This document shows positions 1-64,000 of a DNA stretch of 64,000 bases, piece by piece (position 1 is the first letter of the stretch; the number at the start of each line of letters is the position of its first letter). The notes under the pieces were generated by a model, which saw nothing but the letters and a program-made list of their open reading frames with translations, had not been told where the DNA came from and did not search any database. This stretch comes from an uncultured Nitrospina sp. (GTDB lineage: Bacteria > Nitrospinota > Nitrospinia > Nitrospinales > VA-1). Made by a program: the position numbers and the translations under genes. The stretch spans positions 13,582-77,581 of the forward strand of contig CAZECX010000001.1 of the NCBI GenBank assembly GCA_964510965.1, in the 5' to 3' direction.

Positions 1-350
1 AGACCCGAGGCCCCACGCAAACTAAGCTGAGGCTTGACTACCCAGAAGCGCGTACTTCGACGTAGAAATTTTTCTGAACCCTGAATGAAATCCACAGTTA
101 GAATGGTGTGCGAAAAATCGTCACTGAATTCAATTTTCTCAACGACCCCTATATCAACATTCTTGTATTTGACCTTGGTCTTGTCTACTTCAATGCCTTC
201 TGCGGTTTTAAAACTGATCGTCGCACGGGGGCCTTGTTCAGATAAAGTTTTTACGATCAGCCAACCGCCAACAAGAAAGGTGACTAAAGGAATCACCCAG
301 ACGATGGACGGTCCGGATTGTTTGCTGACTTTTGGGCTTGAAATTTCCAA
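1..350 (-). CDS. pqiB: PqiB/MCE-family protein, N-terminal part (gene runs off the left edge)
   Basis: Absent from the ORF track because it is truncated. My minus-strand translation from TTG 350-348 gives (M)EISSPKVSKQSGPSIVWVIPLVTFLVGGWLIVKTLSEQGPRATISFKTAEGIEVDKTKVKYKNVDIGVVEKIEF... This is a TM anchor followed by an MCE/MlaD-like domain, open to position 1. It lies immediately downstream of the pqiA stop (355-357). The start codon is uncertain. Confidence 0.6.
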   Translation of the reverse strand, partial: MEISSPKVSKQSGPSIVWVIPLVTFLVGGWLIVKTLSEQGPRATISFKTAEGIEVDKTKVKYKNVDIGVVEKIEFSDDFSHTILTVDFIQGSEKFLRRSTRFWVVKPQLSLRGASG

Positions 351-354
351 TGGT

Positions 355-1614
355 TTATTCTTTATTGTTGTTTTCTTTTACCTGATCCCATATCAGGCGC
401 GGATCAAAACTATGCGCTGCAAACATGGTGATAACTACTACGGCTGCAAAAAAGATTGCCCCTATTCCAGGACGAATCGTTGACAAAGCATCCAAACTAA
501 CCAAGGATGACAAAAGCCCAACCAGAAAGATATCCACCATGGACCAAGCCCCAACAACCTCCGTCACACGGTAAAGCAGGGTGCGGTCACGGGGACGCCA
601 GATGGATTTTTTTTGTACACTGATCAGTAAAAAAATAAGAATAATCAACTTCATTACCGGCACAACAATGCTGGCTACAAAAACGATCATGGCCAATCCC
701 CACATTCCCGACTCAATCAAATGCAACACCCCACTAAGGATCGTGCTGGGTTCCCCCTGGCCAAACCGGATCACGGTCATCACCGGATAAACATTTGCAG
801 GAATCAACATAACGAAAGCGGCGATCAGCAATGCCCAGGTGACTTCTAAACTATTGTGTTTTCTGTGGTGCAAAGGAGAGTAACACCGAATACAGTTTTG
901 GTTTTCGCCAGTGTGTCGACTTAAAAACCCGCAGGTATGGCAATTCAAAATTTTATGGCTGGCAAAGTCTTCTTTCGTTATCTCTGAGGAACGGTGATCT
1001 AATAATGACCATAGATCATGTGGATTGAAATTGGCCTGAGCAGCGGAATAAACCAAAAGCAATAGGGCCAGCGCAATCAGGCTGGGTCCTGTGACTACAT
1101 TTGCAAGGTCCTGCAACTTAACAATAGAGATCAATGCCCCGAGCATGAATACACCCACCAGGCTCCAGGGAGCTATACAATTTACGACACGGTATACCTG
1201 CGACATAAAGGGTGCAACTGTTCCTAAACGCGCCGGGATAAGCAAATAAAGCTTACCGACAATCACTATGAAGGGAAACAGGATGCTGGTTAAAAAAATG
1301 AGGGCACCCAGTTCACCCATTCCCAGTTCATACATTGCCCAACTGCTGGAAAATAGAATGTTCTCTACAACGCGACCTCCAAGTTCCAAAGACAAAAAAG
1401 GAAAAACATTGGCTATAAAAAAAAGTATCAAGGCCGTTAGATACAAGGCCAAACTGCGATTGATTGAATCTGGGATATGGCGGTAAAGCAAATTCCCACA
1501 ATGGTGACAATTGGCTTTGGCCCCTACGGGGATTACTTCATAAGAATAGAAATGATCGCACTCGTGACAGGCAATAATTTTTCCCGTTAGGCTTTCGGCC
1601 ATCATTTTCTCCAC
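355..1614 (-). CDS. pqiA: Paraquat-inducible protein A family integral membrane protein
   Basis: 419 aa with two homologous halves. Each half opens with paired CxxC motifs (CHECDHF..CHHCGN and CHTCGF..CIRCYS) followed by TM helices, and an MCE gene follows. The ORF-track start is GTG 1614; ATG at 1602 has better spacing to the GGAG. Confidence 0.8.
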   Translation of the reverse strand: MEKMMAESLTGKIIACHECDHFYSYEVIPVGAKANCHHCGNLLYRHIPDSINRSLALYLTALILFFIANVFPFLSLELGGRVVENILFSSSWAMYELGMGELGALIFLTSILFPFIVIVGKLYLLIPARLGTVAPFMSQVYRVVNCIAPWSLVGVFMLGALISIVKLQDLANVVTGPSLIALALLLLVYSAAQANFNPHDLWSLLDHRSSEITKEDFASHKILNCHTCGFLSRHTGENQNCIRCYSPLHHRKHNSLEVTWALLIAAFVMLIPANVYPVMTVIRFGQGEPSTILSGVLHLIESGMWGLAMIVFVASIVVPVMKLIILIFLLISVQKKSIWRPRDRTLLYRVTEVVGAWSMVDIFLVGLLSSLVSLDALSTIRPGIGAIFFAAVVVITMFAAHSFDPRLIWDQVKENNNKE

Positions 1615-1895
1615 TTCCAGAATTTTAGTCAGAAACCGTAATTTTTCTGGAAGTTACAATTTTTCAAGTTGTTAAAAAAAGGGACTTTAGGAATGCTAGA
1701 CAGAAACGGCACTTAAGTCAATACAGTAAATGATATTAGGTGGATGAAAGATAGGGAGAAATAAAATATTTTTTTACATGGATATCCACTAAATGGAATC
1801 AGTTTCATGGAGGAGGGATAGGTCATTTATTGAACAAGTTGCCGCTAGCAGTAGGGTTAGCCCTTATTTTGTTTGGTTAGTTGGAAAATCGCGAT

Positions 1896-2753
1896 TCAGG
1901 GTTCGAACAGACAGTCAAAAGCCAAGAGCCCTATCTTGGCCTGGTCAATAAAAAAAGCTAATTCATCATCAGTAATTCCGGTTTTTTTAATAAAGTCTTC
2001 ACTTGAAGCCTCTTGATACTGGCTCGTTATTGGACGTGAGATGCCATGTTCATTCGCAAGGTTATTTGCAGCACCGAGAATTTCATTTAACGTGACCTCC
2101 TTACCTTCATATTCCTTATGGTGACTTGCAACCGCTCCTAAAATAATAGGTGGCAATTTCCACCATTTTTCTAAAAACATTGAGCCTAATTCCTGGTGCT
2201 CAATTCCAAATGTTGCCCGTTCCAAAGTCTCCACAGGCTGATCTGAATTACTGATATCTTTAGCATGCAAAAATTCATTGTATTCTTCTGGAACCAGGGT
2301 ATCAAAAACCAGGATTCCAACATCATGCATCAATCCTGCTAAAAAACTTGCATCCAGAGAGTTTTGATCATTCAACAGTTTATTTGTCAACATGCGGGTA
2401 AGGTAACCAACAGCTAAACAATGTCTCCAGAATTGATTTTGGTCGAACGATTTTGTTTTGTGAAACGCTTTGGGAATTTGGACACTATAACAAAGATCAA
2501 GAACCATCTTTATTCCCAACCGTACGATTGCATCTTCGATCCCATCGGCTTTTTCGCGTCCTCCGCCAAAATAAACATTATTCGACAGAGTGATTAGTTT
2601 TCCCGTTAAAACCATATCGGCTTTAATCAATCTATGGATATCATCTACATTGCAGTCCGGATCATTGATTAACCTTTGTAGCTCCAGAAGAACTTTCGGC
2701 AGAGGAGGGAGATCGCCTTTCTGCTGCAATAAGTCCAAGATTTTATCTCTCAT
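1896..2753 (-). CDS. HDOD domain signalling protein
   Basis: 285 aa. The N-terminal LPPLPKVLLELQRLINDP..., the GIKMVLDL segment and GLMHDVGILVF are typical of HDOD (a degenerate HD fold). Confidence 0.7.
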   Translation of the reverse strand: MRDKILDLLQQKGDLPPLPKVLLELQRLINDPDCNVDDIHRLIKADMVLTGKLITLSNNVYFGGGREKADGIEDAIVRLGIKMVLDLCYSVQIPKAFHKTKSFDQNQFWRHCLAVGYLTRMLTNKLLNDQNSLDASFLAGLMHDVGILVFDTLVPEEYNEFLHAKDISNSDQPVETLERATFGIEHQELGSMFLEKWWKLPPIILGAVASHHKEYEGKEVTLNEILGAANNLANEHGISRPITSQYQEASSEDFIKKTGITDDELAFFIDQAKIGLLAFDCLFEP

Positions 2754-3048
2754 AATTTAAACCTTCCGCAGGTTTTCAGTTCAATTGGAGACTTTCAATA
2801 GTATTTCAGTGGCCCGATATTGTCAAATTAGGGGGTATCAAAGAACTAAAGGTAATCACAAAACTGCTAAATGCGGCACATCAGCAAACACCCTTGATAA
2901 AAACGTTTTTTATGTAATTTGAAAAATTCTACTACTGGTAAATGGAATATTTATTAATGGATTTTCAAAAATTGAGAGAAATGGTATATTGAACCTATAT
3001 AGCGCAAACATTGAAAGGCTATCTGCAACCTTTTTGAGGATGACGACT

Positions 3049-3405
3049 ATGAAAAAACTACTTGTTATTATCAGCGTGTTGGCTCTCATTTGGGTTCCCT
3101 TGACCGCAATTGCGGGAGAAGGCCCCATGAAACTGCCTGCCGGATCGAACAAATCAGCGGATATGCACAATAATGCAGGAATAGGCAATTGGAATGAGAA
3201 AAACTATGAGGGAGCACTCGGACATTTCCAGGAAGCTTCCCAAGCCGATTCCTCCATCGCCGAAACCCACTTTAACGAGGCAGTCACTTTGGACAAACTA
3301 GGTCGGCACGGCGAGGCCACAATGCATTTTAAAGCGGCCAAAAAACACGCCAAGGGAAACGATAAGATTTTGAAATCACCGATTTTAAACGGACACATAA
3401 ATTAG
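3049..3405 (+). CDS. Small secreted TPR-like protein (paralog 1)
   Basis: ATG 3049 lies 8 nt after GAGGA. The signal peptide MKKLLVIISVLALIWVPLTAIA is followed by one TPR-like helical hairpin (YEGALGHFQEASQADSSIAETHFNEAVTLDKLGRHGEA). It is a paralog of 3713-4087. Confidence 0.6.
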   Translation: MKKLLVIISVLALIWVPLTAIAGEGPMKLPAGSNKSADMHNNAGIGNWNEKNYEGALGHFQEASQADSSIAETHFNEAVTLDKLGRHGEATMHFKAAKKHAKGNDKILKSPILNGHIN

Positions 3406-3712
3406 CGTCGGCTTTCAATTTACGATGATGATATCTTGATCTGACATATCCTTGCTCCTCAAGGCTCGGACTATTAAATCAGCAAAGGCTTCCATATCTT
3501 TCAGCTAGTTGAGCATCAAATATTGTAAGGATTTCGCCAATTAAACGACAGCCATATTATATTTTTTAGGTTTAAATCAGGTGATTTATTGATGTACTAT
3601 TTAACCACGAATAAGCAACTACAGCGGAGATTCGCTTTATCACTTAATTGGGGAAGGTTTTTGAATAATAGTTCGAGTTAAATTTTTTATCTATACTTTG
3701 AAGGAGTTAGCG

Positions 3713-4087
3713 ATGAAAAGATTATCTTTTGTTTTAGCTTTATTCTTTATTGCATCGATGTCTTCGTTGGCGTTTGCTGCAGATCCTGCATTAAAATTCC
3801 CTAGTGGTGCAAATGCAGAAGCAAACAAACATAATGAAGAAGGCATTTCTCATTACAATCAAGGACATTTTGATGTTGCTTTAAAACACTTTCAAGTGGC
3901 TTCCAAAATTGATTCAAGTATCGGAGAATCACATTACAACGAAGCCCTTTGCCTGGATGCCCTAGACCGCCACGGAGATGCAACCAATCATTTCTATGCA
4001 GCAAGGAAGCATGCCAATGGAAATGCAGCAATTCTAAAATCTGGGATTCTTAACGCTCATGCTCCAATGAAAAGGGAAGGTTCTTAA
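3713..4087 (+). CDS. Small secreted TPR-like protein (paralog 2)
   Basis: ATG 3713 lies 6 nt after AAGGAG. Signal peptide MKRLSFVLALFFIASMSSLAFA. It aligns gap-free with the upstream paralog, with roughly half the positions identical by eye. Confidence 0.6.
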   Translation: MKRLSFVLALFFIASMSSLAFAADPALKFPSGANAEANKHNEEGISHYNQGHFDVALKHFQVASKIDSSIGESHYNEALCLDALDRHGDATNHFYAARKHANGNAAILKSGILNAHAPMKREGS

Positions 4088-4110
4088 TAACAGGGAAATA
4101 GCGTAAACAG

Positions 4111-4146
4111 AAAAACCCGGATCCCTTTAAGGGATCCGGGTTTTTT
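4111..4146. terminator. Bidirectional rho-independent terminator
   Basis: aaaaa-CCCGGATCCC-tttaa-GGGATCCGGG-tttttt: a perfect 10-bp GC-rich stem flanked by an A-run and a T-run. It lies between the convergent genes 3713-4087(+) and 4172-4342(-). Confidence 0.75.
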
Positions 4147-4171
4147 ATTTCCATAAATATTAAGGACCGCT

Positions 4172-4342
4172 CTAATTAGAACCCTTGGTTTCTTCGACCC
4201 CCATTTTTTTCAACTGTTCCTTGGTCAAACCTTTACCTGCGTCAGAACTTCCGCCACTGGAAGCACCGCCAGTCGGAGCACCTGCACAACTAGTTAAAAC
4301 AAACATTATTACCAACGCATAAAACAACATTTTTGTTTTCAT
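4172..4342 (-). CDS. Small Gly/Ser-rich lipoprotein
   Basis: ATG 4342 lies 5 nt after GGAGGA. MKTKMLFYALVIMFVLTSC carries a lipobox (L-T-S-C) and is followed by a GGASSGGSS linker. Confidence 0.5.
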   Translation of the reverse strand: MKTKMLFYALVIMFVLTSCAGAPTGGASSGGSSDAGKGLTKEQLKKMGVEETKGSN

Positions 4343-4556
4343 CCCCATCCTCCAAGTTTTTGCCAATTAATATCTATTGCTTAAAGTTTACCTCATATAA
4401 TTAATTTTTTACCATTTTTTTGTTTTTCTGGAATATCCCACGTTTCCATTCAAATGAGATAACATTAGAGGCCTAATCCAAGAGGATACGCCTTTTTCCA
4501 TACTATTATGCTATCCTTACATCTATAAAATCACTTGAATCCAGAGGTTATATGCT

Positions 4557-5081
4557 ATGAAAAATTGGTTCATGCTTGCATTAGTGGGGCCAGATCAACC
4601 CAGCATTGTCGCGAAATTGAGCGCGGGGCTTTGCAAAAACGGCTGCAACCTTGGCGAATCCTCTATGGGGCGTCTTGGAAATTATTTTACCATTATGTTG
4701 ATGATCGAGCATGAAGGTGATAAAAATTCACTCCAAACAATCATTTCATCTGTTTGTGAACCCCTGAACCTCGATTCTCACCTTGTAGAACTTAAAGATG
4801 GCCATCAGCAGCACTTTGAGCCGGATGTTCGAATCAGCTTATTTGCGGAAGACCGAATGGGAGTGGTAGAGGATGCCACGGTTTCCCTGGCAAATGCAGG
4901 ACTAAATATTCTACATCTTGAATCCAACCTTGGCGAAGACTGTAAAGCGGGAACCTATTATATTCATCTGGAGGGTACGCTGTCACAGGGGTTAACTTCA
5001 ATTTATCAGGTTTTAGAAAGACTGGAAGAAGAGAAGGGAATAAAATCCCATCTCATCCCGATAAACGCACAAGTTTCTTAA
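4557..5081 (+). CDS. Tandem ACT-domain protein (GcvR-like)
   Basis: 174 aa. Two ACT-like units (LALVGPDQPSIVAKLSAGLCKNGCNL... and ISLFAEDRMGVVEDATVSLANAGLNIL...) arranged as in the glycine-cleavage regulator GcvR family. Confidence 0.55.
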   Translation: MKNWFMLALVGPDQPSIVAKLSAGLCKNGCNLGESSMGRLGNYFTIMLMIEHEGDKNSLQTIISSVCEPLNLDSHLVELKDGHQQHFEPDVRISLFAEDRMGVVEDATVSLANAGLNILHLESNLGEDCKAGTYYIHLEGTLSQGLTSIYQVLERLEEEKGIKSHLIPINAQVS

Positions 5082-5120
5082 AAGTAGGGTTTACTAAAAA
5101 ATAAAGGCAGGAATAAAAAC

Positions 5121-6128
5121 TTAAACGAGGGTATCGGCCCCACCACCAATAATAAGTTTGCCGTCTTCTTCCAGTTTCTTACATACTGCAATAATTTTCT
5201 GCTGGGCTTTTTCAACTTCACTTATTTTTGTCGGCCCCAAAGACTCCAAGTCTTCTTTAAGCATCAATGCGGCACGTTCAGACATATTGGTGAACAACTT
5301 TTCTTTTAGGTCATCGGTAGCGGTTTTCAAAGCGATCAGGAGATCTTCCTGATTGATTTCTTTCATAATCATCTGAATACCGTTATCGTCAATTTTGAGT
5401 ATATCCTCAAAAGTAAATCGCAGGTTTCGGATTTCATTTGCGAGATCAGGGTCCACTTCATCCATAGAAGTGAGAATGGATGTTTCTGTGGTACGGTCTA
5501 AAGAACCCATTACAGCAGCTGCAACTTCAACACCTCCAAGTTTATTGCCTGAAACCGCACCAGATGTCCTGAATTCAGCCTGCAAGGCTTCATCCAAATC
5601 ACGAATAACCGCGGGCGCTACTCGTTCAAGAGTGGCGAGTCGATGAACAATTTCCATTCGGTTTTCTTCAGGAAGCTCACGGATGGTCAAGCTCGCCACA
5701 GGAGGATCAAGGTGTGCCAGAATGATCGCCGCAGTTTGCGGATGTTCATTTTCCACAAATGTAGAAATGATTTTAGGATCGAGCATACGAACGGTTTCCA
5801 AACCACCGCCCATTTCTTCTCCGGGAGTTGTAATATTATTTAAAATTTCTGTTGCCTTGGCAGGGTCCATCGCTTGCATTAGTGCCGTTTTTAGAAATTC
5901 AACTCCCCCAACACCCAAACCTCCTCCACCGGACTCAACCAATTCATAAAATTCTTTGTTTACCATGTCCATAACCTGCGTATCCACATCCCCGAGTGCA
6001 GACATATAATTTCCCACGCTCTGAATTTCACGTTCATCAAGGTTGGCTAAAACCTGTGCCGCCGTTTCTTCACCCAGAGTCATTAATAGAATTGCTGCTT
6101 TTTCGGGTCCTGTGTATTTTCTTGCCAT
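5121..6128 (-). CDS. fliG: Flagellar motor switch protein FliG
   Basis: 335 aa. GPEKAAILLMTLGEE N-terminus, EHPQTAAIILAHL motif, and a C-terminal torque-helix region MSERAALMLKEDLESLGP with conserved charges. Confidence 0.85.
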   Translation of the reverse strand: MARKYTGPEKAAILLMTLGEETAAQVLANLDEREIQSVGNYMSALGDVDTQVMDMVNKEFYELVESGGGGLGVGGVEFLKTALMQAMDPAKATEILNNITTPGEEMGGGLETVRMLDPKIISTFVENEHPQTAAIILAHLDPPVASLTIRELPEENRMEIVHRLATLERVAPAVIRDLDEALQAEFRTSGAVSGNKLGGVEVAAAVMGSLDRTTETSILTSMDEVDPDLANEIRNLRFTFEDILKIDDNGIQMIMKEINQEDLLIALKTATDDLKEKLFTNMSERAALMLKEDLESLGPTKISEVEKAQQKIIAVCKKLEEDGKLIIGGGADTLV

Positions 6129-6286
6129 GGTCTTTTAATTCTTTTCCGTGAATTATTATTACAATATTACTCTCAGCCTTCCGAGTGTCAATATCAAACC
6201 GCGATCAAACTCATCTTAGAGCAAAATTGTGTTTCCCGGCATCTTCCCGACACCTTGAAAACTTTTAAATAAAACAGTTTATGCGG

Positions 6287-6314
6287 TTGCCGCATCTCCA
6301 CAAAATTGTATAAT
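6287..6314 (+). promoter_or_regulatory. Candidate sigma70-type promoter with extended -10
   Basis: TTGCCG (6287-6292), 16-nt spacer, TG-n-TATAAT (-10 hexamer at 6309-6314), about 58 nt upstream of the 6373 ATG. Sequence pattern only. Confidence 0.35.
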
Positions 6315-6372
6315 CGCAAATAAATGCTTGGCTTATGCGACTTATCGTCCAATTATCTAAATAATTTAGCCC

Positions 6373-6726
6373 ATGAATTTAAAAACTGCAGATTTCTTTA
6401 TTGGGACCTTTTCAGGTGCTGTAATGGCATTTTGTACTCACCTGGTTGTTTCCCCAGAATTAAATATGTTCCTTGGAATGGTTTTAGGTGGTTTTACAGG
6501 AATGGGTTTGATGCTGTTTCTAATGCTTATATTAATGCCCTTCGTTGGCGCCTTCGAAGTAATGATTCCCCTCCATATAAATGGAATGTTTGTAGGAATG
6601 TCCGCAGGAATGTTAGCCACCCTCCCCTCGATACTGTCCTATGAAATTACCTTGGGTGGAGCAGGGATCGGTTTATTCGTATCCATATACATATATTTTT
6701 CCAACAAGTTCCTAACTCAATCATGA
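6373..6726 (+). CDS. Small Met-rich integral membrane protein
   Basis: 117 aa, about 4 hydrophobic helices, 12 Met by my count. Its stop overlaps the next start (ATGA at 6723-6726). Confidence 0.5.
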   Translation: MNLKTADFFIGTFSGAVMAFCTHLVVSPELNMFLGMVLGGFTGMGLMLFLMLILMPFVGAFEVMIPLHINGMFVGMSAGMLATLPSILSYEITLGGAGIGLFVSIYIYFSNKFLTQS

Positions 6727-7331
6727 AATCCAAAAAGCAGTCCTATGATCGAGTCGCAAAAGTATTCGACTTTTTAAGAGCCGGTGATATGCGACGTTGG
6801 GAAATCCATCAGAAATCGTTATTCGAACATCTGGCAGGAAAAGTACTCTATGTTGGAACAGGAACGGGACAGGAGACCGTTAACTTTCCTCCAGACCTGG
6901 ATATCACTGCCATCGACCTCAGCTATGCAATGCTCGAACGATCCAAAGTAAGAGTTAAAAACTATCCGGGGAATATAAACCTATGCCAAATGGATGCGGA
7001 AACTTCTGCTTTTCGGGAGAACACTTTTGATACTGTGGTGACCGTCTGCGTTCTTTGCACAGTGAAACACCCTATCGTTTACCTGGAAGAAATAAAAAGA
7101 GTTCTAAAACCCGAAGGCAAACTGATTATGTTCGAACATGTGCTAAGCAAAAATCCGCTTTATGCCCTTGCCCTGAAAACAATGTCTAATTTTACGGAAC
7201 GATTGGAAGGAACTTATCTTGACCGAAATACCGTAAACAATGCCGAGAAAGCGGGATTCGAAATCCTTTCCCATAAAAACGTATATCTGGACATCGTTAA
7301 AGCACTGGTTGCAAAACCAGTGCAGCAGTGA
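6723..7331 (+). CDS. Class I SAM-dependent methyltransferase
   Basis: 202 aa. SAM motif I VLYVGTGTGQE, followed by DLSYAML, and post-I/II spacing typical of Methyltransf_11-type enzymes. Confidence 0.75.
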   Translation: MKSKKQSYDRVAKVFDFLRAGDMRRWEIHQKSLFEHLAGKVLYVGTGTGQETVNFPPDLDITAIDLSYAMLERSKVRVKNYPGNINLCQMDAETSAFRENTFDTVVTVCVLCTVKHPIVYLEEIKRVLKPEGKLIMFEHVLSKNPLYALALKTMSNFTERLEGTYLDRNTVNNAEKAGFEILSHKNVYLDIVKALVAKPVQQ

Positions 7332-7401
7332 GGAAACCCGATAGGTAAGATTGCGAGGAATAAAGCGTAGTAAGCCCGAGAAGTTTTTTTCTCTTAATGA
7401 C

Positions 7402-8754
7402 CTAATCTTTTTTTGGTTCTTCTTTATAAAATTCAAACTCGCAGCTGGAATAAATAAAATTCATAGTCTTTTGCCCCAACAATTTGGTAGTCGTTTGACT
7501 CAGGGACTCAGGATTCGACATAATTCGTTTTTGAATGTCTTCAATCTTTTGTTTGGTTTGCTCTGCCAACAATTCATACTCGGCTTCCATATCCTGTTGC
7601 GTGATATGAATATTCTCAGCCTGCGCAATCGATTCCAAGGCCATATATCCTTTGGTATTGAAGATGGCTTTTTCTCGCCATTCCTTCTGTGCTTTTTCAG
7701 GCTCAAATCCAGAATCTTCAATCTTCATACCCGATTGCGCGATTTGAAATTTCATCCCTTCAATCATAAATTTCAGTTCACGCTCTATAATTGATTCCGG
7801 CGGCATAGCATCCGTTTCTTTAACAAGCATATTGAAAATATCTTCTTTAACTTTGAGTTCCTCTTGCTGATCTTTATGGCTTTGAAGATCTACTTTAATC
7901 GCGCGGCGCAGATCATCAACCGTATCAAAACCTTCTCTCTTGGCAATTTCAGTCGTCAATTCAGGAAGACTCAGTTGTTTAACTTCTTTGAGTTTAATCT
8001 TAAATGTAGCCCTGTCATCTTCCTGCTCTTCATTTGCACCAGGAATTGGAAAACTCATTCGCCGCGTTTTATTATTCCAGTTGGGCGGAAGTATCACCTT
8101 GATCTCAAACTCTTCCCCCGCCTTATGACCAATCAACTGATCTTCAAAACCGTCCAGCATTTTCTTTTCACCAATTCTAAGCTCAAAGTCATCAGCCTTT
8201 TCATTTTCCATCGGCTGATCATCAACATATCCCTGAAAATCTATCTTTAAAATATCCCCTTTTGCGGCAACATAATCTGTTGGCATTACCTCCAATGAAC
8301 CGTGACGGCTTAGAACTTTTTCAAAAGTCTCTTTTACTTCTTCGTCCGTGACAACAGCTTCCTTCTTTTTGAATTTCAAGCCTTTGTAATTCTTTATTTG
8401 TATCTCAGGCTTTATATCCAAGATCACTGAAAACTTTAAGGGCTCATTCCTCTTAATATCCTGCAATCCTGCATGGTCAATTTCCGGTTGACCCGTGGGA
8501 CGAAGTCCAGTTTTATGAAGAGCTTCTTCATAGTATTCCTGCATTAAATCCTGAAACATTTGCCCAAAAGATTGCATGGGGACCTGTTTTTCAAGAACCT
8601 TTTGTGGAATTTTCCCAGGTCGAAACCCCGGCATCTTCATTTCCCGATTCAACTGCTTATAAGCATCATTGACTCGTTTGGAGACCTCCTCCTCCGGGAT
8701 GGTGATATTTAATTTGCGTTTCAGCTCTTCTAATTCTTCAACATCGTATTCCAT
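7402..8754 (-). CDS. tig: Trigger factor
   Basis: 450 aa. N-terminal ribosome-binding signature GFRPGKIP, a central FKBP-like region and a C-terminal helical arm. Confidence 0.9.
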   Translation of the reverse strand: MEYDVEELEELKRKLNITIPEEEVSKRVNDAYKQLNREMKMPGFRPGKIPQKVLEKQVPMQSFGQMFQDLMQEYYEEALHKTGLRPTGQPEIDHAGLQDIKRNEPLKFSVILDIKPEIQIKNYKGLKFKKKEAVVTDEEVKETFEKVLSRHGSLEVMPTDYVAAKGDILKIDFQGYVDDQPMENEKADDFELRIGEKKMLDGFEDQLIGHKAGEEFEIKVILPPNWNNKTRRMSFPIPGANEEQEDDRATFKIKLKEVKQLSLPELTTEIAKREGFDTVDDLRRAIKVDLQSHKDQQEELKVKEDIFNMLVKETDAMPPESIIERELKFMIEGMKFQIAQSGMKIEDSGFEPEKAQKEWREKAIFNTKGYMALESIAQAENIHITQQDMEAEYELLAEQTKQKIEDIQKRIMSNPESLSQTTTKLLGQKTMNFIYSSCEFEFYKEEPKKD

Positions 8755-8795
8755 TTCAAAACCTTTATATATTTTTGCGAATGCTCAATTAGCTA

Positions 8796-9956
8796 TTACC
8801 CTATTTCCACAGGGAGTGGCCCGGTGCCAAATTTCTCGAGTATCATTTGATCGATTTCTTTTTTTAATTGCCCCAGAATTTCCTCATAGGAAAAAGATCC
8901 CAGAGTTTCCGTACCTTTTTTCAAATTAACATGTGTCGGACCACACCACATTCCCAAATCAGCATCATCCGTTTCCCCCGGCCCATTTACTCTGCAACCC
9001 ATTACAGCAATCGTCAGCTTATATTTTTCCGCATACTCTGTCATTTTGCGAACATCCTGAGCCAAATCGACAAACTTATCGTTTTCAACTCGGGAACAAC
9101 TGGGGCAAGCTATGATATTCAATCCATCCAGAAAATTTTCTGGTACGGAGCGGAACCTACCGTTCGCAATATCGTCCAGAAGCTCTCGACCGACATCTAT
9201 TTCCTGGCCCTTGTCATCGTTTGGCAAAGTTAGAGAGACGCGGATAGTATCGCCAATTCCAGCCGAGATCAACTGCTCAAACGCGATTCTGGTTTTGATG
9301 ATGCCTTCCGGCGGAAGCCCTGCCTCCGTAACACCTAAGTGCAAAGGAACATCGGGCCTTTCTGCGGCAAACCGACGATTGGCATCGATCACTTTGGCAG
9401 AATCAGAATCTTTGAGCGAAACACAATAATTTTCAAATTTCATCTCATCGAGCATCTCGCAATGATCCACAGCACACCGCACCATGGCCTCGGTGGAGTC
9501 GTCTTTGTATCTCTCTTTATAATCCGGGTCGACAGAACCGCAGTTGACTCCAATTCGAAGGGCGCAATCATTTTCCCTTGCTGCCTCAACAATAAATTCA
9601 ACTTTTTCGCGAATGGATTTTGCTTTCTCAAGATGAAAAAGGTGGCCGGGATTATATCGAATCTTATTCACCCAGGGAGCAACAATGGGAGCAAGTTTAT
9701 AATTCTCCTGCAAATCCACAGACCATGTGCTATCGGGAAATTTTTTCCGCAATTCTTTGAGTGCTTCTACATCTTTTTCGCTATCCACTGCGATTCGTAT
9801 GACATCTGCATTGGCTTTTTCCAGTACTTCTATCTGCCTTGCAGTTGCAGTCAAATCCTGAGTTTGCGTCGCTGCCATACTTTGAACGGCTATGGGAGAG
9901 TCTCCTCCAATCACCAATTTGCCAATACGAATTTTTCGTGTTTTTCTTTGATTCAT
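8796..9956 (-). CDS. ispG: 4-hydroxy-3-methylbut-2-enyl diphosphate synthase
   Basis: [21 protein letters not shown]-terminus, C-terminal Fe-S cysteines ([21 protein letters not shown]). I prefer ATG 9956 (MNQRKTRK, preceded by AGGAAAG) to the ORF-track start at 9995. Confidence 0.9.
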
Positions 9957-10054
9957 TGCTTTCCTGTTCTGGATATTTTTGAGAGGGAACGACAATTGGC
10001 TATCAAGATTAACAAATAAGAGATGTCATAACAAGACAGACAATGACCCTATTC

Positions 10055-11062
10055 TCAGGCATTTGAATGATTTCGAGTACGATCCAGTGGAAACGGGCTG
10101 TCCGGGCTGCTGAAATCCGGCAAATTATGCACCTTGGATTCCAGGGATTGCAGGAACAACGACTCAAATCCCAATTCCTTCGCCCAGGCAATCGCCTGTT
10201 CGTATTCTTCCGAGGTGATTCTTCTATTCAAAGTGGATGCTGCTTTATGAACAGGACGATACTGGCTCATCAGACTCAAGGGCACTGAAGACGATAATTC
10301 CAGGGCCACGAAACATAGAGTTTCCCAGGTAGCTTTCATTTGTCCCGGCAAAATAAGATGGCGGACCAAAACACCCTTTTCCGCCAAACCCTGCTCATTT
10401 ATTGAAAGGGGCCCCACTTGTCGAAACATTTCGAGCACTGCCTGTCGCGAATATTCGGGATACGATTTGATATGCGACAATTCTCGGGCCACATCATGAT
10501 CCGCATATTTCAGGTCAGGCAAATAGATATCAACGATTCCATCCAGCAGTTTCAAGGTTTCAATAGCATCATAACTATTACTGTTATATATGATGGGTAA
10601 CCGAAGTCCTTTCTCCCTTGCCAACGCAAGACTTTTTAATAAGCCGGGAACCACATGCGACGGAGAAACCCAACCTATGAAATGAACCCCCTGTTCCTGC
10701 AGACCAAGCATTGCCTCAGCGACCCGATCATAAGAGGCCTGCGAATTATTTTTTTGCTCTCCCCTCCCTTTGGACCACTCTTGAGAAATTTGATAATTCT
10801 GACAATAATCACATCGCATATTGCAAGCAGTCACAAAAAGATTACCCACTCCACGAGTGCCAACCAAGGGTGGCTCTTCACCAAAATGTTGCACGCTGGA
10901 TGAAATATGCAGGTCATCTATCTGACCACAAAACCCGGTATCACCTTCAATGCGATTGACCTCGCAGGCGTGTGGGCAAACCCGACAGCTCCTATAAATT
11001 TCATAGGCCTCATCGGCACGCTGTTGTACTTCCTTTTGCGACAATTCTAAATAAGCAGTCAT
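10055..11062 (-). CDS. Radical SAM enzyme, PflX/COG1313-like
   Basis: 335 aa. CNMRCDYCQN radical-SAM cluster motif preceded by CPHACEVNRIEGDTGFCG. Substrate unknown. Confidence 0.7.
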   Translation of the reverse strand: MTAYLELSQKEVQQRADEAYEIYRSCRVCPHACEVNRIEGDTGFCGQIDDLHISSSVQHFGEEPPLVGTRGVGNLFVTACNMRCDYCQNYQISQEWSKGRGEQKNNSQASYDRVAEAMLGLQEQGVHFIGWVSPSHVVPGLLKSLALAREKGLRLPIIYNSNSYDAIETLKLLDGIVDIYLPDLKYADHDVARELSHIKSYPEYSRQAVLEMFRQVGPLSINEQGLAEKGVLVRHLILPGQMKATWETLCFVALELSSSVPLSLMSQYRPVHKAASTLNRRITSEEYEQAIAWAKELGFESLFLQSLESKVHNLPDFSSPDSPFPLDRTRNHSNA

Positions 11063-11168
11063 TTAATAAATTTAAATTCAAAACAAACCGGTTGACCCAC
11101 AAGCAAGCAGGAGTGTTAATATATTAAAAGTAAATCGAATCTACTCACCCGATCGAGTTTAACCAACT

Positions 11169-13031
11169 ATGAAAAAAATTTTTATTACTATTTTTGGGTT
11201 ATTGCTGCTAACGCAACCCGTAACGGCTACCCCAAAACATGGACTCTCATTATATGGTCCGCAGGACCTTAAATACAATCCCGGCCAACCTTATGATTAT
11301 GCCAACCCCAAAGCACCCAAAGGTGGAAACCTGGTTCTGGCAGACTTTGGTGCTTTCACCAAGTTAAATCCAGCTTCTTTAAAAGGGGTAACCGCTCCAG
11401 TTATCGGGCAATTGATTTTCCAAAATGCAATGGATAGTTCTGCCGATGACAATGAAGCCTTTTCTCAATACGGCAATCTGGTGGAAAAAGCAGAGGTATC
11501 GGATGATCATCTCTCCCTAACCTATTATCTTTATAAGCAGGCCAAATTTTCAGATGGTCACCCTTTGACAGCAGATGATTTTGTATTTTCTTTCGATTTG
11601 ATAAAGGACCCTCAATATCACCCCATATTTAAAGAGTATTTCAAAGATATAAAATCCATCGAAAAAATTGATGACCATACCGTTCGATACCATTTCGCAA
11701 TTCACAATCAAGAATTGCCGTTGATCACAGGACAAATGTTTATCTTCCCCAAACATATTTATGGTGCAGATGGAAAATCGTTTGGTTCCGATTTTGATGA
11801 TATGGCTGTAGGAAGTGGACCCTACACCGTCGAAAAATACGAATACGGGAAATACATCACCTACAAGCGCAATCCAAATTGGTGGGGAAAAGATATAGCC
11901 ATCAATAAAGGGCGATATAATTTTGATCGCGTCACATTTAAAATTTACCTTGACCCGGTGGCGCAACGCGAAGCGTTCAAAGGCGGTGAATTTGATATGC
12001 AATTGGTTAACAGTTCTCGTGACTGGGCATTGGACTACAAAGGCGATTTCGTTAAAAAAGGTTATTACGTTCGGAAGGAGTTTCCACACACACGTATTGC
12101 CGGTATGCAGGGCTTCGCCATGAATATGCGTAGCGAAATATTCAAATCGCGTAAAGTTCGCGCGGCTTTGGCTATGGTTTTTGATTTCGAATGGAGCAAT
12201 AAAAATCTCTTTTATGGACAATACACTCGAAACGATTGCTATTTTGACAATAACCCGGAAGTAAAACCTCAAGGAATACCCACAGGAGAAGTAAAAACTT
12301 TACTCGAATCTTTACGCGCAAAATATAAAAAATTTGTACCCAAAACCGCGCTCACCAAACCTGTCGGTGCACCGGGACAGGGGTTACCAGCAGAAAGAAA
12401 CCTCAAAGTAGCAAACTCCTTGCTCGACTCTGCCGGCTGGAAAATCGGCAGCGATGGCGTTCGCAGTAAAGGCCATCACCGAATGGAATTCGAACTTCTG
12501 TTAGCGGGGCCGGGTTTCCAACGCATTGCCGAACCTTATAAGAATAACTTGAAAAAAATAGGCGTGCATATGGACATCAAGGTCGTCCAGATTGCCGAAT
12601 ATGAAGAACGTTTGCGTAATTTCAAATTTGGGATGATTGTTGCCGGCTTCCCTCAAAGTCGTTCACCAGGTAATGAACAACGATACATGTGGGGCAGTGA
12701 AGCGGCTGATACACCAGGGACTCGAAATTATATGGGAATTAAGAATCCCGCACTCGATGAACTGGTCGAACAAATTGTTTCAGCAAAAACCCGTAAAGAC
12801 CTTGTCGTGAATGTTCAGGCCCTGGACCGAATTCTCACGCATCAGTATTTTGTAGTTCCCCATTGGTACATTGCATACGACAGAGCCGTTTATTGGAACA
12901 AGTTTGGCAGACCCAAAAAGAATGCTTCGCAAGCTGCAATAAGTAACAATCTTCTGGAATGGTGGTGGTGGGATAAAGACAAGGCCGACAAACTTAAAAA
13001 AGCCCGCGCCGCCGGAACACCTGTAAATTAA
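11169..13031 (+). CDS. yejA: ABC transporter substrate-binding protein, family 5 (YejA-like)
   Basis: 620 aa with a signal peptide and the length and organisation of YejA-type peptide binding proteins. It is the first gene of a yejABEF-ordered operon. Confidence 0.8.
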   Translation: MKKIFITIFGLLLLTQPVTATPKHGLSLYGPQDLKYNPGQPYDYANPKAPKGGNLVLADFGAFTKLNPASLKGVTAPVIGQLIFQNAMDSSADDNEAFSQYGNLVEKAEVSDDHLSLTYYLYKQAKFSDGHPLTADDFVFSFDLIKDPQYHPIFKEYFKDIKSIEKIDDHTVRYHFAIHNQELPLITGQMFIFPKHIYGADGKSFGSDFDDMAVGSGPYTVEKYEYGKYITYKRNPNWWGKDIAINKGRYNFDRVTFKIYLDPVAQREAFKGGEFDMQLVNSSRDWALDYKGDFVKKGYYVRKEFPHTRIAGMQGFAMNMRSEIFKSRKVRAALAMVFDFEWSNKNLFYGQYTRNDCYFDNNPEVKPQGIPTGEVKTLLESLRAKYKKFVPKTALTKPVGAPGQGLPAERNLKVANSLLDSAGWKIGSDGVRSKGHHRMEFELLLAGPGFQRIAEPYKNNLKKIGVHMDIKVVQIAEYEERLRNFKFGMIVAGFPQSRSPGNEQRYMWGSEAADTPGTRNYMGIKNPALDELVEQIVSAKTRKDLVVNVQALDRILTHQYFVVPHWYIAYDRAVYWNKFGRPKKNASQAAISNNLLEWWWWDKDKADKLKKARAAGTPVN

Positions 13032-13037
13032 ACATCC

Positions 13038-14177
13038 ATGACCGCTTACATTATCCGCCGTATTTTACTGATGTTTCCGACTTTGATCGGGATTGTCACC
13101 ATCACCTTCATTGCGACCCAATTCGTTCCCGGCGGTCCCATCGATCAAATGAAATCTCTTTTAAAGGGGCATGGCAGCACCCTCACCGAAGCTGGCGGTG
13201 GAGCAATGACCGGTCCTGGCAGCAAGCAACGAGAGTTAGACCCAAAGCACTATGAAGAACTGAAAAAAATCTACCATTTGGATAGACCTCTCTGGGAAAG
13301 ATATCTGAGAACATTTCTATGGTACTCACCGCAAAAAAAAGACGAACCCCTACTTGATTCCATCTTCAATTATGACAACTGGGAAGGCTTTCTGGTTTTC
13401 AAATTCGGCAACTCCTTTTATAGAAATAAATCTGTTTTATCTTTGATAAAAGAAAAACTTCCTGTTTCCGCTTCGTTAGGCGTCACCAGTTTTTTTCTAA
13501 CCTATACCATTTGCATTTTTCTGGGCATTGCCAAGGCCGTAAAGAATGGCAGCCGGTTTGACACCTGGACGAGTTTGATCGTATTGATCGGCTACAGCGT
13601 TCCCGGCTTTGTGCTCGCCATTTTTCTCATTGTGCTTTTGGGTCCCGGCGATGGAGCGATAACACATCTCATACCCATTGCCGGATTGACTTCAGCAGGG
13701 ACCCCCGGCTATGAAAGCTGGACCTTCTGGGAAAAGTTCACCGACTACCTGCATCATCTTGCCGCCCCCCTATTCTGTTATGTCCTCGGAGGATTCGCCA
13801 CATTGACTCTGCTGACCAAAAATGCCTTTTTGGAGGAAATGCGCAAACAATATGTTTTGACGGCGCGCGCCAAGGGACTGCCGGAAAAAACCGTGTTTTT
13901 CAAACATGTACTGAAAAATTCACTCATCCCCCTGGTGACCGGATTCCCAATCGCTTTCCTTGCCATGTTCTTTACCGGCTCGTTATTGCTCGAACAAATT
14001 TTCACGCTGGATGGACTCGGCCTGCTTTCTTATCAGGCGGTGATTCAGCGGGACTATCCTATTGTTCTGGGAACCCTTTTCATTTTTTCTCTTATGGCTC
14101 TGATAGGTCAGTTATTGACCGACCTTTCATATGTTTTGATCGATCCTAGAATTTCTTTTGACGAGTCACAGGGATAA
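13038..14177 (+). CDS. yejB: ABC transporter permease YejB
   Basis: Collinear with E. coli YejB as I recall it (YIIRRILLMFPTL..., FGNSFYRNKSVLSLIKEKLPVS, RKQYVLTARAKGLPEK, LIDPRISF). Confidence 0.85.
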   Translation: MTAYIIRRILLMFPTLIGIVTITFIATQFVPGGPIDQMKSLLKGHGSTLTEAGGGAMTGPGSKQRELDPKHYEELKKIYHLDRPLWERYLRTFLWYSPQKKDEPLLDSIFNYDNWEGFLVFKFGNSFYRNKSVLSLIKEKLPVSASLGVTSFFLTYTICIFLGIAKAVKNGSRFDTWTSLIVLIGYSVPGFVLAIFLIVLLGPGDGAITHLIPIAGLTSAGTPGYESWTFWEKFTDYLHHLAAPLFCYVLGGFATLTLLTKNAFLEEMRKQYVLTARAKGLPEKTVFFKHVLKNSLIPLVTGFPIAFLAMFFTGSLLLEQIFTLDGLGLLSYQAVIQRDYPIVLGTLFIFSLMALIGQLLTDLSYVLIDPRISFDESQG

Positions 14178-14178
14178 T

Positions 14179-15381
14179 ATGTTTCGATTGAACAAAGAAT
14201 GGAAAGTAAGGCTGGGAGTATTCCGAAACGACCGCAGGTCGTATCTTAGTTTTTTGATGCTGGTATCGCTTTTCCTTTTAACCCTGCCAGCAGAGATGAT
14301 TTGTAATGTCCGTCCTTTAGTTATTGTTGTGGATGGGAAACCCCATTTCCCTATATTGGTTACATACAGTGAAAAAGACTTTGGCGGCAGTTTGCCAAGC
14401 GAGCCTGATTATAAGTCCAAAAGTTTTTCTGAGCTTTTAAGTGGCGTGTCGGCGACAACCGATTCGGAAGGCACTGGTCTGGGTTTAGACTTGGGGGACT
14501 TTGAAGACGAGGAAGATAACAACGCTATACCTGAACCTTTGAATGACATCCTCCAAAATTCTCCAAGGGATTTCTGGATGGTTTGGCCACCGGTTCGCTA
14601 TGACTACAAATATATTCCTACCGAATCCAATACCGGGAATGTTGTGCTTGCGGCTCCTTACCAGACGGAGTCACCTATTGGCAAAGGGTCCATTGAATCT
14701 TCCTGGGCCGATGGTCATTATTTAGGCACCGATGATCGAGGGCGCGATGTGTTAGCCCGGCTGATTTATGGGTTCAGGATATCCATGATCTTTGGGATAT
14801 CGTTGGCAATAACCGGAACGATAATAGGTTGCTTAATTGGCGGCACGCAAGGGTTCTTTGGTGGTTGGGTGGACCTTTCGGGACAAAGACTGACGGAAAT
14901 ATGGGGTTCCATACCGCGTCTTTATATTTTAATCATCCTCAGTTCTTTTCTTGTGCCCTCGGCTTTGTTACTCTTTCTGATTTTAAATCTAACTGCATGG
15001 ATGGGAATTGCCGCATATATACGGGCTGAATTTTTGAAGATAAGGAACTACGAGTTTGTCAAGGCGGCCAAAAGCCTGGGAGTTTCAAATTTCAAAATCA
15101 TGCGCCGACACATTCTTCCCAATGCTCTGACTCCTGTCGTCACCTTTTTTCCTTTCGAAGTAACTGCGGGAATACTTGCGTTGGTGAGCCTCGATTTTCT
15201 AAATTTAGGAGTTCCCAGTCCCGCTCCAAGCCTCGGCGAACTTTTGGCACAGGGGAAAAACAATCTTCATGCCATATGGATACTGTTACCTACATTTGTA
15301 ACCTTAAGCTTGACGATCACCTTGCTGACTTTTGTAGGTGAAGGTGTTCGAAATGCTTTTGATCCAAGAAAAACTCTATAA
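14179..15381 (+). CDS. yejE: ABC transporter permease YejE
   Basis: ATG 14179 lies 1 nt after the yejB stop. Matches YejE (FRNDRRSYLSF, LGTDDRGRDVLARLIYG, SLGELLAQGKNNL). It carries an extra acidic insertion of about 50 aa (GLGLDLGDFEDEEDNN) in the first periplasmic loop. Confidence 0.85.
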   Translation: MFRLNKEWKVRLGVFRNDRRSYLSFLMLVSLFLLTLPAEMICNVRPLVIVVDGKPHFPILVTYSEKDFGGSLPSEPDYKSKSFSELLSGVSATTDSEGTGLGLDLGDFEDEEDNNAIPEPLNDILQNSPRDFWMVWPPVRYDYKYIPTESNTGNVVLAAPYQTESPIGKGSIESSWADGHYLGTDDRGRDVLARLIYGFRISMIFGISLAITGTIIGCLIGGTQGFFGGWVDLSGQRLTEIWGSIPRLYILIILSSFLVPSALLLFLILNLTAWMGIAAYIRAEFLKIRNYEFVKAAKSLGVSNFKIMRRHILPNALTPVVTFFPFEVTAGILALVSLDFLNLGVPSPAPSLGELLAQGKNNLHAIWILLPTFVTLSLTITLLTFVGEGVRNAFDPRKTL

Positions 15382-15382
15382 A

Positions 15383-17389
15383 ATGCTGCTCTCCGTAAAA
15401 AATCTCTCCACTCATTTCCATGCCGGTCCAGGAAAAATTGCCCGTGCTGTCGATGGTGTTTCTTTTGATTTACAGCAAGGCAAAACTCTAGCACTGGTGG
15501 GGGAATCCGGTTGCGGGAAAACTCAAACTGCTTTTTCCATCATAAAATTGATTGCTGAAAATGGCTATCATCCTTCGGGAGAAATAATTTTCGAAGGCCG
15601 TAATCTTTCCAAATCAACCCAGGAAGATATGCGGCATCTGCGTGGAAATGACATCGCCATGATATTTCAAGAGCCAATGACCTCTCTCAATCCCCTATTT
15701 CGTATTGGCGATCAATTGCAGGAACCCTTAAAGCAACACCTGAAAATTTCACAGGGAGCTTCACGCATTCGTGCCATCGAATTATTAGAGCGAGTTGGCA
15801 TACCCGACCCTCACAAACGAGTCGATGATTTTCCACATCAATTGTCGGGGGGTATGAAGCAGAGGGTCATGATTGCCATGGCTTTGGCCTGTGAGCCCAA
15901 ACTACTGATTGCAGATGAACCCACCACGGCATTGGATGTAACGATTCAGGCGCAAGTTTTGCGATTAATGAGTGATCTACAAAAACAAACGGGCATGGCT
16001 ATTTTACTCATCACTCATGATATGGGAATCGTAAACCAAATGGCGGATGATCTATGCATCATGTACGGAGGCCGGGTTGCGGAATATGGCAGCCGGGAAC
16101 AGATCTTCAATAACATGTCCCACCCCTACACCAAGCTTCTTTTCAGTTCGATTCCTAAATTGGAAAAGCCATCGTTTCTTTTAGAAACCGTACCGGGCCT
16201 TGTCCCTTCGGCAACCGATTATGAGGAAGGATGCCGATTTGCAAATCGTTGCCCGGCGGTAATGGATGTCTGCCAAAAAGAAAGTACTGTCCATACCCCC
16301 TCACCAGGCCATCAAGTTACATGTCATTTATTAGATAGGGGAATTAAATCTAAATGGGATTTAAAAGATCAGAAAAAGCCTCTTAGTAAACGCCCTCTTA
16401 ATGATCAACCCCTAATTTCCATAAAAAATCTTAATACATTTTTTCCGGTACGGAAGGGAGTTTTTTTACGTACGGTGGCTCACGTTCGTGCGGTTGATAA
16501 TATCGACCTGAAAATACCCAAAGGATCAACGGTTGCATTGGTGGGAGAATCAGGTTGCGGGAAAACCACCTTGGGAGAATCCCTTTTAAAACTGAACACA
16601 TATGCAAAAGGAGAAGTGATTTTTTCCGGCCAAAATGTAATGCAATTAACCGGGAAGGACTTGAAGCAATTTCGCAAACATATGCAAATGGTGTTTCAGG
16701 ATCCCTTTGGCTCTTTACAACCCAGGATGACTATTGAAGGGATCATTGGAGAGGGACTCGAAGTTCACTATCCTGACTTATCGCAGGAGGAAAAGACAGA
16801 GAAAATTGCAGGAGCCATGCATGAAGTCGGATTGAATAATTCTGTGCTGGAACGTTACCCGCATGAATTTTCAGGAGGACAACGCCAACGCATAGCTATT
16901 GCACGTGCTTTAATTCTGGAACCTGAGTTTCTTGTTTTGGATGAACCCACCAGTGCCTTGGATGTTTCGGTACAAGCGCAAGTATTGAATTTGCTCAAAG
17001 ACCTGCAGACTAAAAGAAATCTTACCTATCTTTTCATCAGCCATAATTTAAGCGTAGTCAGATATCTCGCAGATATCGTTGCTATCATGTATCTTGGAAA
17101 AATCGTCGAGCAAGCTGCCGTTGAAGATTTATTTAGCAATCCGAAACACCCCTACACTCTATCTCTCCTTAATTCCGTTCCCGATCTAGGAGAACGCAAG
17201 CCCTTCGAACCCTTGATCGGAGATGTGCCTTCGCCTCTCCATCCTCCCACTGCCTGTCACTTTCACCCTCGTTGCCCTATTTACTTGAACGAAGAGCCAG
17301 GTTCCGCATTAGCAAAAAAATGCACTACCGAATATCCTGAGATTTCAGGAGATAAAAATAGCTTTGTACGGTGCCATGCTCACAAATAA
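15383..17389 (+). CDS. yejF: ABC transporter ATP-binding protein YejF (duplicated ATPase)
   Basis: ATG 15383 lies 1 nt after the yejE stop. Two Walker A motifs (GESGCGKT twice), two signature motifs (LSGGMKQR, FSGGQRQR) and oligopeptide-type C-terminal Cys motifs. Confidence 0.9.
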   Translation: MLLSVKNLSTHFHAGPGKIARAVDGVSFDLQQGKTLALVGESGCGKTQTAFSIIKLIAENGYHPSGEIIFEGRNLSKSTQEDMRHLRGNDIAMIFQEPMTSLNPLFRIGDQLQEPLKQHLKISQGASRIRAIELLERVGIPDPHKRVDDFPHQLSGGMKQRVMIAMALACEPKLLIADEPTTALDVTIQAQVLRLMSDLQKQTGMAILLITHDMGIVNQMADDLCIMYGGRVAEYGSREQIFNNMSHPYTKLLFSSIPKLEKPSFLLETVPGLVPSATDYEEGCRFANRCPAVMDVCQKESTVHTPSPGHQVTCHLLDRGIKSKWDLKDQKKPLSKRPLNDQPLISIKNLNTFFPVRKGVFLRTVAHVRAVDNIDLKIPKGSTVALVGESGCGKTTLGESLLKLNTYAKGEVIFSGQNVMQLTGKDLKQFRKHMQMVFQDPFGSLQPRMTIEGIIGEGLEVHYPDLSQEEKTEKIAGAMHEVGLNNSVLERYPHEFSGGQRQRIAIARALILEPEFLVLDEPTSALDVSVQAQVLNLLKDLQTKRNLTYLFISHNLSVVRYLADIVAIMYLGKIVEQAAVEDLFSNPKHPYTLSLLNSVPDLGERKPFEPLIGDVPSPLHPPTACHFHPRCPIYLNEEPGSALAKKCTTEYPEISGDKNSFVRCHAHK

Positions 17390-17594
17390 AAACATAAAAC
17401 AAACTCCTAACTGATTGGATTTTCAATAGTAACTATTTCATTGAAATTTGAGATATTGAGACTTTTAAAACTCCATCTTCAATAGTCTTGAATCATTGAG
17501 TCTTAAACATTCCAGCTTTACAGTCGCATTATAAAGGGATATATTTTTCGTCCATTCTTCGGGGAAATGGCTTCCAATTATTAGGAAACCCAAA

Positions 17595-18287
17595 ATGAAA
17601 AATACCCTTGCTCTGTTTCTAAGCCTGGCATTTCTATGCATCGTTTCTTCTGCTTTTTCTCAAGAAGCAAAAGAAGAAAAAACATTAAACACTATACAAT
17701 TGGTTCTGGAAAAAGATCCAGACAACCCTAAATTACTGTCTGAGTTAGGTTTGACTTTTCTGAAAGACAAACAATATCAACAAGCCATTGAACCACTTGA
17801 GAAATCTTTGAAAATCCGGGAAAACGATTCAAAGACACACTTCCACCTTGCTCTTGCTTACGGAGCTGTTGGTCGACATCCCGAAAAGCTTAGAGAATTG
17901 CAGGCAGCGGTTCGACTGGCCCCAGACATGGCTGAAGCCAATCTCAAACTCGCTCTGGCATACGCCGCTAACAAACGACATCAAGAAGCCAGTGAATTTT
18001 ACAAAAAAGCCATCAAGCTGGATCCCGATTATCAGGAAGCGCATTACTTTCTTGCTTTATCTTACTTTTTGACCAATCGCTACAAAGAAGCATTAACCTC
18101 GATTAAAGAATCCATCCGGCTCGCCCCCAGTAATGCAGAAGCACATTACGCCTTGGGTCAAATATATATGAAGCTTGGGCGATTCAATAAAGCCATCCCC
18201 CCCTTGCAAACCGCAATGCGCATAAAACCTGAGCTGCCAAACAGCAAATCTAAGAATTCAGACTCCCGAAATAGGCCACAAAATTAG
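17595..18287 (+). CDS. Secreted TPR-repeat protein
   Basis: Signal peptide MKNTLALFLSLAFLCIVSSAFSQ followed by about 5 canonical TPRs (..AIEPLEKSLKIRENDSKTHFHLALAY..). Confidence 0.7.
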   Translation: MKNTLALFLSLAFLCIVSSAFSQEAKEEKTLNTIQLVLEKDPDNPKLLSELGLTFLKDKQYQQAIEPLEKSLKIRENDSKTHFHLALAYGAVGRHPEKLRELQAAVRLAPDMAEANLKLALAYAANKRHQEASEFYKKAIKLDPDYQEAHYFLALSYFLTNRYKEALTSIKESIRLAPSNAEAHYALGQIYMKLGRFNKAIPPLQTAMRIKPELPNSKSKNSDSRNRPQN

Positions 18288-18433
18288 TAGGTTTTTCCTC
18301 CTGTTTTAAAATATCAGCAATAAGTTTGTAAGCCTTAATAGCTCAAAGCGACTTAGATGCAGGTATTTTAAAGTTCTGCTATCATTACAGAACGTTCATT
18401 TTTTGCAGGAGCAATCTGAATAGGACTAAAACA

Positions 18434-19576
18434 ATGAATAAACTCTACGCAGTATTTATATTTTTTATAAGCGCTTTTCTGCTTGCTAAATTTCTCCCTG
18501 AAAACGCAAATACCGTTGCATACAAAAATGCAGAAGTTGCCTATACAAAAAGTTCAGTTGGAAATGAAGAAATAGCCATTCTTGCCGGTGGATGTTTCTG
18601 GTGTATGGAGCACCCTTTTGAAGATCTTCCAGGCGTATCCCAGTCAATCTCTGGCTATACGGGTGGCAAAAAGAAAAATGCTACCTATAAAAAAGTCGCC
18701 TCAGGCCAAACTCAACATCTTGAAGCCGTTGAGATCCATTTTAATCCGGAGAAAATTTCTTACGCAGACATTCTTGAGGTTTTCTGGCGCAACATTAATC
18801 CCACGGATAAAGGTGGCCAATTTGTTGACCGTGGCAGCCAGTACCGGACGGGAATTTTCTATGGCAGTGAGAAGCAAAAAGAGATCGCAGATAAATCCAA
18901 AGAAAAACTGTTGAAAAGTGGGCGATTCAAAAAGCCCATCGTAACCCCTGTAATTGAGGCTTCTCCCTTTTACAGAGCCGAAGAATATCATCAGGATTTT
19001 TTCAAAAAGAATTTCATCCGTTATAAAATATATCGGGCGGGGTCTGGGCGTGACGAATTTATAGATAAATTCTGGGGAGATGACAAGGAATATAAAATTT
19101 CCAACAGGCATCAATCTTCCCCCAATATAATCAAGGTTGGGGATAAAAGTGAATCTGTTAAAAAACTCAGCAAACTTCAATACTACGTTACCCAGAAAAA
19201 TGGTACAGAACCCCCCTACATGAACAAGTATTGGGACAACAAACGTGCTGGGGTATATGTTGATGTTGTTTCAGGGGAGCCTTTATTCAGTTCAAAGGAC
19301 AAGTTTAAATCAGGTACAGGTTGGCCCTCTTTTACCAGACCCTTGGTCCCTGAAAATGTAGTAAACCTAAGCGACACCTCATTCAATATGACTCGGGTAG
19401 AGGTTAGGTCGTCAAATGCAGACTCTCATCTTGGTCACTTATTTAACGATGGCCCCAAGCCTACTGGAAAAAGGTATTGTATTAACTCCGCATCACTGAG
19501 GTTTGTACCGGTTGAAAAACTGAAAGAGGAAGGCCTGGACGATTTCCTTCCAATGTTCGATCTGGATGGAATTTAA
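18434..19576 (+). CDS. msrAB: Exported bifunctional methionine sulfoxide reductase MsrA-MsrB
   Basis: N-terminal hydrophobic anchor or signal. MsrA motif GGCFWCME, MsrB motifs GTGWPSF and [11 protein letters not shown]. Confidence 0.85.
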
Positions 19577-19584
19577 AAGCTAGC

Positions 19585-19848
19585 ATGTGGCATTTGTATT
19601 TAATACGGACCAAGATGGGGAATCTTTACACAGGTATTACTCAGGATGTGCAAAGAAGATTTAAGGAACATCAGGAAGGTGGAGCTAAAGGTGCAAAATA
19701 TTTAAGAGGGAAAAAACCTCTGAAGCTGGTATTTCATAAGAAAATTGGCAGCCGTTCTCAGGCATTAAAAACTGAGGCAGCAATAAAAAAGTGGTCTAAG
19801 GGAAAAAAAGAATCTTTGATAAAAAAAGAGATTCAGCTAACCTTATAA
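19585..19848 (+). CDS. GIY-YIG domain protein (UPF0213-like)
   Basis: 87 aa. [29 protein letters not shown] is a GIY-YIG core. Confidence 0.7.
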
Positions 19849-20149
19849 AACAGTCCTAAAACTAGTGGACTATATTTTCCTAATCAGCATTCCACTCCGT
19901 TAGAAAATAATAAATGACAGTAACCGCAATCACCCCGCCCAACCCAATCGATAACAAAGTGCTTAAACTCATTTGGCATTTTTCCTTTCATATTAAACGC
20001 TAAAATCGAGTTCTAGAGTTTACCTTTAAACTCATAATATACCAATAGGGCTAATTTTGATCTGTTCTTTCTATATAAGTTATTGACAAATAAGGAGATA
20101 TGTGGATAATAGATCTATATTTCCAAAAACAAAAATTAAGGGTTCTGGG

Positions 20150-20177
20150 CATTTTCTCCCGATTACGGGAGAAAATG
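20150..20177 (+). promoter_or_regulatory. Perfect 12-bp stem / 4-nt loop hairpin
   Basis: CATTTTCTCCCG-atta-CGGGAGAAAATG, about 30 nt upstream of ATG 20209. No clean T-run follows. Confidence 0.5.
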
Positions 20178-20208
20178 GGGATTTTGAGGAACCGAATTGA
20201 GGTCAATT

Positions 20209-20388
20209 ATGTTTGATATCTCAGAAAATGGAAAAGAGGCGGTCGTTGCATATTTAAAAGAAACAGTTGGCAATAAGAAGATTAGGAAGCCTGAGCAGTT
20301 AAAAAATTTGAATGAGTTAGATGGGGTATTTAAGAAAAGCAGATTACAAAACCTTATTTTAACTAAATCTTTAATTGTAAAACTATAA
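20209..20388 (+). CDS. Hypothetical small protein
   Basis: 59 aa from ATG 20209 (GAGG 6 nt upstream), lying just upstream of the glycosyltransferase genes. I recognise no motif. Confidence 0.3.
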   Translation: MFDISENGKEAVVAYLKETVGNKKIRKPEQLKNLNELDGVFKKSRLQNLILTKSLIVKL

Positions 20389-20428
20389 GAAGAGTTAATT
20401 TACCCAGAATTACTGGTATTATTTGACT

Positions 20429-21637
20429 ATGGAACAAAGAGGTCAAATTAATATCAGTTTCCTGAGTACCTCCTTTCCACGGTTTGATGGCGATTTCTCC
20501 GGAAACTTTGTTTATCGCTATGCACAGGAATTATGCAACCAAGGGGTTAAATTAGAAATCATTGCTCCAGATGACCCCGCATCTGTCCCCCTTTCAGAAA
20601 ACTTCAATGTGGTCCGTTTTCCATATTTTTATCCACTATCCTGGCAAAAACTTGCTTATAGATCGGGAATTATTAACAGAACCACTCTGTTAGCCTGGTC
20701 CCAGTTGCCATTCTTATTAATCAACTTCTTCCTCACCGCACTAAAGTCATCGCGCAAAACTCAACTCGTGCATGCTTTCTGGTCTGCTTCCGGATTAATT
20801 GCTATAGCAATCCGATGGTTTAAATCACGGCCCGTTGTTGTCACCTTATGGGGTTCCGATAAGCTTATCGCGCAGATCCCTATCCTCTCAAACCTGATAT
20901 TTTTAATTTTAAAAAAGGCTGACGCCATCATTTGCGAGGATAACAATTTAAAATCACTTTTAGTTTCAAGAGGATTCAATCCGGAAAAAATCTTTTTAAT
21001 TAGCAATGGGATTGATTTAAAGCTTTTCCAACCTCGGGACTCAGCTGAAACCAAAAAAAACCTGGGGTTGGACTCTGAGCAAAACATTATTCTTTCAACA
21101 GGAAGCCTGAATAAAACCAAAAACCACTCTTTACTTATTGATGCTTTTGCAGAATTAACCGCATCCAACGAATCCTGGCATTTATATATCATTGGTGAAG
21201 GAGAGGAGCGTTTGAATTTAGAAAAACAGATTATAGAATCAGAAATTTCCAAAAAAGTTAAGCTGCTGGGAATCAAGAACCACAACTCTCTTTCACAATG
21301 GCTGAATGCCGCAGATATTTTTGTCCTTCCGAGTCAAAATGAAGGGACCCCCAATGCTTTGCTGGAAGCAATGGCATGTGGTCTACCCGTAATTGCTTCG
21401 AAAGTTGGTGGTGTTCCAGAACTCATCCAAAATAATATTGAAGGGTTGCTCTTTGACAGAAATTCTAAAGAAGAATTGGTAGAAAAATTGAATCGTTTGA
21501 TCCAGGATAAGGAATTACAAAATACTCTTGGAATGGCAGCGGCAAAGAAGGTAAACAGTCATTATAACAGTTGGGAAAAACAAGCCGAAAAACTATTATC
21601 TATTTATCAGCGAATCCTTTCCTCACAAACAAATTAA
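20429..21637 (+). CDS. GT4-family glycosyltransferase
   Basis: C-terminal E-x7-E region PSQNEGTPNALLEAMACGLPVIASKVGG. ATG 20429 preferred over TTG 20423. Confidence 0.8.
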   Translation: MEQRGQINISFLSTSFPRFDGDFSGNFVYRYAQELCNQGVKLEIIAPDDPASVPLSENFNVVRFPYFYPLSWQKLAYRSGIINRTTLLAWSQLPFLLINFFLTALKSSRKTQLVHAFWSASGLIAIAIRWFKSRPVVVTLWGSDKLIAQIPILSNLIFLILKKADAIICEDNNLKSLLVSRGFNPEKIFLISNGIDLKLFQPRDSAETKKNLGLDSEQNIILSTGSLNKTKNHSLLIDAFAELTASNESWHLYIIGEGEERLNLEKQIIESEISKKVKLLGIKNHNSLSQWLNAADIFVLPSQNEGTPNALLEAMACGLPVIASKVGGVPELIQNNIEGLLFDRNSKEELVEKLNRLIQDKELQNTLGMAAAKKVNSHYNSWEKQAEKLLSIYQRILSSQTN

Positions 21638-22771
21638 ATGCTTCGAGTATTAACGATTTACTATAAACATAAGCCCGGTGGATTTTGCCGACGGTTACGT
21701 TTCAAAATCGAAGCATTTCTTGATAAAGGCTGGGAAGTTCATTACATAGCCGTTGAGCCCTACCCCTACACTCATCCCAATTTAAAGCCACATATTCTCC
21801 CCACACCCACCTCCAACCATGATTCTTTATTATTCTGGATTTATTTTTTTACTGTATCCCCTGTTGCGCTTGTATGGATAGGTATTAGAAATAAAATTAA
21901 TCTGATTACCACGGGCTCACCCCTTTATGCTTTTTTCTGTGCTCCTACAAAATATTTGCTGCAAATTCCCATGTTGACCTTAATTTTAATCAAACCTAAT
22001 TTCCATACCGAGTGGAAAGCCAGCCTGGGATATTTACGAAGACTTGAAATGTTTTTAGAAAGATTAGGTTTGAGATGGTCAAATATTTCACTCGCCAATT
22101 CACCAGGAAGCGGGGAAGCTTGGAAAAATCTTTATAGGCCAGGCGCGAAAAAAATTGAAATCCTTCCCAACCATGTCGATGCACCCATATTTGACAAATC
22201 CAGTCAAAGGCAAAAGATACTTGATGAATTCTCGTTAAACTCAGATTCTTTCATAATTACAAATACAGGACTACTGCAAAAGCGAAAAAACCTTGAGTGT
22301 TTAATTCATGCTTTAGAAGGAGTACATAATAAAAAAGTCATACTGCTACTGGTCGGCGAGGGAGAAGAAAAAGAATCGCTAATGAATTTAGCTGAGGCCA
22401 CTGGAACAACTGATAGAGTTATCTTTACAGGATGGAGAAAAGATGCCAGAGAATTGGTTCAGGGGGCTGATTTGTTTGTTTTCCCCTCTTTTAGAGAGGG
22501 TATGGCCGAATCCCTCTTAGAAGCCACAACCTGCGAACTACCCTGCCTGGTAAGTTCCATTTCAGAAAACATAGACGTTATTCAAAATACTGAACAACAT
22601 TTTCCGCCGGACTCCCCGAAAATTCTTTCGGATAAAATCACTCGGCTGATCGAAGATAAGGAATATTATCGGAAACTTTGCGAGTCAACAAACAAAGATA
22701 AAAATCGATTTGTTTTTAACTGGCAAGAAAAATTTATTGAGTATGTGGAAAAAATATTGGTAAAGAGTTAA
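21638..22771 (+). CDS. GT4-family glycosyltransferase
   Basis: ATG directly abuts the previous stop. PSFREGMAESLLEATTCELPCLVSS is a GT4 E-x7-E region. Confidence 0.75.
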   Translation: MLRVLTIYYKHKPGGFCRRLRFKIEAFLDKGWEVHYIAVEPYPYTHPNLKPHILPTPTSNHDSLLFWIYFFTVSPVALVWIGIRNKINLITTGSPLYAFFCAPTKYLLQIPMLTLILIKPNFHTEWKASLGYLRRLEMFLERLGLRWSNISLANSPGSGEAWKNLYRPGAKKIEILPNHVDAPIFDKSSQRQKILDEFSLNSDSFIITNTGLLQKRKNLECLIHALEGVHNKKVILLLVGEGEEKESLMNLAEATGTTDRVIFTGWRKDARELVQGADLFVFPSFREGMAESLLEATTCELPCLVSSISENIDVIQNTEQHFPPDSPKILSDKITRLIEDKEYYRKLCESTNKDKNRFVFNWQEKFIEYVEKILVKS

Positions 22772-23547
22772 GCCCGTAAACGATTAACATATCGAATGGT
22801 TTCAGACGAATATTTCCCCGTAACTTGTGGCAAAACCGCTGCAACTTGATCCCATGCCTCTACTTTGCCGACTTTTTCCATAGCCTTGCCAATATTACCC
22901 ATTCCTGCATTATAAGCACCAGCGGCAAAATTCCAGGCTTCATCTTGTGAAATTCCTTCTCCGGTATATTTATCAAAAAGTTTTCTCAGGTACCTTGCGG
23001 AAGCATCCAGATTAGATTCCGGATGCAAGACCGACCCAATAGAACGGTCTTCTTTTAAATTGAGGCCCAGTTCTTTTGCGGTGGCCGGCATCAATTGACC
23101 GAGACCCATCGCGCCTCTAGGACTTTTGGCTTCAGTATCAAAGGAAGACTCCGTTTGAATTAATTTTTGAAACAATGATTCGGGAACATTATTTTTATTA
23201 GCAACTCGATTTGCAAGCTCAGTGAGTGAATCTTTATTCGACGAAGTTGAATTGAACTCAGAGATACTTGCCCTCTTATAGCTTTGCAGCATCTGTTGCT
23301 TATTCAAATTTGCCCCGGGTGTTGGTACATTATGAGCATTATTTAAATTTAATAAAGTTTCAGTGAAGTTGGGACTGTTTAGGCCTGTGGAAGAAGCTGA
23401 TTTCGAGGGATTCCAAGCTTGGATCATATTTAATTGGTGTTTTATGAGAAGAGAATAAAACCTGTTTTTAGACAGTTTTTCTTTTGGAGATGTTGGCGAA
23501 GAACTAATTACCGACTGCATTCGTTCTATTAGATTGAAATCAATCAT
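22768..23547 (-). CDS. Lytic transglycosylase (SLT domain)
   Basis: C-terminal IQTESSFDTEAKSPRGAMGLGQLMPATA...AGAYNAG is an SLT catalytic core. The N-terminal half is low-complexity. Confidence 0.75.
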   Translation of the reverse strand: MIDFNLIERMQSVISSSPTSPKEKLSKNRFYSLLIKHQLNMIQAWNPSKSASSTGLNSPNFTETLLNLNNAHNVPTPGANLNKQQMLQSYKRASISEFNSTSSNKDSLTELANRVANKNNVPESLFQKLIQTESSFDTEAKSPRGAMGLGQLMPATAKELGLNLKEDRSIGSVLHPESNLDASARYLRKLFDKYTGEGISQDEAWNFAAGAYNAGMGNIGKAMEKVGKVEAWDQVAAVLPQVTGKYSSETIRYVNRLRA

Positions 23548-23733
23548 TATCTTCCCTATGGCAATTTTTTGACATATAGATCTTTAAAAGCAAACCGCGT
23601 GCCAATAAGTACTTAAAACCCTTCTAACCTTGCAATTTATGCCATTTCAACGATTAGTATAGAAAAATCCTCCTAATCTATAGCAAAATATTCCAAATTT
23701 TAGCGTTAGGGTAGATAATCAGGAACGGGGAGC

Positions 23734-24618
23734 TTAAAGTCCCACTAAACCCACAGCTTGGGCCTGTTGATCAGCCAAATATGAACTACGCACTAAAGGA
23801 CCTGCCTCTACATGCGCCAACCCCAAAGACTCACCAATGTTTTTGTAGATTAAGAATTGATCTGGATGGATGAATTCAACAACTTCAAGATGCTGAGGGG
23901 ATGGACGAAGATATTGGCCTAGAGAAAGAATTTGGCAACCCACATCCACAAGGTTCTTCATAGAACGAATTACCTCTTCTTCTTTTTCCCCCAGTCCTAA
24001 CATAAGGCTACTTTTTACTATTAGATTGTTTTTACTAGCAGCTATTCTTAGGGTATCCAAAGACCAGGCATATCGGCATTGGGGACGAATCCTGTTTTGC
24101 AACGATTCTACGGTTTCAAGGTTATGTGCAAGAACATCAGGTTCAGCCTCGCAAATTTTTTCAACCAAACTCATCTTCCCCTGAAAATCAGGAATTAAAG
24201 TTTCAATTTTCATTTGCGGACATTGCTTGCGAATGAGCTGAATGGTTTTAACCCAATGCTCTGCCCCGCCATCTGTCAAGTCATCTCTATCTACTGAGGT
24301 AATAACCGCATATCGGAGGTTTAATTTTGCGAGAGTCTCAGCAATTTGTTTTGGTTCGTTAGGATTAGGAGCCGCCAGATTTCCAGTAGGCACATCACAG
24401 AATCTGCAAGCGCGGCTACAGGTATCTCCAAGAATCATAAAGGTAAGCGTACCCGCGTCCCAACATTCACCAATGTTTGGACATGATGCAGACTCACATA
24501 CTGTATTCAAATTATGCTTTTGAACCAGTGATTTTAGCTGAAAAAAATTTTTGTTCTTTGGAAGTGAAGATTTTAACCATTCTGGCAATCGCCGTGACTT
24601 TTTTAATTTTTCAGTCAT
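23734..24618 (-). CDS. lipA: Lipoyl synthase
   Basis: CESASCPNIGECW auxiliary cluster and CSRACRFC radical-SAM cluster. Confidence 0.9.
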   Translation of the reverse strand: MTEKLKKSRRLPEWLKSSLPKNKNFFQLKSLVQKHNLNTVCESASCPNIGECWDAGTLTFMILGDTCSRACRFCDVPTGNLAAPNPNEPKQIAETLAKLNLRYAVITSVDRDDLTDGGAEHWVKTIQLIRKQCPQMKIETLIPDFQGKMSLVEKICEAEPDVLAHNLETVESLQNRIRPQCRYAWSLDTLRIAASKNNLIVKSSLMLGLGEKEEEVIRSMKNLVDVGCQILSLGQYLRPSPQHLEVVEFIHPDQFLIYKNIGESLGLAHVEAGPLVRSSYLADQQAQAVGLVGL

Positions 24619-24751
24619 GATTTTTTAGAATAATGGGGAAACGAAAACATTTAAAGATTGTAGTATAATAAGAGTATTGAGCTTAAGGAAGGCCCCCTTC
24701 CCTACCTTAACTTACCAAATAATTTGTTTTTCAAAAGGATTCTCTTACCGC

Positions 24752-26044
24752 ATGTTTTTCAAAACTATCGACAGATATATCTTAAAAGAGCTATTTAAGC
24801 TTTTCGTCATTAGTGCAGGTGCATTGACAACCATTTTATACCTAGATAAATTTCTATTCATGGCAGAGATGATTGTGAATCGTGGCGTCACATTTATGGA
24901 AATGGTAATGATGATGACTTATATTTCACCTGCATTCCTTGCCTTGACCATACCGATAGGTGTTTTGTTGGCATCTGTGGTTACTTTCAATCAGTTTTCA
25001 GCAAATAATGAATGGATAGCCATGAAAGCATGCAACTGGAGTTTTCTGGAGTTGATGAAACCGGTCGCCTGCTTTGCCTTCATAGCCTATATTTTAGCTA
25101 ATATTATAATGTTTTGGGCAATACCCTGGGGAAACCAATCCTACAAAATATTAATATACGATATAATTAAAAACCGGGCAAATGTGGATATTAAGCCGAA
25201 TGTTTTTAACAAAGATTTTAAAGACCTGATTCTTATGGTCAAAGAACGCAATCAGAATTCTTTGTTAAAAGGGGTATTCATTGCTGATACAAGTCATGAT
25301 GAATCACCTCAAATCATTACCTCGGATGAAGGCGTAATTTACTCCAATCCCAAAACACTCAAGATCCAATTAAAACTAAATAAGGGAACCATCCATGAAT
25401 TGAGCAAGGAACGTGGAAATTATCAGACCTTGAATTTTGATCGATATGACATCACATTGAGCCTGCCAGGGGCAGAGAAAGTAGAACACACAAAAATTGG
25501 ACAAAAAGCTTTAGTAGGGAATAAGGAACTTTCTCTCGATAAAATAAGAGAAAGAATACTAGATCTTAAAAAAAAGGGACTCCCTACAGCAGGTGCAGAG
25601 GTTGAAATCAGCAAAAAATTCTCCCTACCCTTTACCTGCCTATTGTTCGCCTTTTTTGGTGCGCCTCTAGGTGTTAAATCGAGTCGTTCGGGAAAATCTG
25701 GGAGCTTTGGAATTACCGTATTGGTAATTTTGCTCTATTATATCGCATTGATAATGACACAAAATTTAGGCCGTATTGGAGAAATCCATGCATACACATC
25801 GGTGTGGATCCCCAATATGATTCTTTTGATTCTTGTGGTTTATACAAGTTATAAAATGCAAAAAGAAGTACCCTTTAAAGCATTGGATAAAATAAATGAC
25901 CTATTTATGACTACATATGAATTTTTCAAGGGCCTCTTTAAAAAGAATACCAGGTCGAAAATTTCTATTAAAAAAGTCCAATCAAAACCGGCGTCGCTTG
26001 ATGCAATATCTGAATTGCGAAAAGAAGCAATTGATAAAAAATAA
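24752..26044 (+). CDS. LptF/LptG-family (YjgP/YjgQ) LPS export permease
   Basis: MFFKTIDRYILKELFKLF N-terminus, 3 TM helices, a periplasmic beta-jellyroll, then 3 TM helices. ATG 24752 preferred. Only one copy is present in the window. Confidence 0.75.
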   Translation: MFFKTIDRYILKELFKLFVISAGALTTILYLDKFLFMAEMIVNRGVTFMEMVMMMTYISPAFLALTIPIGVLLASVVTFNQFSANNEWIAMKACNWSFLELMKPVACFAFIAYILANIIMFWAIPWGNQSYKILIYDIIKNRANVDIKPNVFNKDFKDLILMVKERNQNSLLKGVFIADTSHDESPQIITSDEGVIYSNPKTLKIQLKLNKGTIHELSKERGNYQTLNFDRYDITLSLPGAEKVEHTKIGQKALVGNKELSLDKIRERILDLKKKGLPTAGAEVEISKKFSLPFTCLLFAFFGAPLGVKSSRSGKSGSFGITVLVILLYYIALIMTQNLGRIGEIHAYTSVWIPNMILLILVVYTSYKMQKEVPFKALDKINDLFMTTYEFFKGLFKKNTRSKISIKKVQSKPASLDAISELRKEAIDKK

Positions 26045-26083
26045 CTCACTATATAAACAAATTATCCAGACTGGAGAATTAAA

Positions 26084-26530
26084 GTGAAAATCGCAGAAGA
26101 GATAATGACCCGAGCGGTAGTAACCGTAAACAAAAATTTAGCCATAAAAGAATTATCCAAGCTTTTCATTGAAAATCGTTTCAACGGTGTTCCTGTTGTG
26201 GATGACGATGATAACGTTATTGGAGTGGTTACTCAGGGGGATTTAATCGAGCAGAACAAAAATCTGCATATCCCCACTGTCATCACTTTGTTCGATGCGG
26301 TTTTATTTCTCGACAGTGAAAAGAAATTTGAATCCGATGTAAAAAAACTAACAGGAACCACAGTGGAAGATATTTATCACAAACATGCAATATCCGTTGG
26401 CCCGACAACCAGCATCAGTGAAATCACAACCCTGATGGCAGAAAAGGATATCCATACCCTCCCTGTCCTGGATGACGATAAACTTGTAGGCGTTATCGGA
26501 AAACGAGATGTCATTCGCGCTCTGGCATAA
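26084..26530 (+). CDS. CBS-pair domain protein
   Basis: 148 aa. GTG start 7 nt after GGAGAA. Two CBS motifs (GVPVVDDDDNVIGVVTQGDL and TLPVLDDDKLVGVIGKRDV). Confidence 0.7.
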   Translation: MKIAEEIMTRAVVTVNKNLAIKELSKLFIENRFNGVPVVDDDDNVIGVVTQGDLIEQNKNLHIPTVITLFDAVLFLDSEKKFESDVKKLTGTTVEDIYHKHAISVGPTTSISEITTLMAEKDIHTLPVLDDDKLVGVIGKRDVIRALA

Positions 26531-26544
26531 ATCGACCAAATGCA

Positions 26545-28179
<1,635 letters not shown>

Positions 28180-28196
28180 TTACGTTCCTCGACGGC

Positions 28197-28976
28197 TCAA
28201 ATTTCAGGAGAAAGGGCTAACTGTTTTTCTATTATTTTAATATCTGCTTGCGAGTCTACACCGATTGAATCTAATTGGGTTTCGACAACTTTAATTAGAA
28301 ATCCGTTTTCCAGAATTCTTAACTGCTCCAATTTTTCAATCTTTTCTAGAGGGGATGTAGGCAATGAAGAATATTCCAACAGAAATTGTTTTCGGTAGGC
28401 ATAAAGCCCAATATGTTTAAACCACTTTGATGAAGATAAGCTTGAAAAGTTATCCATACCTTCTGACCATGAATCGCGATCCCAGGGTATGGGAGCTTTT
28501 GAAAAATATAATGCTGAGTCAAACCTATCAACCACTACTTTGGTAATATTTTTATTCAACAAATCATTCGTATCTTGAATCAATATTCTTAAGCTTGTTA
28601 CAGATATTGATGAATCCTCTATTAACGGTTTGACCACCTGGTCAATGTTCTGGGGAGGAATTAAAGGCTCATCACCCTGAACATTTACTACAATATCACA
28701 GTCTCTTTCACGAGCCACTTCTGCGACTCTATCTGTTCCTGATTCGTGACCAGCAGAAGTCATGATTGCCGTGCCGCCATTTTCTTCAACCAAGTTTAGA
28801 ATACGGGAATCATCTGTAGCCACAATTACTTCGGAAACACTTTTTGCTTTTTTAGCCTGCTCAACCACTCTTTGAACCATAGGCACACCGGAAATATTTG
28901 CGAGCGGTTTTCCAGGGAACCGGGATGAAGCCCAACGCGCCGGAATAATAACTAATACCCTAGGCTCAGTAAGCAT
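28197..28976 (-). CDS. kdsB: 3-deoxy-manno-octulosonate cytidylyltransferase
   Basis: VIIPARWASSRFPGKPL and VNVQGDEP motifs. Confidence 0.9.
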   Translation of the reverse strand: MLTEPRVLVIIPARWASSRFPGKPLANISGVPMVQRVVEQAKKAKSVSEVIVATDDSRILNLVEENGGTAIMTSAGHESGTDRVAEVARERDCDIVVNVQGDEPLIPPQNIDQVVKPLIEDSSISVTSLRILIQDTNDLLNKNITKVVVDRFDSALYFSKAPIPWDRDSWSEGMDNFSSLSSSKWFKHIGLYAYRKQFLLEYSSLPTSPLEKIEKLEQLRILENGFLIKVVETQLDSIGVDSQADIKIIEKQLALSPEI

Positions 28977-30378
28977 GCCGATTTATCAAACCCTTCCAAA
29001 TGGTTAAAAAAAGAATTTTAATATCAAATATTAATGACCAGTTTTTAATATAATATAGATCGAATTCTATCCGCTTTTCCAAAGACGTATTTCCACGCCA
29101 GCCATTTACCTGTGCCCATCCAGTTAAGCCTGCCTTCATTTTTAATCGGAGCATGTAGAATGGTATGGATTTTTTAAATTCGTCCACAAATACAGGCCTC
29201 TCAGGTCGCGGTCCGACTAAACTCATCTGCCCCATAAACACATTAAATAATTGAGGTAGCTCATCCAGGCTGGTCCTTCGTAAAAAAGATCCTACAGGAG
29301 TTTTTCTATCATCATCTTCCTTCGCCCAAACAGGTCCCGTTTTATTTTCCGCACCTATTTTCATCGACCGAAACTTGTGCATCATAAAAACATCTCTATC
29401 CAATCCCATTCTTTCCTGTTTATACAGCAAGGGTCCACGGGATCCAAGTTTGACGGCTATCGCTATTAAAATCATCAACGGAAAGGTTATTAGAATTGCC
29501 AATCCAGAAAGCACAATATCAGAAACACGCTTCAAAACGGTATTCCAACCGTAAAGAGGAGACTCTGTCAGGTTAATCACCGGCATTCCATCCAGGTCTT
29601 CAATCCCAGATTGCAAATCTATATAGCGTAGTAAATCGGGAACAAGTTTAATGTCCACAGTTTCTTCTTCTAAACTTGCTAAAATTTTCTGCAATCGATC
29701 ATGAGCGTTTAAAGGTAGCGCAATAAAAAGCTGATCCACCTCATTTTCTTTTATAATTCGATTCAAATCTTCATAGAGCCCAAGTACCTTATATCCTTCT
29801 AATTCTGAACCCACTTTTTCCATTTCGTGAGTTAAATAACCGACCACGGAGAACCCAATTTCGGGGTACAGATTGAGTTTTTGCACAACTTTTTGTCCTA
29901 ACTCTCCTGCCCCAACCACGAGAACATTCCTCAGGTTCATTCCACGACCATGCATTTCCTTTACCAGGAACCGCGTAAATCGGTGCGATACAAATAAAAA
30001 AATATTGGCAAAAACCCAAAAATAAACAGCCATAATCCGCGAAAAAGAAAGCTCGCGGTAAAAGAAGGTCCCGGCGGTTAATAGAAGAACGGAAAGAGAA
30101 GTTAACTTTAAGATAGAAAAATATTCACTGGTAGGAGAATTCCTGCTTATAGGCTTATCATGATCCAAAATCCTGCTGTTTACATGAAAAACCAACCAAA
30201 TGGGTAGAAGCGCATAAAGATACATATTCTCAACGGGAGGGCTACCTGCTGCTGAAAAAAGCTCTAACTCAAACCTGACTAAATAAGCAAACAACCAAGC
30301 AAGGGCAACAGCAAAACTGTTGAAAAAAAATATTGCCGTTGAATAAACCTGACTATGTTTTCTTATCAATGCCATCAC
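28966..30378 (-). CDS. Polyprenyl-phosphate hexose-1-phosphate transferase (WbaP/WcaJ type)
   Basis: 470 aa. N-terminal TM block, a central Rossmann-like region, and a C-terminal bacterial sugar transferase domain (LDELPQLFNV, LVGPRPERP). Overlaps kdsB by 11 nt. Confidence 0.85.
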   Translation of the reverse strand: MMALIRKHSQVYSTAIFFFNSFAVALAWLFAYLVRFELELFSAAGSPPVENMYLYALLPIWLVFHVNSRILDHDKPISRNSPTSEYFSILKLTSLSVLLLTAGTFFYRELSFSRIMAVYFWVFANIFLFVSHRFTRFLVKEMHGRGMNLRNVLVVGAGELGQKVVQKLNLYPEIGFSVVGYLTHEMEKVGSELEGYKVLGLYEDLNRIIKENEVDQLFIALPLNAHDRLQKILASLEEETVDIKLVPDLLRYIDLQSGIEDLDGMPVINLTESPLYGWNTVLKRVSDIVLSGLAILITFPLMILIAIAVKLGSRGPLLYKQERMGLDRDVFMMHKFRSMKIGAENKTGPVWAKEDDDRKTPVGSFLRRTSLDELPQLFNVFMGQMSLVGPRPERPVFVDEFKKSIPFYMLRLKMKAGLTGWAQVNGWRGNTSLEKRIEFDLYYIKNWSLIFDIKILFLTIWKGLINRHAY

Positions 30379-30503
30379 TAAATTTATATTTGAAATTTAC
30401 CAGCAATCAAAAGCTACGGGGAAATGACTAAGAACGAGTTGCTCAGAAACTTCTGGAGCTCTCTAAAGAAGAAACGGGATATTAAAGCCAAGGGACAAGT
30501 AAC

Positions 30504-30529
30504 AAAAAAACAGACGCAAACCAGTCTGT
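30504..30529 (-). terminator. Weak candidate rho-independent terminator
   Basis: Minus strand reads ACAGAC-tggtttgc-GTCTGT-TTTTTT, 86 nt downstream of the stop at 30615. The stem is only 6 bp. Confidence 0.3.
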
Positions 30530-30614
30530 CTACCACAGCTTTAATGGATGGAGGATAACCTAATTCGGGGTTTGCTTCAACCGCTAAGATGGATCGAAAT
30601 TTACAAAAAAATGC

Positions 30615-31619
30615 CTATTGAATACGGTTCAATTGAGCCAGAATCTTGCCCCGTACCTCGGCTGTGGGATTTCTTTTTAAAGCACCTTCCAGTACTTCAA
30701 TAGCTCTACTGGTTTCCCCTTTCTTGGAGTAGCTCACTCCAAGCATATAGCGAGAATCATGCACCTTGTTGCCACGCGGATATTTGTTTAAAACGGTTTC
30801 AAATTGCAGGATAGCATCGTCAAACATTTCCAGCGCCAAATAGTTGCTGCCTATCCAAAATGCAATATTATCTTTTAGCTGATTTGGGGGATTGCTAAGC
30901 GCAAGATTTTGAAATAACAAAATAGACTCATCATAATTTCTACTGCGATATGCAGATAGTGCCCGGTCATATTCTGCGGGGGTTTTCATTTTAGAACGAC
31001 GCCTTTTTGATCGATTCATTTTCGGCGAGTGCGATTTTTGCATTTTAATCCGCGAAATTTCTTCGTTCAATCTTGCCATCTGCGCTTTTAGATCTTCCAC
31101 TTCTGGCTCAAGAAAATCGGTCGAGTCGGAAGCAGAGGAAACGCCCCCTTCTATGCGTTCGGTCGCAGCATCAATTTTGGGTTCTAATGTGCTAAGAATT
31201 TCTTCTAATTCTCTCACTTTACTGATTAGAGCCTCTTGCTGATTTTGCAGACTTTCTACATCTCCTTTGAGTTCGCCTTTATCCGTCCTCTGGTCCACGC
31301 TTGCGAAACCATCGGAGTCATCATCTGCAAATCCCTCATCGTCCTCCATCCCATCGGATTCAGAAAATGAATCATCTTCTGCAAAAAAGTCATCCTCGAT
31401 GCTGCTTTCGCGACTGGCTCTTTTTCCCCGCCCACGTTTTGGTCTTTCATCCGCGAATTCCTCATCTTCAAAAGGGAAATCCTCTTCAAACGCAAGATCG
31501 TCCTCTTCATCTCCTACCCAGGGCAAATAACTACAACCGCCCAAAAACAGAGGAAACGATAAAAAGATTACCAGTGCGAGGCGTGCTAAAAAGGTGACCG
31601 GTGGCATGTTTTTCTCCAT
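30615..31619 (-). CDS. YbgF/CpoB-like lipoprotein with acidic low-complexity region
   Basis: Possible lipobox FLGGC. An Asp/Glu/Phe-rich segment, then a coiled coil (LQNQQEALISKVRELEEIL, VEDLKAQMARLNEEISRIK), then C-terminal YbgF-type TPRs (YDRALSAYRSRNYDESILLFQNL...KYPRGNKVHDSRYMLG). Confidence 0.6.
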   Translation of the reverse strand: MEKNMPPVTFLARLALVIFLSFPLFLGGCSYLPWVGDEEDDLAFEEDFPFEDEEFADERPKRGRGKRASRESSIEDDFFAEDDSFSESDGMEDDEGFADDDSDGFASVDQRTDKGELKGDVESLQNQQEALISKVRELEEILSTLEPKIDAATERIEGGVSSASDSTDFLEPEVEDLKAQMARLNEEISRIKMQKSHSPKMNRSKRRRSKMKTPAEYDRALSAYRSRNYDESILLFQNLALSNPPNQLKDNIAFWIGSNYLALEMFDDAILQFETVLNKYPRGNKVHDSRYMLGVSYSKKGETSRAIEVLEGALKRNPTAEVRGKILAQLNRIQ

Positions 31620-31767
31620 ACAAATTCGGTTGGGACAGTGTTATCCCTTAATAATCAATGAATTATATTGGGTTGTCAGATTTTTGTCAATACAATAATC
31701 CAAGCCACAATATTCTATAATTTCTATTATTTATCGAATAACTGGCCGTTTTCCATTAGCTTTCTCA

Positions 31768-32907
31768 TCACAAAACCACTGTTTTATTGAGTCCAACGGA
31801 TTTAACCAAGGTTTCTATCACGAAATCCAACTCTAATTTAGAGGTATTGCAACCCAAACTGAAGCGAATGGAACTGTTGATTTTTTCATCCGGTATTCCC
31901 ATGGCCCGAAGGACAGGGGATGGCAAACCCGTACCGGAGCTGCAGGCAGATCCCGTTGAAACAGCAATCCCTTCCATATCCAAAGCAATTAACAGGGTAT
32001 CCCCTTCAACCCCATCAAAACCCAGATTCAATGTATTTGGCAACCGGTTTTCCCTGTCACCAAATAACTCAGTATCTGGAATCATTTCACAGACCCTTTT
32101 GTAGAAATAATCTCTCAATTCTGAAATCTGTGATGTTTCACCCTTTTTCTTTGCAGCCAGTTCACTAGCTTTGCCAAATCCTATAATTCCGGCGACATTT
32201 TCTGTCCCCCCTCTTCTTTTCTTCTCCTGACTTCCACCACACACAGGTGAAAAAAGGGCAGGCGTGCCTTTTCTAAGGTACAACGCCCCCACCCCTTTAG
32301 GACCATTAAATTTATGCGCAGAAATAGACAACATATCCACAGGGTAATCCTGCAAGTGGAATGGAATCTTTGCAACACTTTGGACTGCGTCTGTGTGGAA
32401 TAGAACTCCTCTATTCCGGGCAATTTCACTGACACGTTTTATATCCTGCAAAACCCCTGTTTCACTATTGGCATGTTGAAGCGATATTAAAACAGTCGAA
32501 TCTGTTATTTGAGATTCCAAATCGTCTATATCTATCCGCCCAAACCGGTCAACATCAAGATAGTGAACCTCTACCCCCTGCTCTTCCAATTGTCGGCAGG
32601 GATTAATTACTGAAGGATGCTCCGTTTTACTGGTTATTATTTTTCCCTTATCCCTAAACGCTACTCCTAAGAGGGCAAGGTTATTGGCCTCGGTCCCACC
32701 ACTTGTGAAAATAATCTCGGAAGAATTAGCGCCAAGAAGATGAGCAACCTTCTCCCGCGCTTCATCCAGTTGAACTCTCGCCGTACGACCGAACGAATGG
32801 ACGCTGGAAGGGTTCCCGAAATTATCCCGAAGAGCAGGCAACATCGCATCCAAAACTTCAGGATGCAAAGGGGTGGTTGCATTATGATCTAAATAAATAT
32901 TTTCCAT
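31768..32907 (-). CDS. Cysteine desulfurase (NifS/IscS class I)
   Basis: 379 aa. IYLDHNATTP N-terminus, PLP lysine context SISAHKFNGPKG, active-site loop STGSACSSG. Confidence 0.9.
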   Translation of the reverse strand: MENIYLDHNATTPLHPEVLDAMLPALRDNFGNPSSVHSFGRTARVQLDEAREKVAHLLGANSSEIIFTSGGTEANNLALLGVAFRDKGKIITSKTEHPSVINPCRQLEEQGVEVHYLDVDRFGRIDIDDLESQITDSTVLISLQHANSETGVLQDIKRVSEIARNRGVLFHTDAVQSVAKIPFHLQDYPVDMLSISAHKFNGPKGVGALYLRKGTPALFSPVCGGSQEKKRRGGTENVAGIIGFGKASELAAKKKGETSQISELRDYFYKRVCEMIPDTELFGDRENRLPNTLNLGFDGVEGDTLLIALDMEGIAVSTGSACSSGTGLPSPVLRAMGIPDEKINSSIRFSLGCNTSKLELDFVIETLVKSVGLNKTVVL

Positions 32908-32991
32908 GCGAAGACAAAAGTCAAAAGTAGATAGAGTAATTATCCTTTAGGGTAAAACAAAAGGGAGAAAAAAATAAACGCTTAACTGATG

Positions 32992-33714
32992 CTAACCGGA
33001 AATTTTTTTTCTGGGAGCTTCATCAATGGGGGGTGAATCCGGCAAGACAATTCCATTTTCATTTAACGTTTCTTTCAGTTGGCGGATTTCTTTTTCCATT
33101 TCCGGCAGTCGGTCCAACATACATTCTATAGCGCGCGCAACGGGATCGGGAAAGGACTCGGGCCCCTCCTCGTCTTCCATTTCAGAAGATATACCAGAGA
33201 ATACCACCCTGCCCGGCACACCGATCACCGTAGAATATTCCGGCACATCCTGCAAAACCACAGAGCCTGAACCAATCTTGGTATTACAACCAACTTTTAT
33301 GGGGCCTAACACTTTAGCTCCTGCACCGATAACGACGTCATCTGAAACGGTGGGATGGCGCTTTCCCTTTTTGGTAGCCAAACCTCCCAAAGTCACCGCC
33401 TGATAAACAAACACATTGTCACCTATTTCAGATGTCTCACCAATGACAACACCCATACCGTGATCAATAAAAAATCGCTTCCCGATAATAGCTGCCGGGT
33501 GAATTTCAATGCCGGTAACCCAGCGGGCAAACTGCGACAAAGCTCTGGCAATAAACTTAAATCCTATTCCCCAAAGCCAATGCGTGACCCGATACGCGAT
33601 CAAGGCATGGACTCCTGGATAAAGAATCAAAACTTCCAGAGCATTTCTAGCCGCTGGATCCTTTTCCAGAGCAACTGCAATATCTTCTTTTATTTGCCGA
33701 AGCATCATAGTCAA
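32992..33714 (-). CDS. cysE: Serine O-acetyltransferase
   Basis: [18 protein letters not shown]-terminus and hexapeptide repeats ([31 protein letters not shown]...). Confidence 0.9.
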
Positions 33715-33837
33715 AAACTTTTAACCTGTTGTTAAACTTTATATTATAGCGCAGAACAGCCCAGACGCAATGCCCGGGACCTATTAATTAAAAGGATTCG
33801 ATTTAACGGAAAAACGGTTAAAACTAAATTGGGGGAG

Positions 33838-34512
33838 TTATTTGTACATGAGGGAAACTAGTTGGACACGGGCATGCACCCGGAACTTGGAGTAAATCCT
33901 TTTTAAATGATCTTTTACGGTGTGTGGACTCAAATGTATCTTCTTGGCGATTTCTTTATCACTCAAACCCTCGCAAATTAATCGGGCCACATCGGCTTCC
34001 CTTTGAGTCAAGCCCGCTTCCTGCATTAAAAAGGTCATTTGTTTTTCAAGCTTATTATCGCCACTTACCAAAATTTCATTTTCCGCTTCAACCTTTTCAA
34101 ACATTTTCAGGTTTTCGCGTGCCCGTTTGGAAAGAGTTTTCATGATGGCCATCAAAGTATCCGGATAAGAAGACAATTCGGAATGAAACAAATCATGAGT
34201 GATTTCCAAGAGATGAGTGACACCCGAAGAAACTACCTTTGCAGACCGAGGCTTGGATTCAATCAAAGCCATTTCTCCAATATATTCCCCCATACCTCGG
34301 ACGGCGATCTCGGTTTCGTGTTTGTTAACAGTCACCCCACCAGAGAGAATGACGAACATGGAGTTACCATCATCACCATCTTCAAACAACGTCTCCCCAT
34401 CTTCTAAACTTTTATACAAGCATTCATTCGCAACTGATTCTAAAACATCTTGAGGAAGTTTTTTCAGAAAATCGATTTTAGATAGAAAGTCTATATTTGT
34501 TAACTCAGACAC
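33838..34512 (-). CDS. cNMP-binding domain / LuxR-type HTH transcription regulator
   Basis: GTG start 4 nt after AAGGTG. N-terminal CAP-type cNMP domain with phosphate-binding cassette GEYIGEMALIESKPRSA. C-terminal GerE/LuxR HTH LTQREADVARLICEGLSDKEIAKKIHLSPHTVKDHLKRIYSKF. Confidence 0.8.
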   Translation of the reverse strand: MSELTNIDFLSKIDFLKKLPQDVLESVANECLYKSLEDGETLFEDGDDGNSMFVILSGGVTVNKHETEIAVRGMGEYIGEMALIESKPRSAKVVSSGVTHLLEITHDLFHSELSSYPDTLMAIMKTLSKRARENLKMFEKVEAENEILVSGDNKLEKQMTFLMQEAGLTQREADVARLICEGLSDKEIAKKIHLSPHTVKDHLKRIYSKFRVHARVQLVSLMYK

Positions 34513-34534
34513 TCGGCACCTTAAATAAATTTTA

Positions 34535-34549
34535 CAATTTTGAAAATTG
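34535..34549. promoter_or_regulatory. 7-1-7 perfect palindrome CAATTTT-G-AAAATTG upstream of the cNMP-LuxR gene
   Basis: Read directly from the sequence. It lies 23-37 nt upstream of the GTG at 34512, and the outer TTT/AAA extends the symmetry with one mismatch. Candidate operator. Confidence 0.35.
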
Positions 34550-34638
34550 CAAACGACCCTATAATTTCAGAATTATAACATTTTTGAAAAAATTAATTTG
34601 AGGCAGGAAAACACGAATAGTTTCTCTTCGGGAAATAA

Positions 34639-36108
34639 TTATAATTGGAAATTTAATCCTGCTAAAAACACATTTTGATTAAAATCCACGGAAACTAAAT
34701 TTGAATTGCTCATGACTCGGGTATAGCTAATATCAAAGTCTATATGATCTTTTATGATAGGTAGATTAAACAAAAGGTTAAGAGTGTGCTTGGAATCAAA
34801 ACGCGGCACACCGATAGATGAATTAATATTCTCAAAATTCTTAAGATAATAGTTATATGTAAATTGGGTTGATATTTCGAAGGGTCCGGGAATTTTTATT
34901 CCGCCCGTTGCTGAATGTCCCAAATAGTCCAACTCGAAATCCTCGGTATCATCCATGTCAAAAGCATAACTGGCAAACAAGTAGGCTTTCGCATCCATAA
35001 AAAACCAGAACTGCGTCAAACTCCATACATGAGATGTTCCATCCCGGGCATTACCCACAAAATAATCGTTAATATTATAGGTGTAAGATAGATTTGTGTA
35101 GAAGTTGGGATCGGGTGCATAACCCAGACGCGGGGTGATGCTGTGAGTTGCATTTAAATCAGCTCGATCCAGGAAACTGTAATTATAATTAAAACTTATA
35201 TCACCATCCCAATCACCGGAACCATAACCCACAGAGGAATAAAAGTCATGCGATGTGCTGTCGAACTGCGGCAGTTTGTCCCATCTCTGTTGTGAAAAGT
35301 CATAGCCGATTTCAATTTCCGAGTTTTCGAAAGGTTCGAATTGGGTTCCTACGCTGAGCAGATAACCTATAGATCTATCCTGCTCGTTGGAAACAATGTC
35401 CTGATTTGATACGATGACATTATCATCGTATTGAGAATTAATTTCAGCCTTGATCCACCAGTTTTTTTCACCCTCCGACTCAACCCCCAACAGCTTTAGC
35501 ATATCTTTGGCTTGCCCTGCTGTGGAAGTATCCGGGCCTTCTTCTACAGCCAATTGAAAAGCCAGTTTTGCCTCTTCTTCTTTTTTACTTTCCAAATATC
35601 CCACACCAATTTGAAAATAGGAAATCTGGTTTAAGGAAGGATCCAGACCCATTGCGGATTGAAAAAATATTAAGGACTCCTCATATTTTTCCATCTGCTG
35701 CAGGGTGAACCCCATGAACAAATTCGCAGTGGCATTTTGGCGATTATTCTCCAACACCTTTTCAAATTTTTGAATGGCCTCAGAGTTGGATTTGAGCTTA
35801 AAAAGCACTATTCCCAATTGTAAGTGCGCGCCTTTGTATTTGGGGTCTTTTTGCAAAACATTTTCAAAAGTCTGCCTGGCCTGTTCCAGCTTTTTTGCTT
35901 TTGCTAAGGTGAGGCCCTTGTAATAGAGAGCTTCGAGATTGGAAGGATCTTTATCTAGGATTTTTGAGAATTCGCTTAGAGCCTGATTATATTTCCCTTC
36001 ATTGTAAAATTGAAGGCCCAGAACCAAAGGAGAGGAAGATGTTTCTTGTGCCTGAGTGGACGCAACGTACAGAGTCAAATATAGAAATAGGTACAAAAAA
36101 AATTTCAC
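34639..36108 (-). CDS. Outer-membrane protein: N-terminal TPR domain plus C-terminal beta-barrel
   Basis: Signal peptide MKFFLYLFLYLTLYVASTQAQE, about 5 TPRs up to roughly aa 200, then about 280 aa of alternating amphipathic strands rich in Y/D/N/S/F, ending GLNFQL. Confidence 0.6.
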   Translation of the reverse strand: MKFFLYLFLYLTLYVASTQAQETSSSPLVLGLQFYNEGKYNQALSEFSKILDKDPSNLEALYYKGLTLAKAKKLEQARQTFENVLQKDPKYKGAHLQLGIVLFKLKSNSEAIQKFEKVLENNRQNATANLFMGFTLQQMEKYEESLIFFQSAMGLDPSLNQISYFQIGVGYLESKKEEEAKLAFQLAVEEGPDTSTAGQAKDMLKLLGVESEGEKNWWIKAEINSQYDDNVIVSNQDIVSNEQDRSIGYLLSVGTQFEPFENSEIEIGYDFSQQRWDKLPQFDSTSHDFYSSVGYGSGDWDGDISFNYNYSFLDRADLNATHSITPRLGYAPDPNFYTNLSYTYNINDYFVGNARDGTSHVWSLTQFWFFMDAKAYLFASYAFDMDDTEDFELDYLGHSATGGIKIPGPFEISTQFTYNYYLKNFENINSSIGVPRFDSKHTLNLLFNLPIIKDHIDFDISYTRVMSNSNLVSVDFNQNVFLAGLNFQL

Positions 36109-36235
36109 AACAAAAAGCCAATTTTTAAAATAAAGACTTTAAGAGTAACCTATTTCTAAAAATTTTCCAGTTTAATTCAACGGGTTAGCTTATTCGGACA
36201 ACCAAACATTTAGCTGGTAGTAATGGACAGCTAAA

Positions 36236-37549
36236 TTAGCAAGCCTTCTTTCCTTTACCTTTGCATTGTCCAGATTTTCCTGGCGATCCCCCTTTATTTT
36301 CTTTATCCTGCCCAACTCTCTTGGTTGCACCTTTAGCTTCCCTTTTAGCAACTTCCTTTCGAAATTTTTTCGCAATTTTTCCAGGATTAGAAGATTTGAA
36401 AGAAGGTTTGAATTTGGTGTTTTTAGGTACGACATCGCCCCCGCCTAATGAAGCGAGTTTGGTATCAGTTTTTCTACCTCGTTTTTCAACCTCATCTTTT
36501 TTCAAAAATTTGGATTTTGCGGTTCTAACACCTTTACCTCTTTTTACACCTTTTCCCTTAAACTTACCTTTGCCCTTGTTTTTAAACTTACCAAGACCTT
36601 TACCTTTGCCGGCCTTTACTACTGCTTTGGCTGCACCCCTGGCAATTTCCTGAATCTGGCCTTTCGCAACAATGGATTTTTTTCCGAGCTGTCCATTGGC
36701 AAGGATAGGAGCGGTTTCAATAGAGCCTGAGATACCTATAAAGGAGGTCTTGCCGGCTTTATCAACTGCCACTACAAATTCCGTCCCGCGCACCCCTGCA
36801 ACTGCAGTTGGGGTCACTACTTTAAAACTGGAACCCTTTGCCTTACCTTTGGTCACCACAAACCTTACGGTTCCCTCGGCGACATTGACCACGGTTTGCC
36901 GCAAGTCTTTTTCTGGATCATAGATATGCTTTTTAATTCTGATATTGGAATTTTCTCCAATGGTCAAAGAACTTTTATCATCGAAGGTGAAAGAAGCTTC
37001 CGAATCCTTTTTAGTTTTGATTTTGTCATTCATAAAAACGGGAGAAGCCAACTGAACACTTTCCCCTTTTTTCTCGCCCTTATGAAACTGCAGGATTTTT
37101 CCATCCGCAGCTGTTGCAATGCCAACATCAGCGGATTTGACAACGCCTTTATCTTTTAGAAACAGTTTTTGTTCGAACAAGTTTCTGCCGGGAGGCTCTC
37201 CCGAAAGAGCATAGGCAACACGCACGAATTCCTGCTCTGTCATCCTTTCTTTAGGATCTTTTTCGGACAGGACTTTAAACCCGCGAATTTTTAAAATATT
37301 TGCAGTTTTGGAATACAACTCTTCCTGCGATAATTTAGCGTGGTTTTTGGGAAGAAAAGGATGATCCGGCTGATTTTCAGCTATCGTTGCAACAAACTCA
37401 CCCCGAGTCAGTTCAGAGTTATCCGTGCTTGCAGAGATGAGCACCAAAGTACAGGTGGCAAATAATAGGAATTGAAAAAGAGGGTTTAAAAAACCTTTTC
37501 TACTTTTCTTAAAAAATTCTTTATCAAAAACTCTATTAAAATTTCCCAT
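36236..37549 (-). CDS. FecR-domain envelope protein with Lys/Gly-rich C-terminal tail
   Basis: N-terminal hydrophobic anchor (LFQFLLFATCTLVLISA). Central FecR fold (SFTFDDKSSLTIGENSNIRI...VVTPTAVAGVRGTEFVV). Last 124 aa contain 36 Lys by my count (GKGKGLGKFKNKGKGKFKGKG...). Confidence 0.7.
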   Translation of the reverse strand: MGNFNRVFDKEFFKKSRKGFLNPLFQFLLFATCTLVLISASTDNSELTRGEFVATIAENQPDHPFLPKNHAKLSQEELYSKTANILKIRGFKVLSEKDPKERMTEQEFVRVAYALSGEPPGRNLFEQKLFLKDKGVVKSADVGIATAADGKILQFHKGEKKGESVQLASPVFMNDKIKTKKDSEASFTFDDKSSLTIGENSNIRIKKHIYDPEKDLRQTVVNVAEGTVRFVVTKGKAKGSSFKVVTPTAVAGVRGTEFVVAVDKAGKTSFIGISGSIETAPILANGQLGKKSIVAKGQIQEIARGAAKAVVKAGKGKGLGKFKNKGKGKFKGKGVKRGKGVRTAKSKFLKKDEVEKRGRKTDTKLASLGGGDVVPKNTKFKPSFKSSNPGKIAKKFRKEVAKREAKGATKRVGQDKENKGGSPGKSGQCKGKGKKAC

Positions 37550-37747
37550 ACTCCTCTGAGGCTCCCTTAAATACTACCGTTTTCGTATTTGCTTCAAAAA
37601 ACATTTCGGCTCTATTATTATGGTCAATGAAAACTACCTCTAAAACAATCCCACAAATGGGGTATTTTATTAAGATTTACCAACCTTGTAATCAAGGCAG
37701 CATGTCTTAATCCTATGCTATCTGCCTGATATTTGGTTTCACACAAT

Positions 37748-39886
37748 TCAAATTTCTAAACGGGGTTTAACCAGTATATGAGCAAGGCTTTCCGGTAGCA
37801 ACGGTTTTTCAACAATATTCCCTTGAATTACATCACAACGGTATTTGCGTAGTAGTTCTTTCTGCTCTTTGGTTTCCACTCCTTGGGCAGCAGTCCTTAA
37901 ATCAAGGCTTTTGCCGACAGTAATAATAGTGTTGGTAATAGCGTCATTGGCTCCTGTGAATAATCCATTCACCAATCCTCGATCGATATTCAATCCGCTC
38001 AAAGGTAAGGTAGCCAAGGTGTTTAGGGAAGATAACCCCATACTGAAATTATCAATGATAATTTTAGCCCCCATTTCATTGACTTCATTCAATTGCTTTT
38101 TATGTTCAGCCGAAGTTTTTACTAAATTGATTTCTGGAATTTCTATTTCAACAAATCCACTGGGAAGCCCCGATTTACTAATAAAATTATCCAGGGTTTG
38201 AGAAAATTTGGGGTTCATCAGTTGACTATCAGAAATATTTAATGCCAGAGGCAAGGGTGTTAATCCGTCTTTTTTCCAAATCGCGATTTGTTTTTGAATA
38301 TTTTCAAATACCCATTCACCGATGGGCAGCATCAATCCTTTTTCTTCTGCAAAGGGCAGAAAGTTATCGGGTAAAATAATGCCTTTCTCGGGGTGATTCC
38401 ATCGAAGTAATACTTCAAGTCCAGTACATACACCTGTTTTGGAATCCACCTTGGGTTGGTAATTTAAAATAAAGGCATCGTCTTCCAAGGCTCTGTGTAA
38501 ATCATTTTTGAGGTCAAATCGTTTTTGAGCCACTGAAAGCAATTCAGGGTCATGCATAAAATAAGTATTTTTCCCCTGAGCCTTGGCCCGATACATCGCC
38601 GCATCTGCATTTTTATAAAGCGTTTCCACATCATTGCCGTCATTGGGGTAAACCGCGATGCCAATGCTGAAACTGGAAAAGATTTCGTGTGATTCAATTT
38701 GAAAAGCGGGCTTGAGAGATTCAACTATCCTTTCCGCAAGCACAGTAGAATAATTGCTGTCCTTCAACCCACTCAAAAGAACAACAAACTCATCACCTCC
38801 AATTCTGGCAACAGTGTCTTCCCCTCTAAGCAATCCGGTCAAACGTCCTGCGACTTGCTTTAATAATTCATCACCCACAGAATGGCCCAGGGTGTCATTC
38901 ACGGTTTTAAAGTCATCCATATCGAGAAACAACAATGCGAACTTTTGCTTGTTACGATCCGAATGAGCAAGAGCCAGCTGAATTCTATCGTTGATCATAT
39001 TGCGGTTGGGTAAATTAGTCAGAGGATCAAAAAAAGCCATTCGCTTCATTTTGTATTCCATCTGTCGAAACTCGGTGAGATCTCTTACAATTACAACAAG
39101 GGCGCTGGTATCCCGGAGGACCATCAATTTCATTTTTACTTTTATAGGATAGACCGTGCCATCCTTTCTCTTTTGAAAAGCTTCAAAAACCTGAATAATT
39201 TTGCTTCCACTTTTAAGTGTTTCAGCGTATTCATCAAATTCGAGTCGTGATTGATCTTCCCAGAATTCATAAAGAGCCCTGCCCTTAAGTTGACTCTTGG
39301 AATAACCCATGTTCTTTGTAGCCACAGAATTGGTTTGGGTAATTTTGTAATCTTTGTCATCAATGACAAAAATTTCGTTGCTGGTATCGTCCAGCACCTG
39401 TGATAATTTTTCAGCGTTGTCTTTCGTCAGAACCAACTCGGCTTTCATGTCGTCCATGACATCTAAATCAGTACGAGCTCTTTGTGAAAGAGTCTTTAGC
39501 AGAGCAAACAGGGATTGGGAGTGGTCAGAAAATTCTTTTTGAAATTTTTCATCGGTAATTTCAAGCAATTGCGATTGCACTTCTGCACGAATGGTTGCAG
39601 ATCGGGGTTCAGATCCAATCAAACCCATTTCACCGATGTATTCACTGGTCTTTCTTCTGGCAATCACCTTGTTCTTTTTATAAACCAGCAATTCTCCAGA
39701 AAGGATGATGTACATGGCATTAGAAACATCTCCTTCTTCAAATAATACTTCAAGGGCTTCCAAAGTAACTATTCGGGAAGAGCGCGCCAATTTTGCAAGC
39801 GTTTCTTCAGAAAAAAAGCTTAAAAAATCAACATTCCTAAGCTGCTCTAAGTTTTCGACTTCATCCATTGTAAAATTTTCTGCCAT
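37748..39886 (-). CDS. cNMP-binding / PAS / GGDEF / degenerate-EAL protein (predicted diguanylate cyclase)
   Basis: 712 aa. cNMP cassette SEYIGEMGLIGSEPRSA, a PAS domain, then GGDEF (aa 363-367, nt 38786-38800) with RGED I-site. The EAL half reads EVLLR...DNFSMGLSS...NID...QGVE. Confidence 0.85.
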   Translation of the reverse strand: MAENFTMDEVENLEQLRNVDFLSFFSEETLAKLARSSRIVTLEALEVLFEEGDVSNAMYIILSGELLVYKKNKVIARRKTSEYIGEMGLIGSEPRSATIRAEVQSQLLEITDEKFQKEFSDHSQSLFALLKTLSQRARTDLDVMDDMKAELVLTKDNAEKLSQVLDDTSNEIFVIDDKDYKITQTNSVATKNMGYSKSQLKGRALYEFWEDQSRLEFDEYAETLKSGSKIIQVFEAFQKRKDGTVYPIKVKMKLMVLRDTSALVVIVRDLTEFRQMEYKMKRMAFFDPLTNLPNRNMINDRIQLALAHSDRNKQKFALLFLDMDDFKTVNDTLGHSVGDELLKQVAGRLTGLLRGEDTVARIGGDEFVVLLSGLKDSNYSTVLAERIVESLKPAFQIESHEIFSSFSIGIAVYPNDGNDVETLYKNADAAMYRAKAQGKNTYFMHDPELLSVAQKRFDLKNDLHRALEDDAFILNYQPKVDSKTGVCTGLEVLLRWNHPEKGIILPDNFLPFAEEKGLMLPIGEWVFENIQKQIAIWKKDGLTPLPLALNISDSQLMNPKFSQTLDNFISKSGLPSGFVEIEIPEINLVKTSAEHKKQLNEVNEMGAKIIIDNFSMGLSSLNTLATLPLSGLNIDRGLVNGLFTGANDAITNTIITVGKSLDLRTAAQGVETKEQKELLRKYRCDVIQGNIVEKPLLPESLAHILVKPRLEI

Positions 39887-40101
39887 TAAATCTGACCTGG
39901 AGCTATTATAGATAAAAAACCTGAATCAATTATAGTTTCTATAAACAAAAACAAAATCCCCCCCGTTTAAGGGATAAGCAAAAAACTATTGTTTTTAAAT
40001 GATTTAACTAATTATTTGTTACACAATATTGACATTATTTTTAATTTCAGTCAGTGATGCGTAAAATTACAATCATTGGAATTAATGGAACAGACAAGTA
40101 A

Positions 40102-42363
40102 TTGATAAATAATAAAAAAAAATATTCCATCTATTTTTCTGGGTTGGTAATTACTTTAGCAGTTTTGTGTGCCTATGTGGTTTTTCCAAATGCATTAACA
40201 CGTCTGGATTATCTATTTCAAAATTTTCATTTCCAACTACGCGGACCCATTAAACCTACGTCCAATATTGTTATCGGAAGAATTGATGAAAAAAGTATAG
40301 ATACTTTGGGAAGATGGCCCTGGCCGCGATCGACTTTTGCAAAAATCACTGAAAACCTTTCAAGCTTGAATGCCAAGGTAATTGCTTATGATGTTATTTT
40401 TTCATCTCCTGAAAAATTTCCATCGGAAGAGAATTTGATTGAGCTGGATAAACTGATCTCGGAAAATTCTTCCGCCAAAAATTATTTAAAGAATCTAATA
40501 AACCAAAACAACCCCGACGAAGTTTTTTCAAAAACTCTTTCAGATGGAAGCCCAACGGTTCTGGGTTATTTTTTCCATTTTTCTCCTGATGGTCTTGACC
40601 ATCTTTCTGAGGAGCAACGTCATCAATTTTTTAAAGACATAAAAAAATCACAGTTCAGAGGATTTTTAAAATCCAACGCGGATTTGGATATTTCCCATCT
40701 CCCCTTTCCAAAAGCTTTTGCAATTGAATCTAACCTGGCTATTTTTTCTGATTCCGCATCCGGTTCCGGTTACTTGACTTTTAATGTGGACCTCGATGGC
40801 ATGATCCGACGTTTGCCCTTAATGGTGCGCTATCACGACAGCATCTCTAAAAAGGATTTTTACTTTCCTCCTCTCTCTTTACGAATTCTCGAAACTTATT
40901 TGGATGGGAATTTACTTTTCAGGGTGGGCGAAGGGGGAATGGAAGAAGTCATAATGGATGCGGATGAATCGGTAATCATACCCACAAACTCCAAAGGCGA
41001 ACTGGAAATAAATCATCTTGGGCCTAGAGGGACATTCTCCAGTTTTTCTATCAGCGATCTTTTAAAACCCGAAAAACTATCGGAGCTCAAAGACAAAATA
41101 CAAGGGAATATTGTGTTGATCGGTGCAACTGCGACAGCACTGGAAGATTTAAGGTCAACCCCTTTTGACCCCATCCTGCCGGGGGTGGAAATTCACGCAA
41201 CAATATTGGATAATTTTTTCAATAAATCGTTCCTCTCCCAAGCTTCTCCACTTTACGATTTACTTTTAATAATTATTACGGGGATTTTATGCACCCTTAT
41301 CTACTCCCAAATCAAACCCGTCTCAGGCCTCATCTTTTGGGTATTGAGCAGTGGGCTATTATTTCTTTTAAGTCATTGGACTTTTGTTGAAAAAGGTTTC
41401 TGGTTAACCGATATTTATCCGTTTTTCACCAATACTGGAATAGCAGCTTTAATAATGATTGATCATTTTATGCGTGAAGAAAAACAAACAAAATTTATTA
41501 AAGAGGTTTTTGGACAATATCTATCTCCCCGGGTTGTAAAAGATTTATTAGCAGATCCATCAAGGTTAAAACTGGGGGGTGAGCAAAAAATACTCACCGC
41601 ATTTTTTACTGACCTGGCCAACTTCACCACATTTTCAGAAAAACTATCAGCCGAAGAGCTGGTATCGCTGCTAAACAGCTATTTCACTGAAATGACAGAC
41701 ATCTTGATTGAAAATGATGGAACGCTGGATCGTTATGATGGTGATGCAATCAAAGCCTTCTTTGGAGCCCCCTTATACTTTGAAGATCATGCCAAACGTG
41801 CCTGCTGGACCTGCATTGAAATGCAGGAAAGACTCAGTGAATTGAGAAAAGAATATAAGGAACAGGGAAAACCAGAACTGGTAATGCGGGTAGGTATCAA
41901 CACCGGAGAAATGGTTGTAGGTAATATGGGTTCAAGCACTCGCATGAATTACGGTATGAACGGAGATTCCGTAAACCTGGCCGCCCGTCTTGAAGGAGCC
42001 AACAAACAATACGGGACCTGCACCCTTATAAGTGAATTTACTTACCAGGAAGCGAAAGATTTTATTGAGGTGAGAGAACTCGATACCCTTCGCGTTGTCG
42101 GTCGTTCCACGCCTATAAAAATTTATGAGTTGCTGGGGAAAAAAGGCAGTCAAAATTTTCCAATCGGCTTACCGGATTATTTGGAAGGCCTGAAAAACTA
42201 CAAAGCCCAGAAATGGCAGGCCGCTATTGAGAGCTTTAAAAGAGCCTTAAAAGCTAATCCTGAAGATGGCCCATCACAAACTTATTTGGAGCGCTGCAAA
42301 ATATTCATGGAAGCTTCCCCAGGAGAAGGTTGGGATGGAGTTTTTAACTTGACCAAAAAGTAA
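40102..42363 (+). CDS. CHASE2-sensor class III adenylate/guanylate cyclase
   Basis: 753 aa. TM1, a periplasmic region of about 340 aa (GRWPWPRS is a CHASE2 hallmark), 3 TM helices, then the cyclase domain (FFTDLANFT, YDGDAIKAFFGAP, GDSVNLAARLEG) and a TPR-like tail. TTG start as in the ORF track. Confidence 0.85.
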   Translation: MINNKKKYSIYFSGLVITLAVLCAYVVFPNALTRLDYLFQNFHFQLRGPIKPTSNIVIGRIDEKSIDTLGRWPWPRSTFAKITENLSSLNAKVIAYDVIFSSPEKFPSEENLIELDKLISENSSAKNYLKNLINQNNPDEVFSKTLSDGSPTVLGYFFHFSPDGLDHLSEEQRHQFFKDIKKSQFRGFLKSNADLDISHLPFPKAFAIESNLAIFSDSASGSGYLTFNVDLDGMIRRLPLMVRYHDSISKKDFYFPPLSLRILETYLDGNLLFRVGEGGMEEVIMDADESVIIPTNSKGELEINHLGPRGTFSSFSISDLLKPEKLSELKDKIQGNIVLIGATATALEDLRSTPFDPILPGVEIHATILDNFFNKSFLSQASPLYDLLLIIITGILCTLIYSQIKPVSGLIFWVLSSGLLFLLSHWTFVEKGFWLTDIYPFFTNTGIAALIMIDHFMREEKQTKFIKEVFGQYLSPRVVKDLLADPSRLKLGGEQKILTAFFTDLANFTTFSEKLSAEELVSLLNSYFTEMTDILIENDGTLDRYDGDAIKAFFGAPLYFEDHAKRACWTCIEMQERLSELRKEYKEQGKPELVMRVGINTGEMVVGNMGSSTRMNYGMNGDSVNLAARLEGANKQYGTCTLISEFTYQEAKDFIEVRELDTLRVVGRSTPIKIYELLGKKGSQNFPIGLPDYLEGLKNYKAQKWQAAIESFKRALKANPEDGPSQTYLERCKIFMEASPGEGWDGVFNLTKK

Positions 42364-42419
42364 TTAATAATTAATGTAACGCATACTGCAGCTGTTTTTA
42401 CTTTGAAGAGATTCTATTA

Positions 42420-44522
42420 ATGAATGCAAGGACAACATTAGATGTCTTTAATGAAATAGATTTTCTAAGAGACCTGCCCGGGTTAAATTTTCTCCACGAA
42501 AATGCAAATATTGGAAGATACCAAAAAGGAGATTTCCTGTTTAGAGAAGGGGAAACCGGAGATACCATGTACGTGATTACCGATGGGTGTCTGGAGGTAT
42601 TCAAAGAAAACCGCATCATAGCCAAAAGAACCAAGGGGGAATACCTCGGTGAAATGGCCCTTTTGGGAAATAAAATTCGATCCGCTTCTGTTAAAGCCAC
42701 AACCGATGTTCAAACAATTGAAATCCATGAAAAACATTTTTTAGAATTTTTATCCCTTAATCCTCAGGCCTTTTTACCCCTATTCCAAACTCTTGCCCAT
42801 CGATGGAAAGAGGACTTGGAAAAAATTGATTCTGACAATCTTGAGTTAAAAAAACAAATTCAGTTAAACAGTAGGTATTCTCGCCTCTTAGACGACACCT
42901 TCAACGAAATTTATATTCTTGAAAAAGAAACATATCGAATTCTTCAAGCAAATTCCAAAGCTATTCAAAATCTTGGCTTCACCCACGAAGAATTGAATAA
43001 AACAGTCTTTAGCGATGTATTTGAAAATTTGAAATTGAATGAATTAAAAGAATTATTCGCAACCCTGATTGATAAAAAACAAGTTCAAGTTTCCTTTGAA
43101 AGTGAGAGTAAAAGAAAGGATGGCACAACCTATCCTGTCGAAATACGCATTCAATATTTTGAACTCGAAGATCCCCCGCTGATCTATGCCATTGTCGAAG
43201 ATATCTCAGACAAAAAAGCAATGGAACTGCACATTAAGAAGCTGGCCTTTTACGACACTTTAACCCAATTACCTAATCGAAACTTAATCCGAGATCGTTT
43301 GGAAATCATGCTACCCCGCGCGCAAAGATCAAATTCCAAGGTGGCTGTTTTATCCATGGATTTAGACAACTTTAAATCAATAAATGATTCCCTTGGACAT
43401 GAAGCGGGAGATCAGTTTTTAATCCAAGTGGCGAATCGCTTTGAAGGGATCCTGCGTAAAGAGGATACATTCGGACGTTTGGGTGGTGATGATTTTGTTA
43501 TTCTTCTCCCCAATCTAGAAGATGAATACTTTCCAGCAAAAATGGCGCAACGTGTCCTTGAAATTATGGAGCGGCCCTTCGAATTACAGGAAAAACTATT
43601 TCACTGCAACTTTAGTATTGGAATTGCAATGTTCCCGGATAATGGCAAGGATGTTGAAACAATTTTTAAGAATTCAAACATTGCAATGTATCAGGCCAAA
43701 AAAAATGGTGGCCATACTTACCATATATATGAATCTTCTATGCATGACAAAATCATATCGCGATTGGCTATGGAGCAGAATTTGTGGAATGCAATTAAAA
43801 ATAAAGAATTTAAAATGCATTATCAACCCAAGGTCAACCTGAAAACCGGATTGATTGAAGGATTAGAAGCTCTTATTCGCTGGCCGCAACCAAGTGGTAA
43901 AAATATCTCCCCAGCAGTATTCATTCCCCTTGCCGAGGAAAGCCGACTCATTCATAAAATATGGGATTGGACCCTAGAAACCACATGCGGTCAAATCCAG
44001 GAGTGGTGCCACTTATACGGGAAAGGCATAAAAGTAGGAGTTAACCTGTCGGGCAGACAGTTTGAGCAACCGGACTTAGTTGAAAAAATTAAAAATGTTG
44101 TAATAGCGGAGGGAATCCATCCCAAGTTCCTGGAAATTGAAGTTACTGAAACCGCAGTTATGGCAAATATAAAGGCGGCCATCGATGTATTGGATCAACT
44201 CCGAGATTTCGGGGTCCAAATATCTCTTGACGATTTCGGTTCCGGATATACCTCTCTGGGCTATTTGAAAAAACTCCCCATTAACACCTTGAAAATTGAT
44301 CAATCTTTTATTCGCGATTGTACGGACACCAGCAATTTGGCGATTATTCAGGGCATCATTACCATTTCAAAAAAAATGGGATTTAAAACAATTGCTGAGG
44401 GAGTAGAAATGCAAGATCAGCACGATTTATTAAAGAGTCTTGAGTGCGATCAGTTCCAAGGTTATCTGTGCAGTAAGGCACTCCCGCCTGAAGAAATCGC
44501 TCGTTTAATTTGGCTCGATTGA
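42420..44522 (+). CDS. cNMP-binding / PAS / GGDDF / EAL protein (predicted c-di-GMP phosphodiesterase)
   Basis: 700 aa. cNMP cassette GEYLGEMALLGNKIRSA, a PAS domain, then GGDDF (aa 355-359, nt 43482-43496) with RKED I-site. The EAL set is fully canonical (EALIR, NLS, EVTE, DDFGSGYTSL, KIDQSF, EGVE, QGY). Confidence 0.85.
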   Translation: MNARTTLDVFNEIDFLRDLPGLNFLHENANIGRYQKGDFLFREGETGDTMYVITDGCLEVFKENRIIAKRTKGEYLGEMALLGNKIRSASVKATTDVQTIEIHEKHFLEFLSLNPQAFLPLFQTLAHRWKEDLEKIDSDNLELKKQIQLNSRYSRLLDDTFNEIYILEKETYRILQANSKAIQNLGFTHEELNKTVFSDVFENLKLNELKELFATLIDKKQVQVSFESESKRKDGTTYPVEIRIQYFELEDPPLIYAIVEDISDKKAMELHIKKLAFYDTLTQLPNRNLIRDRLEIMLPRAQRSNSKVAVLSMDLDNFKSINDSLGHEAGDQFLIQVANRFEGILRKEDTFGRLGGDDFVILLPNLEDEYFPAKMAQRVLEIMERPFELQEKLFHCNFSIGIAMFPDNGKDVETIFKNSNIAMYQAKKNGGHTYHIYESSMHDKIISRLAMEQNLWNAIKNKEFKMHYQPKVNLKTGLIEGLEALIRWPQPSGKNISPAVFIPLAEESRLIHKIWDWTLETTCGQIQEWCHLYGKGIKVGVNLSGRQFEQPDLVEKIKNVVIAEGIHPKFLEIEVTETAVMANIKAAIDVLDQLRDFGVQISLDDFGSGYTSLGYLKKLPINTLKIDQSFIRDCTDTSNLAIIQGIITISKKMGFKTIAEGVEMQDQHDLLKSLECDQFQGYLCSKALPPEEIARLIWLD

Positions 44523-45314
44523 TCAGGAAGATTCAGGAGATTCCTCATCGAGGGTGCGGTGGTATTCCTGTAGAATTGCATCCTGTGTTTTTTGATCGGC
44601 TGATTTGTAAATTCGAATGGTTTCAAAATGTTGACTCTGCTGCACTCTCAACAGCTTAAGTCGCATCAATTCAAGAATGGCAAGAAAGGTCACTATAATT
44701 TCCTGTTTGCTATTTAAAACAGTAAAAAATGATTCAAAGGTAACGCTATCTGATGAATTCAATATATCTAAAATATATTGCATTCGATCGGTGACCGACA
44801 TTTCAGTAATTTCAATTTCGTAATCTTTTTCAAAAGATTTCGTATCTAAAATTTTCTGGTACGCCTGGAAAAGATCGAACACAGTCGCATCTACCAACTC
44901 GCGATTTTCAGAGCTTTCTTCTATTTCTATTTCACCACCACGGGAGAATACCTGCTGGCGGTCGTGTTCTTTCATTCGCAACTCAAATGCAGCATCGCGA
45001 TAACGCTGATATTCGCGAAGGCGACGCATCAGTTCCGCGCGAGGGTCTTCCCCTCCTCCCAAATCAGCTTCCTCATCGGTTTCAGGAGCTGGCAATAATA
45101 CTTTCGACTTGATCCGAGTCAGCTCTGCGGCCATGACCAAATACTCTCCCACCAGTTCCAAATTCATCTCCTGCATCATTTCAAGATAATCCATATACTG
45201 CCGGGTGATCTCTGCGATGGGGATATCGTAAATATCCATCTTTTGTTCTTTTAAAAGATGGAGCAAAAGGTCCAATGGACCTTCAAAGATTTTAAGTTTA
45301 CATTGATAAGTCAT
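44523..45314 (-). CDS. scpA: Segregation and condensation protein A
   Basis: FEGPLDLLLHLLKEQKMDIYDIPIAEITRQY is the ScpA/kleisin N-terminus. 263 aa. Confidence 0.8.
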   Translation of the reverse strand: MTYQCKLKIFEGPLDLLLHLLKEQKMDIYDIPIAEITRQYMDYLEMMQEMNLELVGEYLVMAAELTRIKSKVLLPAPETDEEADLGGGEDPRAELMRRLREYQRYRDAAFELRMKEHDRQQVFSRGGEIEIEESSENRELVDATVFDLFQAYQKILDTKSFEKDYEIEITEMSVTDRMQYILDILNSSDSVTFESFFTVLNSKQEIIVTFLAILELMRLKLLRVQQSQHFETIRIYKSADQKTQDAILQEYHRTLDEESPESS

Positions 45315-45405
45315 TTAATTAACCAACGGTTTGTAAATTGCGATGCATTATAGGATGGTTTGTTTTTGAAAACACTTAAATTCAGGAAACACTTTTTATA
45401 TCTTT

Positions 45406-46137
45406 TTATTTAATATCACCCCATTTGGATTGCAGCAGTGACAAAACCACCAGAGGCGCAGTTTCTGCCCGAAATATTCTGGGCCCCAATCCCAATGCAT
45501 GAAAACCATAGCTGCGGGCTGTTTCAACCTCTTCTAGTGTGAAACCCCCTTCCGGGCCTATCAAGACACTCGCAGAGCTGGGCGCTGTTTCAGGATTAAT
45601 ATCCTTCAAACCTTTTTCCTTTTCCAGCTCCCAGAATATCAACTTCAAATCCGAATCGCTTGCCTGCTGACAAAATGTTTCCAGTTTGACAGCGCTTTCT
45701 GAAATTTTAGGAATGGAACTAAGACCACATTGCTTTGAACTTTCTTCCGCAATTTTTTTCCAACGAACAATCTTTTTACTACTATCGCTTTTTGTCACCG
45801 TGCGTTCTGTTATTAGGGGGCTTAAGGTATGCACACCCAACTCTACCGACTTCCTTACGATGACATCAAACCCGTTTCCTTTAATTATGGATTGCCCAAG
45901 ATGAATCTTTAAAGGGGACTCCGTATCAATTTTTTCAGACAATAAGATTTCCCCTTTTATCGATTTGCTTTTCAAATCTGCAATCCTAACTAAATGGACA
46001 GATCCCTCCCCATCTAAAACCTGGATTTTATCTCCCGCTTTTAGCCGGAGAACTGTGCGAATGTGGCTGGCATCTGAACCTTGAAGGGTTACCAAGTTAT
46101 TTGAAAAGTTTTCTTTTTCTGCAAAAAAACGATGCAT
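45406..46137 (-). CDS. rsmE: 16S rRNA (uracil1498-N3)-methyltransferase
   Basis: MHRFF N-terminus, PUA-like region, C-terminal IGPEGGFTLEEVE SPOUT knot motif. Confidence 0.8.
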   Translation of the reverse strand: MHRFFAEKENFSNNLVTLQGSDASHIRTVLRLKAGDKIQVLDGEGSVHLVRIADLKSKSIKGEILLSEKIDTESPLKIHLGQSIIKGNGFDVIVRKSVELGVHTLSPLITERTVTKSDSSKKIVRWKKIAEESSKQCGLSSIPKISESAVKLETFCQQASDSDLKLIFWELEKEKGLKDINPETAPSSASVLIGPEGGFTLEEVETARSYGFHALGLGPRIFRAETAPLVVLSLLQSKWGDIK

Positions 46138-46866
46138 TTATATAGCGGGTGAGCCCAATTGCAATAAATCTTCCAGCGAATGCAACTCAAAATCAGGTTC
46201 ACTATCTATAGAAATATTTTTCCGCTCTCTGTTTACCCATGCACTTTTCATTCCCACATTTTGTGCTCCGATAACATCCAAGGATAAACTATCACCTACA
46301 AAAAGGATTTCTTCAGGCTCCAAGCTGAATCTCTCTATTGCCAATTCAAAAATTGAAGGATGGGGTTTCCTATAGGGAGTGTCAGAGGAATATATTGCGA
46401 AATCAAAGAAAGGTTTTAATCCCGTCACCTGCATTTCATTCTCTTTCATAAATCCTGGGTTAGTGGTATTAGATACCACTCCCATTCGCACGCCTATTTT
46501 TTTTAAAGAGTGGAGCACAGACATCACTTCTGGATATAATTTTCTTTCCGAATAAACTTCCAAATAATAGATCTCGAGAAGTTTTTTCAAAGTGATCTCC
46601 TGATTTAATGGGATATCAAATTGGCCTATTAATTTTTGAAGGACGGTTTCAAAGCGAGCTTCCTGATTTGTCGTGCGTGAATTTTCAATCATGGGATGGA
46701 AAATTTTTCTCGAACTGTCGAGAAACTCCTCAAAATCAGGCAAAGAAAAATTTTTGCTGCTTAGATATGTAAATACTTTTTGCAATGGTTTGCGATCATC
46801 TTCTTCACCCAAGTCAACCAATGTATAAGCCCAATCAAAGCCAATTCCTTTAAAGGGAAAATTCAT
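46138..46866 (-). CDS. HAD-superfamily hydrolase
   Basis: Motif I IGFDWAYTLVD (lacks the second Asp, as in 2-haloacid-dehalogenase-like members), motif II VVSNT, motif IV FVGDSLSLD. Confidence 0.7.
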   Translation of the reverse strand: MNFPFKGIGFDWAYTLVDLGEEDDRKPLQKVFTYLSSKNFSLPDFEEFLDSSRKIFHPMIENSRTTNQEARFETVLQKLIGQFDIPLNQEITLKKLLEIYYLEVYSERKLYPEVMSVLHSLKKIGVRMGVVSNTTNPGFMKENEMQVTGLKPFFDFAIYSSDTPYRKPHPSIFELAIERFSLEPEEILFVGDSLSLDVIGAQNVGMKSAWVNRERKNISIDSEPDFELHSLEDLLQLGSPAI

Positions 46867-47116
46867 TTCTTACCTGCTGTTATTGTAAAAAGAGAGGTAG
46901 GGTTTGGGGGAAGCATCGAACGGATTAAAAGGCTATAAACATATATAAATCAATTAGAAAACATGTTAACCAGAGGTCAACCTATGGACTGGTTTGTACC
47001 ATATTAAAAACAATTATAGCGAATAGGAATCTTACCTTGACCTATTGGCTTGCTCACATAATAATACTAACATAATCAGTAAATAAGCTGAAACTAAAGG
47101 ATGACTTGTTAAACCG

Positions 47117-47656
47117 ATGATCCCTGATAATGTAAAAAAGATCCCGAAAAGTATTCGTTCCAATCAGGAGCTTATTCAGGAAGCTCTGGACTTGGGTTGT
47201 GAAAAAGCAAAAGTAGTTTTAACTCAAACCATTTCCTTGGCTCACTGGGCTACGCTTCATTGTCAGTTTGGTTGTTCGCAATATGCAAAACTTCTTACCT
47301 GCCCTCCTTGCACTCCCGATTCAGAAGAAATGGCCGAAATTCTCAATGAATATGAAAAGGCTCTTCTTATTAACGCGAATCCTGATGCTAACGTGCAAGA
47401 AATTGTTGTTCGTTTAGAAAACAGCTTCAAACAAAAGGGATATTATAAAGCCTTCGCTTTAGGTGCTCAACCTTGTGACCTTTGCAATCCTTGCACTGTC
47501 TCGACCCATTGTCAGTATCCAGAAAAGGCCCGCCCCACCCTTCAAGCATGTGGAATCGATGTAAAAACCACCGTAGATAAAAATGGCTGGACAGACCTTG
47601 CTCAGCACAAGCCCTGTTCCGAGTCTCATACCATAGGAATGGTCCTCCTAGGCTAA
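47117..47656 (+). CDS. Cys-rich predicted metal-binding protein (DUF2284-like)
   Basis: 179 aa. CQFGCSQYAKLLTCPPCTP and CDLCNPC...C motifs, which I recall as typical of DUF2284. Confidence 0.5.
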   Translation: MIPDNVKKIPKSIRSNQELIQEALDLGCEKAKVVLTQTISLAHWATLHCQFGCSQYAKLLTCPPCTPDSEEMAEILNEYEKALLINANPDANVQEIVVRLENSFKQKGYYKAFALGAQPCDLCNPCTVSTHCQYPEKARPTLQACGIDVKTTVDKNGWTDLAQHKPCSESHTIGMVLLG

Positions 47657-47784
47657 CTTGTTTTCTAAATCCGGCCCTTTCACATATGAAAAACTTATTG
47701 ATTTTATTGGTTTATCAAATTTTCATTTACACCTAATGAAGCAGGCGGTATAATAAAACACCAATTCAGGAGAGGACATATTTT

Positions 47785-48162
47785 ATGAATTCCATCGAAT
47801 CGTTGATGACCACACCCGTGATAAGTATTTATTCTGAAGCCACAGCTCAAGAAGCAGCCCAACTCATGAAGGAAAAAGGGATAGGCTCGCTTTTAATTAA
47901 GGGCTATGAAGGTTACGTAGGAATTATTGTGGAAAGAGATCTGGTTTACAATGTTGTGGGGGAAGGATTGAACCCAAGCACCACTCCACTATCATCCATA
48001 ATGACCGAGTCTATTTTATCCATTGAAAAAAATGCCTCAAGTTTAGATGCTGGCATTCTGATGCTGGAATACAAAATCAATCACCTTGCAATAACTGAAA
48101 ATGAAGAAATAGTAGGAATTTTATCGGTCAAAGATTTGGTGCAAAAGAAAGAAACTGCATAA
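47785..48162 (+). CDS. CBS-pair domain protein
   Basis: 125 aa. Two CBS motifs (GIGSLLIKGYEGYVGIIVERDL and HLAITENEEIVGILSVKDL). Confidence 0.7.
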   Translation: MNSIESLMTTPVISIYSEATAQEAAQLMKEKGIGSLLIKGYEGYVGIIVERDLVYNVVGEGLNPSTTPLSSIMTESILSIEKNASSLDAGILMLEYKINHLAITENEEIVGILSVKDLVQKKETA

Positions 48163-48174
48163 CAAGATTCCTTA

Positions 48175-49407
48175 TTATTGTTTTGGCCAAGAAAGCGTTG
48201 TCCCCTTCCCCACGACTTTATTTAGTTCCTGAAGGTCCACCCCATTAATTCCTAAGAAATAAAGAATCAATTTTAAATCATGCAGATTGATACTGGCCTG
48301 TGCTTGGCGTTGAACAATAGGCTTTGCATTAAAGGCAATTCCCAAGCCTGCTTTCGCAAGCATTTTTATATCGTTGGCACCATCCCCTACTGCGACCACT
48401 TGCCGAAGCGAAAATCCCTCTTTTTCTGCAAGAGAAACCAATGCATTTTCTTTCGCTTGCGCATCAATGATTTCTCCTTCCAATTCTCCTGTGACCATGC
48501 CATTTTCAATCGTTAGTTGATTTGCAATACCATAATCCAATCCATAGCGATTACAAAGTTTTTCGATAAAAAAGTCGAAGCCGCCACTGACCAAAGCTAT
48601 TTTATATCCCAGATGTTTTAAAATCCTTACCAAATTTTCAGCGCCAGAAGTGAGCGGCAGATTGTCAGAAAGCTCCTCCAAAGCAGTTACGGGTAGGCCT
48701 TTCAAAATACCAACCCGTTCTCTCAGGGCTGTTTTAAAATCTATTTCACCGCTCATCGCCTGACGGGTAATGTTGGCCATTTTTTCACCCTGTCCGGCAA
48801 GTTTACCTAATTCATCTATTACCTCGCATTGCAAGAAAGTCATGTCAGCATCAAAAACAATCAACCTTTTGTTGCGTCGGAAATAGGTTTCCTCTTGCAC
48901 TGCGATATCAACTCGATAATGTTCTTTGAAACGTACCAGAGCATTTAAAACATCTTCTGTTGAATGAGCTTTGCTGGTTCCAATAACGAATTCCAAGACA
49001 TGAATATCCCCCGAGTCCAGCTGCTCAATTCGCAGAATATTTATTTCAAGGTCAGCAAAGGTTTTCGTAATCTCCAAAAATGCTGTGGAAGGAAAGGTTG
49101 CACAAAGTAAGGTAACAACAGATCGATAGGGATAAGGAGCGTCCGTCTGAGACCCTTGCTGCCAGGGATAGATGGCTACCTTAAAATTTCTCTGCTCAGC
49201 ATACTTTGCCAGAGCTTCTTTTAAGGGAGAGATTAAACTTTCATCGTCTTCATCAAGCAGAATAGAAAGATTGAGCATTCCATTAAAAACAAACTGCTTG
49301 ATATCCACCACATTCCAGCCCACATCAACAATAAAGGCTAGAGTTTCAGCCAGGATACCTGGCCGATCTTGGGCTGTGACTTGGATATGTAGGGAGGATC
49401 GGGCCAT
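48175..49407 (-). CDS. serB: Phosphoserine phosphatase with N-terminal ACT domains
   Basis: N-terminal ACT (VTAQDRPGILAETLAFI), then HAD motifs FDADMTF, VSGG and GDGANDIKML. Confidence 0.85.
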   Translation of the reverse strand: MARSSLHIQVTAQDRPGILAETLAFIVDVGWNVVDIKQFVFNGMLNLSILLDEDDESLISPLKEALAKYAEQRNFKVAIYPWQQGSQTDAPYPYRSVVTLLCATFPSTAFLEITKTFADLEINILRIEQLDSGDIHVLEFVIGTSKAHSTEDVLNALVRFKEHYRVDIAVQEETYFRRNKRLIVFDADMTFLQCEVIDELGKLAGQGEKMANITRQAMSGEIDFKTALRERVGILKGLPVTALEELSDNLPLTSGAENLVRILKHLGYKIALVSGGFDFFIEKLCNRYGLDYGIANQLTIENGMVTGELEGEIIDAQAKENALVSLAEKEGFSLRQVVAVGDGANDIKMLAKAGLGIAFNAKPIVQRQAQASINLHDLKLILYFLGINGVDLQELNKVVGKGTTLSWPKQ

Positions 49408-49410
49408 ACA

Positions 49411-49866
49411 TTAAGCTTGCGGTTTGTACCGCCATCCTTCCCTTTTTTTACAGGTCCACCCATCATTGATCTGGAACGTAGAAAGGTTATCCAAAGTTTC
49501 AGAACTAAACAATGCGACTATGCCTTCGCCTTCTATCGGATTATCTTTTAAGTGGAGTCTTTTCAGTTTACTAAGAAATTTTGCCTTCGCCAGATTTTCT
49601 AAACCTCTATCACTGATACCATTTTTGTTTAAATTCAAATACTGTATATTTTCAAGCAAAGGGCAATCCACCAAATCTTGAACCCCCTTATCACCCAGAT
49701 TATTGTCATCCAGATCAAGCCAGCTGACTTCTTTCATTTTTGGTGACTCCCATAACAACTTGGCTTCTTCAGGAGTAAGACCCTTGCCGCTCAACATCAA
49801 TTGGTTGCCACGCAGGCGACCTTCAAAAATCATTTCAACGCTTTCAAATCTTGTTTCCTGAGACAT
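49411..49866 (-). CDS. Cytoplasmic leucine-rich-repeat (RNI-like) protein
   Basis: 151 aa, no signal peptide. Repeats of 28 aa: LDLDDNNLGDKGVQDLVD..., LNLNKNGISDRGLENLAKA..., LHLKDNPIEGEGIVALF. Its stop lies 3 nt from the serB start. Confidence 0.6.
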   Translation of the reverse strand: MSQETRFESVEMIFEGRLRGNQLMLSGKGLTPEEAKLLWESPKMKEVSWLDLDDNNLGDKGVQDLVDCPLLENIQYLNLNKNGISDRGLENLAKAKFLSKLKRLHLKDNPIEGEGIVALFSSETLDNLSTFQINDGWTCKKREGWRYKPQA

Positions 49867-50224
49867 ACAGATCCCTCATGGGTTAACCCTTCAATATCGA
49901 ATGAATTCTATAACATGAAACAATGCTGAACGGCAACCGTCTCTTAATATATGCTATGAGGTTCTTTATAGATTCATATCCCGTATTATTAGCATCTCTA
50001 TCCCCTCATTTGCCTTATATAATATTTGACCTGACAATTCCCCACAAAAAAGTCGGGCATAAGAATAAAAGCAGCCTCTAAAAAATGGGATAAATCCGGG
50101 GATTGTCCAACATACTAATAATCCGTATACTGGCACAGCTAAATTTCTACCTACCAAATTTAACCCAGCTCCGGCAGGTATAAGTACCTTCACTAACATA
50201 AGCACAAAATTTAAAGTTCTAATC

Positions 50225-50620
50225 TTATATGACATAGCAGGAAAGCAAGACAGTAATCCTTTTCCTTTTCAATCCTTCCAATAGGGATTGAATAAACTCA
50301 TCATCGTATTTATCACCAATTTCAAATATCCTTTGAATTTTCTCATCCCAATCAAGATGTTCAATCTGCTTTAGTTCTTGAAGAAACTCATTTGGAAAGG
50401 CCTCTTTGACCAAAGAAATGATTTTATGCATTTTAATCTTTGAGCCATACATTTTGGTCCAGTCGGGACATCCTTCTTTTACATATTTTTCATAAAACTC
50501 TGGCGATAAGGTTACACCTCTCTCATTGCATATATCTAACTCCTCAAGATTTGCTAAACAAATCTCAAGCAGTACGGGCAATCTGTGATCAAGTTTTTCC
50601 TGGTATGCGGGTTTTTCCAT
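50225..50620 (-). CDS. Hypothetical protein
   Basis: 131 aa, helical and acidic. I recognise no motif. Confidence 0.4.
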   Translation of the reverse strand: MEKPAYQEKLDHRLPVLLEICLANLEELDICNERGVTLSPEFYEKYVKEGCPDWTKMYGSKIKMHKIISLVKEAFPNEFLQELKQIEHLDWDEKIQRIFEIGDKYDDEFIQSLLEGLKRKRITVLLSCYVI

Positions 50621-50858
50621 AACTCATCAATAAAGAGGCAAAATATAGACATACCAAACCTATTTTTAAAAGCAATAGTCATTTGGATGATTTTTTCGTA
50701 TAAGAGTATGGGCCGAGCCAAAGGGCTTTGAAAACTGTTACGATTTTGTCACTTATTGCTCTTCTGCCCAATTATTCCCAACTTCAAGTTGACTGTTCAA
50801 ATTTTATCCCTGAGACTATTTGATGATAGAAAATCAATTTTAGTGAGGTTTAGGGTGA

Positions 50859-51230
50859 ATGGATTTAAATAAAAAATTATTGGTTGTTGATGACAGTCAG
50901 ATCCAGTTGGTTGTTTGCGTTAACCAACTCAAGCAATTGGGCTTTGAAAAGATAGCAGTAGCTAAGGATGGGGGAAAAGCCTATTCCATCTTAGAAAAGG
51001 GTTCCATTGATGTGATTATCTCTGATTGGGAGATGCCCGAAATGGATGGGTTAGAGCTTTTAAAAAAGGTCAAAACTAACCCTTCCCTTCAGGGCATACC
51101 CTTTATAATGCTTACTGCCCACAAGGATGAAAAGTTGAATCAGGAAGCAATTCAATTTGGTGCTGCAGATTTCATCGTTAAACCCGGGACCCCTGATTTA
51201 TTTAAAGAAAAGCTGAAGGCGATCATGTGA
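50859..51230 (+). CDS. Single-domain (CheY-like) response regulator
   Basis: 123 aa. LLVVDDS, phospho-acceptor context VIISDWEMPEMDG, MLTA and KP motifs. No output domain. Confidence 0.85.
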   Translation: MDLNKKLLVVDDSQIQLVVCVNQLKQLGFEKIAVAKDGGKAYSILEKGSIDVIISDWEMPEMDGLELLKKVKTNPSLQGIPFIMLTAHKDEKLNQEAIQFGAADFIVKPGTPDLFKEKLKAIM

Positions 51231-51232
51231 CC

Positions 51233-52345
51233 ATGCGATATTATTCCTTGGTCAGGTATGCAATTGTTTTTTCAGGGTTACTTGTTTTTGTCTTGATTTT
51301 ACTGCTTCCAAAATCCTGGGCGCAGGTTGGGGCCAAGGTGGATGTCGATAAAGACCGATGGATCAGTATTGGAGGAGGATTACGCACCAGCTTTGAGTCT
51401 GTTGAAGATGGTGCGCCCAATAAACAAAACCGTTCCAATACTTTTGACTTTGAAAGCTTTCGTCTTTATATAAATTCGCAAGTATATAAGGGAATTCAGT
51501 TTGAATTTAATACCCAAGGTGATGCTGGCGACAATGTTCGTGTTCTTGATGCAATAGCAAAAATTGATTTCACAAACTCCTTTAATATTTGGGCAGGCCG
51601 AATGACTACTCCCACTGGGAGATCCAATCTTAGCGGCCCCTATTTTTTAAATGTTTTTGATTTTCCTTTTGCCGAGGCTTACCCTAACCTGATTGTAGGG
51701 AGGGATGAGGGTGCCGTTTTTTGGGGTGTCGTTGATAAAGGGCGGCTCAAATATCAACTTGGTTTGTTTGAGGGGAAAACAGGAGGTTCGAATCAAGGGG
51801 ACAGCCTTCTGTACTCCGGACGATTAACCTATAACTTTTGGGATCCTGAACCTTCCATTTACTATAACAGCAGCACCTATTACGGAGCTATGGACGTCCT
51901 TGCTGTTGGGCTGGTAGGCATGTTCCAGGAAGACGGTGCTGGTACGTCTGCCAGTCAGGGTGACTTCCTGGGTTGGAATGTTGATTTGCTCATGGAAAAA
52001 AAATTGGGAAATGGTGGAGTTGCTACTTTGGAGGCAGCCTATTATAAATATGACCTTGAAGATACTTCTGATAGCGCTTTGGTTCAGGGAGATAGTTATT
52101 TTGTTACTGTCGCCTATTTATTTTCCAAAAAAACAGGGTGGGGACAATTCCAGCCCTTTTCTCGGCTTCAGAGTTTTGACCGAGCAGAATCTAATATTAC
52201 AGGAAGTCGAGGAACACGTGATCGTTATGATGTAGGTCTCAACTATATTATTTCGGGCCACAATGCGCGGATTTCACTATTTTATGCCAATGAGGACCCT
52301 GGGGTCGATATTTTCAAGATCGGTTTTCAATTACAATTGTTTTAA
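51233..52345 (+). CDS. Outer-membrane porin (beta-barrel)
   Basis: Signal peptide ...LLLPKSWAQ, amphipathic beta-strands throughout, C-terminal FKIGFQLQLF with a terminal Phe. Start is ATG 51233, or GTG 51227 overlapping the receiver stop. Family (OprO/P-like or FmdC-like) not resolvable by eye. Confidence 0.55.
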   Translation: MRYYSLVRYAIVFSGLLVFVLILLLPKSWAQVGAKVDVDKDRWISIGGGLRTSFESVEDGAPNKQNRSNTFDFESFRLYINSQVYKGIQFEFNTQGDAGDNVRVLDAIAKIDFTNSFNIWAGRMTTPTGRSNLSGPYFLNVFDFPFAEAYPNLIVGRDEGAVFWGVVDKGRLKYQLGLFEGKTGGSNQGDSLLYSGRLTYNFWDPEPSIYYNSSTYYGAMDVLAVGLVGMFQEDGAGTSASQGDFLGWNVDLLMEKKLGNGGVATLEAAYYKYDLEDTSDSALVQGDSYFVTVAYLFSKKTGWGQFQPFSRLQSFDRAESNITGSRGTRDRYDVGLNYIISGHNARISLFYANEDPGVDIFKIGFQLQLF

Positions 52346-52380
52346 AAATAATTCTTTTAGAATTTGAGGTTAGATAGCTT

Positions 52381-53694
52381 GTGAAAATCCCGATTGATCG
52401 TCGAACATTTTTAGCCGCTTCATCTGCATTTTTGGCGGAGCTGAGTCGCCCATACAAGATTTTTGCAGCTCAAACTGCGAAGAATTCTCCTTGGATACAT
52501 CCAGGCGGGGTGATTAAAGTTGGATTTCTCTGGTCCTTGACAGGCGGTTTGTCTGTTATTGAAAAACCTTCGCGTGATGTGGGCCTGTTCTGGGCAGACG
52601 AAGTTAATAAAAATGGGGGAATCGCGGGATGCAAGATAGAGCCTGTTGTCTTTGATGCTGAATCTGATATGAAAACATATCGGACTGGAGTCAAAAAACT
52701 AATGCACGAGGATAAGGTATTGGCTGTGTTTGGTGGATTTACTTCAGCCAGTCGACGGTCGGTTATGCCCTTGGTGACGCTGGCAAATCACTTATTCTAT
52801 TATCCTACGGTTTATGAAGGAAAAGAGTGCTGGCAAAACTTGATATGCACGGGTGCCCTGGCCAATCAACACTCATATGACCTTATTCCATATATGGTGA
52901 AGCATTTTGGGCCAAGAGGATACTTCATTGGTTCCAATTATGTTTGGCCTAAAGAGTCAAACCGAAATGCAAGCCGCTGGCTCAAAAATGCCAATGGTGA
53001 AAAGGTTGGCGAACAATATATGCCTTTGGGTCTCGGCAACTTTGAACCCATTTTAGAAGATGTTAAAAAAAAGAAAGCGGATTGGATATTTTTGACAGTG
53101 GTGGGTACCTCAGAGTTGTTTTTCAGGAAAGCTTATAGCAAGGCAGGTTTAACGCCGGACAAATTGCCCACTGCCGCCCTAACAACATCGGAAATGGAAA
53201 TTAAAGCAATGGGCTATGAATATGGAGAAGGACATTATACCTCAGCTCCATACTTTCAAAGTATCAACAGTCCAACAAACCAAAAGTTTGTGGATGGTTT
53301 TCTTTCAAGTCCATATGGAGAAACCGGGGTTACTCATGCCAATATGGAAGCCACATACCTGTCCTTCCTGTTTTTCAAGAAAGCGGTTGAGAAACTGGTT
53401 TTAGAATCGGGGGAGTCATCTATAACACCTAAAAGCATCCGGGACTTTTCTGCAAATTTAAAGTTGTCCTCAATTGAGTCACCGCAGGGTGATATTCGTA
53501 TGGATCCTAATAATTTTCATTGCTGGCTGACCCCTAAAATAGGTCGGTTCGACAGTGGTGGCCAGGTAGAAATAATGCATGAAAGAAAAGAGTTGGTTGA
53601 GCCAAAACCATTAATTTTATATCCCCACAGGGGAAAATGTCGTCCTGATGGTTTGCATTTGCCATCTGGAAAAATTGTTAAAGCGGCTTCTTAA
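52381..53694 (+). CDS. Tat-signal periplasmic binding protein, UrtA/FmdD/AmiC (urea/short-chain amide) type
   Basis: GTG start. Twin-arginine motif IDRRTFLAAS...IFAAQ. Collinear with UrtA-type proteins as I recall them (IKVGFLWSLTGGLS, NKNGGIAGCKIEPVVFD, FGGFTSASRRSV, YYPTVYEGKEC, MEATYLSF). Confidence 0.7.
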   Translation: MKIPIDRRTFLAASSAFLAELSRPYKIFAAQTAKNSPWIHPGGVIKVGFLWSLTGGLSVIEKPSRDVGLFWADEVNKNGGIAGCKIEPVVFDAESDMKTYRTGVKKLMHEDKVLAVFGGFTSASRRSVMPLVTLANHLFYYPTVYEGKECWQNLICTGALANQHSYDLIPYMVKHFGPRGYFIGSNYVWPKESNRNASRWLKNANGEKVGEQYMPLGLGNFEPILEDVKKKKADWIFLTVVGTSELFFRKAYSKAGLTPDKLPTAALTTSEMEIKAMGYEYGEGHYTSAPYFQSINSPTNQKFVDGFLSSPYGETGVTHANMEATYLSFLFFKKAVEKLVLESGESSITPKSIRDFSANLKLSSIESPQGDIRMDPNNFHCWLTPKIGRFDSGGQVEIMHERKELVEPKPLILYPHRGKCRPDGLHLPSGKIVKAAS

Positions 53695-53709
53695 ATCTTT
53701 TATAGTCAA

Positions 53710-56700
53710 ATGAGAAAAATATTAAATTACATAAATCAAATGTCGCTGGGGCAGAAGGTGATGAGTCTGATCATTGTTGAATTCATTTCTTACTCATTCA
53801 TTACCACCAATGCGATCAAGCAAATTGATGTTGTCGGTCAAGAAGTCAGGCAAATGTCCGAATTATACCTGCCCCTGTTTTTAGAAGCCCAGGAACTCCA
53901 TAAACATGTCCAGGATGAACGAATCAGTTTTATAAAAATCCTCAATGTGGGTGAACGGGTGGTTTATGACAAAGATGCTGAAACGACTTTCATTTTATCA
54001 AGGGAAAAGTATTTTGAATTTCAAGCTGAAGTAGAGAAGCATATAGTTGAAGCAAAAGATTTAATTGTGAATGCAGTGAATCATTCATTAAGAAAGGACA
54101 GTTTGATTCAGATACATAGTTCACCTATCCTTGAAGCTTTGAAAGAGATTAATCTGGCTGCAAAAGCCCAAAAAGTTTCAGCTAAACAAGTTTTTACCCA
54201 TGTTGAAGACGGCTCTTTTCTGATGGGACTTGAACTCATGGGCAATGTTAAGAAAGCTGATGATAATCTTGTCGTTAAAATCAACGAACTCCTGCATGAG
54301 CTGAATATTTTAAAAGGTCTATCTGTTGCCTACTCGGAGCAAGTTCAGAATGATGCAGAAAGTTTTACTATTTTAGTGGCAATCATAACAATTGTAATTG
54401 GTATCACTGTTATTTTTCTTGTGGTCAGGCTGAATATAACAAAACCCCTCCACCTTCTTACCGGTACGATTGAGTCTTTTGATGCCTTAAAAAGTACTGA
54501 AAAATCCCCTGAGGAAGAGGAACTAATATCCCGTGGGGATGAATTAGGAATGGTCAGTCGAAGTTTTAACAAATTGAAGAATGAACTAGCCCAAACCACC
54601 AGGGAACTTTTTGAGGAAAAAGAGGGTTTAGAAAGAAAAGTGGAAGAGCGGACTCACAAACTTCAGGAGAGCGAGGAGATGACTCGTTCTGTTATCACTA
54701 CTGCAATGGATGCAGTGATATTGATTGATCATGAAAATAAAATATTGGATTGGAATGCACAGGCCGAGATAATTTATGGTTGGGCCAAGGAAGAAATTTT
54801 GGGTTTAACCATTTCGGATTGTATTATTCCAGAGCAATATAGGGAAGCTCATATAAAAGGCTTTAAGCATTTTCTTGATACCGGGGAAGGGCCTGTACTA
54901 AATACCAGAATTGAAATCACAGCTCTTCGAAAAAGTGGGGAGGAATTTCCAATAGAACTTACAATTACTCCGCTTAAAATAGGTGACAATTACATTTTTA
55001 ACGCATTTTCCCGCGATATTACAGAGCGCAAGCATGCCGAAGAAACTTTGCGGGAAGGGGAACAACGCCTGGTCCTGGCCCTGGAAGGGGGAAACCTGGG
55101 GTCCTGGGACGTAAATGTCGAGACTGAAGAAATGGTGGTGAATGACCGTTGGGCGGAAATGCTGGGGTATTCCTTGGAAGAAATCACACCGATCACGCAG
55201 AAAACTTGGGCTGATACCATCCACGTGGAAGACAGGGAGCGGGTCCTGGAGGTTGGACTGTCTTACAAAACGGGGATGAAGTCAAATTATGATGTGGAAT
55301 ATCGCGCCCTGACCAAAGATGGGGAAATTCGCTGGCTTTATTCACGAGGGTCGATCGTGGAACGCACAGGGGATGGAAAGCCGGTCCGATTAGTTGGAAC
55401 GGTCATGGATATTACAGAGCGCAAACAAGCAGAGGATAAATTGCGCCAGGCCCAACAGGAAGCTGAATCTGCGAACCAGTCCAAAAGCGATTTCCTTGCC
55501 AACATGAGCCACGAGATTCGTACTCCCATGAATGCAATCATTGGCATGAGTGGTTTGGCAATGAAAACCGAATTAACCACCAAGCAGCATAACTATATTA
55601 ATAAGATTCAAATTTCAAGCCATGCTTTGCTGAGTCTCATCAACGATATTCTAGATTTTTCAAAAATCGAGGCTGGCAAACTGGATATGGAAAACCTCAA
55701 TTTTCATCTTGATGAAGTGTTGGATCATTTATCTACACTAACAACTTTGAAGGCGCAGGAAAAAGGATTGGAGGTTTTGTTTCAGGTTGGACGAACGGTG
55801 CCACGTTATCTTATAGGGGACCCACTTCGGTTGGGGCAGATTTTGACAAACCTAACTAATAACGCGGTGAAGTTTACAGAGCATGGGGAGATTGTTGTAA
55901 GAATCCAACTCTTGGAAGAAGAGAAAGACCAGGTTCGACTGGAGTTTTCTGTGAAAGATACCGGGATCGGTTTAACCGAGGAGCAGATAGACAAGTTATT
56001 TAAAGAGTTCAGTCAGGCCGATTCCTCCACCACCCGGAAATATGGCGGAACAGGGCTGGGACTCACCATATCCAAAAAACTTGTTGAGATGATGGATGGC
56101 AAAATCTGGGTGGAAAGTGAACCCGAAAAGGGAAGCCGGTTTATCTTTACGGCTGTTTTCCAAAAGGGAGTGGAGAAAGAGCGTAAGGTTTTGGCTGCTT
56201 CACAAGATCTGGCAGGAAAGCGGGTTCTTATAGTGGACGACAACCAATCGGCACTCGATGTATTAGAACATGCCCTTTTGTCATTCGACTTTGATGTTTC
56301 CTCAGCCTCTTCAGGCGCTGAAAGTATTTCCATGGTTGAAGATGCTGATACAGAGAAGCCTTATGATTTTATCATTATGGATTGGCAGATGCCTGAGATG
56401 AATGGAATCCGGACATCCGAAATAATAAAAACGCACCAAAAATTGAAGCATATCCCGAAGATCATTATGCTGACCGCCTATGGTCGCGAAGAGATTTCCA
56501 GGCAGGCAGAGGAAGTAGGTATAGATTCGTTTTTAGTCAAGCCTATGAACACCTCGGTTTTATTCGAAACCATTTTAGAAGTGTTCGGGGAGGATGTTGA
56601 AAGGAAGCATCGCAAGGAAGCTTTCCAGACATCATCGGCACAGGAAACCGAAGTCCTGGAAAAAATTCGCGGCGCGAGTATTTTGCTTGTGGAAGACAAC

Positions 56701-57681
56701 GAAATCAATCAGGAAATCGCCAATGAAATTTTAGAGCAGGCGGGGTTCAAGGTCACTATTGCCAGCAATGGTTCTGAAGCAGTTGAAATGGTTACTCAAG
56801 CGGATTACGACTGCGTTCTCATGGATTGCCAGATGCCTGTTATGGATGGTTATGAAGCCACCCAAGCCATTCGTAAAGAAGAACGTTTTTCCTCACTCCC
56901 TATAGTTGCTATGACAGCCAACGCCATGCAGGGGGACCGCGAAAAGTGCCTCGATGCAGGGATGAATGATCATGTATCGAAACCAATCAACAATAAAGAA
57001 TTGTTTTCCGCTCTGAAAAAATGGATTGAGCCTGGTGAACGCAGTGTTGATGAAGTTGTTTCGGCGCCACCAAAAATAGTTGAAGCAGAAGTTTCCTTGC
57101 CTGAACTGGAGGGTATCGATACCAAAGCCGGGTTGGCCATCGTTGGCGGCAATGAAAAACTCTATCGCAAACTACTTATCAAATTCCATCAAGATAACCA
57201 AAACTCCGTAGCAGAAATTCGTAAGGCACTGGAAACTGGAAACGCTAAACTGGCTGAGCGATTGACCCACACAGTTAAGGGAGTTGCCGCCAATACAGGA
57301 GCAAAGAATCTTGCCGCCGCTGCGGAGCCTCTTGAGTCAGCAATCCGCAAAGGTCAAGGCGAATTATTTGAACCTCTCCTGGATGACTTTTCAATAAACT
57401 TGGTTCAAGTCATAGGGTCTTTAAACATATTGATGACAGATGAAACTAAGGAACTAAAAGAAGAACTGGATTTGTCAAAAATAAAACTGCCTCAAGCACT
57501 TATCGATTCGATAAAAGCGGATACTAATGGCGGGATGTTAATGGAGCTGGATCAATATTTTTCTCAGATTGAAGCAATTGAACCCGATGGCAAGAAATTG
57601 GCTGAACAATTAAAAGAACTGGCTGATCAGTTTGACGATGAAGGTATATTAAAAATATTGGATGAAATGGAAAAGAATTAA
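53710..57681 (+). CDS. Hybrid sensor histidine kinase (periplasmic helical domain-HAMP-PAS-PAS-HisKA-HATPase-REC-REC-HPt)
   Basis: 1323 aa. Two TM helices bracket a helical periplasmic domain of about 180 aa. H-box [13 protein letters not shown]-boxes DTGIGL and GGTGLGL. Receivers [12 protein letters not shown] and [12 protein letters not shown]. HPt [11 protein letters not shown]. Confidence 0.9.
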
Positions 57682-57895
57682 TTTTCTTAATATCGCAATC
57701 AAATGCAGCATTACTGTCTACACTTTGTCTACAGTTTTTTGTGCTAATAGGTTACTTCCCTGAGTGGACCTACCGCCTAAAACTTTATAATATAGCCTGG
57801 GAACCCTTGCCGTAGAAAATTATTTGGTCTCCCGGCCTCTCTCGCCGTACACAAAAATAAGATTCTTGGGGGCTGCATTTCAGCCAAAAATCCTC

Positions 57896-59191
57896 TTATT
57901 CCTTTTTATCCTGCTCTGAATCATCAATGTATTTTCGATTTTTTAAGGCTTCCGGCAAATAATCCTGTTCCACAAAGTTTCCTGGATAATCATGGGGATA
58001 CTTGTAATCCACACCGTATCCATAAGCGGCCTTGGCGTCGCTGTAATGTGTGTCTTTCAAATGATCGGGAACCGGATAAGAATGTCCCTTTTGCTGGACA
58101 TCATTTATCGCCTTATCAATAGCAGAAATAGCCGTATTGTCTTTTGGGGCTTTTGCAATATAAATGACTGCTTGCGCCAAAGGAATACGCGCCTCTGGAA
58201 GACCCAATCGGTCTATACACTCCGCTGCCGCTAAAGCGAGTAATAAAGCTTGTGGATCAGCATTGCCAACGTCTTCAGCCGCAGTAACCAGCAAACGTCG
58301 GGCAATAAAGCGAGGGTCTTCGCCTCCCGCTATCATTTTTGCCAACCAGTAAATAGCGGCATCTGGGTCCGAACCTCTTAAGCTTTTTTGAAATGCCGAA
58401 GCGTGGTCATAATGCTCTGTGCCCTTTTTATCATAAAGAGTCGCCGTTCTCTGGATAATCCCTTCCACTCGGGACAAAGAAACCTTTAATTCTTTTTTAG
58501 ATAGCGCCACATCGTTTGCCGCTTCAAGAACATTTAAAGCACGGCGTGCATCACCATTAGCATGACTGACAATCAATTCCTGAGCATCTTCTTGAAGAGT
58601 GATCTTCGACTCGCCCAATCCATTTTCCTTGTCGGTTAGAGCGCTTAAAATAATATTTCGAATCGACCCTCTATCCAAAGTTTCGAGACGGAATATCTGA
58701 CAACGTGATCGTAATGCTGGTATTACCTCGAATGAAGGATTTTCAGTAGTACTTCCTATCAATCTAATGGTTCCATTTTATACAAAAGGCAATACAGCAT
58801 CATGCTGTGCTTTATTGAAACGATGAATTTCATCCAGAAATAAAATGGTTCTACTTCCTTTAACCTTCCAGATTTGGGTGGCAGACTGAACAACTTTTCT
58901 GATATCTGCTACCCCTGCATTAACGGCACTGATTTCATGGAACTCACTTTTTGTTAAGTTTGCAGCAATCCTTGCCAATGTTGTTTTTCCCGATCCGGGA
59001 GGCCCCCAAAGTATGAACGAAAGACCCGACTCAGTTTCAACAAGCTCTCTTAATGGCAACCCCTTTCCAATCAAGTGTTCTTGACCAAAATATTTCTCAA
59101 GGGTGCCTGGCCGCATTCGCGCCGCAAGGGGTGGCACAGGCGAGCTTTTCGTCAAATTAGTATATTCAGGAAAAAGTTCCATGTTATTCAA
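57896..59191 (-). pseudogene. rarA: Replication-associated recombination protein A (RarA/MgsA) interrupted by one in-frame TAA
   Basis: ORFs 58778-59191 (Walker [30 protein letters not shown]) and 57896-58762 ([10 protein letters not shown]...GDARRALN...) are in the same frame. The junction reads [21 protein letters not shown], and the stop (58778-58780) sits where E. coli RarA has Glu (LPHIEDGTITFIGATTENP). Confidence 0.8.
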
Positions 59192-60862
59192 CTAGATATC
59201 CCTCTGATTCAAAGAGCGGATACCGGACCTTAAAGGTAAAGAGGTTGTAATCCCCGTTAGAATAATGATCAAAGTATAGCAAATAGGAACATCAATACCG
59301 CCAATGGATTTAAAGAGAAATCTTTCATTTAAATGTACATAAACGGGTCTCGCTCCAAGCATCAAAATCAATCCGATAAAGCTCAATGCAAAAGTCATAT
59401 AAACTACTCCCCCGGCATTAGATGATATTTCTGAAATATTTTCATAATCAAATTTTGGATAAAGACTTCCCAAGCCCAAGCCAAGTCCGGTCAAACCCAA
59501 TGTAAGAAGAAACACCCCTATAATAGAAACATTCATTACATAATCATCCACTTCAAGCAAACGGTTCGATGCCACCACTAGTAATTCAGCGATCACCAAT
59601 AAGGCTGGAAAGAACATCCAAAACTTGCAAGCAATAAACCCACGCATGCTTACGGGTTTGCTATATATCGACCAGAAACTCTTGCCCTCAATACTGGGAG
59701 AAGAATAAACAAACCTGGATATCAGGGCAGCCATAACGAACCCTACCAAACCAACATTGAGCACTGATACAACATCACGTAATACCCGGTTCTCCAAAGG
59801 TAAATGCATAATATTAAAAATATATACACAAACCAAGGCACATAGTATGAATAGCTGCGACCATTGCTCCGGATCTCGAATAAAAACTTTAAAATCTTTT
59901 GCTAAAAGAGTTTTCCAAATTTGAGACAAGGGCAACCAATTCAATAAAGGCTTCCTTTTCGTTTCCCTGGCATTACCTCCTAATGGGGCACTTCGCACTT
60001 CTTGCACTGAGCACCAACTGGAAAAATATATACGAGAACTCAACTTTATAAACAGGAAAAATAATATCAGGGCTGTAGCCCAAATCATAACTGGAATCTC
60101 TCGTTCACCTGCCACCCAACCTGTTATCGATTGGGTTATCCAACTACTGGGTAAAAAAGCATAATCGGGAGCCTTCAAAGTTTCCACAAAAGCGATGATC
60201 ATTTCATCTGACACATCCTGACCAAAAAATTTATCTTGCGACAAGAACCTCAGATAAACCACGGTACCGACCAAAAAGACCAGTCCTAACAATGATAAGA
60301 CTTGATGAATTTTGTGTGTCGGGAAATATTTCATCAAACACATTATCCCCTGGATAGCAATCAGACAGGGAATCGCAATAAAGGGCAGCATATTAAGAAT
60401 AAAATAGGCGTAAAAACTCCACGTAACTTGAAAAAAATTTCCGTAAGCCACAAACATAGGAAAAGAGAATAGCAGCACCATCCATGAACTATGGATAAGG
60501 CATTGACCAAACCGAACTGTAATAAGAGATTTTGAAGAAACTGGCATGGAATGAAGCAATTCCAGATCGCGTGACAAATAAAAAATTGAAAGTGAAACAA
60601 TGAGGCTTGAAAACATCACCATGAAAAACAAGGTGATGAAGACCAGGTTTATAAGTTGAACAATAAGCTCCTCTCCCACCTGAAAAGGAAGATCAACTAG
60701 ATATCGAATGATTCTAAAGAAAAACCAATAGTCGCCAAAAACGAAAAGGCTTGCCAGGAAAATAATCCCTGACCAACGCCAACGTTTTTTCCCATCAAAA
60801 CTTCCATTTTTCACAGCAGCCCATCGATATTTCAGTAAAATTAAAATTTGCTTTAACTTCAT
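59192..60862 (-). CDS. Polytopic membrane protein of unknown function
   Basis: 556 aa with about 12 or more hydrophobic helices. Its start overlaps the upstream hydrolase stop (ATGA), and its stop abuts the rarA TTG start. Possibly related to the putative ABC-exporter permease-like family (uncertain). Confidence 0.5.
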   Translation of the reverse strand: MKLKQILILLKYRWAAVKNGSFDGKKRWRWSGIIFLASLFVFGDYWFFFRIIRYLVDLPFQVGEELIVQLINLVFITLFFMVMFSSLIVSLSIFYLSRDLELLHSMPVSSKSLITVRFGQCLIHSSWMVLLFSFPMFVAYGNFFQVTWSFYAYFILNMLPFIAIPCLIAIQGIMCLMKYFPTHKIHQVLSLLGLVFLVGTVVYLRFLSQDKFFGQDVSDEMIIAFVETLKAPDYAFLPSSWITQSITGWVAGEREIPVMIWATALILFFLFIKLSSRIYFSSWCSVQEVRSAPLGGNARETKRKPLLNWLPLSQIWKTLLAKDFKVFIRDPEQWSQLFILCALVCVYIFNIMHLPLENRVLRDVVSVLNVGLVGFVMAALISRFVYSSPSIEGKSFWSIYSKPVSMRGFIACKFWMFFPALLVIAELLVVASNRLLEVDDYVMNVSIIGVFLLTLGLTGLGLGLGSLYPKFDYENISEISSNAGGVVYMTFALSFIGLILMLGARPVYVHLNERFLFKSIGGIDVPICYTLIIILTGITTSLPLRSGIRSLNQRDI

Positions 60863-61851
60863 CTTGCCATTTCTCTTTTATTCATTTCCTGGACCCACTC
60901 CATAACCACATAGTCCATCCATCGGCGATCCCCATAGGGAGTTATTGTTTTGGAAATATAACCCATATGTCCACCTCCCTGAGGTTGACAAAAATCTACG
61001 TTACTAGAAAGATTGCTGAAAACTTCCGGGGGCACAAAAGGATCGTCTAAAGAGCATAAAATCGATGTGGTTTTCTTGATATTTTTCAGGTAATTTTTAC
61101 CACTGCATTGATCATAATAATCATGCACATCTTTGTATCCTCCGGCGGGCGCGGTATAACTAACATCAAAATCCCAGATCGTGTTCAAGTTTTTGCCGGG
61201 GTCCACCGCCTTTGGAAAATTTTTTTTTAAAGCCTCGGCTTGATTTCCAATCAATTTCATATAGTAACGATTAAACAACCAGCAGGAAGGATGGGTGGAA
61301 AGGATATGGCTGGCAATACGCAAATCAATGGGAGGGTTCACCGCTAACGCGCCTATCAGGCCAGAAGGAATAGTTCGGCCTTCACCCAAATATTTTAGAA
61401 GAATATTCCCACTCAAAGAAAAACCAATTATGAGTAGAGAGGAGTGCTTTCCCAATATAAAAGAAACCATCCTATCCAAGTCATCACTAGAACCTCCATT
61501 CCATAGGCTGGAACTAAGCCCCATACCCTGACCACTGCCTCGATGGTTGATCACGAAAACGCCGTATCCCTGAGACCCTAGTTTTGTAGCTATTCTTTTT
61601 ATATAACCCGATTCAGAACACCCTCCCATTCCGTGGGCAAGCATGACGACTGGCTTATCATTATCTCTAGCTTCTATTTCATACAAAATGGATTTTGCAT
61701 CCACACCAAAGTCGATAGTGTAGGAAATTTTTTCTGGGAAGGCCACGGGTATCCCAGGAAATTGTGATCCGGTTATAGTTTGAATAATGCCTCCTCTTAA
61801 CGCAGGGTGAGGAGTAAAAGGCTCCACCAACTTATCGATCTTCAAAAACAT
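60859..61851 (-). CDS. Alpha/beta-fold hydrolase (YheT/ABHD1-3-like)
   Basis: 330 aa. VVMLAHGMGGCSESGYI, INHRGSG, nucleophile elbow GFSLSGN, and a C-terminal GGHMG. Confidence 0.75.
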   Translation of the reverse strand: MFLKIDKLVEPFTPHPALRGGIIQTITGSQFPGIPVAFPEKISYTIDFGVDAKSILYEIEARDNDKPVVMLAHGMGGCSESGYIKRIATKLGSQGYGVFVINHRGSGQGMGLSSSLWNGGSSDDLDRMVSFILGKHSSLLIIGFSLSGNILLKYLGEGRTIPSGLIGALAVNPPIDLRIASHILSTHPSCWLFNRYYMKLIGNQAEALKKNFPKAVDPGKNLNTIWDFDVSYTAPAGGYKDVHDYYDQCSGKNYLKNIKKTTSILCSLDDPFVPPEVFSNLSSNVDFCQPQGGGHMGYISKTITPYGDRRWMDYVVMEWVQEMNKREMAR

Positions 61852-61948
61852 CTCTCCTGGACTGCATATTGACTGGAATTTTTTATACTCTCAAAGTATC
61901 TATTATTATGGCTTTAAATCCAGGTTTTCCTAACTCTTCATGCACTGG

Positions 61949-61977
61949 TTGACACTTTAACAAGGTATTGATACATT
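61949..61977 (+). promoter_or_regulatory. Candidate sigma70-type promoter
   Basis: TTGACA (61949-61954), 17-nt spacer, TACATT (61972-61977), about 64 nt upstream of ATG 62041. Sequence pattern only. Confidence 0.4.
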
Positions 61978-62040
61978 GCAAAATCCATCAATCAAAGACA
62001 AAAAATTAAATATAAACTACTCATAAATCAAAATATTTCT

Positions 62041-63402
62041 ATGCGTTCCATTTCAATATTTCCATTGATCTTTTTCCTTATAGTTTCTTTTGCAGAAGCT
62101 TCCAATTCCGCCCAGGAAGCCGATCTTCATTACAAGAAAGCGGTGAAGCTTAGTCAGCAAAGGCTATGGAAAGATGCTGTCCCAGAATTCATAAAAGCTG
62201 CAAAGCTTCTGCCCAACAAAGGATTGGTTCATGCAAATCTTGGAGTTGCTTTAAGCCAAACAGGAATGTTCAAGGAAGCTCTGTTTTCATTCGACAAAGC
62301 ACTTCAATTGGGCTATGACTCCTCCGGACTTCGTTACAACCGAGGTGTCTCTTTTGCCCGCTTAGATTTAGTCGATGAAGCAATAAAAGAACTTGAAATG
62401 GCATTGAGCCTTGACCGGAGAATGGTGAAAGCAGAATACGATCTCGGTATTTTATACAACCGCCAGGGCAACAGAAAAAAAGCTCAGAAAAAAGTAAACA
62501 CCCTTTTCAAACGCAACAACAAACTGGCAAAGAAATTATTCGATCAGATCATTCCAGACTACAAAGTAATTACAGTAGATAATGGAGGCAGGCTAAAAGG
62601 CCGCGTTAGCCTTACCGGACCGGTCCCTAAAGCCCGGTCTTTTCACTTAGTACATGCCCCGAACATTGAATTTTGTTCGCGCATTTCAGATGGCAAAGGA
62701 CATCGCCTGCTGTTCGATTTTACAGTGTCTAAAAATCGCGGTTTGAAGGACACTATAATTGTCCTAACGGATATTAAGAAAGGAAAACCCTTTCCACAAA
62801 AAATGCAAACATTTCATATAGATCGCTGTCGTGCTAATAATTACATAATTGGCATCAAGAACAGTGAAAACATCCTTATTGAAAACACGGATCCGATTCA
62901 GCATGAGATCGCAACTTATGAAGTCAGGAATATATACTCCGACCAAATTTCTAATCGCCCGGTCATCCCCAAGTCCAGTCAGGTGCGATCTGCTTTCGTC
63001 CGAGCCGATGCAAGCGAGTTCACAATCAAATGTAACCTCCACCCCTTCCTGCAAACTCACGGATATTTGATTGAAAACCCCTATTATACGATAACCGACT
63101 CAAATGGAGATTTTTCCATTGAGAACATCCCTCCCGGAACTTACGAAGTCGTGGCGTGGCACACCTACATACCGCAGAAAAAAGGCACCGTCACCATCAC
63201 CCCTGAAGGTGAGACACAAATTGACTTTGAGTTCAAGGGTGAAGACGAAAGAAGAAAGTTGTACCACGATGATATTGAGGGCTATAGATTCAACACTTGG
63301 TTTGACAGTAAAGAAAAATTTTATGGCGGCCCAAGAATTGATGACCCGATAGAAGAACTTCAGGCCTTCTGCGACAAAGACCATATATGCTCAGATAAAT
63401 AA
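62041..63402 (+). CDS. Secreted TPR / cupredoxin-like / CarboxypepD_reg-like protein
   Basis: Signal peptide, about 4 TPRs, then NTDPIQHE...KCNLHPFLQTHGYL (a His...Cys-x2-His pattern), followed by NPYYTITDSNGDFSIENIPPGTYEVVAWH (carboxypeptidase-regulatory-like beta-sandwich). Confidence 0.5.
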   Translation: MRSISIFPLIFFLIVSFAEASNSAQEADLHYKKAVKLSQQRLWKDAVPEFIKAAKLLPNKGLVHANLGVALSQTGMFKEALFSFDKALQLGYDSSGLRYNRGVSFARLDLVDEAIKELEMALSLDRRMVKAEYDLGILYNRQGNRKKAQKKVNTLFKRNNKLAKKLFDQIIPDYKVITVDNGGRLKGRVSLTGPVPKARSFHLVHAPNIEFCSRISDGKGHRLLFDFTVSKNRGLKDTIIVLTDIKKGKPFPQKMQTFHIDRCRANNYIIGIKNSENILIENTDPIQHEIATYEVRNIYSDQISNRPVIPKSSQVRSAFVRADASEFTIKCNLHPFLQTHGYLIENPYYTITDSNGDFSIENIPPGTYEVVAWHTYIPQKKGTVTITPEGETQIDFEFKGEDERRKLYHDDIEGYRFNTWFDSKEKFYGGPRIDDPIEELQAFCDKDHICSDK

Positions 63403-63407
63403 CACTC

Positions 63408-64000
63408 TTATCCCAGCGTTTTCCTTACCACAACAGCATTGAGCTTATACTCTTGTCTGGCGCGCTCCGCATCCTTTCGCGCTAACTCTTCATTGCTATA
63501 TTTACCTAAAAAAACCCGATACCATTTACCCCCATGGTTCGGCAATTCTGTTTCCATCAGAAAGGAGTCGAAACCTTTTTCTTGCAATTTAATTTTCAAG
63601 GCACCTGCCATTTTTTCATTGCGAAACGAGCTGACTTGAACAGCAAATCGAGGGGCTGTTGAAGGCAATGCTTTATTTTCTTCCTGAACGTTTGCTTTTA
63701 ATTTTAGGTCTGGTTTGGCAGGTTCAACCACCTGTTTTAAAATATTTTTCCCCTGAGTAGGCAAAACAGGAGGTAAAGAAACAGGAAGCATTTCACCATG
63801 CAACCCTACATACTTGGTCATGGTTTTATCTTCCAGGGTTTCAAAAAAGGTAAATTGATGGGAAACGGGTTTTAAAGCCTCCGCTTTATTAATAAGGGAT
63901 TTAGGTTTTACTGCACTCACTTTTTTGCCTACCGCAGGTTTCTCCCATTCCTCCAATAAACCTGACCACAACCCATCCTTAAAATAAAAGGTCGCAGTAG
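63408..64000 (-). CDS. SPOR-domain protein, C-terminal part (gene runs off the right edge)
   Basis: C-terminal SPOR domain FAVQVSSFRNEKMAGALKIKLQEKGFDSFLMETELPNHGGKWYRVFLGKYSNEELARKDAE. The reading frame stays open upstream of 63971 to position 64000. Confidence 0.7.
   Translation of the reverse strand, partial: TATFYFKDGLWSGLLEEWEKPAVGKKVSAVKPKSLINKAEALKPVSHQFTFFETLEDKTMTKYVGLHGEMLPVSLPPVLPTQGKNILKQVVEPAKPDLKLKANVQEENKALPSTAPRFAVQVSSFRNEKMAGALKIKLQEKGFDSFLMETELPNHGGKWYRVFLGKYSNEELARKDAERARQEYKLNAVVVRKTLG

Follow-up and report, generated by a model that had tools for sequence, protein, structure and literature searches.

Six adjacent genes in a 64-kb stretch of DNA from a Nitrospina-like bacterium (the whole analyzed stretch is referred to here as the window) probably constitute a trans-envelope cyclic-nucleotide signaling module of the Nitrospinota, working by the relay steps proposed below. 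The cluster combines an outer-membrane TPR-barrel protein, a secreted FecR-domain protein, an inner-membrane CHASE2 cyclase and cytoplasmic cNMP-domain proteins with intact phosphate-binding cassettes, all of which are co-inherited. Nitrospinota carry out most marine nitrite oxidation, yet to our knowledge hardly anything has been learned of how they perceive their environment; the locus would link the outer membrane with c-di-GMP and transcription by a compact, testable route.

The gene cluster and its inheritance

The reverse strand carries the genes for a 224-amino-acid regulator with a cNMP_binding domain and a LuxR/GerE helix-turn-helix (HTH) (33838 to 34512), a 489-amino-acid outer-membrane TPR and beta-barrel protein (34639 to 36108), a 437-amino-acid secreted FecR-domain protein (36236 to 37549), and GE1, a 712-amino-acid protein with the Pfam architecture cNMP-PAS-GGDEF-EAL (37748 to 39886). 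On the forward strand follow a 753-amino-acid CHASE2 class III nucleotidyl cyclase (40102 to 42363; Pfam) and GE2, a second cNMP-PAS-GGDEF-EAL protein of 700 amino acids (42420 to 44522; Pfam). Coordinates and strands of the six open reading frames (ORFs) are exactly those given by an earlier, sequence-only reading of the locus, as are the gaps of 215 nt between GE1 and the cyclase and of 56 nt between the cyclase and GE2. Pfam recovered the domains named in that reading except for the barrel half of the TPR protein, which was confirmed by an AlphaFold2 model. The claim that this is the sole nucleotide cyclase also held, as phmmer detected no other in the whole 64 kb, nor any further cNMP, GGDEF or EAL domain. 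No gene for a cNMP phosphodiesterase or a PilZ protein was found among the scanned ORFs of the window, and no Rfam family reached its gathering threshold across the window, which therefore yielded no c-di-GMP riboswitch.

Within the 215 nt that separate the divergent GE1 and cyclase genes and form their control region (39887 to 40101), a conserved 19-nt block, TTGTTACACAATATTGACA (40016 to 40034), is unique in the window, identical in related locus L087 and partly retained in L088 and L089. Upstream of the LuxR-type gene, a putative extended -10-like element, TGTTATAAT (34572 to 34580, reverse strand), is conserved in the window, L087 and L002; a near-palindrome upstream of the same gene, ACAATTTTGAAAATTGCAA, was dropped as an operator candidate because orthologous loci do not preserve it. 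That no terminator is visible between the cyclase and GE2 is true as stated, but promoter and terminator scans performed no better than on shuffled sequence: between 33500 and 44900 they returned 35 promoter and 12 terminator sites, compared with 27.7 and 11.5 in shuffles, and are thus uninformative.

The gene-neighborhood comparison proposed by the earlier reading showed that the genes for producer, receivers and envelope proteins are conserved together throughout the Nitrospinota and diverge in parallel. L087 and L002 (cyclases 85% and 63% identical to that of the window, respectively) carry the full set of six genes, L088 has five of them, and a four-gene core of TPR-barrel, FecR, cNMP-PAS-GGDEF-EAL and CHASE2 cyclase genes occurs in L089, L004, L009 and L091 and persists down to 47% cyclase identity. 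The identities of every component drop in step with that of the cyclase. As judged from these comparisons, the six-gene cluster is inherited as a unit, and its three-receiver form is clade-specific, since several related loci lack GE2 and the LuxR-type gene. Across the phylum, the gene adjacent to the cyclase almost always encodes a cNMP-binding protein, with a GGDEF-EAL, LuxR, histidine kinase or Crp output. This receiver is a cNMP-PAS-histidine kinase in L006, L009 and L091, a Crp-type regulator in L007, L008, L016 and L092, and a tandem-cNMP protein in L023.

Such loci bear on whether the relay is private. One related 3.25-Mb genome holds at least two CHASE2-cyclase modules (two are complete, each with its own FecR protein, TPR protein and receiver), so that cross-talk is possible and the term “self-contained,” used in the earlier reading, overstates the case. 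There are many paralogous cyclases across the phylum, cNMPs are diffusible, and Clr of Sinorhizobium meliloti integrates many cyclases; other cyclases of the same genome could likewise feed the receivers described here. The receivers might then read a common cNMP pool supplied by several enzymes, the locus being a co-regulated set rather than a private relay. We consider such an open network rather unlikely, given that each paralogous cyclase retains an adjacent receiver whose type shifts with the locus, as expected if pairing matters.

The envelope proteins

For the TPR-barrel protein, Pfam gives TPR repeats only. Its AlphaFold2 model (mean pLDDT 89.7) comprises a signal peptide, TPR helices (residues 27 to 206, positions 35491 to 36030) and a 14-strand beta-barrel (residues 217 to 488, positions 34645 to 35460); the top PDB matches of the model in Foldseek are BcsC, CymA and OmpG. 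The family forms about 20 clusters in Nitrospinota, and a Halobacteriovorax homologue (hhalign, 97%) sits between FecR and CHASE2 cyclase genes. Slam proteins feature an N-terminal TPR_Slam domain and a C-terminal DUF560 barrel of 14 strands. We rejected membership in this family, as TPR_Slam scored 32.6 bits against a cutoff of 35.2 and DUF560 was not matched; judging from the identical strand number of the model, the two may be distantly related.

The FecR-domain protein (Pfam FecR, E = 5e-17) carries a hydrophobic N-terminal signal or anchor (residues 20 to 38, by hydropathy), the FecR domain (residues 175 to 270, positions 36740 to 37027) and a Lys/Gly-rich tail (residues ~305 to 437, positions 36239 to 36637) that composition and orthologues indicate to be disordered. 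A PDB sequence search with this protein returned no match. An anti-sigma identity was rejected: the protein has the periplasmic FecR domain alone, and the cluster and its flanks hold no sigma70_r2/r4 or TonB receptor gene.

Are these two proteins sensors? They could instead be downstream effectors or have an unrelated role in the envelope, for instance in handling surface proteins or polymers, and be co-regulated with the cyclase. The combination of TPR and barrel is common to exporters such as BcsC, and the subthreshold TPR_Slam match points the same way. Moreover, Clr activates both SMc02177 (FecR domain) and SMb20495 (TPR) in S. meliloti, and neither was needed to perceive the plant signal, so that FecR and TPR neighbors can be outputs rather than sensors. 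However, signal perception in S. meliloti depends on NsrA as well as on CyaK, and NsrA, whose gene neighbors cyaK, unites these very domain types in a single protein. Of 86 CHASE2 cyclase loci drawn from many phyla, 41 have a FecR gene no more than 10 kb away. Such a gene is usually found directly upstream of the one for a CHASE2 protein and in the same orientation, in various phyla and with various output domains, and known systems use the FecR domain to transfer signals in the periplasm. Taken together, this makes an effector role unlikely in our view, and we retain the sensory one.

The cyclase and its predicted receivers

The cyclase (Pfam CHASE2, E = 5e-50, more exactly 4.7e-50; Guanylate_cyc, E = 3e-20) contains a first transmembrane helix (residues 10 to 28), the CHASE2 domain (residues 21 to 395, positions 40162 to 41286), a transmembrane cluster (residues 384 to 455, with helices at 384 to 402 and 406 to 424), the catalytic domain (residues 498 to 674, positions 41593 to 42123) and a conserved TPR-like C-terminal extension (residues 690 to 753). 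Since CHASE2 is flanked by membrane segments at both ends according to hydropathy, it is placed outside the cytoplasm, in the periplasm. The metal-binding aspartates D504 and D548 and the transition-state residues N625 and R629, which define a class III cyclase, are invariant in 16 aligned homologues, and the protein aligns with Cya2 (PDB 2w01, E = 7e-36) and CyaB (PDB 3r5g, E = 1e-36). Its substrate-specifying pair is R544/G618 rather than K/T and matches neither canonical combination, i.e., Lys with Thr/Asp for ATP or Glu with Cys/Ser/Gly for GTP. The corresponding pair is K/G in deeper Nitrospinota, K/S in CyaK, E/G in Cya2 and K/T in 54 loci of other phyla in our residue census. Our guess is that the product is cAMP by default, with cGMP or a mixed output kept as a possibility because the pair is noncanonical; this unusual R/G pair merits a product assay. 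The identity of the first position (R or K) does not track receiver type or cassette, since K/G cyclases are likewise accompanied by receivers of the GGDEF-EAL, histidine kinase and Crp types.

Each of the three receivers starts with a cNMP domain, and the cassette strings quoted in the earlier reading were found verbatim. Calling the three domains close paralogs was wrong, though: they share 35 to 44% identity with each other but 62 to 86% with their own orthologues, which indicates that the duplications are old. The locus-linked cNMP domains form one clade, separate from Crp-type domains. The cassettes GEMALIESKPRSA (LuxR-type regulator, residues 79 to 91, positions 34240 to 34278, reverse strand), GEMGLIGSEPRSA and GEMALLGNKIRSA all show the pattern G-E-x-[AG]-L ... 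R-[ST/A]-A and are predicted to be competent for binding; those of GE1 and GE2 occupy residues 85 to 97 (39596 to 39634, reverse strand) and 77 to 89 (42648 to 42686, forward strand). Many domains of the CRP/FNR superfamily sense other ligands, and these might do so too, or simply dimerize, next to the cyclase by coincidence. Yet this is very improbable, as the Gly-Glu...Arg-Ser-Ala cassette is intact in all three domains (with G79, E80, R89, S90 and A91 invariant in 17 LuxR-type homologues), the nearest solved relatives are the cGMP- and cAMP-binding domains of PKG and PKA, the XC_0249-like structure 5h5o and Bd1971, and cyclase adjacency recurs in most Nitrospinota loci.

In the LuxR-type regulator, the cNMP domain (E = 2e-15; residues 34 to 115, positions 34168 to 34413) is followed by a GerE domain (E = 3e-17, 62 bits against a Pfam cutoff of 23.5; residues 168 to 221, positions 33850 to 34011). 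The AlphaFold2 model (pLDDT 82.5) features a beta-roll, a long C-helix and the four-helix HTH typical of LuxR/GerE proteins, with helices at residues 153 to 210, and its cyclic nucleotide-binding domain superposes on those of PKA and PKG at about 2 Å. The Crp/Fnr label that some sources attach to this protein was rejected on account of its GerE C terminus and the lack of a Crp HTH match. Proteins of this type thus appear as a lineage-restricted family of cNMP-LuxR regulators mislabeled Crp/Fnr in databases.

GE1 and GE2 are collinear and 35% identical, and their catalytic motifs are degenerate in a complementary way. GE1 holds GGDEF, DxD and NDxxGH motifs with RGED five residues upstream of GGDEF (RGED...GGDEF at residues 354 to 367, positions 38786 to 38827), all kept in four orthologues, but has lost three EAL residues (DD to DN in DNFSMG, 38036 to 38053; K to N in LNID, 37982 to 37993; E to Q in AQGVE, 37874 to 37888), as have its orthologues. 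In GE2, the active site reads GGDDF instead of GG[DE]EF (RKED...GGDDF at residues 346 to 359, positions 43455 to 43496), whereas the EAL set is complete: E(A/V)L-R, E, N, ExxE, DD, K, E(GVE) and Q, including EALIR (43866 to 43880), DDFGSG (44229 to 44246), LKID (44289 to 44300) and AEGVE (44394 to 44408). A motif table shows this complementarity to be kept in four GE1 and three GE2 orthologues, while in deeper loci a single protein in the ancestral position keeps a full EAL domain. From these motifs, GE1 is probably a diguanylate cyclase with a dead EAL domain and GE2 probably a c-di-GMP phosphodiesterase with a degenerate GGDDF, which agrees with the earlier idea that c-di-GMP is made and broken down under parallel control. 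GGDDF is not known to be an inactive form, and some weak cyclase activity may persist in GE2.

In the relay that we favor, the TPR-barrel and FecR proteins would relay a cue from outside the cell or from the periplasm to the CHASE2 domain, itself periplasmic, by analogy with NsrA and the S. meliloti CHASE2 cyclases, altering cNMP synthesis. The three paralogous sensor domains would read the cNMP: GE1, with its intact GGDEF and RxxD I-site, would make c-di-GMP, GE2 would degrade it, and the cNMP-LuxR regulator would alter transcription. The degenerate GGDEF of GE2 may act as a GTP- or c-di-GMP-sensing site. A coherent output would need opposite signs or differing affinities at GE1 and GE2, yielding a push-pull c-di-GMP switch. 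It is tempting to speculate further that the product of the Nitrospina-specific R/G cyclase is not simply cAMP but cGMP or a mixture, which reciprocally switches synthase and phosphodiesterase, possibly as a heterodimer, and drives a new class of cNMP-LuxR regulators in an insulated one-signal, three-output circuit; we think this extended version doubtful. If it were true, an outer-membrane FecR/TPR-barrel receptor would be hard-wired directly to a c-di-GMP set-point. In any case, GE1 and GE2 offer a natural pair of predicted cNMP-gated enzymes with opposite c-di-GMP activities.

Comparison with known systems

The suggestion that no similar system had been described proved too strong, as linked loci exist in S. 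meliloti and Xanthomonas, and a related cluster has been noted in Campylobacterota. The closest parallel is the NsrA-CyaK/CyaD1/CyaD2-Clr system of S. meliloti, in which CHASE2 class III cyclases depend on a FecR/TPR/beta-barrel outer-membrane receptor, and nsrA lies directly upstream of cyaK. We found the 1,190-amino-acid protein encoded there to consist of FecR, TPR and barrel, which fits the published NsrA with its barrel at residues 600 to 1200. The window FecR protein aligns with its N-terminal FecR domain (BLASTP, E = 1e-9) and the TPR regions align in hhalign (94%), but the barrels do not, that of the window being smaller, with 14 strands, so that homology between the barrels is not demonstrable. 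FecR, TPR and barrel parts thus lie next to the window cyclase too, on two polypeptides, and the two genes may represent a split counterpart of the NsrA fusion. Similarly, cyaD1 (SMc02176) adjoins clr (SMc02175), encoding a cNMP-binding regulator, and smc02177, encoding a FecR-domain protein, which makes it, like the cluster in the window, a locus of producer, receiver and envelope protein. In contrast to the Crp-type Clr, the receivers in the window comprise GGDEF-EAL enzymes together with a regulator of the LuxR type. The cyclases of the two systems are about 26% identical overall, and the window has R/G where CyaK has K/S.

In Xanthomonas campestris, the gene of a class III guanylate cyclase (XC_0250) is likewise linked to that of a cNMP-GGDEF diguanylate cyclase (XC_0249), and cNMP stimulates c-di-GMP synthesis. 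Unlike the window cyclase, XC_0250 does not belong to the CHASE2 receptors, and its catalytic residues are atypical; the locus has one receiver, without EAL partner, envelope genes or cNMP-LuxR regulator. Bdellovibrio Bd1971, matched by the sensor domains at E values of about 3e-7, resembles the predicted GE2 in that a cNMP-binding domain gates an EAL phosphodiesterase, but it lacks PAS and GGDEF domains and has not been described within a cyclase locus. Composite GGDEF-EAL proteins of the Caulobacter PdeA (CC3396) and LapD/FimX types pair one degenerate, regulatory domain with one active domain; in the window, the complementary forms are paralogues in one locus, both with an N-terminal cNMP sensor of the same type. 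FecR-domain genes also cluster with CHASE2 transmembrane sensors in the CHASE2-cyclase/FecR/TPR/phosphodiesterase cluster of Campylobacterota (mBio 2022, PMC9239204), which includes TPR genes too, and in the Burkholderia “BiofilmReg” operon of LysM-FecR and CHASE2 histidine kinase (PMC5192318). Both reports are gene-neighborhood observations of clusters without cNMP receivers, and the former cluster has a cAMP phosphodiesterase, for which no gene turned up among the scanned ORFs of the window. Since each step has precedent (XC_0250/XC_0249, Bd1971 and CyaD1-Clr), no new principle is involved, and what is new is the combination of known parts; the genetically defined NsrA-CHASE2 route of rhizobia would then represent a single version of a far more widespread FecR/TPR-barrel/CHASE2 module.

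Gene content and conservation of the cluster

All six open reading frames lie exactly where a sequence-only reading had placed them. Pfam matched cNMP_binding plus GerE in the LuxR-type gene (33838-34512, minus strand), TPR repeats in the TPR-barrel gene (34639-36108, minus), whose C-terminal half had no Pfam match, FecR in the third gene (36236-37549, minus), cNMP_binding-PAS-GGDEF-EAL in both GE1 (37748-39886, minus) and GE2 (42420-44522, plus), and CHASE2 plus Guanylate_cyc in the cyclase between them (40102-42363, plus). The three phosphate-binding-cassette strings quoted in that reading occur verbatim in the window, and the intergenic distances it gave (215 and 56 nt) hold. Phmmer searches of all six-frame ORFs in the window returned no second cyclase domain and no further cNMP, GGDEF, or EAL domains. 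Calling the second gene product a TPR plus beta-barrel outer membrane protein was likewise right, since its AlphaFold2 model (mean pLDDT 89.7, 19 homologues as input) shows a signal peptide followed by TPR helices (residues 27 to 206) and a 14-strand barrel (residues 217 to 488), and Foldseek ranks BcsC, CymA, and OmpG highest among solved structures.

Hydropathy places the CHASE2 domain of the cyclase between a first transmembrane segment (aa 10 to 28) and a transmembrane cluster (aa 384 to 455), which makes CHASE2 extracytoplasmic. Transmembrane segments are absent from the three cNMP-binding output proteins (LuxR-type, GE1, and GE2; here, the receivers), and the FecR protein has a single N-terminal hydrophobic signal or anchor. 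At its C terminus, the latter protein carries ~130 aa of Lys/Gly-rich, low-complexity sequence (36239-36637, minus). The tails of its orthologues are repetitive but quite unlike it: L089 has SAKSAAKD repeats, L004 has runs of Gly, and L006 has TGKLTGTTDKLLGS repeats.

Neighborhoods of cyclase homologues, which carry the names Nitrospina, Nitrospinaceae, Candidatus Nitronauta, and Candidatus Nitrohelix, were retrieved in order of falling identity to the window cyclase; the window itself derives from a Nitrospina-like member of the Nitrospinota. All six genes are present in unchanged order in L087 (cyclase identity, 85%), five, without GE2, in L088 (73%), and again all six in L002/L003 from Nitrospina sp. 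(63 to 64%), where GE2 is relocated directly upstream of the cyclase on the same strand. The TPR-barrel, FecR, GE1-position protein, and cyclase occur together in L089 (53%), in L091 (51%), with a cNMP-PAS-histidine kinase-receiver protein in addition, and in L004 from Ca. Nitronauta (47%), with a second FecR-domain protein. L006 from Ca. Nitrohelix (46 to 49%) holds FecR, an unknown gene, the TPR-barrel, and the cyclase, with a cNMP-PAS-histidine kinase-receiver protein as receiver, while L009 (46%) has two receivers, one GGDEF-EAL and one kinase. The cyclase is adjoined by a Crp-type regulator in L007, L008, L016, and L092 (39 to 51%) and by a tandem-cNMP protein in L023 (46% over the matched C-terminal part). 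Locus by locus, the identities of all six proteins to those of the window drop in parallel, a signature of block inheritance. At the sequence level, the co-inheritance of the cluster is shown. In one 3.25-Mb genome, the complete module is present twice, in each case with a TPR protein, FecR protein, and receiver of its own.

A wider scan, with one genome per species, added 80 CHASE2-cyclase loci from many phyla, and iterated profile searches of the locus ORFs were used for counts over 86 loci. A FecR-domain gene lies within 10 kb of the CHASE2 cyclase in 41 of the 86, usually on the same strand and 1 to 3 kb upstream; a cNMP-binding gene was found at 17, mostly in Nitrospinota, and clear TPR-barrel homologues at 8, all in Nitrospinota. 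Profile comparison also identified a 543-aa Halobacteriovorax protein, encoded between FecR and the cyclase, as a relative of the TPR-barrel (97% probability), the alignment reaching into the first barrel strand. FecR and CHASE2 are thus partners of long standing across many phyla, the TPR-barrel is a frequent third member, and placing cNMP receivers beside the cyclase is typical of Nitrospinota.

The flanks of the window carry ordinary housekeeping and envelope-glycan genes. In its left part are genes for an HDOD-domain protein and FliG (1896-2753 and 5121-6128, minus), both common partners of c-di-GMP and motility signaling. A ScpA gene directly adjoins the cluster; in L002, an inserted globin/receiver/globin/chemoreceptor block (12877-17130) separates ScpA from the cyclase. 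Between an LRR gene and MgsA, the block 51227-57681 (plus) encodes a porin-like protein and a periplasmic binding protein as well as a hybrid histidine kinase of 1323 aa with the architecture PAS-PAS-HisKA-HATPase-REC-REC-Hpt, and is not at the corresponding position in L087 and L088. The MgsA/RarA-type AAA+ gene (57896-59191, minus), a single 428-aa gene in these two loci, is broken in the window by a frameshift or sequencing error, leaving one ORF of 137 aa for the N-terminal part and another of 288 aa for the C-terminal part.

The receivers and their sensor domain

GE1 and GE2 are collinear paralogues with 35% identity. In the Nitrospina clade, GE1 retains GGDEF with its upstream Asp and Asn residues and an RxxD I-site. 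Three residues of its EAL domain are gone: the second Asp of DDFGTG (now DNF), the Lys required for catalysis (now LNID), and the first Glu of EGVE (now AQGVE). This pattern is identical in all four orthologues. In RocR and TBD1265-type EAL enzymes, catalysis is abolished when these residues are lost. GE2 has the full set of EAL catalytic residues but GGDDF, as do all three orthologues, and we infer that this GGDDF is inactive. The motif states themselves are shown. Deeper loci have only one protein, at the GE1 position, with a complete EAL and with GGDEF intact in L089 and RGDEF in L004 and L009. The simplest history is a duplication after which the two copies subfunctionalized, one as a synthase-type enzyme and the other as a phosphodiesterase type.

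The three cNMP domains of the window share 35 to 44% identity among themselves and 62 to 86% with their own orthologues, and those of the locus family, including the kinase-linked ones, form one clade apart from the Crp-type domains of other loci. Together, these observations indicate that one sensor type was copied onto different outputs within the locus family, long ago. All three retain Gly-Glu...Arg-Ser-Ala, residues that are invariant throughout the LuxR-type family. The closest solved sequences are the cGMP-binding domains of apicomplexan PKG, followed by PKA-R, the 129-aa cNMP domain of a diguanylate cyclase (5h5o), and Bd1971.

In the AlphaFold2 model of the LuxR-type protein (pLDDT 82.5), a CNB beta-roll and long C-helix are connected through a flexible linker to a four-helix GerE HTH; the model is Crp-family-like overall and PKA/PKG CNB-like locally. 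The cNMP+GerE family is small, with ~95 clusters at 90% identity, nearly all from Nitrospinota and often named "Crp/Fnr"; among the best 150 matches of an exhaustive HMMER search against 1.84 billion representatives, only ~4 clusters at 50% identity matched both domains. Literature searches found no paper on a cNMP+GerE regulator or on cAMP/c-di-GMP signaling in Nitrospina. The LuxR-type gene adjoins a conserved glycan-type gene set (28966-33714, minus) encoding a hexapeptide acyltransferase, a class V aminotransferase, a TPR/coiled-coil protein, and a polyprenyl-phosphate sugar transferase, and its HTH weakly matches EpsA-type EPS regulators; the set is a possible regulon lead.

Cyclase product and control regions

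For the cyclase catalytic domain, Cya2 of Synechocystis and CyaB of Pseudomonas gave the best alignments, and the metal-binding Asp and the transition-state Asn and Arg are invariant in the family. The substrate-specifying pair is R/G in the window (R544/G618; 41725-41745 and 41947-41994) and its nearest relatives, K/G in deeper Nitrospinota cyclases, and K/T, the canonical adenylate cyclase pair, at 54 loci of other phyla; CyaK has K/S and the guanylate cyclase Cya2 has E/G. We know of no precedent for R/G, in which Arg may simply replace Lys. The receivers carry an Arg-Ser-Ala cassette, like CAP and PKG, not Arg-Ala-Ala. By default, the product would be cAMP; the sequence is also compatible with cGMP or a relaxed specificity, and a Xanthomonas case demonstrates how poorly cyclase products are predicted from sequence.

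One genome holds both an R/G and a K/G cyclase module (L091 and L092). The latter (15497-18481), which combines a K/G cyclase with FecR, TPR, and a Crp-type receiver, adjoins CsgG and curlin-repeat genes, hinting at biofilm matrix as its output. The window cyclase also bears a conserved, TPR-like C-terminal extension of ~60 aa (42169-42360) with family-invariant residues Y700, A708, F712, D722, P724, R731, C732, W744, G746, and K753.

Consensus scans for promoters and terminators performed no better than chance. The divergent GE1/cyclase region holds a 19-nt block, TTGTTACACAATATTGACA (40016-40034), that occurs once in the window and is identical in L087 and partially conserved in L088 and L089; it contains a TGT-N12-ACA dyad with a perfect TTGACA inside and is a candidate operator or promoter element. 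A conserved noncoding element upstream of the LuxR-type gene is the extended -10-like TGTTATAAT. Both are leads only.

Envelope components and known signaling systems

In the proposed mechanism, the TPR-barrel and FecR-domain proteins would catch or pass on a cue at the outer membrane and in the periplasm, CHASE2 would then receive it and alter cyclase output, and the cNMP would act on c-di-GMP synthesis through GE1, on c-di-GMP degradation through GE2, and on the LuxR-type regulator. We regard this mechanism, taken whole from envelope to three receivers, as moderately probable; its direction of information flow, ligand, and signs are what we infer.

The main support for placing FecR and the barrel upstream of the cyclase is their cross-phylum adjacency together with a Rosetta-stone relation to NsrA. 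On S. meliloti pSymB, cyaK is immediately preceded, with a one-base overlap, by a gene for a 1190-aa "FecR domain-containing protein" with FecR at aa 66 to 160, TPR repeats at 378 to 587, and a weak OMP-barrel match near the C terminus. Alignments link its FecR part to the FecR protein of the window (E value, 1e-9) and its TPR part to that of the TPR-barrel (hhalign, 94%). We take it to be NsrA, since its domain layout and site upstream of cyaK fit the published protein, whose barrel spans aa 600 to 1200 and which, like CyaK, is needed for perception of the uL2 ribosomal protein that acts as the signal (2020 paper). The domain types are thus fused in NsrA, whereas in the window they are split over two genes. 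Counting against this placement, the stand-alone SMc02177 (FecR-domain) and SMb20495 (TPR) of S. meliloti are Clr targets not required for perception.

The sequence-only reading, which saw a "self-contained" relay from cNMP to c-di-GMP and transcription, is largely reasonable, but "self-contained" is overstated and the scheme is not new in principle. Control by cNMP has been published for a diguanylate cyclase in Xanthomonas (the linked genes XC_0250/XC_0249) and for the EAL enzyme Bd1971, and a FecR/TPR/CHASE2-cyclase cluster in Campylobacterota and a pairing of FecR with a CHASE2 kinase in Burkholderia had already been noted. In S. meliloti, cyaD1, clr, and smc02177 likewise carry consecutive locus tags. 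The locus is therefore a variant of known cNMP-to-c-di-GMP and NsrA-type CHASE2 signaling, of specific interest for its complementary enzyme pair, its cNMP-LuxR family, and its R/G cyclase.

What the first reader, a model, noticed from the sequence alone, without database searches (positions are those of the whole stretch)
34639..37549. TPR/beta-barrel outer-membrane protein plus FecR-domain protein as candidate envelope partners of the CHASE2 sensor
The CHASE2 ligand is still unknown (established knowledge). Next to the cyclase locus lie two co-oriented envelope genes. One is a signal-peptide protein with about 5 TPRs and a C-terminal barrel of about 280 aa (489 aa total). The other is a membrane-anchored FecR-fold protein (VVTPTAVAGVRGTEFVV). 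FecR-fold proteins are periplasmic signal transducers in other contexts. An OM barrel, a periplasmic FecR protein and an IM CHASE2 cyclase could therefore form a trans-envelope sensing chain. An alternative reading is that the size and TPR-plus-barrel layout resemble Slam/DUF560 (type XI secretion) proteins. In that case the adjacent FecR/Lys-rich protein could be its cargo. I cannot tell these apart by eye.
Basis: inference. Interest (0 to 1): 0.65.

Follow-up and report, generated by a model that had tools for sequence, protein, structure and literature searches.

The report
Split outer-membrane partner of CHASE2 cyclase
Two neighbouring genes in a Nitrospinota genome encode a Slam-like outer-membrane barrel and an exported FecR-domain protein with a lysine-rich tail; together they look like a two-piece version of the rhizobial NsrA receptor that feeds signals to CHASE2 cyclases, but this has not been tested experimentally.

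Summary
The 489-aa protein has a signal peptide, about 5.5 TPRs and a confidently modelled 14-stranded barrel. The 437-aa protein has an N-terminal hydrophobic helix, a helical "anchoring-like" domain, a FecR/PupR-fold domain and a 118-aa Lys-rich tail.

1. FecR-domain genes sit next to CHASE2 genes in all 12 loci examined. In S. meliloti the 1190-aa ORF just upstream of cyaK, identified here as NsrA, fuses FecR, TPR and a barrel in one protein.
2. The barrel belongs to a large unnamed family (3,586 clusters) at the edge of Pfam SlipAM/DUF560 and BBP2_2. Its recurrent neighbour is an exported protein with a charged, period-4 repeat tail (18/60 loci against 5/748 background ORFs). CHASE2 is near the barrel only in Nitrospinota.
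3. In Paracoccus aminophilus, a TPR-barrel gene precedes a FecR protein carrying a weak T11SS-cargo-type domain match, followed by a CHASE2 cyclase.

Best reading: the barrel docks or exports the FecR protein, and the FecR protein partners the CHASE2 sensor. The gene cluster itself is already published. The Slam link and the tail signature were not found in the literature searched. No interaction has been shown.

The parts
34639..36108 (-). Outer-membrane protein of 489 aa: signal peptide, about 5.5 TPRs and a 14-stranded beta-barrel
   Evidence: ORF. TPR Pfam hits; TPR_Slam scores 32.6 bits against a cut-off of 35.2. AF2 model pLDDT 89.7. About 20 full-length homologues in Nitrospinota MAGs.
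35491..36030 (-). Periplasmic TPR domain (aa 27-206)
   Evidence: Eleven helices in the model. Pfam TPR_1, TPR_2, TPR_19 and related families.
34645..35460 (-). 14-stranded barrel (aa 217-488). It is strongly acidic: 37 D/E against 15 K/R.
   Evidence: Strand count. A profile of the barrel finds 3,586 clusters at 50% identity. Relatives hit SlipAM and BBP2_2. Composition.
36236..37549 (-). Exported FecR-domain protein of 437 aa
   Evidence: ORF. Pfam FecR E 4.6e-17. More than 100 Nitrospinota homologue clusters.
37433..37483 (-). N-terminal hydrophobic helix (aa 23-39): signal peptide or membrane anchor, not resolved
   Evidence: Helix in the model. No Cys is conserved across homologues.
37151..37411 (-). 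Helical domain with two 'TRGEF/EQEF'-type repeats (aa 47-133); candidate cell-wall or surface anchoring module
   Evidence: Model segment at pLDDT 85-98. Foldseek match to 5ix9 'cell surface anchoring domain', target TM 0.77, rmsd 1.0. Calling it SLH-like is my inference.
36611..37129 (-). FecR/PupR-fold beta domain (aa 141-313)
   Evidence: Foldseek matches to 4m0h and 6ovk. Pfam FecR. BLASTP to the NsrA FecR domain E 4e-10.
36239..36592 (-). Lys-rich low-complexity tail (aa 320-437), ending ...QCKGKGKKAC
   Evidence: 29% Lys. Low pLDDT or isolated helix in the model. Related tails occur in partners of other barrel-family genes.
40102..42363 (+). Inner-membrane CHASE2 adenylate/guanylate cyclase with one C-terminal TPR
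   Evidence: Pfam CHASE2 E 4.7e-50 and Guanylate_cyc E 3.4e-20.
37748..39886 (-). cNMP-binding PAS-GGDEF-EAL protein, co-oriented with and upstream of the FecR gene
42420..44522 (+). Second cNMP-binding PAS-GGDEF-EAL protein, downstream of the cyclase
33838..34512 (-). cNMP-binding LuxR-type transcription regulator, downstream of the barrel gene
   Evidence: The same position is kept in L001 and L002.

Best explanation
The two genes encode the envelope-side module of a CHASE2 cyclic-nucleotide pathway. They are a two-polypeptide analogue of the S. meliloti receptor NsrA, which fuses FecR, TPR and a barrel.

Proposed steps:
1. The FecR protein is exported by Sec. Its FecR/PupR-fold domain acts in the periplasm as the partner (co-sensor or modulator) of the CHASE2 domain of the neighbouring cyclase.
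2. The TPR-barrel is a 14-stranded outer-membrane protein of a Slam/T11SS-related family. Its conserved job is to handle an adjacently encoded exported protein.
3. The periplasmic TPR domain probably binds the partner. The barrel then docks or threads the partner's low-complexity C-terminal tail, or translocates it. This ties the FecR protein to the outer membrane or cell surface.
4. A signal captured at the outer membrane would pass through FecR to CHASE2 and change cNMP synthesis. The cNMP would be read by three neighbouring cNMP-binding proteins: two GGDEF-EAL enzymes and one LuxR-type regulator.

Shown: the domain content, the folds, the gene neighbourhoods and the family relationships.
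Inferred: every protein-protein contact, the topology of the FecR protein, and the nature of the signal.
For: 1. FecR-CHASE2 adjacency holds in 12 of 12 loci.
- Nitrospinota: the window, L001 and L037.
- Alphaproteobacteria: S. meliloti cyaK, Paracoccus, Ruegeria, Leisingera, Microvirga, Ensifer and Rhodobacteraceae SC52.
- Betaproteobacteria: Variovorax and Paraburkholderia.
- In several of these loci the FecR gene overlaps the start of the CHASE2 gene.

2. The 1190-aa ORF upstream of cyaK, identified here as NsrA, has FecR at aa 66-160, TPRs at about aa 417-587 and a C-terminal barrel. PMC7529298 places the NsrA barrel at aa 600-1200. Published genetics make NsrA necessary for signalling through CHASE2 cyclases (PMC7529298, PMC13001267).

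3. The trio is retained in Nitrospinota after rearrangement. In L037 a barrel-only gene lies directly upstream of the cyclase and the FecR gene is convergent.

4. The barrel family pairs with exported partners.
- FecR genes abut barrel genes in distant members L004, L007 and L013 without any CHASE2 gene.
- Elsewhere the upstream partner is a non-FecR exported protein with the same kind of tail. Charged tails occur in 18 of 60 partners against 5 of 748 background ORFs (Fisher p 9e-18). Lag-4 residue identity is 0.51 against 0.10.
- Many Nitrospinota FecR homologues end in the same '(AKxx)n..AKQVAKE.GKGKGK' tail as non-FecR partners.

5. Links to Slam/T11SS.
- The model has 14 strands and a TPR domain.
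- SlipAM hits occur in 45 of 100 relatives at E<=0.01 and in 16 of 100 at E<=1e-5.
- In Paracoccus pAMI5, a TPR-barrel gene (weak SlipAM match) precedes a FecR protein with sub-threshold C-terminal TbpB_B_D and FHBP_C matches, followed by a CHASE2 cyclase.

6. The FecR fold matches PupR, whose homologous domain binds the periplasmic signalling domain of an outer-membrane transducer.
Against: - No interaction was computed or measured; no multimer prediction tool was available.
- The barrel family at large is not linked to CHASE2 (3 of 83 loci, all Nitrospinota), so the Nitrospinota co-location could be lineage inertia.
- The window barrel does not itself reach Pfam SlipAM.
- It is not detectably homologous to the NsrA barrel (hhalign probability 0.3%) or to the Paracoccus barrel (3.4%).
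- The FecR protein lacks the 8-stranded C-terminal barrel that defines known T11SS cargo.
- The window's own tail is Lys/Gly-rich and has no period-4 repeat (lag-4 identity 0.18).
- Barrel charge does not co-vary with tail charge. The barrels are about -22 whether the partner tail is basic or acidic (Mann-Whitney p 0.96). This argues against a simple electrostatic tail-in-barrel model.
- Most CHASE2-FecR pairs have no barrel gene nearby, so the outer-membrane component is accessory.
- The Paracoccus matches to SlipAM, TbpB_B_D and FHBP_C are all below Pfam's cut-offs.
Confidence: 0.5

Rival explanations
1. This is a pure T11SS-like secretion pair unrelated to CHASE2. The barrel exports the FecR/Lys-rich protein to the cell surface as an adhesin or matrix-binding protein, like the Leptospira FecR-domain surface proteins LipL45 and Lsa33. 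The cyclase is merely a syntenic neighbour.
For: - The barrel family's conserved neighbour is an exported tailed protein, not CHASE2.
- FecR-barrel pairs exist without CHASE2 in L004, L007 and L013.
- NCBIfam gives sub-threshold similarity to the Leptospira surface adhesins Lsa33, LipL45 and Lsa19.
- Relatives hit SlipAM.
Against: - FecR-CHASE2 adjacency holds in 12 of 12 loci across several orders.
- The trio is retained in a rearranged form in L037.
- NsrA genetics tie a FecR-TPR-barrel protein to CHASE2 cyclases (PMC7529298).
- The FecR protein has no T11SS-type C-terminal cargo barrel.
Confidence: 0.2
2. The TPR-barrel is an exopolysaccharide or other polymer export porin of the BcsC/PgaA/PelB type, controlled by the neighbouring c-di-GMP enzymes. 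The FecR protein is an unrelated periplasmic partner of CHASE2.
For: - The best full-length Foldseek hits are to E. coli BcsC (E 7e-15).
- BBP2_2 hits occur in 51 of 100 relatives.
- GGDEF-EAL genes flank the pair.
- A sugar-transferase gene lies about 4 kb away, at 28966-30378.
Against: - The model has 14 strands, not 16, and the TM-score to BcsC is only 0.38.
- No synthase or glycosyltransferase operon is adjacent.
- The family-wide conserved neighbour is a tailed exported protein, not polysaccharide genes.
Confidence: 0.1
3. There is no functional link. The barrel is a generic small porin and the FecR protein a generic periplasmic protein, and they lie next to the cyclase only because of conserved Nitrospinota synteny.
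For: - Flanking housekeeping genes (cysE-like, cysteine desulfurase, pyrG, kdsB) are also syntenic between the window and L001.
- Some FecR proteins sit among housekeeping genes, as in L115.
Against: - The gene order differs in L037 but the trio persists.
- Equivalent trios or fusions occur independently in Paracoccus and S. meliloti.
- Tailed partners are strongly enriched next to barrel genes (p 9e-18).
Confidence: 0.1

Closest known systems
NsrA-CyaK/CyaD1/CyaD2 of Sinorhizobium meliloti (outer-membrane receptor plus CHASE2 adenylate cyclases)
   Same: The same three modules (FecR domain, TPRs, C-terminal outer-membrane barrel) are encoded next to a CHASE2 class III cyclase. The FecR domains are homologous (BLASTP E 4e-10). 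In both, the cNMP is read by a nearby cNMP-binding regulator.
   Different: NsrA is one 1190-aa polypeptide with a barrel of about 600 aa, and its gene overlaps cyaK. Here the modules are split between two proteins. The barrel has 14 strands over about 272 aa and is not detectably homologous to the NsrA barrel. The FecR protein has an extra helical domain and a Lys-rich tail. The cyclase gene is divergent and one gene away.
Slam / type XI (T11SS) secretion: DUF560/SlipAM outer-membrane proteins such as Slam1, NilB and HrpB, with adjacent cargo
   Same: Periplasmic N-terminal TPRs, a 14-stranded barrel and a total length of about 490 aa. The adjacent gene encodes a Sec-exported protein. Family relatives score on Pfam SlipAM and TPR_Slam.
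   Different: The window protein misses SlipAM and is below the TPR_Slam cut-off. The organism is a Nitrospinota, whereas T11SS is described in Proteobacteria. The neighbour has a Lys-rich tail in place of the 8-stranded TbpBBD-type barrel. No TonB or metal-uptake genes are present. No paper in the held library contains both 'DUF560' and 'FecR', and the 2025 T11SS cargo survey mentions neither FecR nor cyclases.
FecR/PupR-FecA/PupB cell-surface signalling (anti-sigma factor plus TonB-dependent transducer)
   Same: A FecR-fold periplasmic domain (Foldseek to PupR and BDI_1681) is paired with an outer-membrane barrel protein that has a periplasmic N-terminal extension.
   Different: There is no cytoplasmic anti-sigma domain (only about 20 residues precede the helix). 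No ECF sigma gene or TonB-dependent receptor was seen among the ORFs scanned. The output is a cyclase, not a sigma factor.
Published FecR-CHASE2 clusters: the Burkholderia 'BiofilmReg' operon (RR, LysM-FecR, CHASE2 kinase, DUF4136; PMC5192318) and the Campylobacterota cluster (CHASE2 cyclase, phosphodiesterase, FecR protein, TPR protein; PMC9239204)
   Same: A FecR-domain exported protein is encoded beside a CHASE2 sensor. In the Campylobacterota cluster a TPR protein is present as well. A wall-binding module sits N-terminal to FecR (LysM there, a helical anchoring-like domain here).
   Different: Those papers give no barrel assignment, no Slam relationship and no tail signature. The outputs differ (histidine kinase against cyclase). 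Whether the Campylobacterota TPR protein carries a barrel could not be checked.
BcsC/PgaA/PelB TPR-porins of synthase-dependent exopolysaccharide export
   Same: TPR domain followed by a C-terminal barrel. BcsC is the best full-length structural match. The locus is rich in c-di-GMP enzymes.
   Different: Those porins have 16 strands and much longer TPR arrays and sit in synthase operons. None of that applies here.

Membership tests
Slam / T11SS outer-membrane protein (Pfam SlipAM, DUF560) | Barrel domain matches PF04575 SlipAM | tested here: inconclusive
   The window barrel gives no SlipAM hit even at E<=10. Of 100 profile-related family members, 45 hit SlipAM at E<=0.01 and 16 at E<=1e-5, with a best E of 3.2e-12. 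Similar numbers hit BBP2_2.
Slam / T11SS outer-membrane protein (Pfam SlipAM, DUF560) | 14-stranded barrel | tested here: met
   The AF2 model has 14 strands over aa 217-488, with pLDDT mostly above 90. The barrel alone resembles the 14-stranded CymA and OmpG.
Slam / T11SS outer-membrane protein (Pfam SlipAM, DUF560) | Periplasmic N-terminal TPR domain (PF24575 TPR_Slam) | tested here: inconclusive
   TPRs are clearly present. The TPR_Slam score is 32.6 bits against a cut-off of 35.2.
Slam / T11SS outer-membrane protein (Pfam SlipAM, DUF560) | Adjacent cargo with a C-terminal 8-stranded beta-barrel (TbpBBD or hemophilin type) | tested here: not met
   The FecR protein ends in a Lys-rich, low-confidence or helical tail with no C-terminal barrel. 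An analogous Paracoccus FecR protein does show sub-threshold TbpB_B_D (E 2.3e-4) and FHBP_C (E 2.3e-3) matches.
Slam / T11SS outer-membrane protein (Pfam SlipAM, DUF560) | Barrel-dependent surface exposure or secretion of the neighbour | not testable with these tools
   Needs fractionation or protease shaving.
NsrA-type receptor of CHASE2 cyclases | FecR domain, TPRs and outer-membrane barrel encoded next to a CHASE2 cyclase | tested here: met
   All modules are present but on two polypeptides.
NsrA-type receptor of CHASE2 cyclases | Sequence homology to NsrA over its whole length | tested here: not met
   Only the FecR domain (E 4e-10) and generic TPRs align. The barrels are unrelated by hhalign (probability 0.3%).
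NsrA-type receptor of CHASE2 cyclases | Required for signal-dependent cyclase activation | not testable with these tools
   This rests on genetics in S. meliloti only (PMC7529298).
FecR-type anti-sigma factor (cell-surface signalling) | Cytoplasmic anti-sigma N-domain, adjacent ECF sigma gene and TonB-dependent transducer | tested here: not met
   Only about 20 residues precede the hydrophobic helix. None of the window ORFs scanned with Pfam between 30.6 and 63.4 kb is an ECF sigma or a TonB-dependent receptor. The window was not scanned exhaustively.
FecR-type anti-sigma factor (cell-surface signalling) | FecR periplasmic fold | tested here: met
   Pfam FecR E 4.6e-17. Foldseek to 4m0h and 6ovk, rmsd 3.0-3.4 over about 140 columns.
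BcsC/PgaA-type exopolysaccharide porin | 16-stranded barrel, long TPR array, synthase operon | tested here: not met
   The model has 14 strands and about 5.5 TPRs, and no synthase gene is adjacent. The TM-score to BcsC is 0.38.

The most novel reading that the evidence does not exclude
A large, unnamed branch of the Slam/T11SS-related barrel superfamily recognises its partners through long low-complexity C-terminal extensions, not through a cargo beta-barrel. These extensions are period-4 (AAKx / EDEx)n helical tails, Lys/Gly tails or Pro/Thr linkers. In CHASE2 loci this machinery threads or docks a FecR-domain protein through the outer membrane. The result would be a physically continuous chain from the cell surface to an inner-membrane cyclase: a modular, split form of NsrA and a general answer to how CHASE2 sensors receive signals that cannot cross the outer membrane.
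Probability: 0.25. Interest if true: 0.8.

Novelty: new variant of a known kind. Interest (0 to 1): 0.6.

Why it matters
CHASE2 is a widespread extracytoplasmic sensor domain for which I found no defined ligand or mechanism. Few papers since 2019 in the held library mention it, and none of those listed has it in the title. The only functional lead found is that S. meliloti CHASE2 cyclases need the outer-membrane protein NsrA.

This work shows three things:
- A FecR-domain gene was adjacent to the CHASE2 gene in every one of the 12 loci examined.
- The outer-membrane part can be supplied in different ways: a fused barrel, a Slam-like TPR-barrel or an OmpA-type protein.
- The Nitrospinota version uses a barrel from a T11SS-related family.

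That turns a vague "unknown ligand" problem into a set of testable protein-protein contacts. It also suggests that T11SS-like barrels have roles in signalling outside Proteobacteria, and it flags a partner signature (repeat tails) that no paper found in the literature searches describes.

Tried and rejected
A hand-made degenerate DNA motif replaced it.
- The third word-indexed protein search, with a diverse barrel alignment, returned only 13 proteins.
- The CHASE2 motif scan of metagenome contigs returned 21 mostly short, fragmentary contigs with no usable neighbours. CHASE2-centred statistics therefore rest on nine plasmid or chromid loci and three Nitrospinota loci.
- No solved structure is related by sequence.
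- The NsrA primary paper (PMC5952392) is not held. The identification of the 1190-aa ORF upstream of cyaK as NsrA therefore rests on its position and on the published barrel range of aa 600-1200.
- Charge complementarity between partner tail and barrel was tested and rejected.
- Homology of the window barrel to the NsrA and Paracoccus barrels was tested and not found.
- Three context look-ups fell on contigs too short to be informative.
- The promoter and terminator scan gave nothing above background.
- A lipoprotein reading of the FecR N-terminus ('FATC') was rejected because the Cys is not conserved.


Full report
**Observation**

The window is from a Nitrospinota (Nitrospinae) genome. The closest named homologues of both proteins come from Nitrospinae or Nitrospinales MAGs, and identical proteins lie on a 104.6-kb public contig.

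The two ORFs exist exactly as stated: 34639-36108(-), 489 aa, and 36236-37549(-), 437 aa. They are co-oriented with a 127-bp gap. On the same strand they lie between a cNMP-PAS-GGDEF-EAL gene (37748-39886) and a cNMP-binding LuxR-type regulator (33838-34512). The CHASE2 adenylate/guanylate cyclase (40102-42363, +) is transcribed divergently and is followed by a second cNMP-PAS-GGDEF-EAL gene. The locus is therefore a compact six-gene cyclic-nucleotide signalling island.

**The 489-aa protein**

Pfam finds only TPRs. TPR_Slam is just under its cut-off (32.6 against 35.2 bits), and nothing matches aa 205-489.

An AlphaFold2 model built on 19 homologues is confident (mean pLDDT 89.7). It shows a signal-peptide helix, 11 helices over aa 27-206 (about 5.5 TPRs) and 14 beta strands over aa 217-488. 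Against the PDB, the full length resembles E. coli BcsC, a TPR-plus-barrel protein, with a TM-score of only 0.38. The barrel alone resembles the 14-stranded CymA and OmpG. No solved structure is related by sequence. The barrel is very acidic: 37 D/E against 15 K/R.

**The barrel family**

A profile of the barrel alone was searched against 1.84 billion representative proteins. It finds 3,586 clusters at E<=1e-3 and 481 at E<=1e-30. They fall into two architectures: TPR plus barrel (about 480-520 aa) and barrel only (about 300-340 aa).

Of 100 of the best hits, 45 match Pfam SlipAM (DUF560, the Slam/T11SS barrel) and 51 match BBP2_2 at E<=0.01. At E<=1e-5 the numbers are 16 and 14. TPR_Slam is hit by 31 and 12 respectively. 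The window protein is thus a divergent member of a large family on the border of the Slam/T11SS family, without itself qualifying for the Pfam family.

A degenerate DNA motif from the family's 'RDYxx[IV]TPSIGxxR' stretch found 72 loci in GTDB species genomes, and 71 of them carry a family member. They come from Halieaceae, Wenzhouxiangella, Pseudohongiella, Luminiphilus, Marinicaulis, Robiginitomaculum, Sphingomonadales and Nitrospinota.

**The 437-aa protein**

It matches Pfam FecR at E 4.6e-17 and shows sub-threshold similarity to the Leptospira FecR-domain surface proteins Lsa33 and LipL45.

Its model (pLDDT 80) has these parts:
- a hydrophobic helix at aa 23-39;
- a well-modelled helical domain at aa 47-133 with two 'TRGEF'-type repeats, which matches a PDB 'cell surface anchoring domain' (5ix9, target TM 0.77);
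- a beta domain at aa 141-313 that matches the FecR-type anti-sigma BDI_1681 and the PupR cell-surface-signalling domain (E 3e-7 to 6e-6);
- a poorly modelled tail.

The tail is 29% Lys and ends in ...QCKGKGKKAC. There is no C-terminal beta-barrel. No Cys is conserved in the N-terminus, so lipidation is unlikely. Whether the helix is a cleaved signal peptide or a membrane anchor stays open.

**Is the pair linked to CHASE2?**

Within Nitrospinota:
- A genome whose barrel protein is 52% identical to the window's keeps the same gene order, but so do the flanking housekeeping genes.
- More telling is a Nitrospinaceae genome (L037) with a different arrangement. A barrel-only gene lies directly upstream of, and co-directional with, the CHASE2 cyclase. 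The FecR gene is convergent, and a cNMP-binding gene is beside it.

Outside the phylum:
- In every CHASE2 locus I could inspect, a FecR-domain gene lies next to the CHASE2 gene, usually immediately upstream and often overlapping it.
- These loci are S. meliloti cyaK, Paracoccus aminophilus, Ruegeria, Variovorax (LysM-FecR), Paraburkholderia (FecR, then an OmpA-family protein, then CHASE2), Leisingera, Microvirga, Ensifer and Rhodobacteraceae SC52.
- Adding the three Nitrospinota loci gives 12 of 12. The loci are not phylogenetically independent.

The literature already reports this pairing in Burkholderiales (PMC5192318). It also reports a CHASE2-cyclase, phosphodiesterase, FecR and TPR-protein cluster in Campylobacterota (PMC9239204).

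**The NsrA precedent**

The 1190-aa ORF that overlaps the start of cyaK in S. meliloti carries a FecR domain (aa 66-160), TPRs (about aa 417-587) and a C-terminal barrel region. Published work places the NsrA barrel at aa 600-1200 (PMC7529298). It also shows that NsrA and the CHASE2 cyclases CyaK and CyaD1/D2 are both needed to perceive a plant signal, the ribosomal protein uL2 (PMC7529298, PMC13001267).

On this basis I identify the ORF as NsrA, although the primary NsrA paper could not be read. NsrA then fuses the same three modules that the window splits between two genes. This is a Rosetta-stone argument that FecR, TPR and an outer-membrane barrel work together upstream of CHASE2. The FecR domains are homologous (E 4e-10). 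The barrels are not detectably related (hhalign probability 0.3%), so the resemblance is one of architecture, not orthology.

**Is the barrel a Slam-like handler of the FecR protein?**

Across 83 barrel-family loci, CHASE2 is nearby only in the three Nitrospinota cases. FecR abuts the barrel in six: the window, L001, L004, L007, L013 and L037.

What recurs is an exported protein encoded next to the barrel gene, usually just upstream, with a low-complexity C-terminal tail:
- In several loci it is a non-FecR protein with a signal peptide, an Ala/Asp/Glu-rich coiled-coil region and a tail of (AAKx)n repeats ending in ...GKGKGKKS...AKGKS or ...NQGKGKA. An 'ALNRSLNNA' motif was seen in some of these (L003, L008, L043).
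- In Nitrospinales it is a TPR protein with an (EAAK)n-like tail.
- In Parvularculaceae and Sphingomonadales the tail is acidic, (EDEV)n or (EEAA)n, often ending ...NSGKG.

Charged tails occur in 18 of 60 upstream partners against 5 of 748 other ORFs in the same loci (Fisher p 9e-18). They show a strong period of four residues (lag-4 identity 0.51 against 0.10).

Many Nitrospinota orthologues of the window's FecR protein end in the very same '(AKxx)n...AKQVAKE.GKGKGK' tail. Others end in Gly-rich repeats or a C-x(5-10)-C loop like the window's. The tail therefore behaves as a portable module that travels with this barrel family whatever the partner's N-terminal domain. That is what a recognition or docking element would be expected to do.

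A simple electrostatic model fails, however. The barrels are about -22 in net charge whether the partner tail is basic or acidic (p 0.96).

**A bridging case: Paracoccus aminophilus pAMI5**

This plasmid encodes three genes in a row:
- a 474-aa TPR protein with a C-terminal barrel-like region ending in ...IHNF (weak SlipAM match, E 0.02);
- a 655-aa FecR protein with a long Pro/Thr-rich linker and a C-terminal region matching TbpB_B_D (E 2.3e-4) and FHBP_C (E 2.3e-3), the domain type that defines T11SS cargo (PMC8406197, PMC12282271);
- a CHASE2 cyclase.

All these matches are below Pfam's cut-offs. The Paracoccus barrel is not detectably related to the window's. The combination still suggests that FecR proteins of CHASE2 loci can be clients of Slam-like barrels.

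No paper in the held library contains both 'DUF560' and 'FecR'. The 2025 T11SS cargo survey mentions neither FecR nor cyclases.

**Interpretation**

- The FecR protein is the periplasmic partner of the CHASE2 domain. The adjacency is shown; the contact is inferred.
- The TPR-barrel is a T11SS-related outer-membrane protein that docks, threads or exports the FecR protein through its C-terminal tail. This is inferred from the family-wide neighbourhood signature and from the NsrA fusion.
- The cNMP produced is read by the three neighbouring cNMP-binding proteins. This is inferred from their domain content.

Whether the FecR domain stays in the periplasm is unknown. Two observations favour a periplasmic location: its wall-anchoring-like domain, and the LysM and OmpA modules found in analogous loci. 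The T11SS precedent favours surface exposure.

Rival readings remain possible and are scored in the rivals section: a secretion pair unrelated to CHASE2, an exopolysaccharide porin, and chance synteny.

**Novelty and limits**

The existence of the gene cluster, and the idea that an outer-membrane protein serves CHASE2 cyclases, are both already published. What I did not find in the literature searched:
- the assignment of the TPR protein to a 14-stranded Slam/BBP2_2-related family;
- the split-versus-fused relationship to NsrA;
- the repeat-tail signature of the barrel's partners;
- the FecR protein with a cargo-type domain match in Paracoccus.

No interaction was computed or measured. CHASE2-centred statistics rest on 12 loci. 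Several key domain matches are sub-threshold. I therefore class this as a new variant of a known kind, with moderate-to-good interest.

Noticed in passing
L003 3869-5224; L008 3111-4226; L011 8523-9869; L015 455-2089; L019 3319-5022; L034 2248-3216(-); L043 1791-2978; L039, L042, L046, L047, L049, L052, L057, L071, L082 (upstream of the barrel gene): Genes immediately upstream of barrel-family genes encode exported proteins with period-4 repeat tails. The tails are either Lys-rich, (AAKx)n ending ..GKGKG, or acidic, (EDEV)n or (EEAA)n ending ..NSGKG. Frequency is 18/60 against 5/748 background ORFs. No Pfam family covers them.
   Followed up: partly
L107 (Paracoccus aminophilus pAMI5) 3473-9118: An operon-like row of three genes: a TPR-barrel (weak SlipAM match); a FecR protein with a long PTGPTG linker and sub-threshold C-terminal TbpB_B_D and FHBP_C matches (the T11SS cargo type); and a CHASE2 cyclase. 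A cNMP-binding patatin-like phospholipase gene is divergent.
   Followed up: partly
L037 (Nitrospinaceae JBHHVU010000036.1) 2224-7998: A rearranged version of the trio. A barrel-only gene (no TPR) lies directly upstream of the CHASE2 cyclase, the FecR gene is convergent, and a cNMP-binding gene is beside it.
   Followed up: yes
window 33838-44522: Three cNMP-binding proteins (two cNMP-PAS-GGDEF-EAL and one cNMP-LuxR HTH) surround the cyclase. This suggests a direct cNMP to c-di-GMP and transcription relay within one island.
   Followed up: partly
P0032, P0051, P0071, P0089, P0096, P0097, P0101, P0107, P0116 and window 36236-36270: Nine Nitrospinota FecR homologues, and the window protein, end in a basic C-x(5-10)-C loop. 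This may be a terminal disulfide hairpin.
   Followed up: no
L030 1884-3497(-); also L042, L082, L022, L065, L080: In L030 a roughly 540-aa ORF directly downstream of the barrel gene is a subtilase (Peptidase_S8 by Pfam). Similar-sized neighbours ending in a similar '...YGYGLIRP' motif flank the barrel gene in several Sphingomonadales, Hyphomonadaceae and other loci. Only L030 was scanned with Pfam.
   Followed up: partly
L113 (Ensifer sp. PDNC004) 202-8929: A CHASE2 cyclase gene is divergent from a small TPR gene, a FecR gene and an NHLP-type bacteriocin export system (ABC peptidase/permease plus secretion protein).
   Followed up: no
L110 (Paraburkholderia aromaticivorans pBN1) 5668-8266: A FecR gene (150 aa), then an OmpA-family gene, then a CHASE2 gene. 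Here an OmpA-type protein occupies the position taken elsewhere by a barrel.
   Followed up: no
window 51227-57681: A second sensory cluster: a porin O/P-like protein, a periplasmic binding protein (Peripla_BP_5) and a 1323-aa hybrid histidine kinase with PAS, HisKA, HATPase, two receiver domains and Hpt.
   Followed up: no
window 30615-31619 (-): A 334-aa protein with a possible lipobox (LFLGGC), a very acidic region, a coiled coil and C-terminal TPRs. It looks YbgF/CpoB-like, and it is conserved at the same position in L001.
   Followed up: no
L001 5405-7548: In the related Nitrospinales genome, the cNMP-PAS-GGDEF-EAL gene is called as two ORFs: 88 aa (cNMP) and 626 aa. This is a possible frameshift or a real split.
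   Followed up: no

Follow-up and report, generated by a model that had tools for sequence, protein, structure and literature searches.

A predicted cyclic-nucleotide-responsive diguanylate cyclase with a degenerate EAL domain in Nitrospinota

We propose that gene A, found within a 64,000-nucleotide stretch of DNA from an uncultured marine Nitrospina-like bacterium (the window), encodes a cyclic-nucleotide-responsive diguanylate cyclase whose EAL module is predicted to be non-catalytic and still functional, a reading to which we assign a probability of roughly 0.7. The Nitrospinota are major marine nitrite oxidisers and, to our knowledge, their second-messenger biology is essentially unstudied; a literature search combining Nitrospina with c-di-GMP found nothing relevant. 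The practical value of the reading lies in annotation. Public sources leave the gene A protein unnamed, and an exact cluster look-up gave neither a name nor an accession; where relatives are named, the label is 'EAL domain-containing protein', a name that hints at phosphodiesterase activity. The sequence evidence points to the opposite net activity, namely c-di-GMP synthesis.

Results

Gene A (37748-39886, minus strand) is a 712-residue open reading frame in which Pfam recognises four domains: a cNMP-binding domain (aa 40-120; 39527-39769; E 9e-17), a PAS domain (aa 160-275; 39062-39409; matched by PAS_9, PAS and PAS_4, with a model pLDDT of about 82-92), a GGDEF domain (aa 284-440; 38567-39037; E 9e-51) and a degenerate EAL domain (aa 461-695; 37802-38506; E 6e-59 over the full profile), all on the minus strand. 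The reading frame and every motif quoted in the initial annotation were recovered at the same residues and nucleotides in an ORF and motif check. Pfam found no MASE1 domain in the protein, which also reached no NCBIfam equivalog cut-off (the best model, DibA, reached 430 bits where 980 are required) and passed only the generic NCBIfam models for GGDEF and PAS. Around 40 orthologues, at 55-100% identity, are present in Nitrospinota metagenomes, and one public protein (P0001) is identical to that of gene A. For comparison, we aligned gene A with 60 family members using MAFFT, and took 60 unrelated PAS-GGDEF-EAL proteins as an outgroup. Sequence states, their conservation across the clade, selection, predicted fold and gene linkage are what is shown directly here.

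Both the putative input and output domains of gene A are well preserved. The phosphate-binding cassette of the cNMP domain, G85-E86...R95-S96-A97-T98 (nt 39593-39634, minus strand), is invariant in 26 orthologues at G85, E86, R95, S96 and A97, and the domain aligns to the cyclic-nucleotide-binding domains of PKG and PKA, to 5h5o, a diguanylate cyclase cNMP domain that ranked below the five best alignments, and to Bd1971; PDB 4KG1 was not among the 60 matches listed. The cassette reads RSAT, and domains from cGMP-dependent as well as cAMP-dependent kinases are among its best matches. Within the GGDEF domain, the A-site (GGDEF, 363-367; nt 38786-38800, minus strand) is intact, and the RxxD I-site reads R354-G-E-D357 (nt 38816-38827, minus strand), with five residues separating D357 from G363, just as had been described. 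D322, N330, D339, R354, D357 and the GGDEF motif itself are invariant in all orthologues, whilst D322, N330, D339 and K435, which are invariant in the clade, align to the GTP-bound GGDEF domain of PA0575. From knowledge of PleD-type cyclases, we take these last four to be Mg/GTP-contact residues. Considering the intact A- and I-sites, the invariant cNMP cassette and a class III nucleotide cyclase that is conserved as the divergent neighbour of gene A, the proposal of the initial annotation, a diguanylate cyclase gated by cNMP whose EAL domain is inactive, stands as the best sequence-based prediction.

The EAL domain tells a different story, as three of its catalytic positions are changed: D613N (nt 38048-38050), K633N (nt 37988-37990) and E668Q (nt 37883-37885), all on the minus strand. 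EVLLR (491-495) and LALNIS (547-552) are retained, and the remaining motifs read DNFSMGLSS (612-620), NID (633-635) and QGVE (668-671). These substitutions had been called from an alignment made by eye, which HMMER alignments to PA0575 (5m3c) and MorA (4rnh) bear out, pairing 'iidNfsmglssl' of gene A with 'aidDfgtgyssl', 'lNid' with 'lKid' and 'aaQgve' with 'iaEgve'. Profile alignments against solved EAL enzymes place Asn613 at the second Asp of DDFGTG, Asn633 at the catalytic Lys and Gln668 at the Glu of EGVE, so that a proper alignment restores neither Asp, Lys nor Glu to these sites. Two further departures can be added to those already described: EITE has become EIPE (T584P), and GTGY of loop 6 has become SMGL. 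Misalignment of the domain was ruled out by the HMMER comparison with solved enzymes together with the MAFFT alignments of the 60 family members and 60 outsiders, and is also countered by a near-constant spacing against RocR and PA3825 numbering.

Importantly, these changes are shared. N613 and N633 are each found in all but one of the roughly 40 orthologues, and none has E668, this position being occupied by Q, K, P or I, with Lys in most members (~25) and Gln in gene A. Among the aligned sequences of the 60 unrelated PAS-GGDEF-EAL proteins, on the other hand, the Asp (59/59), the Lys (59/59) and the Glu (60/60) are never replaced. Such a division between some 40 orthologues and 60 outsiders means that the changes are not noise, and, judged from these alignments, the pattern is far beyond chance; the changes fixed specifically in the clade lie solely in strand 5, loop 6, the Lys strand and the EGVE strand. 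Sequencing error or a pseudogene is ruled out by the identical public protein and by the same states in ~40 orthologues. A Lys at 668 standing in for the lost Lys or for a metal is possible in ~25 clade members, and is inapplicable to gene A with its Q668.

What these positions do in characterised enzymes suggests how severe their loss would be. RocR K316 and E352 belong to a seven-residue set whose integrity is used to define an active EAL site (PMC2952852), and D296 is a residue of both c-di-GMP recognition and the second metal. N633 and Q668 of gene A are the equivalents of K316 and E352, so two of the three changes hit the defining set. In PA3825, D161, D183 and E217 hold metal M2, and activation of the nucleophile depends on M1 as well as M2; the equivalents of these three residues in gene A are N613, D635 and Q668, meaning that two of the three acidic M2 ligands are lost. 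With the catalytic Lys, the EGVE Glu and the second Asp all absent, the initial prediction of an inactive EAL domain is supported at the level of sequence.

Much of the site nonetheless survives. Q477, E491, R495, N550, E582, E585, D612, D635, E671 and Q688 are kept, and these ten active-site and ligand-contact residues are invariant or nearly so in the clade. Taking the first-metal and general active-site residues of RocR as they are set out in PMC2952852, the equivalents of E175, N233, E265, E268 and D295 are present clade-wide (E491, N550, E582, E585 and D612). [quoted passage not shown] The EAL domain of gene A therefore has intact first-metal ligands and most of its c-di-GMP contacts. The AlphaFold2 model is confident for each domain, with a pLDDT of 82-95 in the EAL, although its pTM of 0.45 means that it gives no reliable domain-domain contacts. 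The modelled EAL superimposes on active EAL structures (BifA, MorA, MucR and TBD1265) with a TM-score of 0.89-0.93 and an rmsd of 1.8-2.2 Å.

The EAL domain is under purifying selection: its dN/dS is 0.05-0.20 in all ortholog pairs, including the unsaturated ones, and is similar to that of the PAS domain. The GGDEF domain has a dN/dS of 0.03-0.11, which in most ortholog pairs is lower than in any of the other three domains. The ratio of EAL to GGDEF divergence is 2.4 in the gene A clade versus 1.08 in canonical relatives, and given this faster change in the EAL, the constraint upon it may be mostly structural. Still, the purifying selection and the retained first-metal and most nucleotide-contact residues together strengthen the case that this seemingly dead domain is doing something. 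Two orthologues, P0041 and P0042, appear to have no EAL. For P0042, outright loss was considered and rejected, since here a break after the GGDEF domain divides the gene in two and an intact 264-aa EAL is the next ORF.

The surroundings of gene A supply a likely origin for its ligand. A 753-residue CHASE2 and class III nucleotide cyclase protein, identified by Pfam (40102-42363, plus strand), adjoins gene A divergently in 11/11 related loci that are complete on that side, and is likely the source of the cNMP signal. Its substrate-specifying pair, R544/G618 when aligned with CyaB, Cya2 and the 6fht chimera, is conserved in 11 orthologues, and this Arg/Gly pair differs from the patterns of adenylate and guanylate cyclases alike. 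On the other side of gene A, Pfam and synteny identify genes for a FecR-domain protein (36236-37549) and a TPR protein (34639-36108), both on the minus strand and conserved between gene A and a 224-residue cNMP-binding and GerE/LuxR-HTH regulator (33838-34512, minus strand; Pfam and synteny). FecR and TPR proteins occur in the cAMP/Clr regulon of the CHASE2-cyclase system of S. meliloti, and here they probably partner the CHASE2 cyclase at the envelope. The cNMP domain of the regulator is 43% identical to that of gene A, its closest relative within the window. In two other, independent lineages, the HTH half of the regulator is fused in-frame to the C-terminus of the gene A EAL, each fusion being nested among unfused relatives. 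The FecR and TPR genes are deleted in both fusion loci (L014 and L015), and in L015 the cyclase is reduced to a 119-aa CHASE2 fragment. Lastly, the divergent intergenic region between gene A and the cyclase holds an imperfect palindrome, GTAAC-N9-GTTAA (40004-40022), which is a candidate operator: it is a conserved block in the intergenic alignment, takes the perfect form TGTAACA-N4-TGTTACA in L004, and has a single match in the window versus 0.03 expected.

Beyond the cyclase lies paralog B (42420-44522, plus strand), a 700-residue protein with the same architecture as gene A by Pfam and motifs. It has a canonical EAL (DDFGSGYTS, KID and EGVE) but reads GGDDF in place of GGDEF, and by these motifs it is the mirror image of gene A, pairing a canonical EAL with an eroded GGDEF where gene A pairs an intact GGDEF with an apparently dead EAL. 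We predict that it is a phosphodiesterase specialist. Paralog B is found in only 4 related loci, at two different positions.

Discussion

The activities, the ligand and the direction of regulation in the following scheme are all ones that we infer. An envelope signal, probably received with the help of the FecR and TPR proteins, would lead the CHASE2 cyclase to make a cyclic mononucleotide, which would then bind the N-terminal cNMP domain of the soluble gene A protein. Relayed by the PAS domain, the signal would reach the GGDEF domain and lead to c-di-GMP synthesis, with feedback limitation via the RxxD I-site. The EAL domain would be unable to hydrolyse this product, two M2 ligands being lost through D613N and E668Q and the catalytic lysine through K633N, and the DDFGTGY loop, which delivers the M2 ligands, being remodelled. 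Most likely, the domain would instead be cis-regulatory, binding the product and/or controlling the dimerisation that the GGDEF domain needs; it may also offer a contact surface for the cNMP-LuxR regulator of the locus.

That last possibility could be taken further, such that the EAL is a c-di-GMP-dependent docking module and gene A is primarily a trigger-type protein, engaging or releasing the cNMP-LuxR factor so that cNMP and c-di-GMP converge on transcription. The two independent in-frame EAL-HTH fusions, nested among unfused relatives, are what one might expect of such a partnership, as are a regulator that is conserved in the locus and whose cNMP domain is the closest in the window to that of gene A, the conserved palindrome in the gene A/cyclase promoter region, and the first-metal and most nucleotide contacts left in the EAL. 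However, the fusions arose by the deletion of adjacent genes, and adjacency alone could thus yield them; they are known from metagenome assemblies, one of them on a contig of just 6 kb; and the GGDEF domain is the invariant and most constrained part of the protein, which argues for catalysis, and not scaffolding, as the core role. We consider docking as the primary function rather unlikely. Decidedly unlikely, in our estimation, is a more elaborate version, whereby the selective, clade-wide loss of only the second-metal/Lys half has produced a metal-assisted c-di-GMP sensor coupled to the cNMP-LuxR factor, the fusions serve as Rosetta-stone evidence for this coupling, and the CHASE2 cyclase with its Arg/Gly pair may make a non-standard product. 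If true, this would be a previously undescribed two-messenger (cNMP and c-di-GMP) transcriptional switch.

Could gene A instead still be bifunctional, with a weak or conditional EAL phosphodiesterase that relies, say, on a single metal, or that acts on pGpG or some other cyclic dinucleotide? From sequence, residual or altered catalysis is conceivable because the exchanges of D for N, K for N and E for Q are conservative, isosteric amide swaps; the Gln and Arg that bind substrate are in place, as are the first-metal ligands, the domain is under purifying selection, and the Lys668 of most of the clade could in principle place a positive charge near the lost Lys/metal site. Yet gene A has Gln and not Lys at 668, the metal-positioning DDFGTGY loop is remodelled as well, and the nucleophile requires both M1 and M2 for its activation. 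Moreover, the Lys and Glu equivalents are in the set whose substitution is taken to abolish activity (PMC2952852), and D, K and E are present throughout the 60 canonical comparators, which shows how little change active enzymes tolerate at these sites; we therefore find bifunctionality quite improbable. Highly improbable is the notion that the EAL is a functionless evolutionary remnant, retained solely because the protein would become unstable without it. This would sit well with the missing catalytic residues, with the 2.4 times faster evolution of the EAL than the GGDEF domain in the clade, and with the one genome that splits the gene between GGDEF and EAL. Against it, a full-length EAL persists in ~40 lineages down to 55% identity, dN/dS is low in every pair, unsaturated ones included, the ten active-site and ligand-contact residues have been held invariant or nearly so despite the predicted loss of catalysis, and even the split gene retains an intact EAL ORF. 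We thus return to the cyclic-nucleotide-responsive diguanylate cyclase with a non-catalytic, functional EAL.

The locus is also of value as a compact, conserved and experimentally tractable Nitrospinota module, whose predicted parts are a cyclase that senses the envelope, a c-di-GMP synthase and a transcription factor that each sense cNMP, and, optionally, a phosphodiesterase that does so too. As paralogous GGDEF-EAL hybrids, gene A and paralog B also provide a clean natural case of domains inactivated reciprocally, and the seemingly dead EAL of gene A, which remains under selection, offers a useful test case for the roles of half-degenerate EAL domains.

The design itself is already known, from XC_0250/XC_0249 and from DgcE, and gene A is a tidy, fairly ordinary example of it. 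In the survey of hybrid proteins in PMC2952852, the class with an intact GGDEF and a degenerate EAL is the rarer one, with ~2,070 both-intact, ~1,190 EAL-only and of the order of 180 GGDEF-only proteins, counts that are approximate and computed from the quoted percentages. The same source describes the DGC/PDEA paralogs of Gluconacetobacter xylinus and CC3396 (PdeA) of Caulobacter, in which one domain is catalytic and the other regulatory. CC3396 resembles paralog B, with its eroded GGDEF and intact EAL, and gene A has the opposite polarity; both these systems differ in having other sensor domains, with neither a cNMP input nor a linked cyclase. Bd1971 of Bdellovibrio, which joins a cNMP-binding domain to an EAL, matches the corresponding parts of gene A in sequence and fold, but it has no GGDEF, and its EAL was called an 'EAL enzyme' by its depositors and solved with bound c-di-GMP; functionally, it is closer to paralog B than to gene A. 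FimX and LapD show that a dead EAL fold can be a c-di-GMP-binding module, and gene A matches LapD GGDEF-EAL structures, among others, in fold. In those proteins both domains are degenerate, and FimX is without the metal-binding DDFGTG motif, whereas gene A keeps an intact GGDEF A-site and all first-metal ligands, and is thus half-degenerate by comparison.

For the input side, a close likeness is to Xanthomonas campestris, where cGMP binding to XC_0249 enhances c-di-GMP synthesis (An et al. 2013, PMC3770947), and where, as at gene A, a class III cyclase gene (XC_0250) is linked to a gene for a cNMP-binding and GGDEF protein. The stimulation of XC_0249 by cGMP is demonstrated, whereas the responsiveness of gene A is predicted; gene A adds a PAS and a degenerate EAL, its cyclase is of the membrane CHASE2 type with the Arg/Gly pair, and its locus also carries genes for FecR, TPR and cNMP-LuxR proteins, joined in some genomes by the predicted phosphodiesterase paralog. 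For the output side we look to DgcE of E. coli (MASE1-PAS3-GGDEF-EALdeg), an active diguanylate cyclase that is inhibited by its C-terminal degenerate EAL, a domain that works against oligomerisation (Pfiffer et al. 2019, PMC6510439). DgcE is anchored in the membrane by MASE1 and activated by the GTPase RdcA, whilst gene A, whose activity is predicted, dispenses with MASE1 and has a cNMP input. By analogy, DgcE is the most direct precedent for a cis-regulatory role of the gene A EAL.

Protein A combines an intact GGDEF domain with a degenerate EAL domain

Gene A (37748-39886, minus strand) encodes 712 residues, in which Pfam places a cNMP_binding domain (aa 40-120), a PAS domain (aa 160-275), a GGDEF domain (aa 284-440; E 9e-51) and an EAL domain (aa 461-695; E 6e-59) that covers the whole profile length. 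A script located the motifs GGDEF (aa 363-367), RGED (aa 354-357, five residues separating D357 from G363), EVLLR (aa 491-495), LALNIS (aa 547-552), DNFSMGLSS (aa 612-620), NID (aa 633-635) and QGVE (aa 668-671), all exactly at the residues and nucleotides given in the initial annotation, including the RxxD I-site that it described five residues upstream of GGDEF. Indeed, A shows every feature of a GGDEF cyclase that sequence can test, and in an NCBIfam search with A no equivalog reached its cut-off.

The EAL half had been read by eye as carrying three substitutions (DDFG to DNFS, KID to NID and EGVE to QGVE), and HMMER alignment to the GGDEF-EAL tandems of PA0575 (5m3c) and MorA (4rnh) bears this out: iidNfsmglssl of A falls on aidDfgtgyssl of the solved enzyme, lNidrglv on lKidksfi, and aaQgve on iaEgve. 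Rather than restoring Asp, Lys and Glu, proper alignment leaves Asn, Asn and Gln in their places, and adds two departures that had gone unremarked, EIPE where EITE is expected and SMGL where the loop should read GTGY. Residue spacing relative to published RocR numbering is almost constant, and by this spacing Q477, E491, R495, N550, E582, E585, D612, N613, N633, D635 and Q668 of A correspond to RocR Q161, E175, R179, N233, E265, E268, D295, D296, K316, D318 and E352, respectively. As quoted from the comparative genomics of Seshasayee et al., an active EAL needs all of E175, N233, E265, E268, D295, K316 and E352, with Q161, R179, D296 and D318 recognising c-di-GMP (PMC2952852). The second catalytic metal (M2) of PA3825-EAL is bound by Asp161 (the second Asp of DDFGTG) and Asp183 (of the KxD motif), joined in the Ca complex by Glu217 (of EGVE); activation of the nucleophile requires both M1 and M2. 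These three ligands correspond by spacing to N613, D635 and Q668. [quoted passage not shown] Judged by these residues, A falls outside the active EAL phosphodiesterases, and the inactive EAL first proposed stands as a prediction.

The substitutions are fixed across a clade of Nitrospinota proteins

A database search with A returned an identical protein and homologues of gradually decreasing similarity, of which all that bear a source name come from Nitrospina/Nitrospinota metagenome bins. Across about 40 orthologues (55-100% identity), positions 613 and 633 are each Asn in all but one, Glu is absent from position 668 (Q, K, P or I), P, S or Q stands at 584 where the canonical residue is Thr, and loop 6 is degenerate as well. 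No variation is seen in GGDEF, RxxD or the remaining GGDEF-domain contacts. Nearly all clade-fixed non-canonical sites map to strand 5, the DDFGTGY loop, the Lys strand with its following helix, and the EGVE strand. More distant family members of the same architecture are fully canonical, including those of the cultured Nitrospina gracilis and N. watsonii, and 60 unrelated PAS-GGDEF-EAL proteins have T, D, K and E at the four positions in every aligned sequence. With an identical protein, some 40 orthologues alike and canonical comparators, chance or noise can be ruled out as the source of these changes.

Two members depart from the pattern, P0023 as the only one with Asp at 613 and P0007 as the only one with Lys at 633; at the other two catalytic positions, neither has the canonical residue. 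Most clade members (P0009, P0014-P0036 and P0038-P0040) have Lys in place of the EGVE Glu at 668 and Asn at the canonical Lys site, 633, which could possibly reflect a relocation of positive charge inside a dead active site; this would not apply to A itself, since it has Gln at 668.

The EAL domain appears maintained rather than a relic

Mean pairwise identity in the A clade is 83% for GGDEF and 60% for EAL, an EAL/GGDEF divergence ratio of 2.4, against 1.08 in canonical relatives (59% and 54%) and 0.90 in the clade of paralog B (71% and 74%), so constraint on the EAL has relaxed. Over nine ortholog pairs (Nei-Gojobori), including unsaturated ones with dS of 0.36-0.66, EAL dN/dS is 0.05-0.20, similar to that of PAS (0.07-0.23) and higher than that of GGDEF (0.03-0.11) in all pairs but one. 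The domain is full length across about 40 lineages; the one apparent EAL loss, P0042, is a split orthologue in a Nitrospina bin (contig L013, 8001-10118), with a 429-aa cNMP-PAS-GGDEF ORF and a 264-aa EAL ORF 33 bases apart. The split could stem from a frameshift or a misassembly, or else the dead EAL has separated naturally.

An AlphaFold2 model of A, built from an alignment of 70 sequences, has a mean pLDDT of 86 (82-95 in the EAL blocks) and a pTM of only 0.45, which makes its inter-domain geometry unreliable. The comparison with metal-bound EAL structures that had been suggested gives a matching fold: at TM 0.89-0.93 and rmsd 1.8-2.2 Å, Foldseek aligns the EAL model with active enzymes (BifA, MorA, MucR, TBD1265 and PdeA), several of them in complex with metal and c-di-GMP or pGpG. 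In the model, then, the scaffold is canonical and the change limited to chemistry, and the sequence record argues for a domain that is maintained.

A conserved neighbourhood and a reciprocally specialised paralog

Divergent from A lies a CHASE2 and class III nucleotide cyclase (Pfam; 40102-42363, plus strand), and beyond it paralog B (42420-44522, plus strand), which shares the four-domain architecture of A at 35% identity. On the other side, on the minus strand, FecR-domain and TPR proteins (34639-37549) separate A from a 224-aa regulator with cNMP_binding and GerE/LuxR-HTH domains (Pfam; 33838-34512). The rest of the window holds no further GGDEF, EAL or cNMP-domain gene. The order regulator-TPR-FecR-A with the divergent cyclase is kept wherever the contig reaches, in eleven Nitrospinota loci of the genome collection and the additional unfused contig L013. 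The TPR protein has a signal-peptide-like N-terminus, and the FecR-domain protein a long, Lys/Gly-rich C-terminal tail. Between A and the cyclase, an imperfect palindrome, GTAAC-N9-GTTAA (40004-40022), matches once in the window against 0.03 expected, and in related loci the equivalent spot is occupied by boxes resembling TGTAACA-N4-TGTTACA. We regard the palindrome as a candidate operator to which the regulator would bind.

B has orthologues in only four related loci (L001, L006, L008 and L010), at two different positions, either within the A-cyclase pair or beyond it; this distribution suggests that it is mobile or repeatedly lost. Throughout its clade the EAL is fully canonical and the GGDEF active site eroded, four of five members, B included, reading GGDDF and three having Asn or Gly in place of the Mg-binding Asp. 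A and B are hence reciprocally specialised, A as the predicted synthase and B as the predicted phosphodiesterase. They did not arise by recent duplication, since both resemble canonical family members more than they resemble one another.

The input side of A looks ligand-competent: its phosphate-binding cassette (G85, E86, R95, S96 and A97) is invariant in orthologues and aligns with those of PKG and PKA cyclic-nucleotide-binding domains, and further matches to the domain are the cNMP domains of Bd1971 and of a diguanylate cyclase of known structure (5h5o). In A this region (39437-39826, minus strand) is 43% identical to the regulator's cNMP domain and 36% to B's, which hints that A and the regulator may read the same ligand. 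At the two substrate-specifying positions the cyclase has Arg544 (nt 41731-41733) and Gly618 (nt 41953-41955), a pair kept in 11 of 11 orthologues. CyaB has Lys/Thr there, and the cyclase domain of Cya2 (2w01), a guanylate cyclase, has Glu/Gly; the 6fht chimera, which carries this Cya2 domain, has Lys where 2w01 has Glu.

A proposed mechanism, and a possible link to the regulator

What we observe is the state of the sequence, its conservation and the selection on it, the predicted fold and the linkage of the genes; from this, a mechanism can be proposed in which the CHASE2 cyclase, probably with its FecR and TPR envelope partners, would make a cyclic mononucleotide (cAMP, cGMP or another) that binds the N-terminal domain of A; the signal, passing via PAS, would promote GGDEF dimerisation and c-di-GMP synthesis, with output limited at the RxxD site. 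The EAL, presumably unable to hydrolyse c-di-GMP, would serve as a regulatory module in cis, through product binding with the retained M1 site and/or control of oligomerisation. The net activity first envisaged, a cNMP-gated diguanylate cyclase, is thus upheld as a prediction by the intact GGDEF/RxxD and cNMP cassette.

Perhaps the EAL is also, or instead, coupled to the regulator. Two A-clade members, P0037 (contig L014, 9001-11496) and P0018 (contig L015, 2239-4737), end in a C-terminal GerE HTH, and their tails share 64% identity with the C-terminal half of the adjacent regulator. Both contigs are without TPR and FecR genes: by synteny, a clean in-frame deletion in L014 has taken out FecR, TPR and the N-terminal half of the regulator, and L015 shows a like in-frame fusion with the cyclase cut to a 119-aa CHASE2 fragment. 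The junctions differ, and the nearest relatives of each fusion protein are unfused (83-84% and 70-74% identity), nearer than the two fusions are to each other (66%), which makes the events independent. Such Rosetta-stone evidence is suggestive of A and the regulator acting together; however, gene adjacency by itself could yield such fusions, and we therefore hold this coupling to be improbable. It is, to our minds, a long shot that the half-ablated EAL senses c-di-GMP with the help of a metal and is coupled to the cNMP-LuxR regulator.

Comparison with known systems

These results correct the likely functional annotation of A, the A/B pair is a clear natural example of domains inactivated reciprocally, and the locus represents a compact module for two messengers in a phylum that is ecologically important and little studied. 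A is an uncharacterised new protein of a known type and not a new kind of system, as precedents exist for every element of it and its locus. Hybrid GGDEF-EAL proteins in which one domain is dead were already described in the 2010 survey, where, by approximate arithmetic from its quoted percentages, an intact GGDEF with a degenerate EAL is the rarer class (PMC2952852). For an EAL that regulates in cis, the direct precedent is E. coli DgcE, an active cyclase whose inhibitory degenerate EAL counteracts oligomer formation (PMC6510439). Degenerate EALs also act as c-di-GMP receptors in FimX and LapD, a type to which A does not belong, since its GGDEF is intact. The input side has its precedent in Xanthomonas, where cGMP produced by XC_0250, a class III cyclase, binds to the linked cNMP-GGDEF protein XC_0249 with a KD of about 0.3 µM, such that more c-di-GMP is made (PMC3770947). 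Bd1971, like XC_0249, brings cNMP input to a c-di-GMP enzyme. Finally, the association of CHASE2 cyclase, FecR, TPR and cNMP regulator resembles the CyaD1-Clr regulon of S. meliloti, in which CHASE2 cyclases are linked with FecR and TPR proteins.
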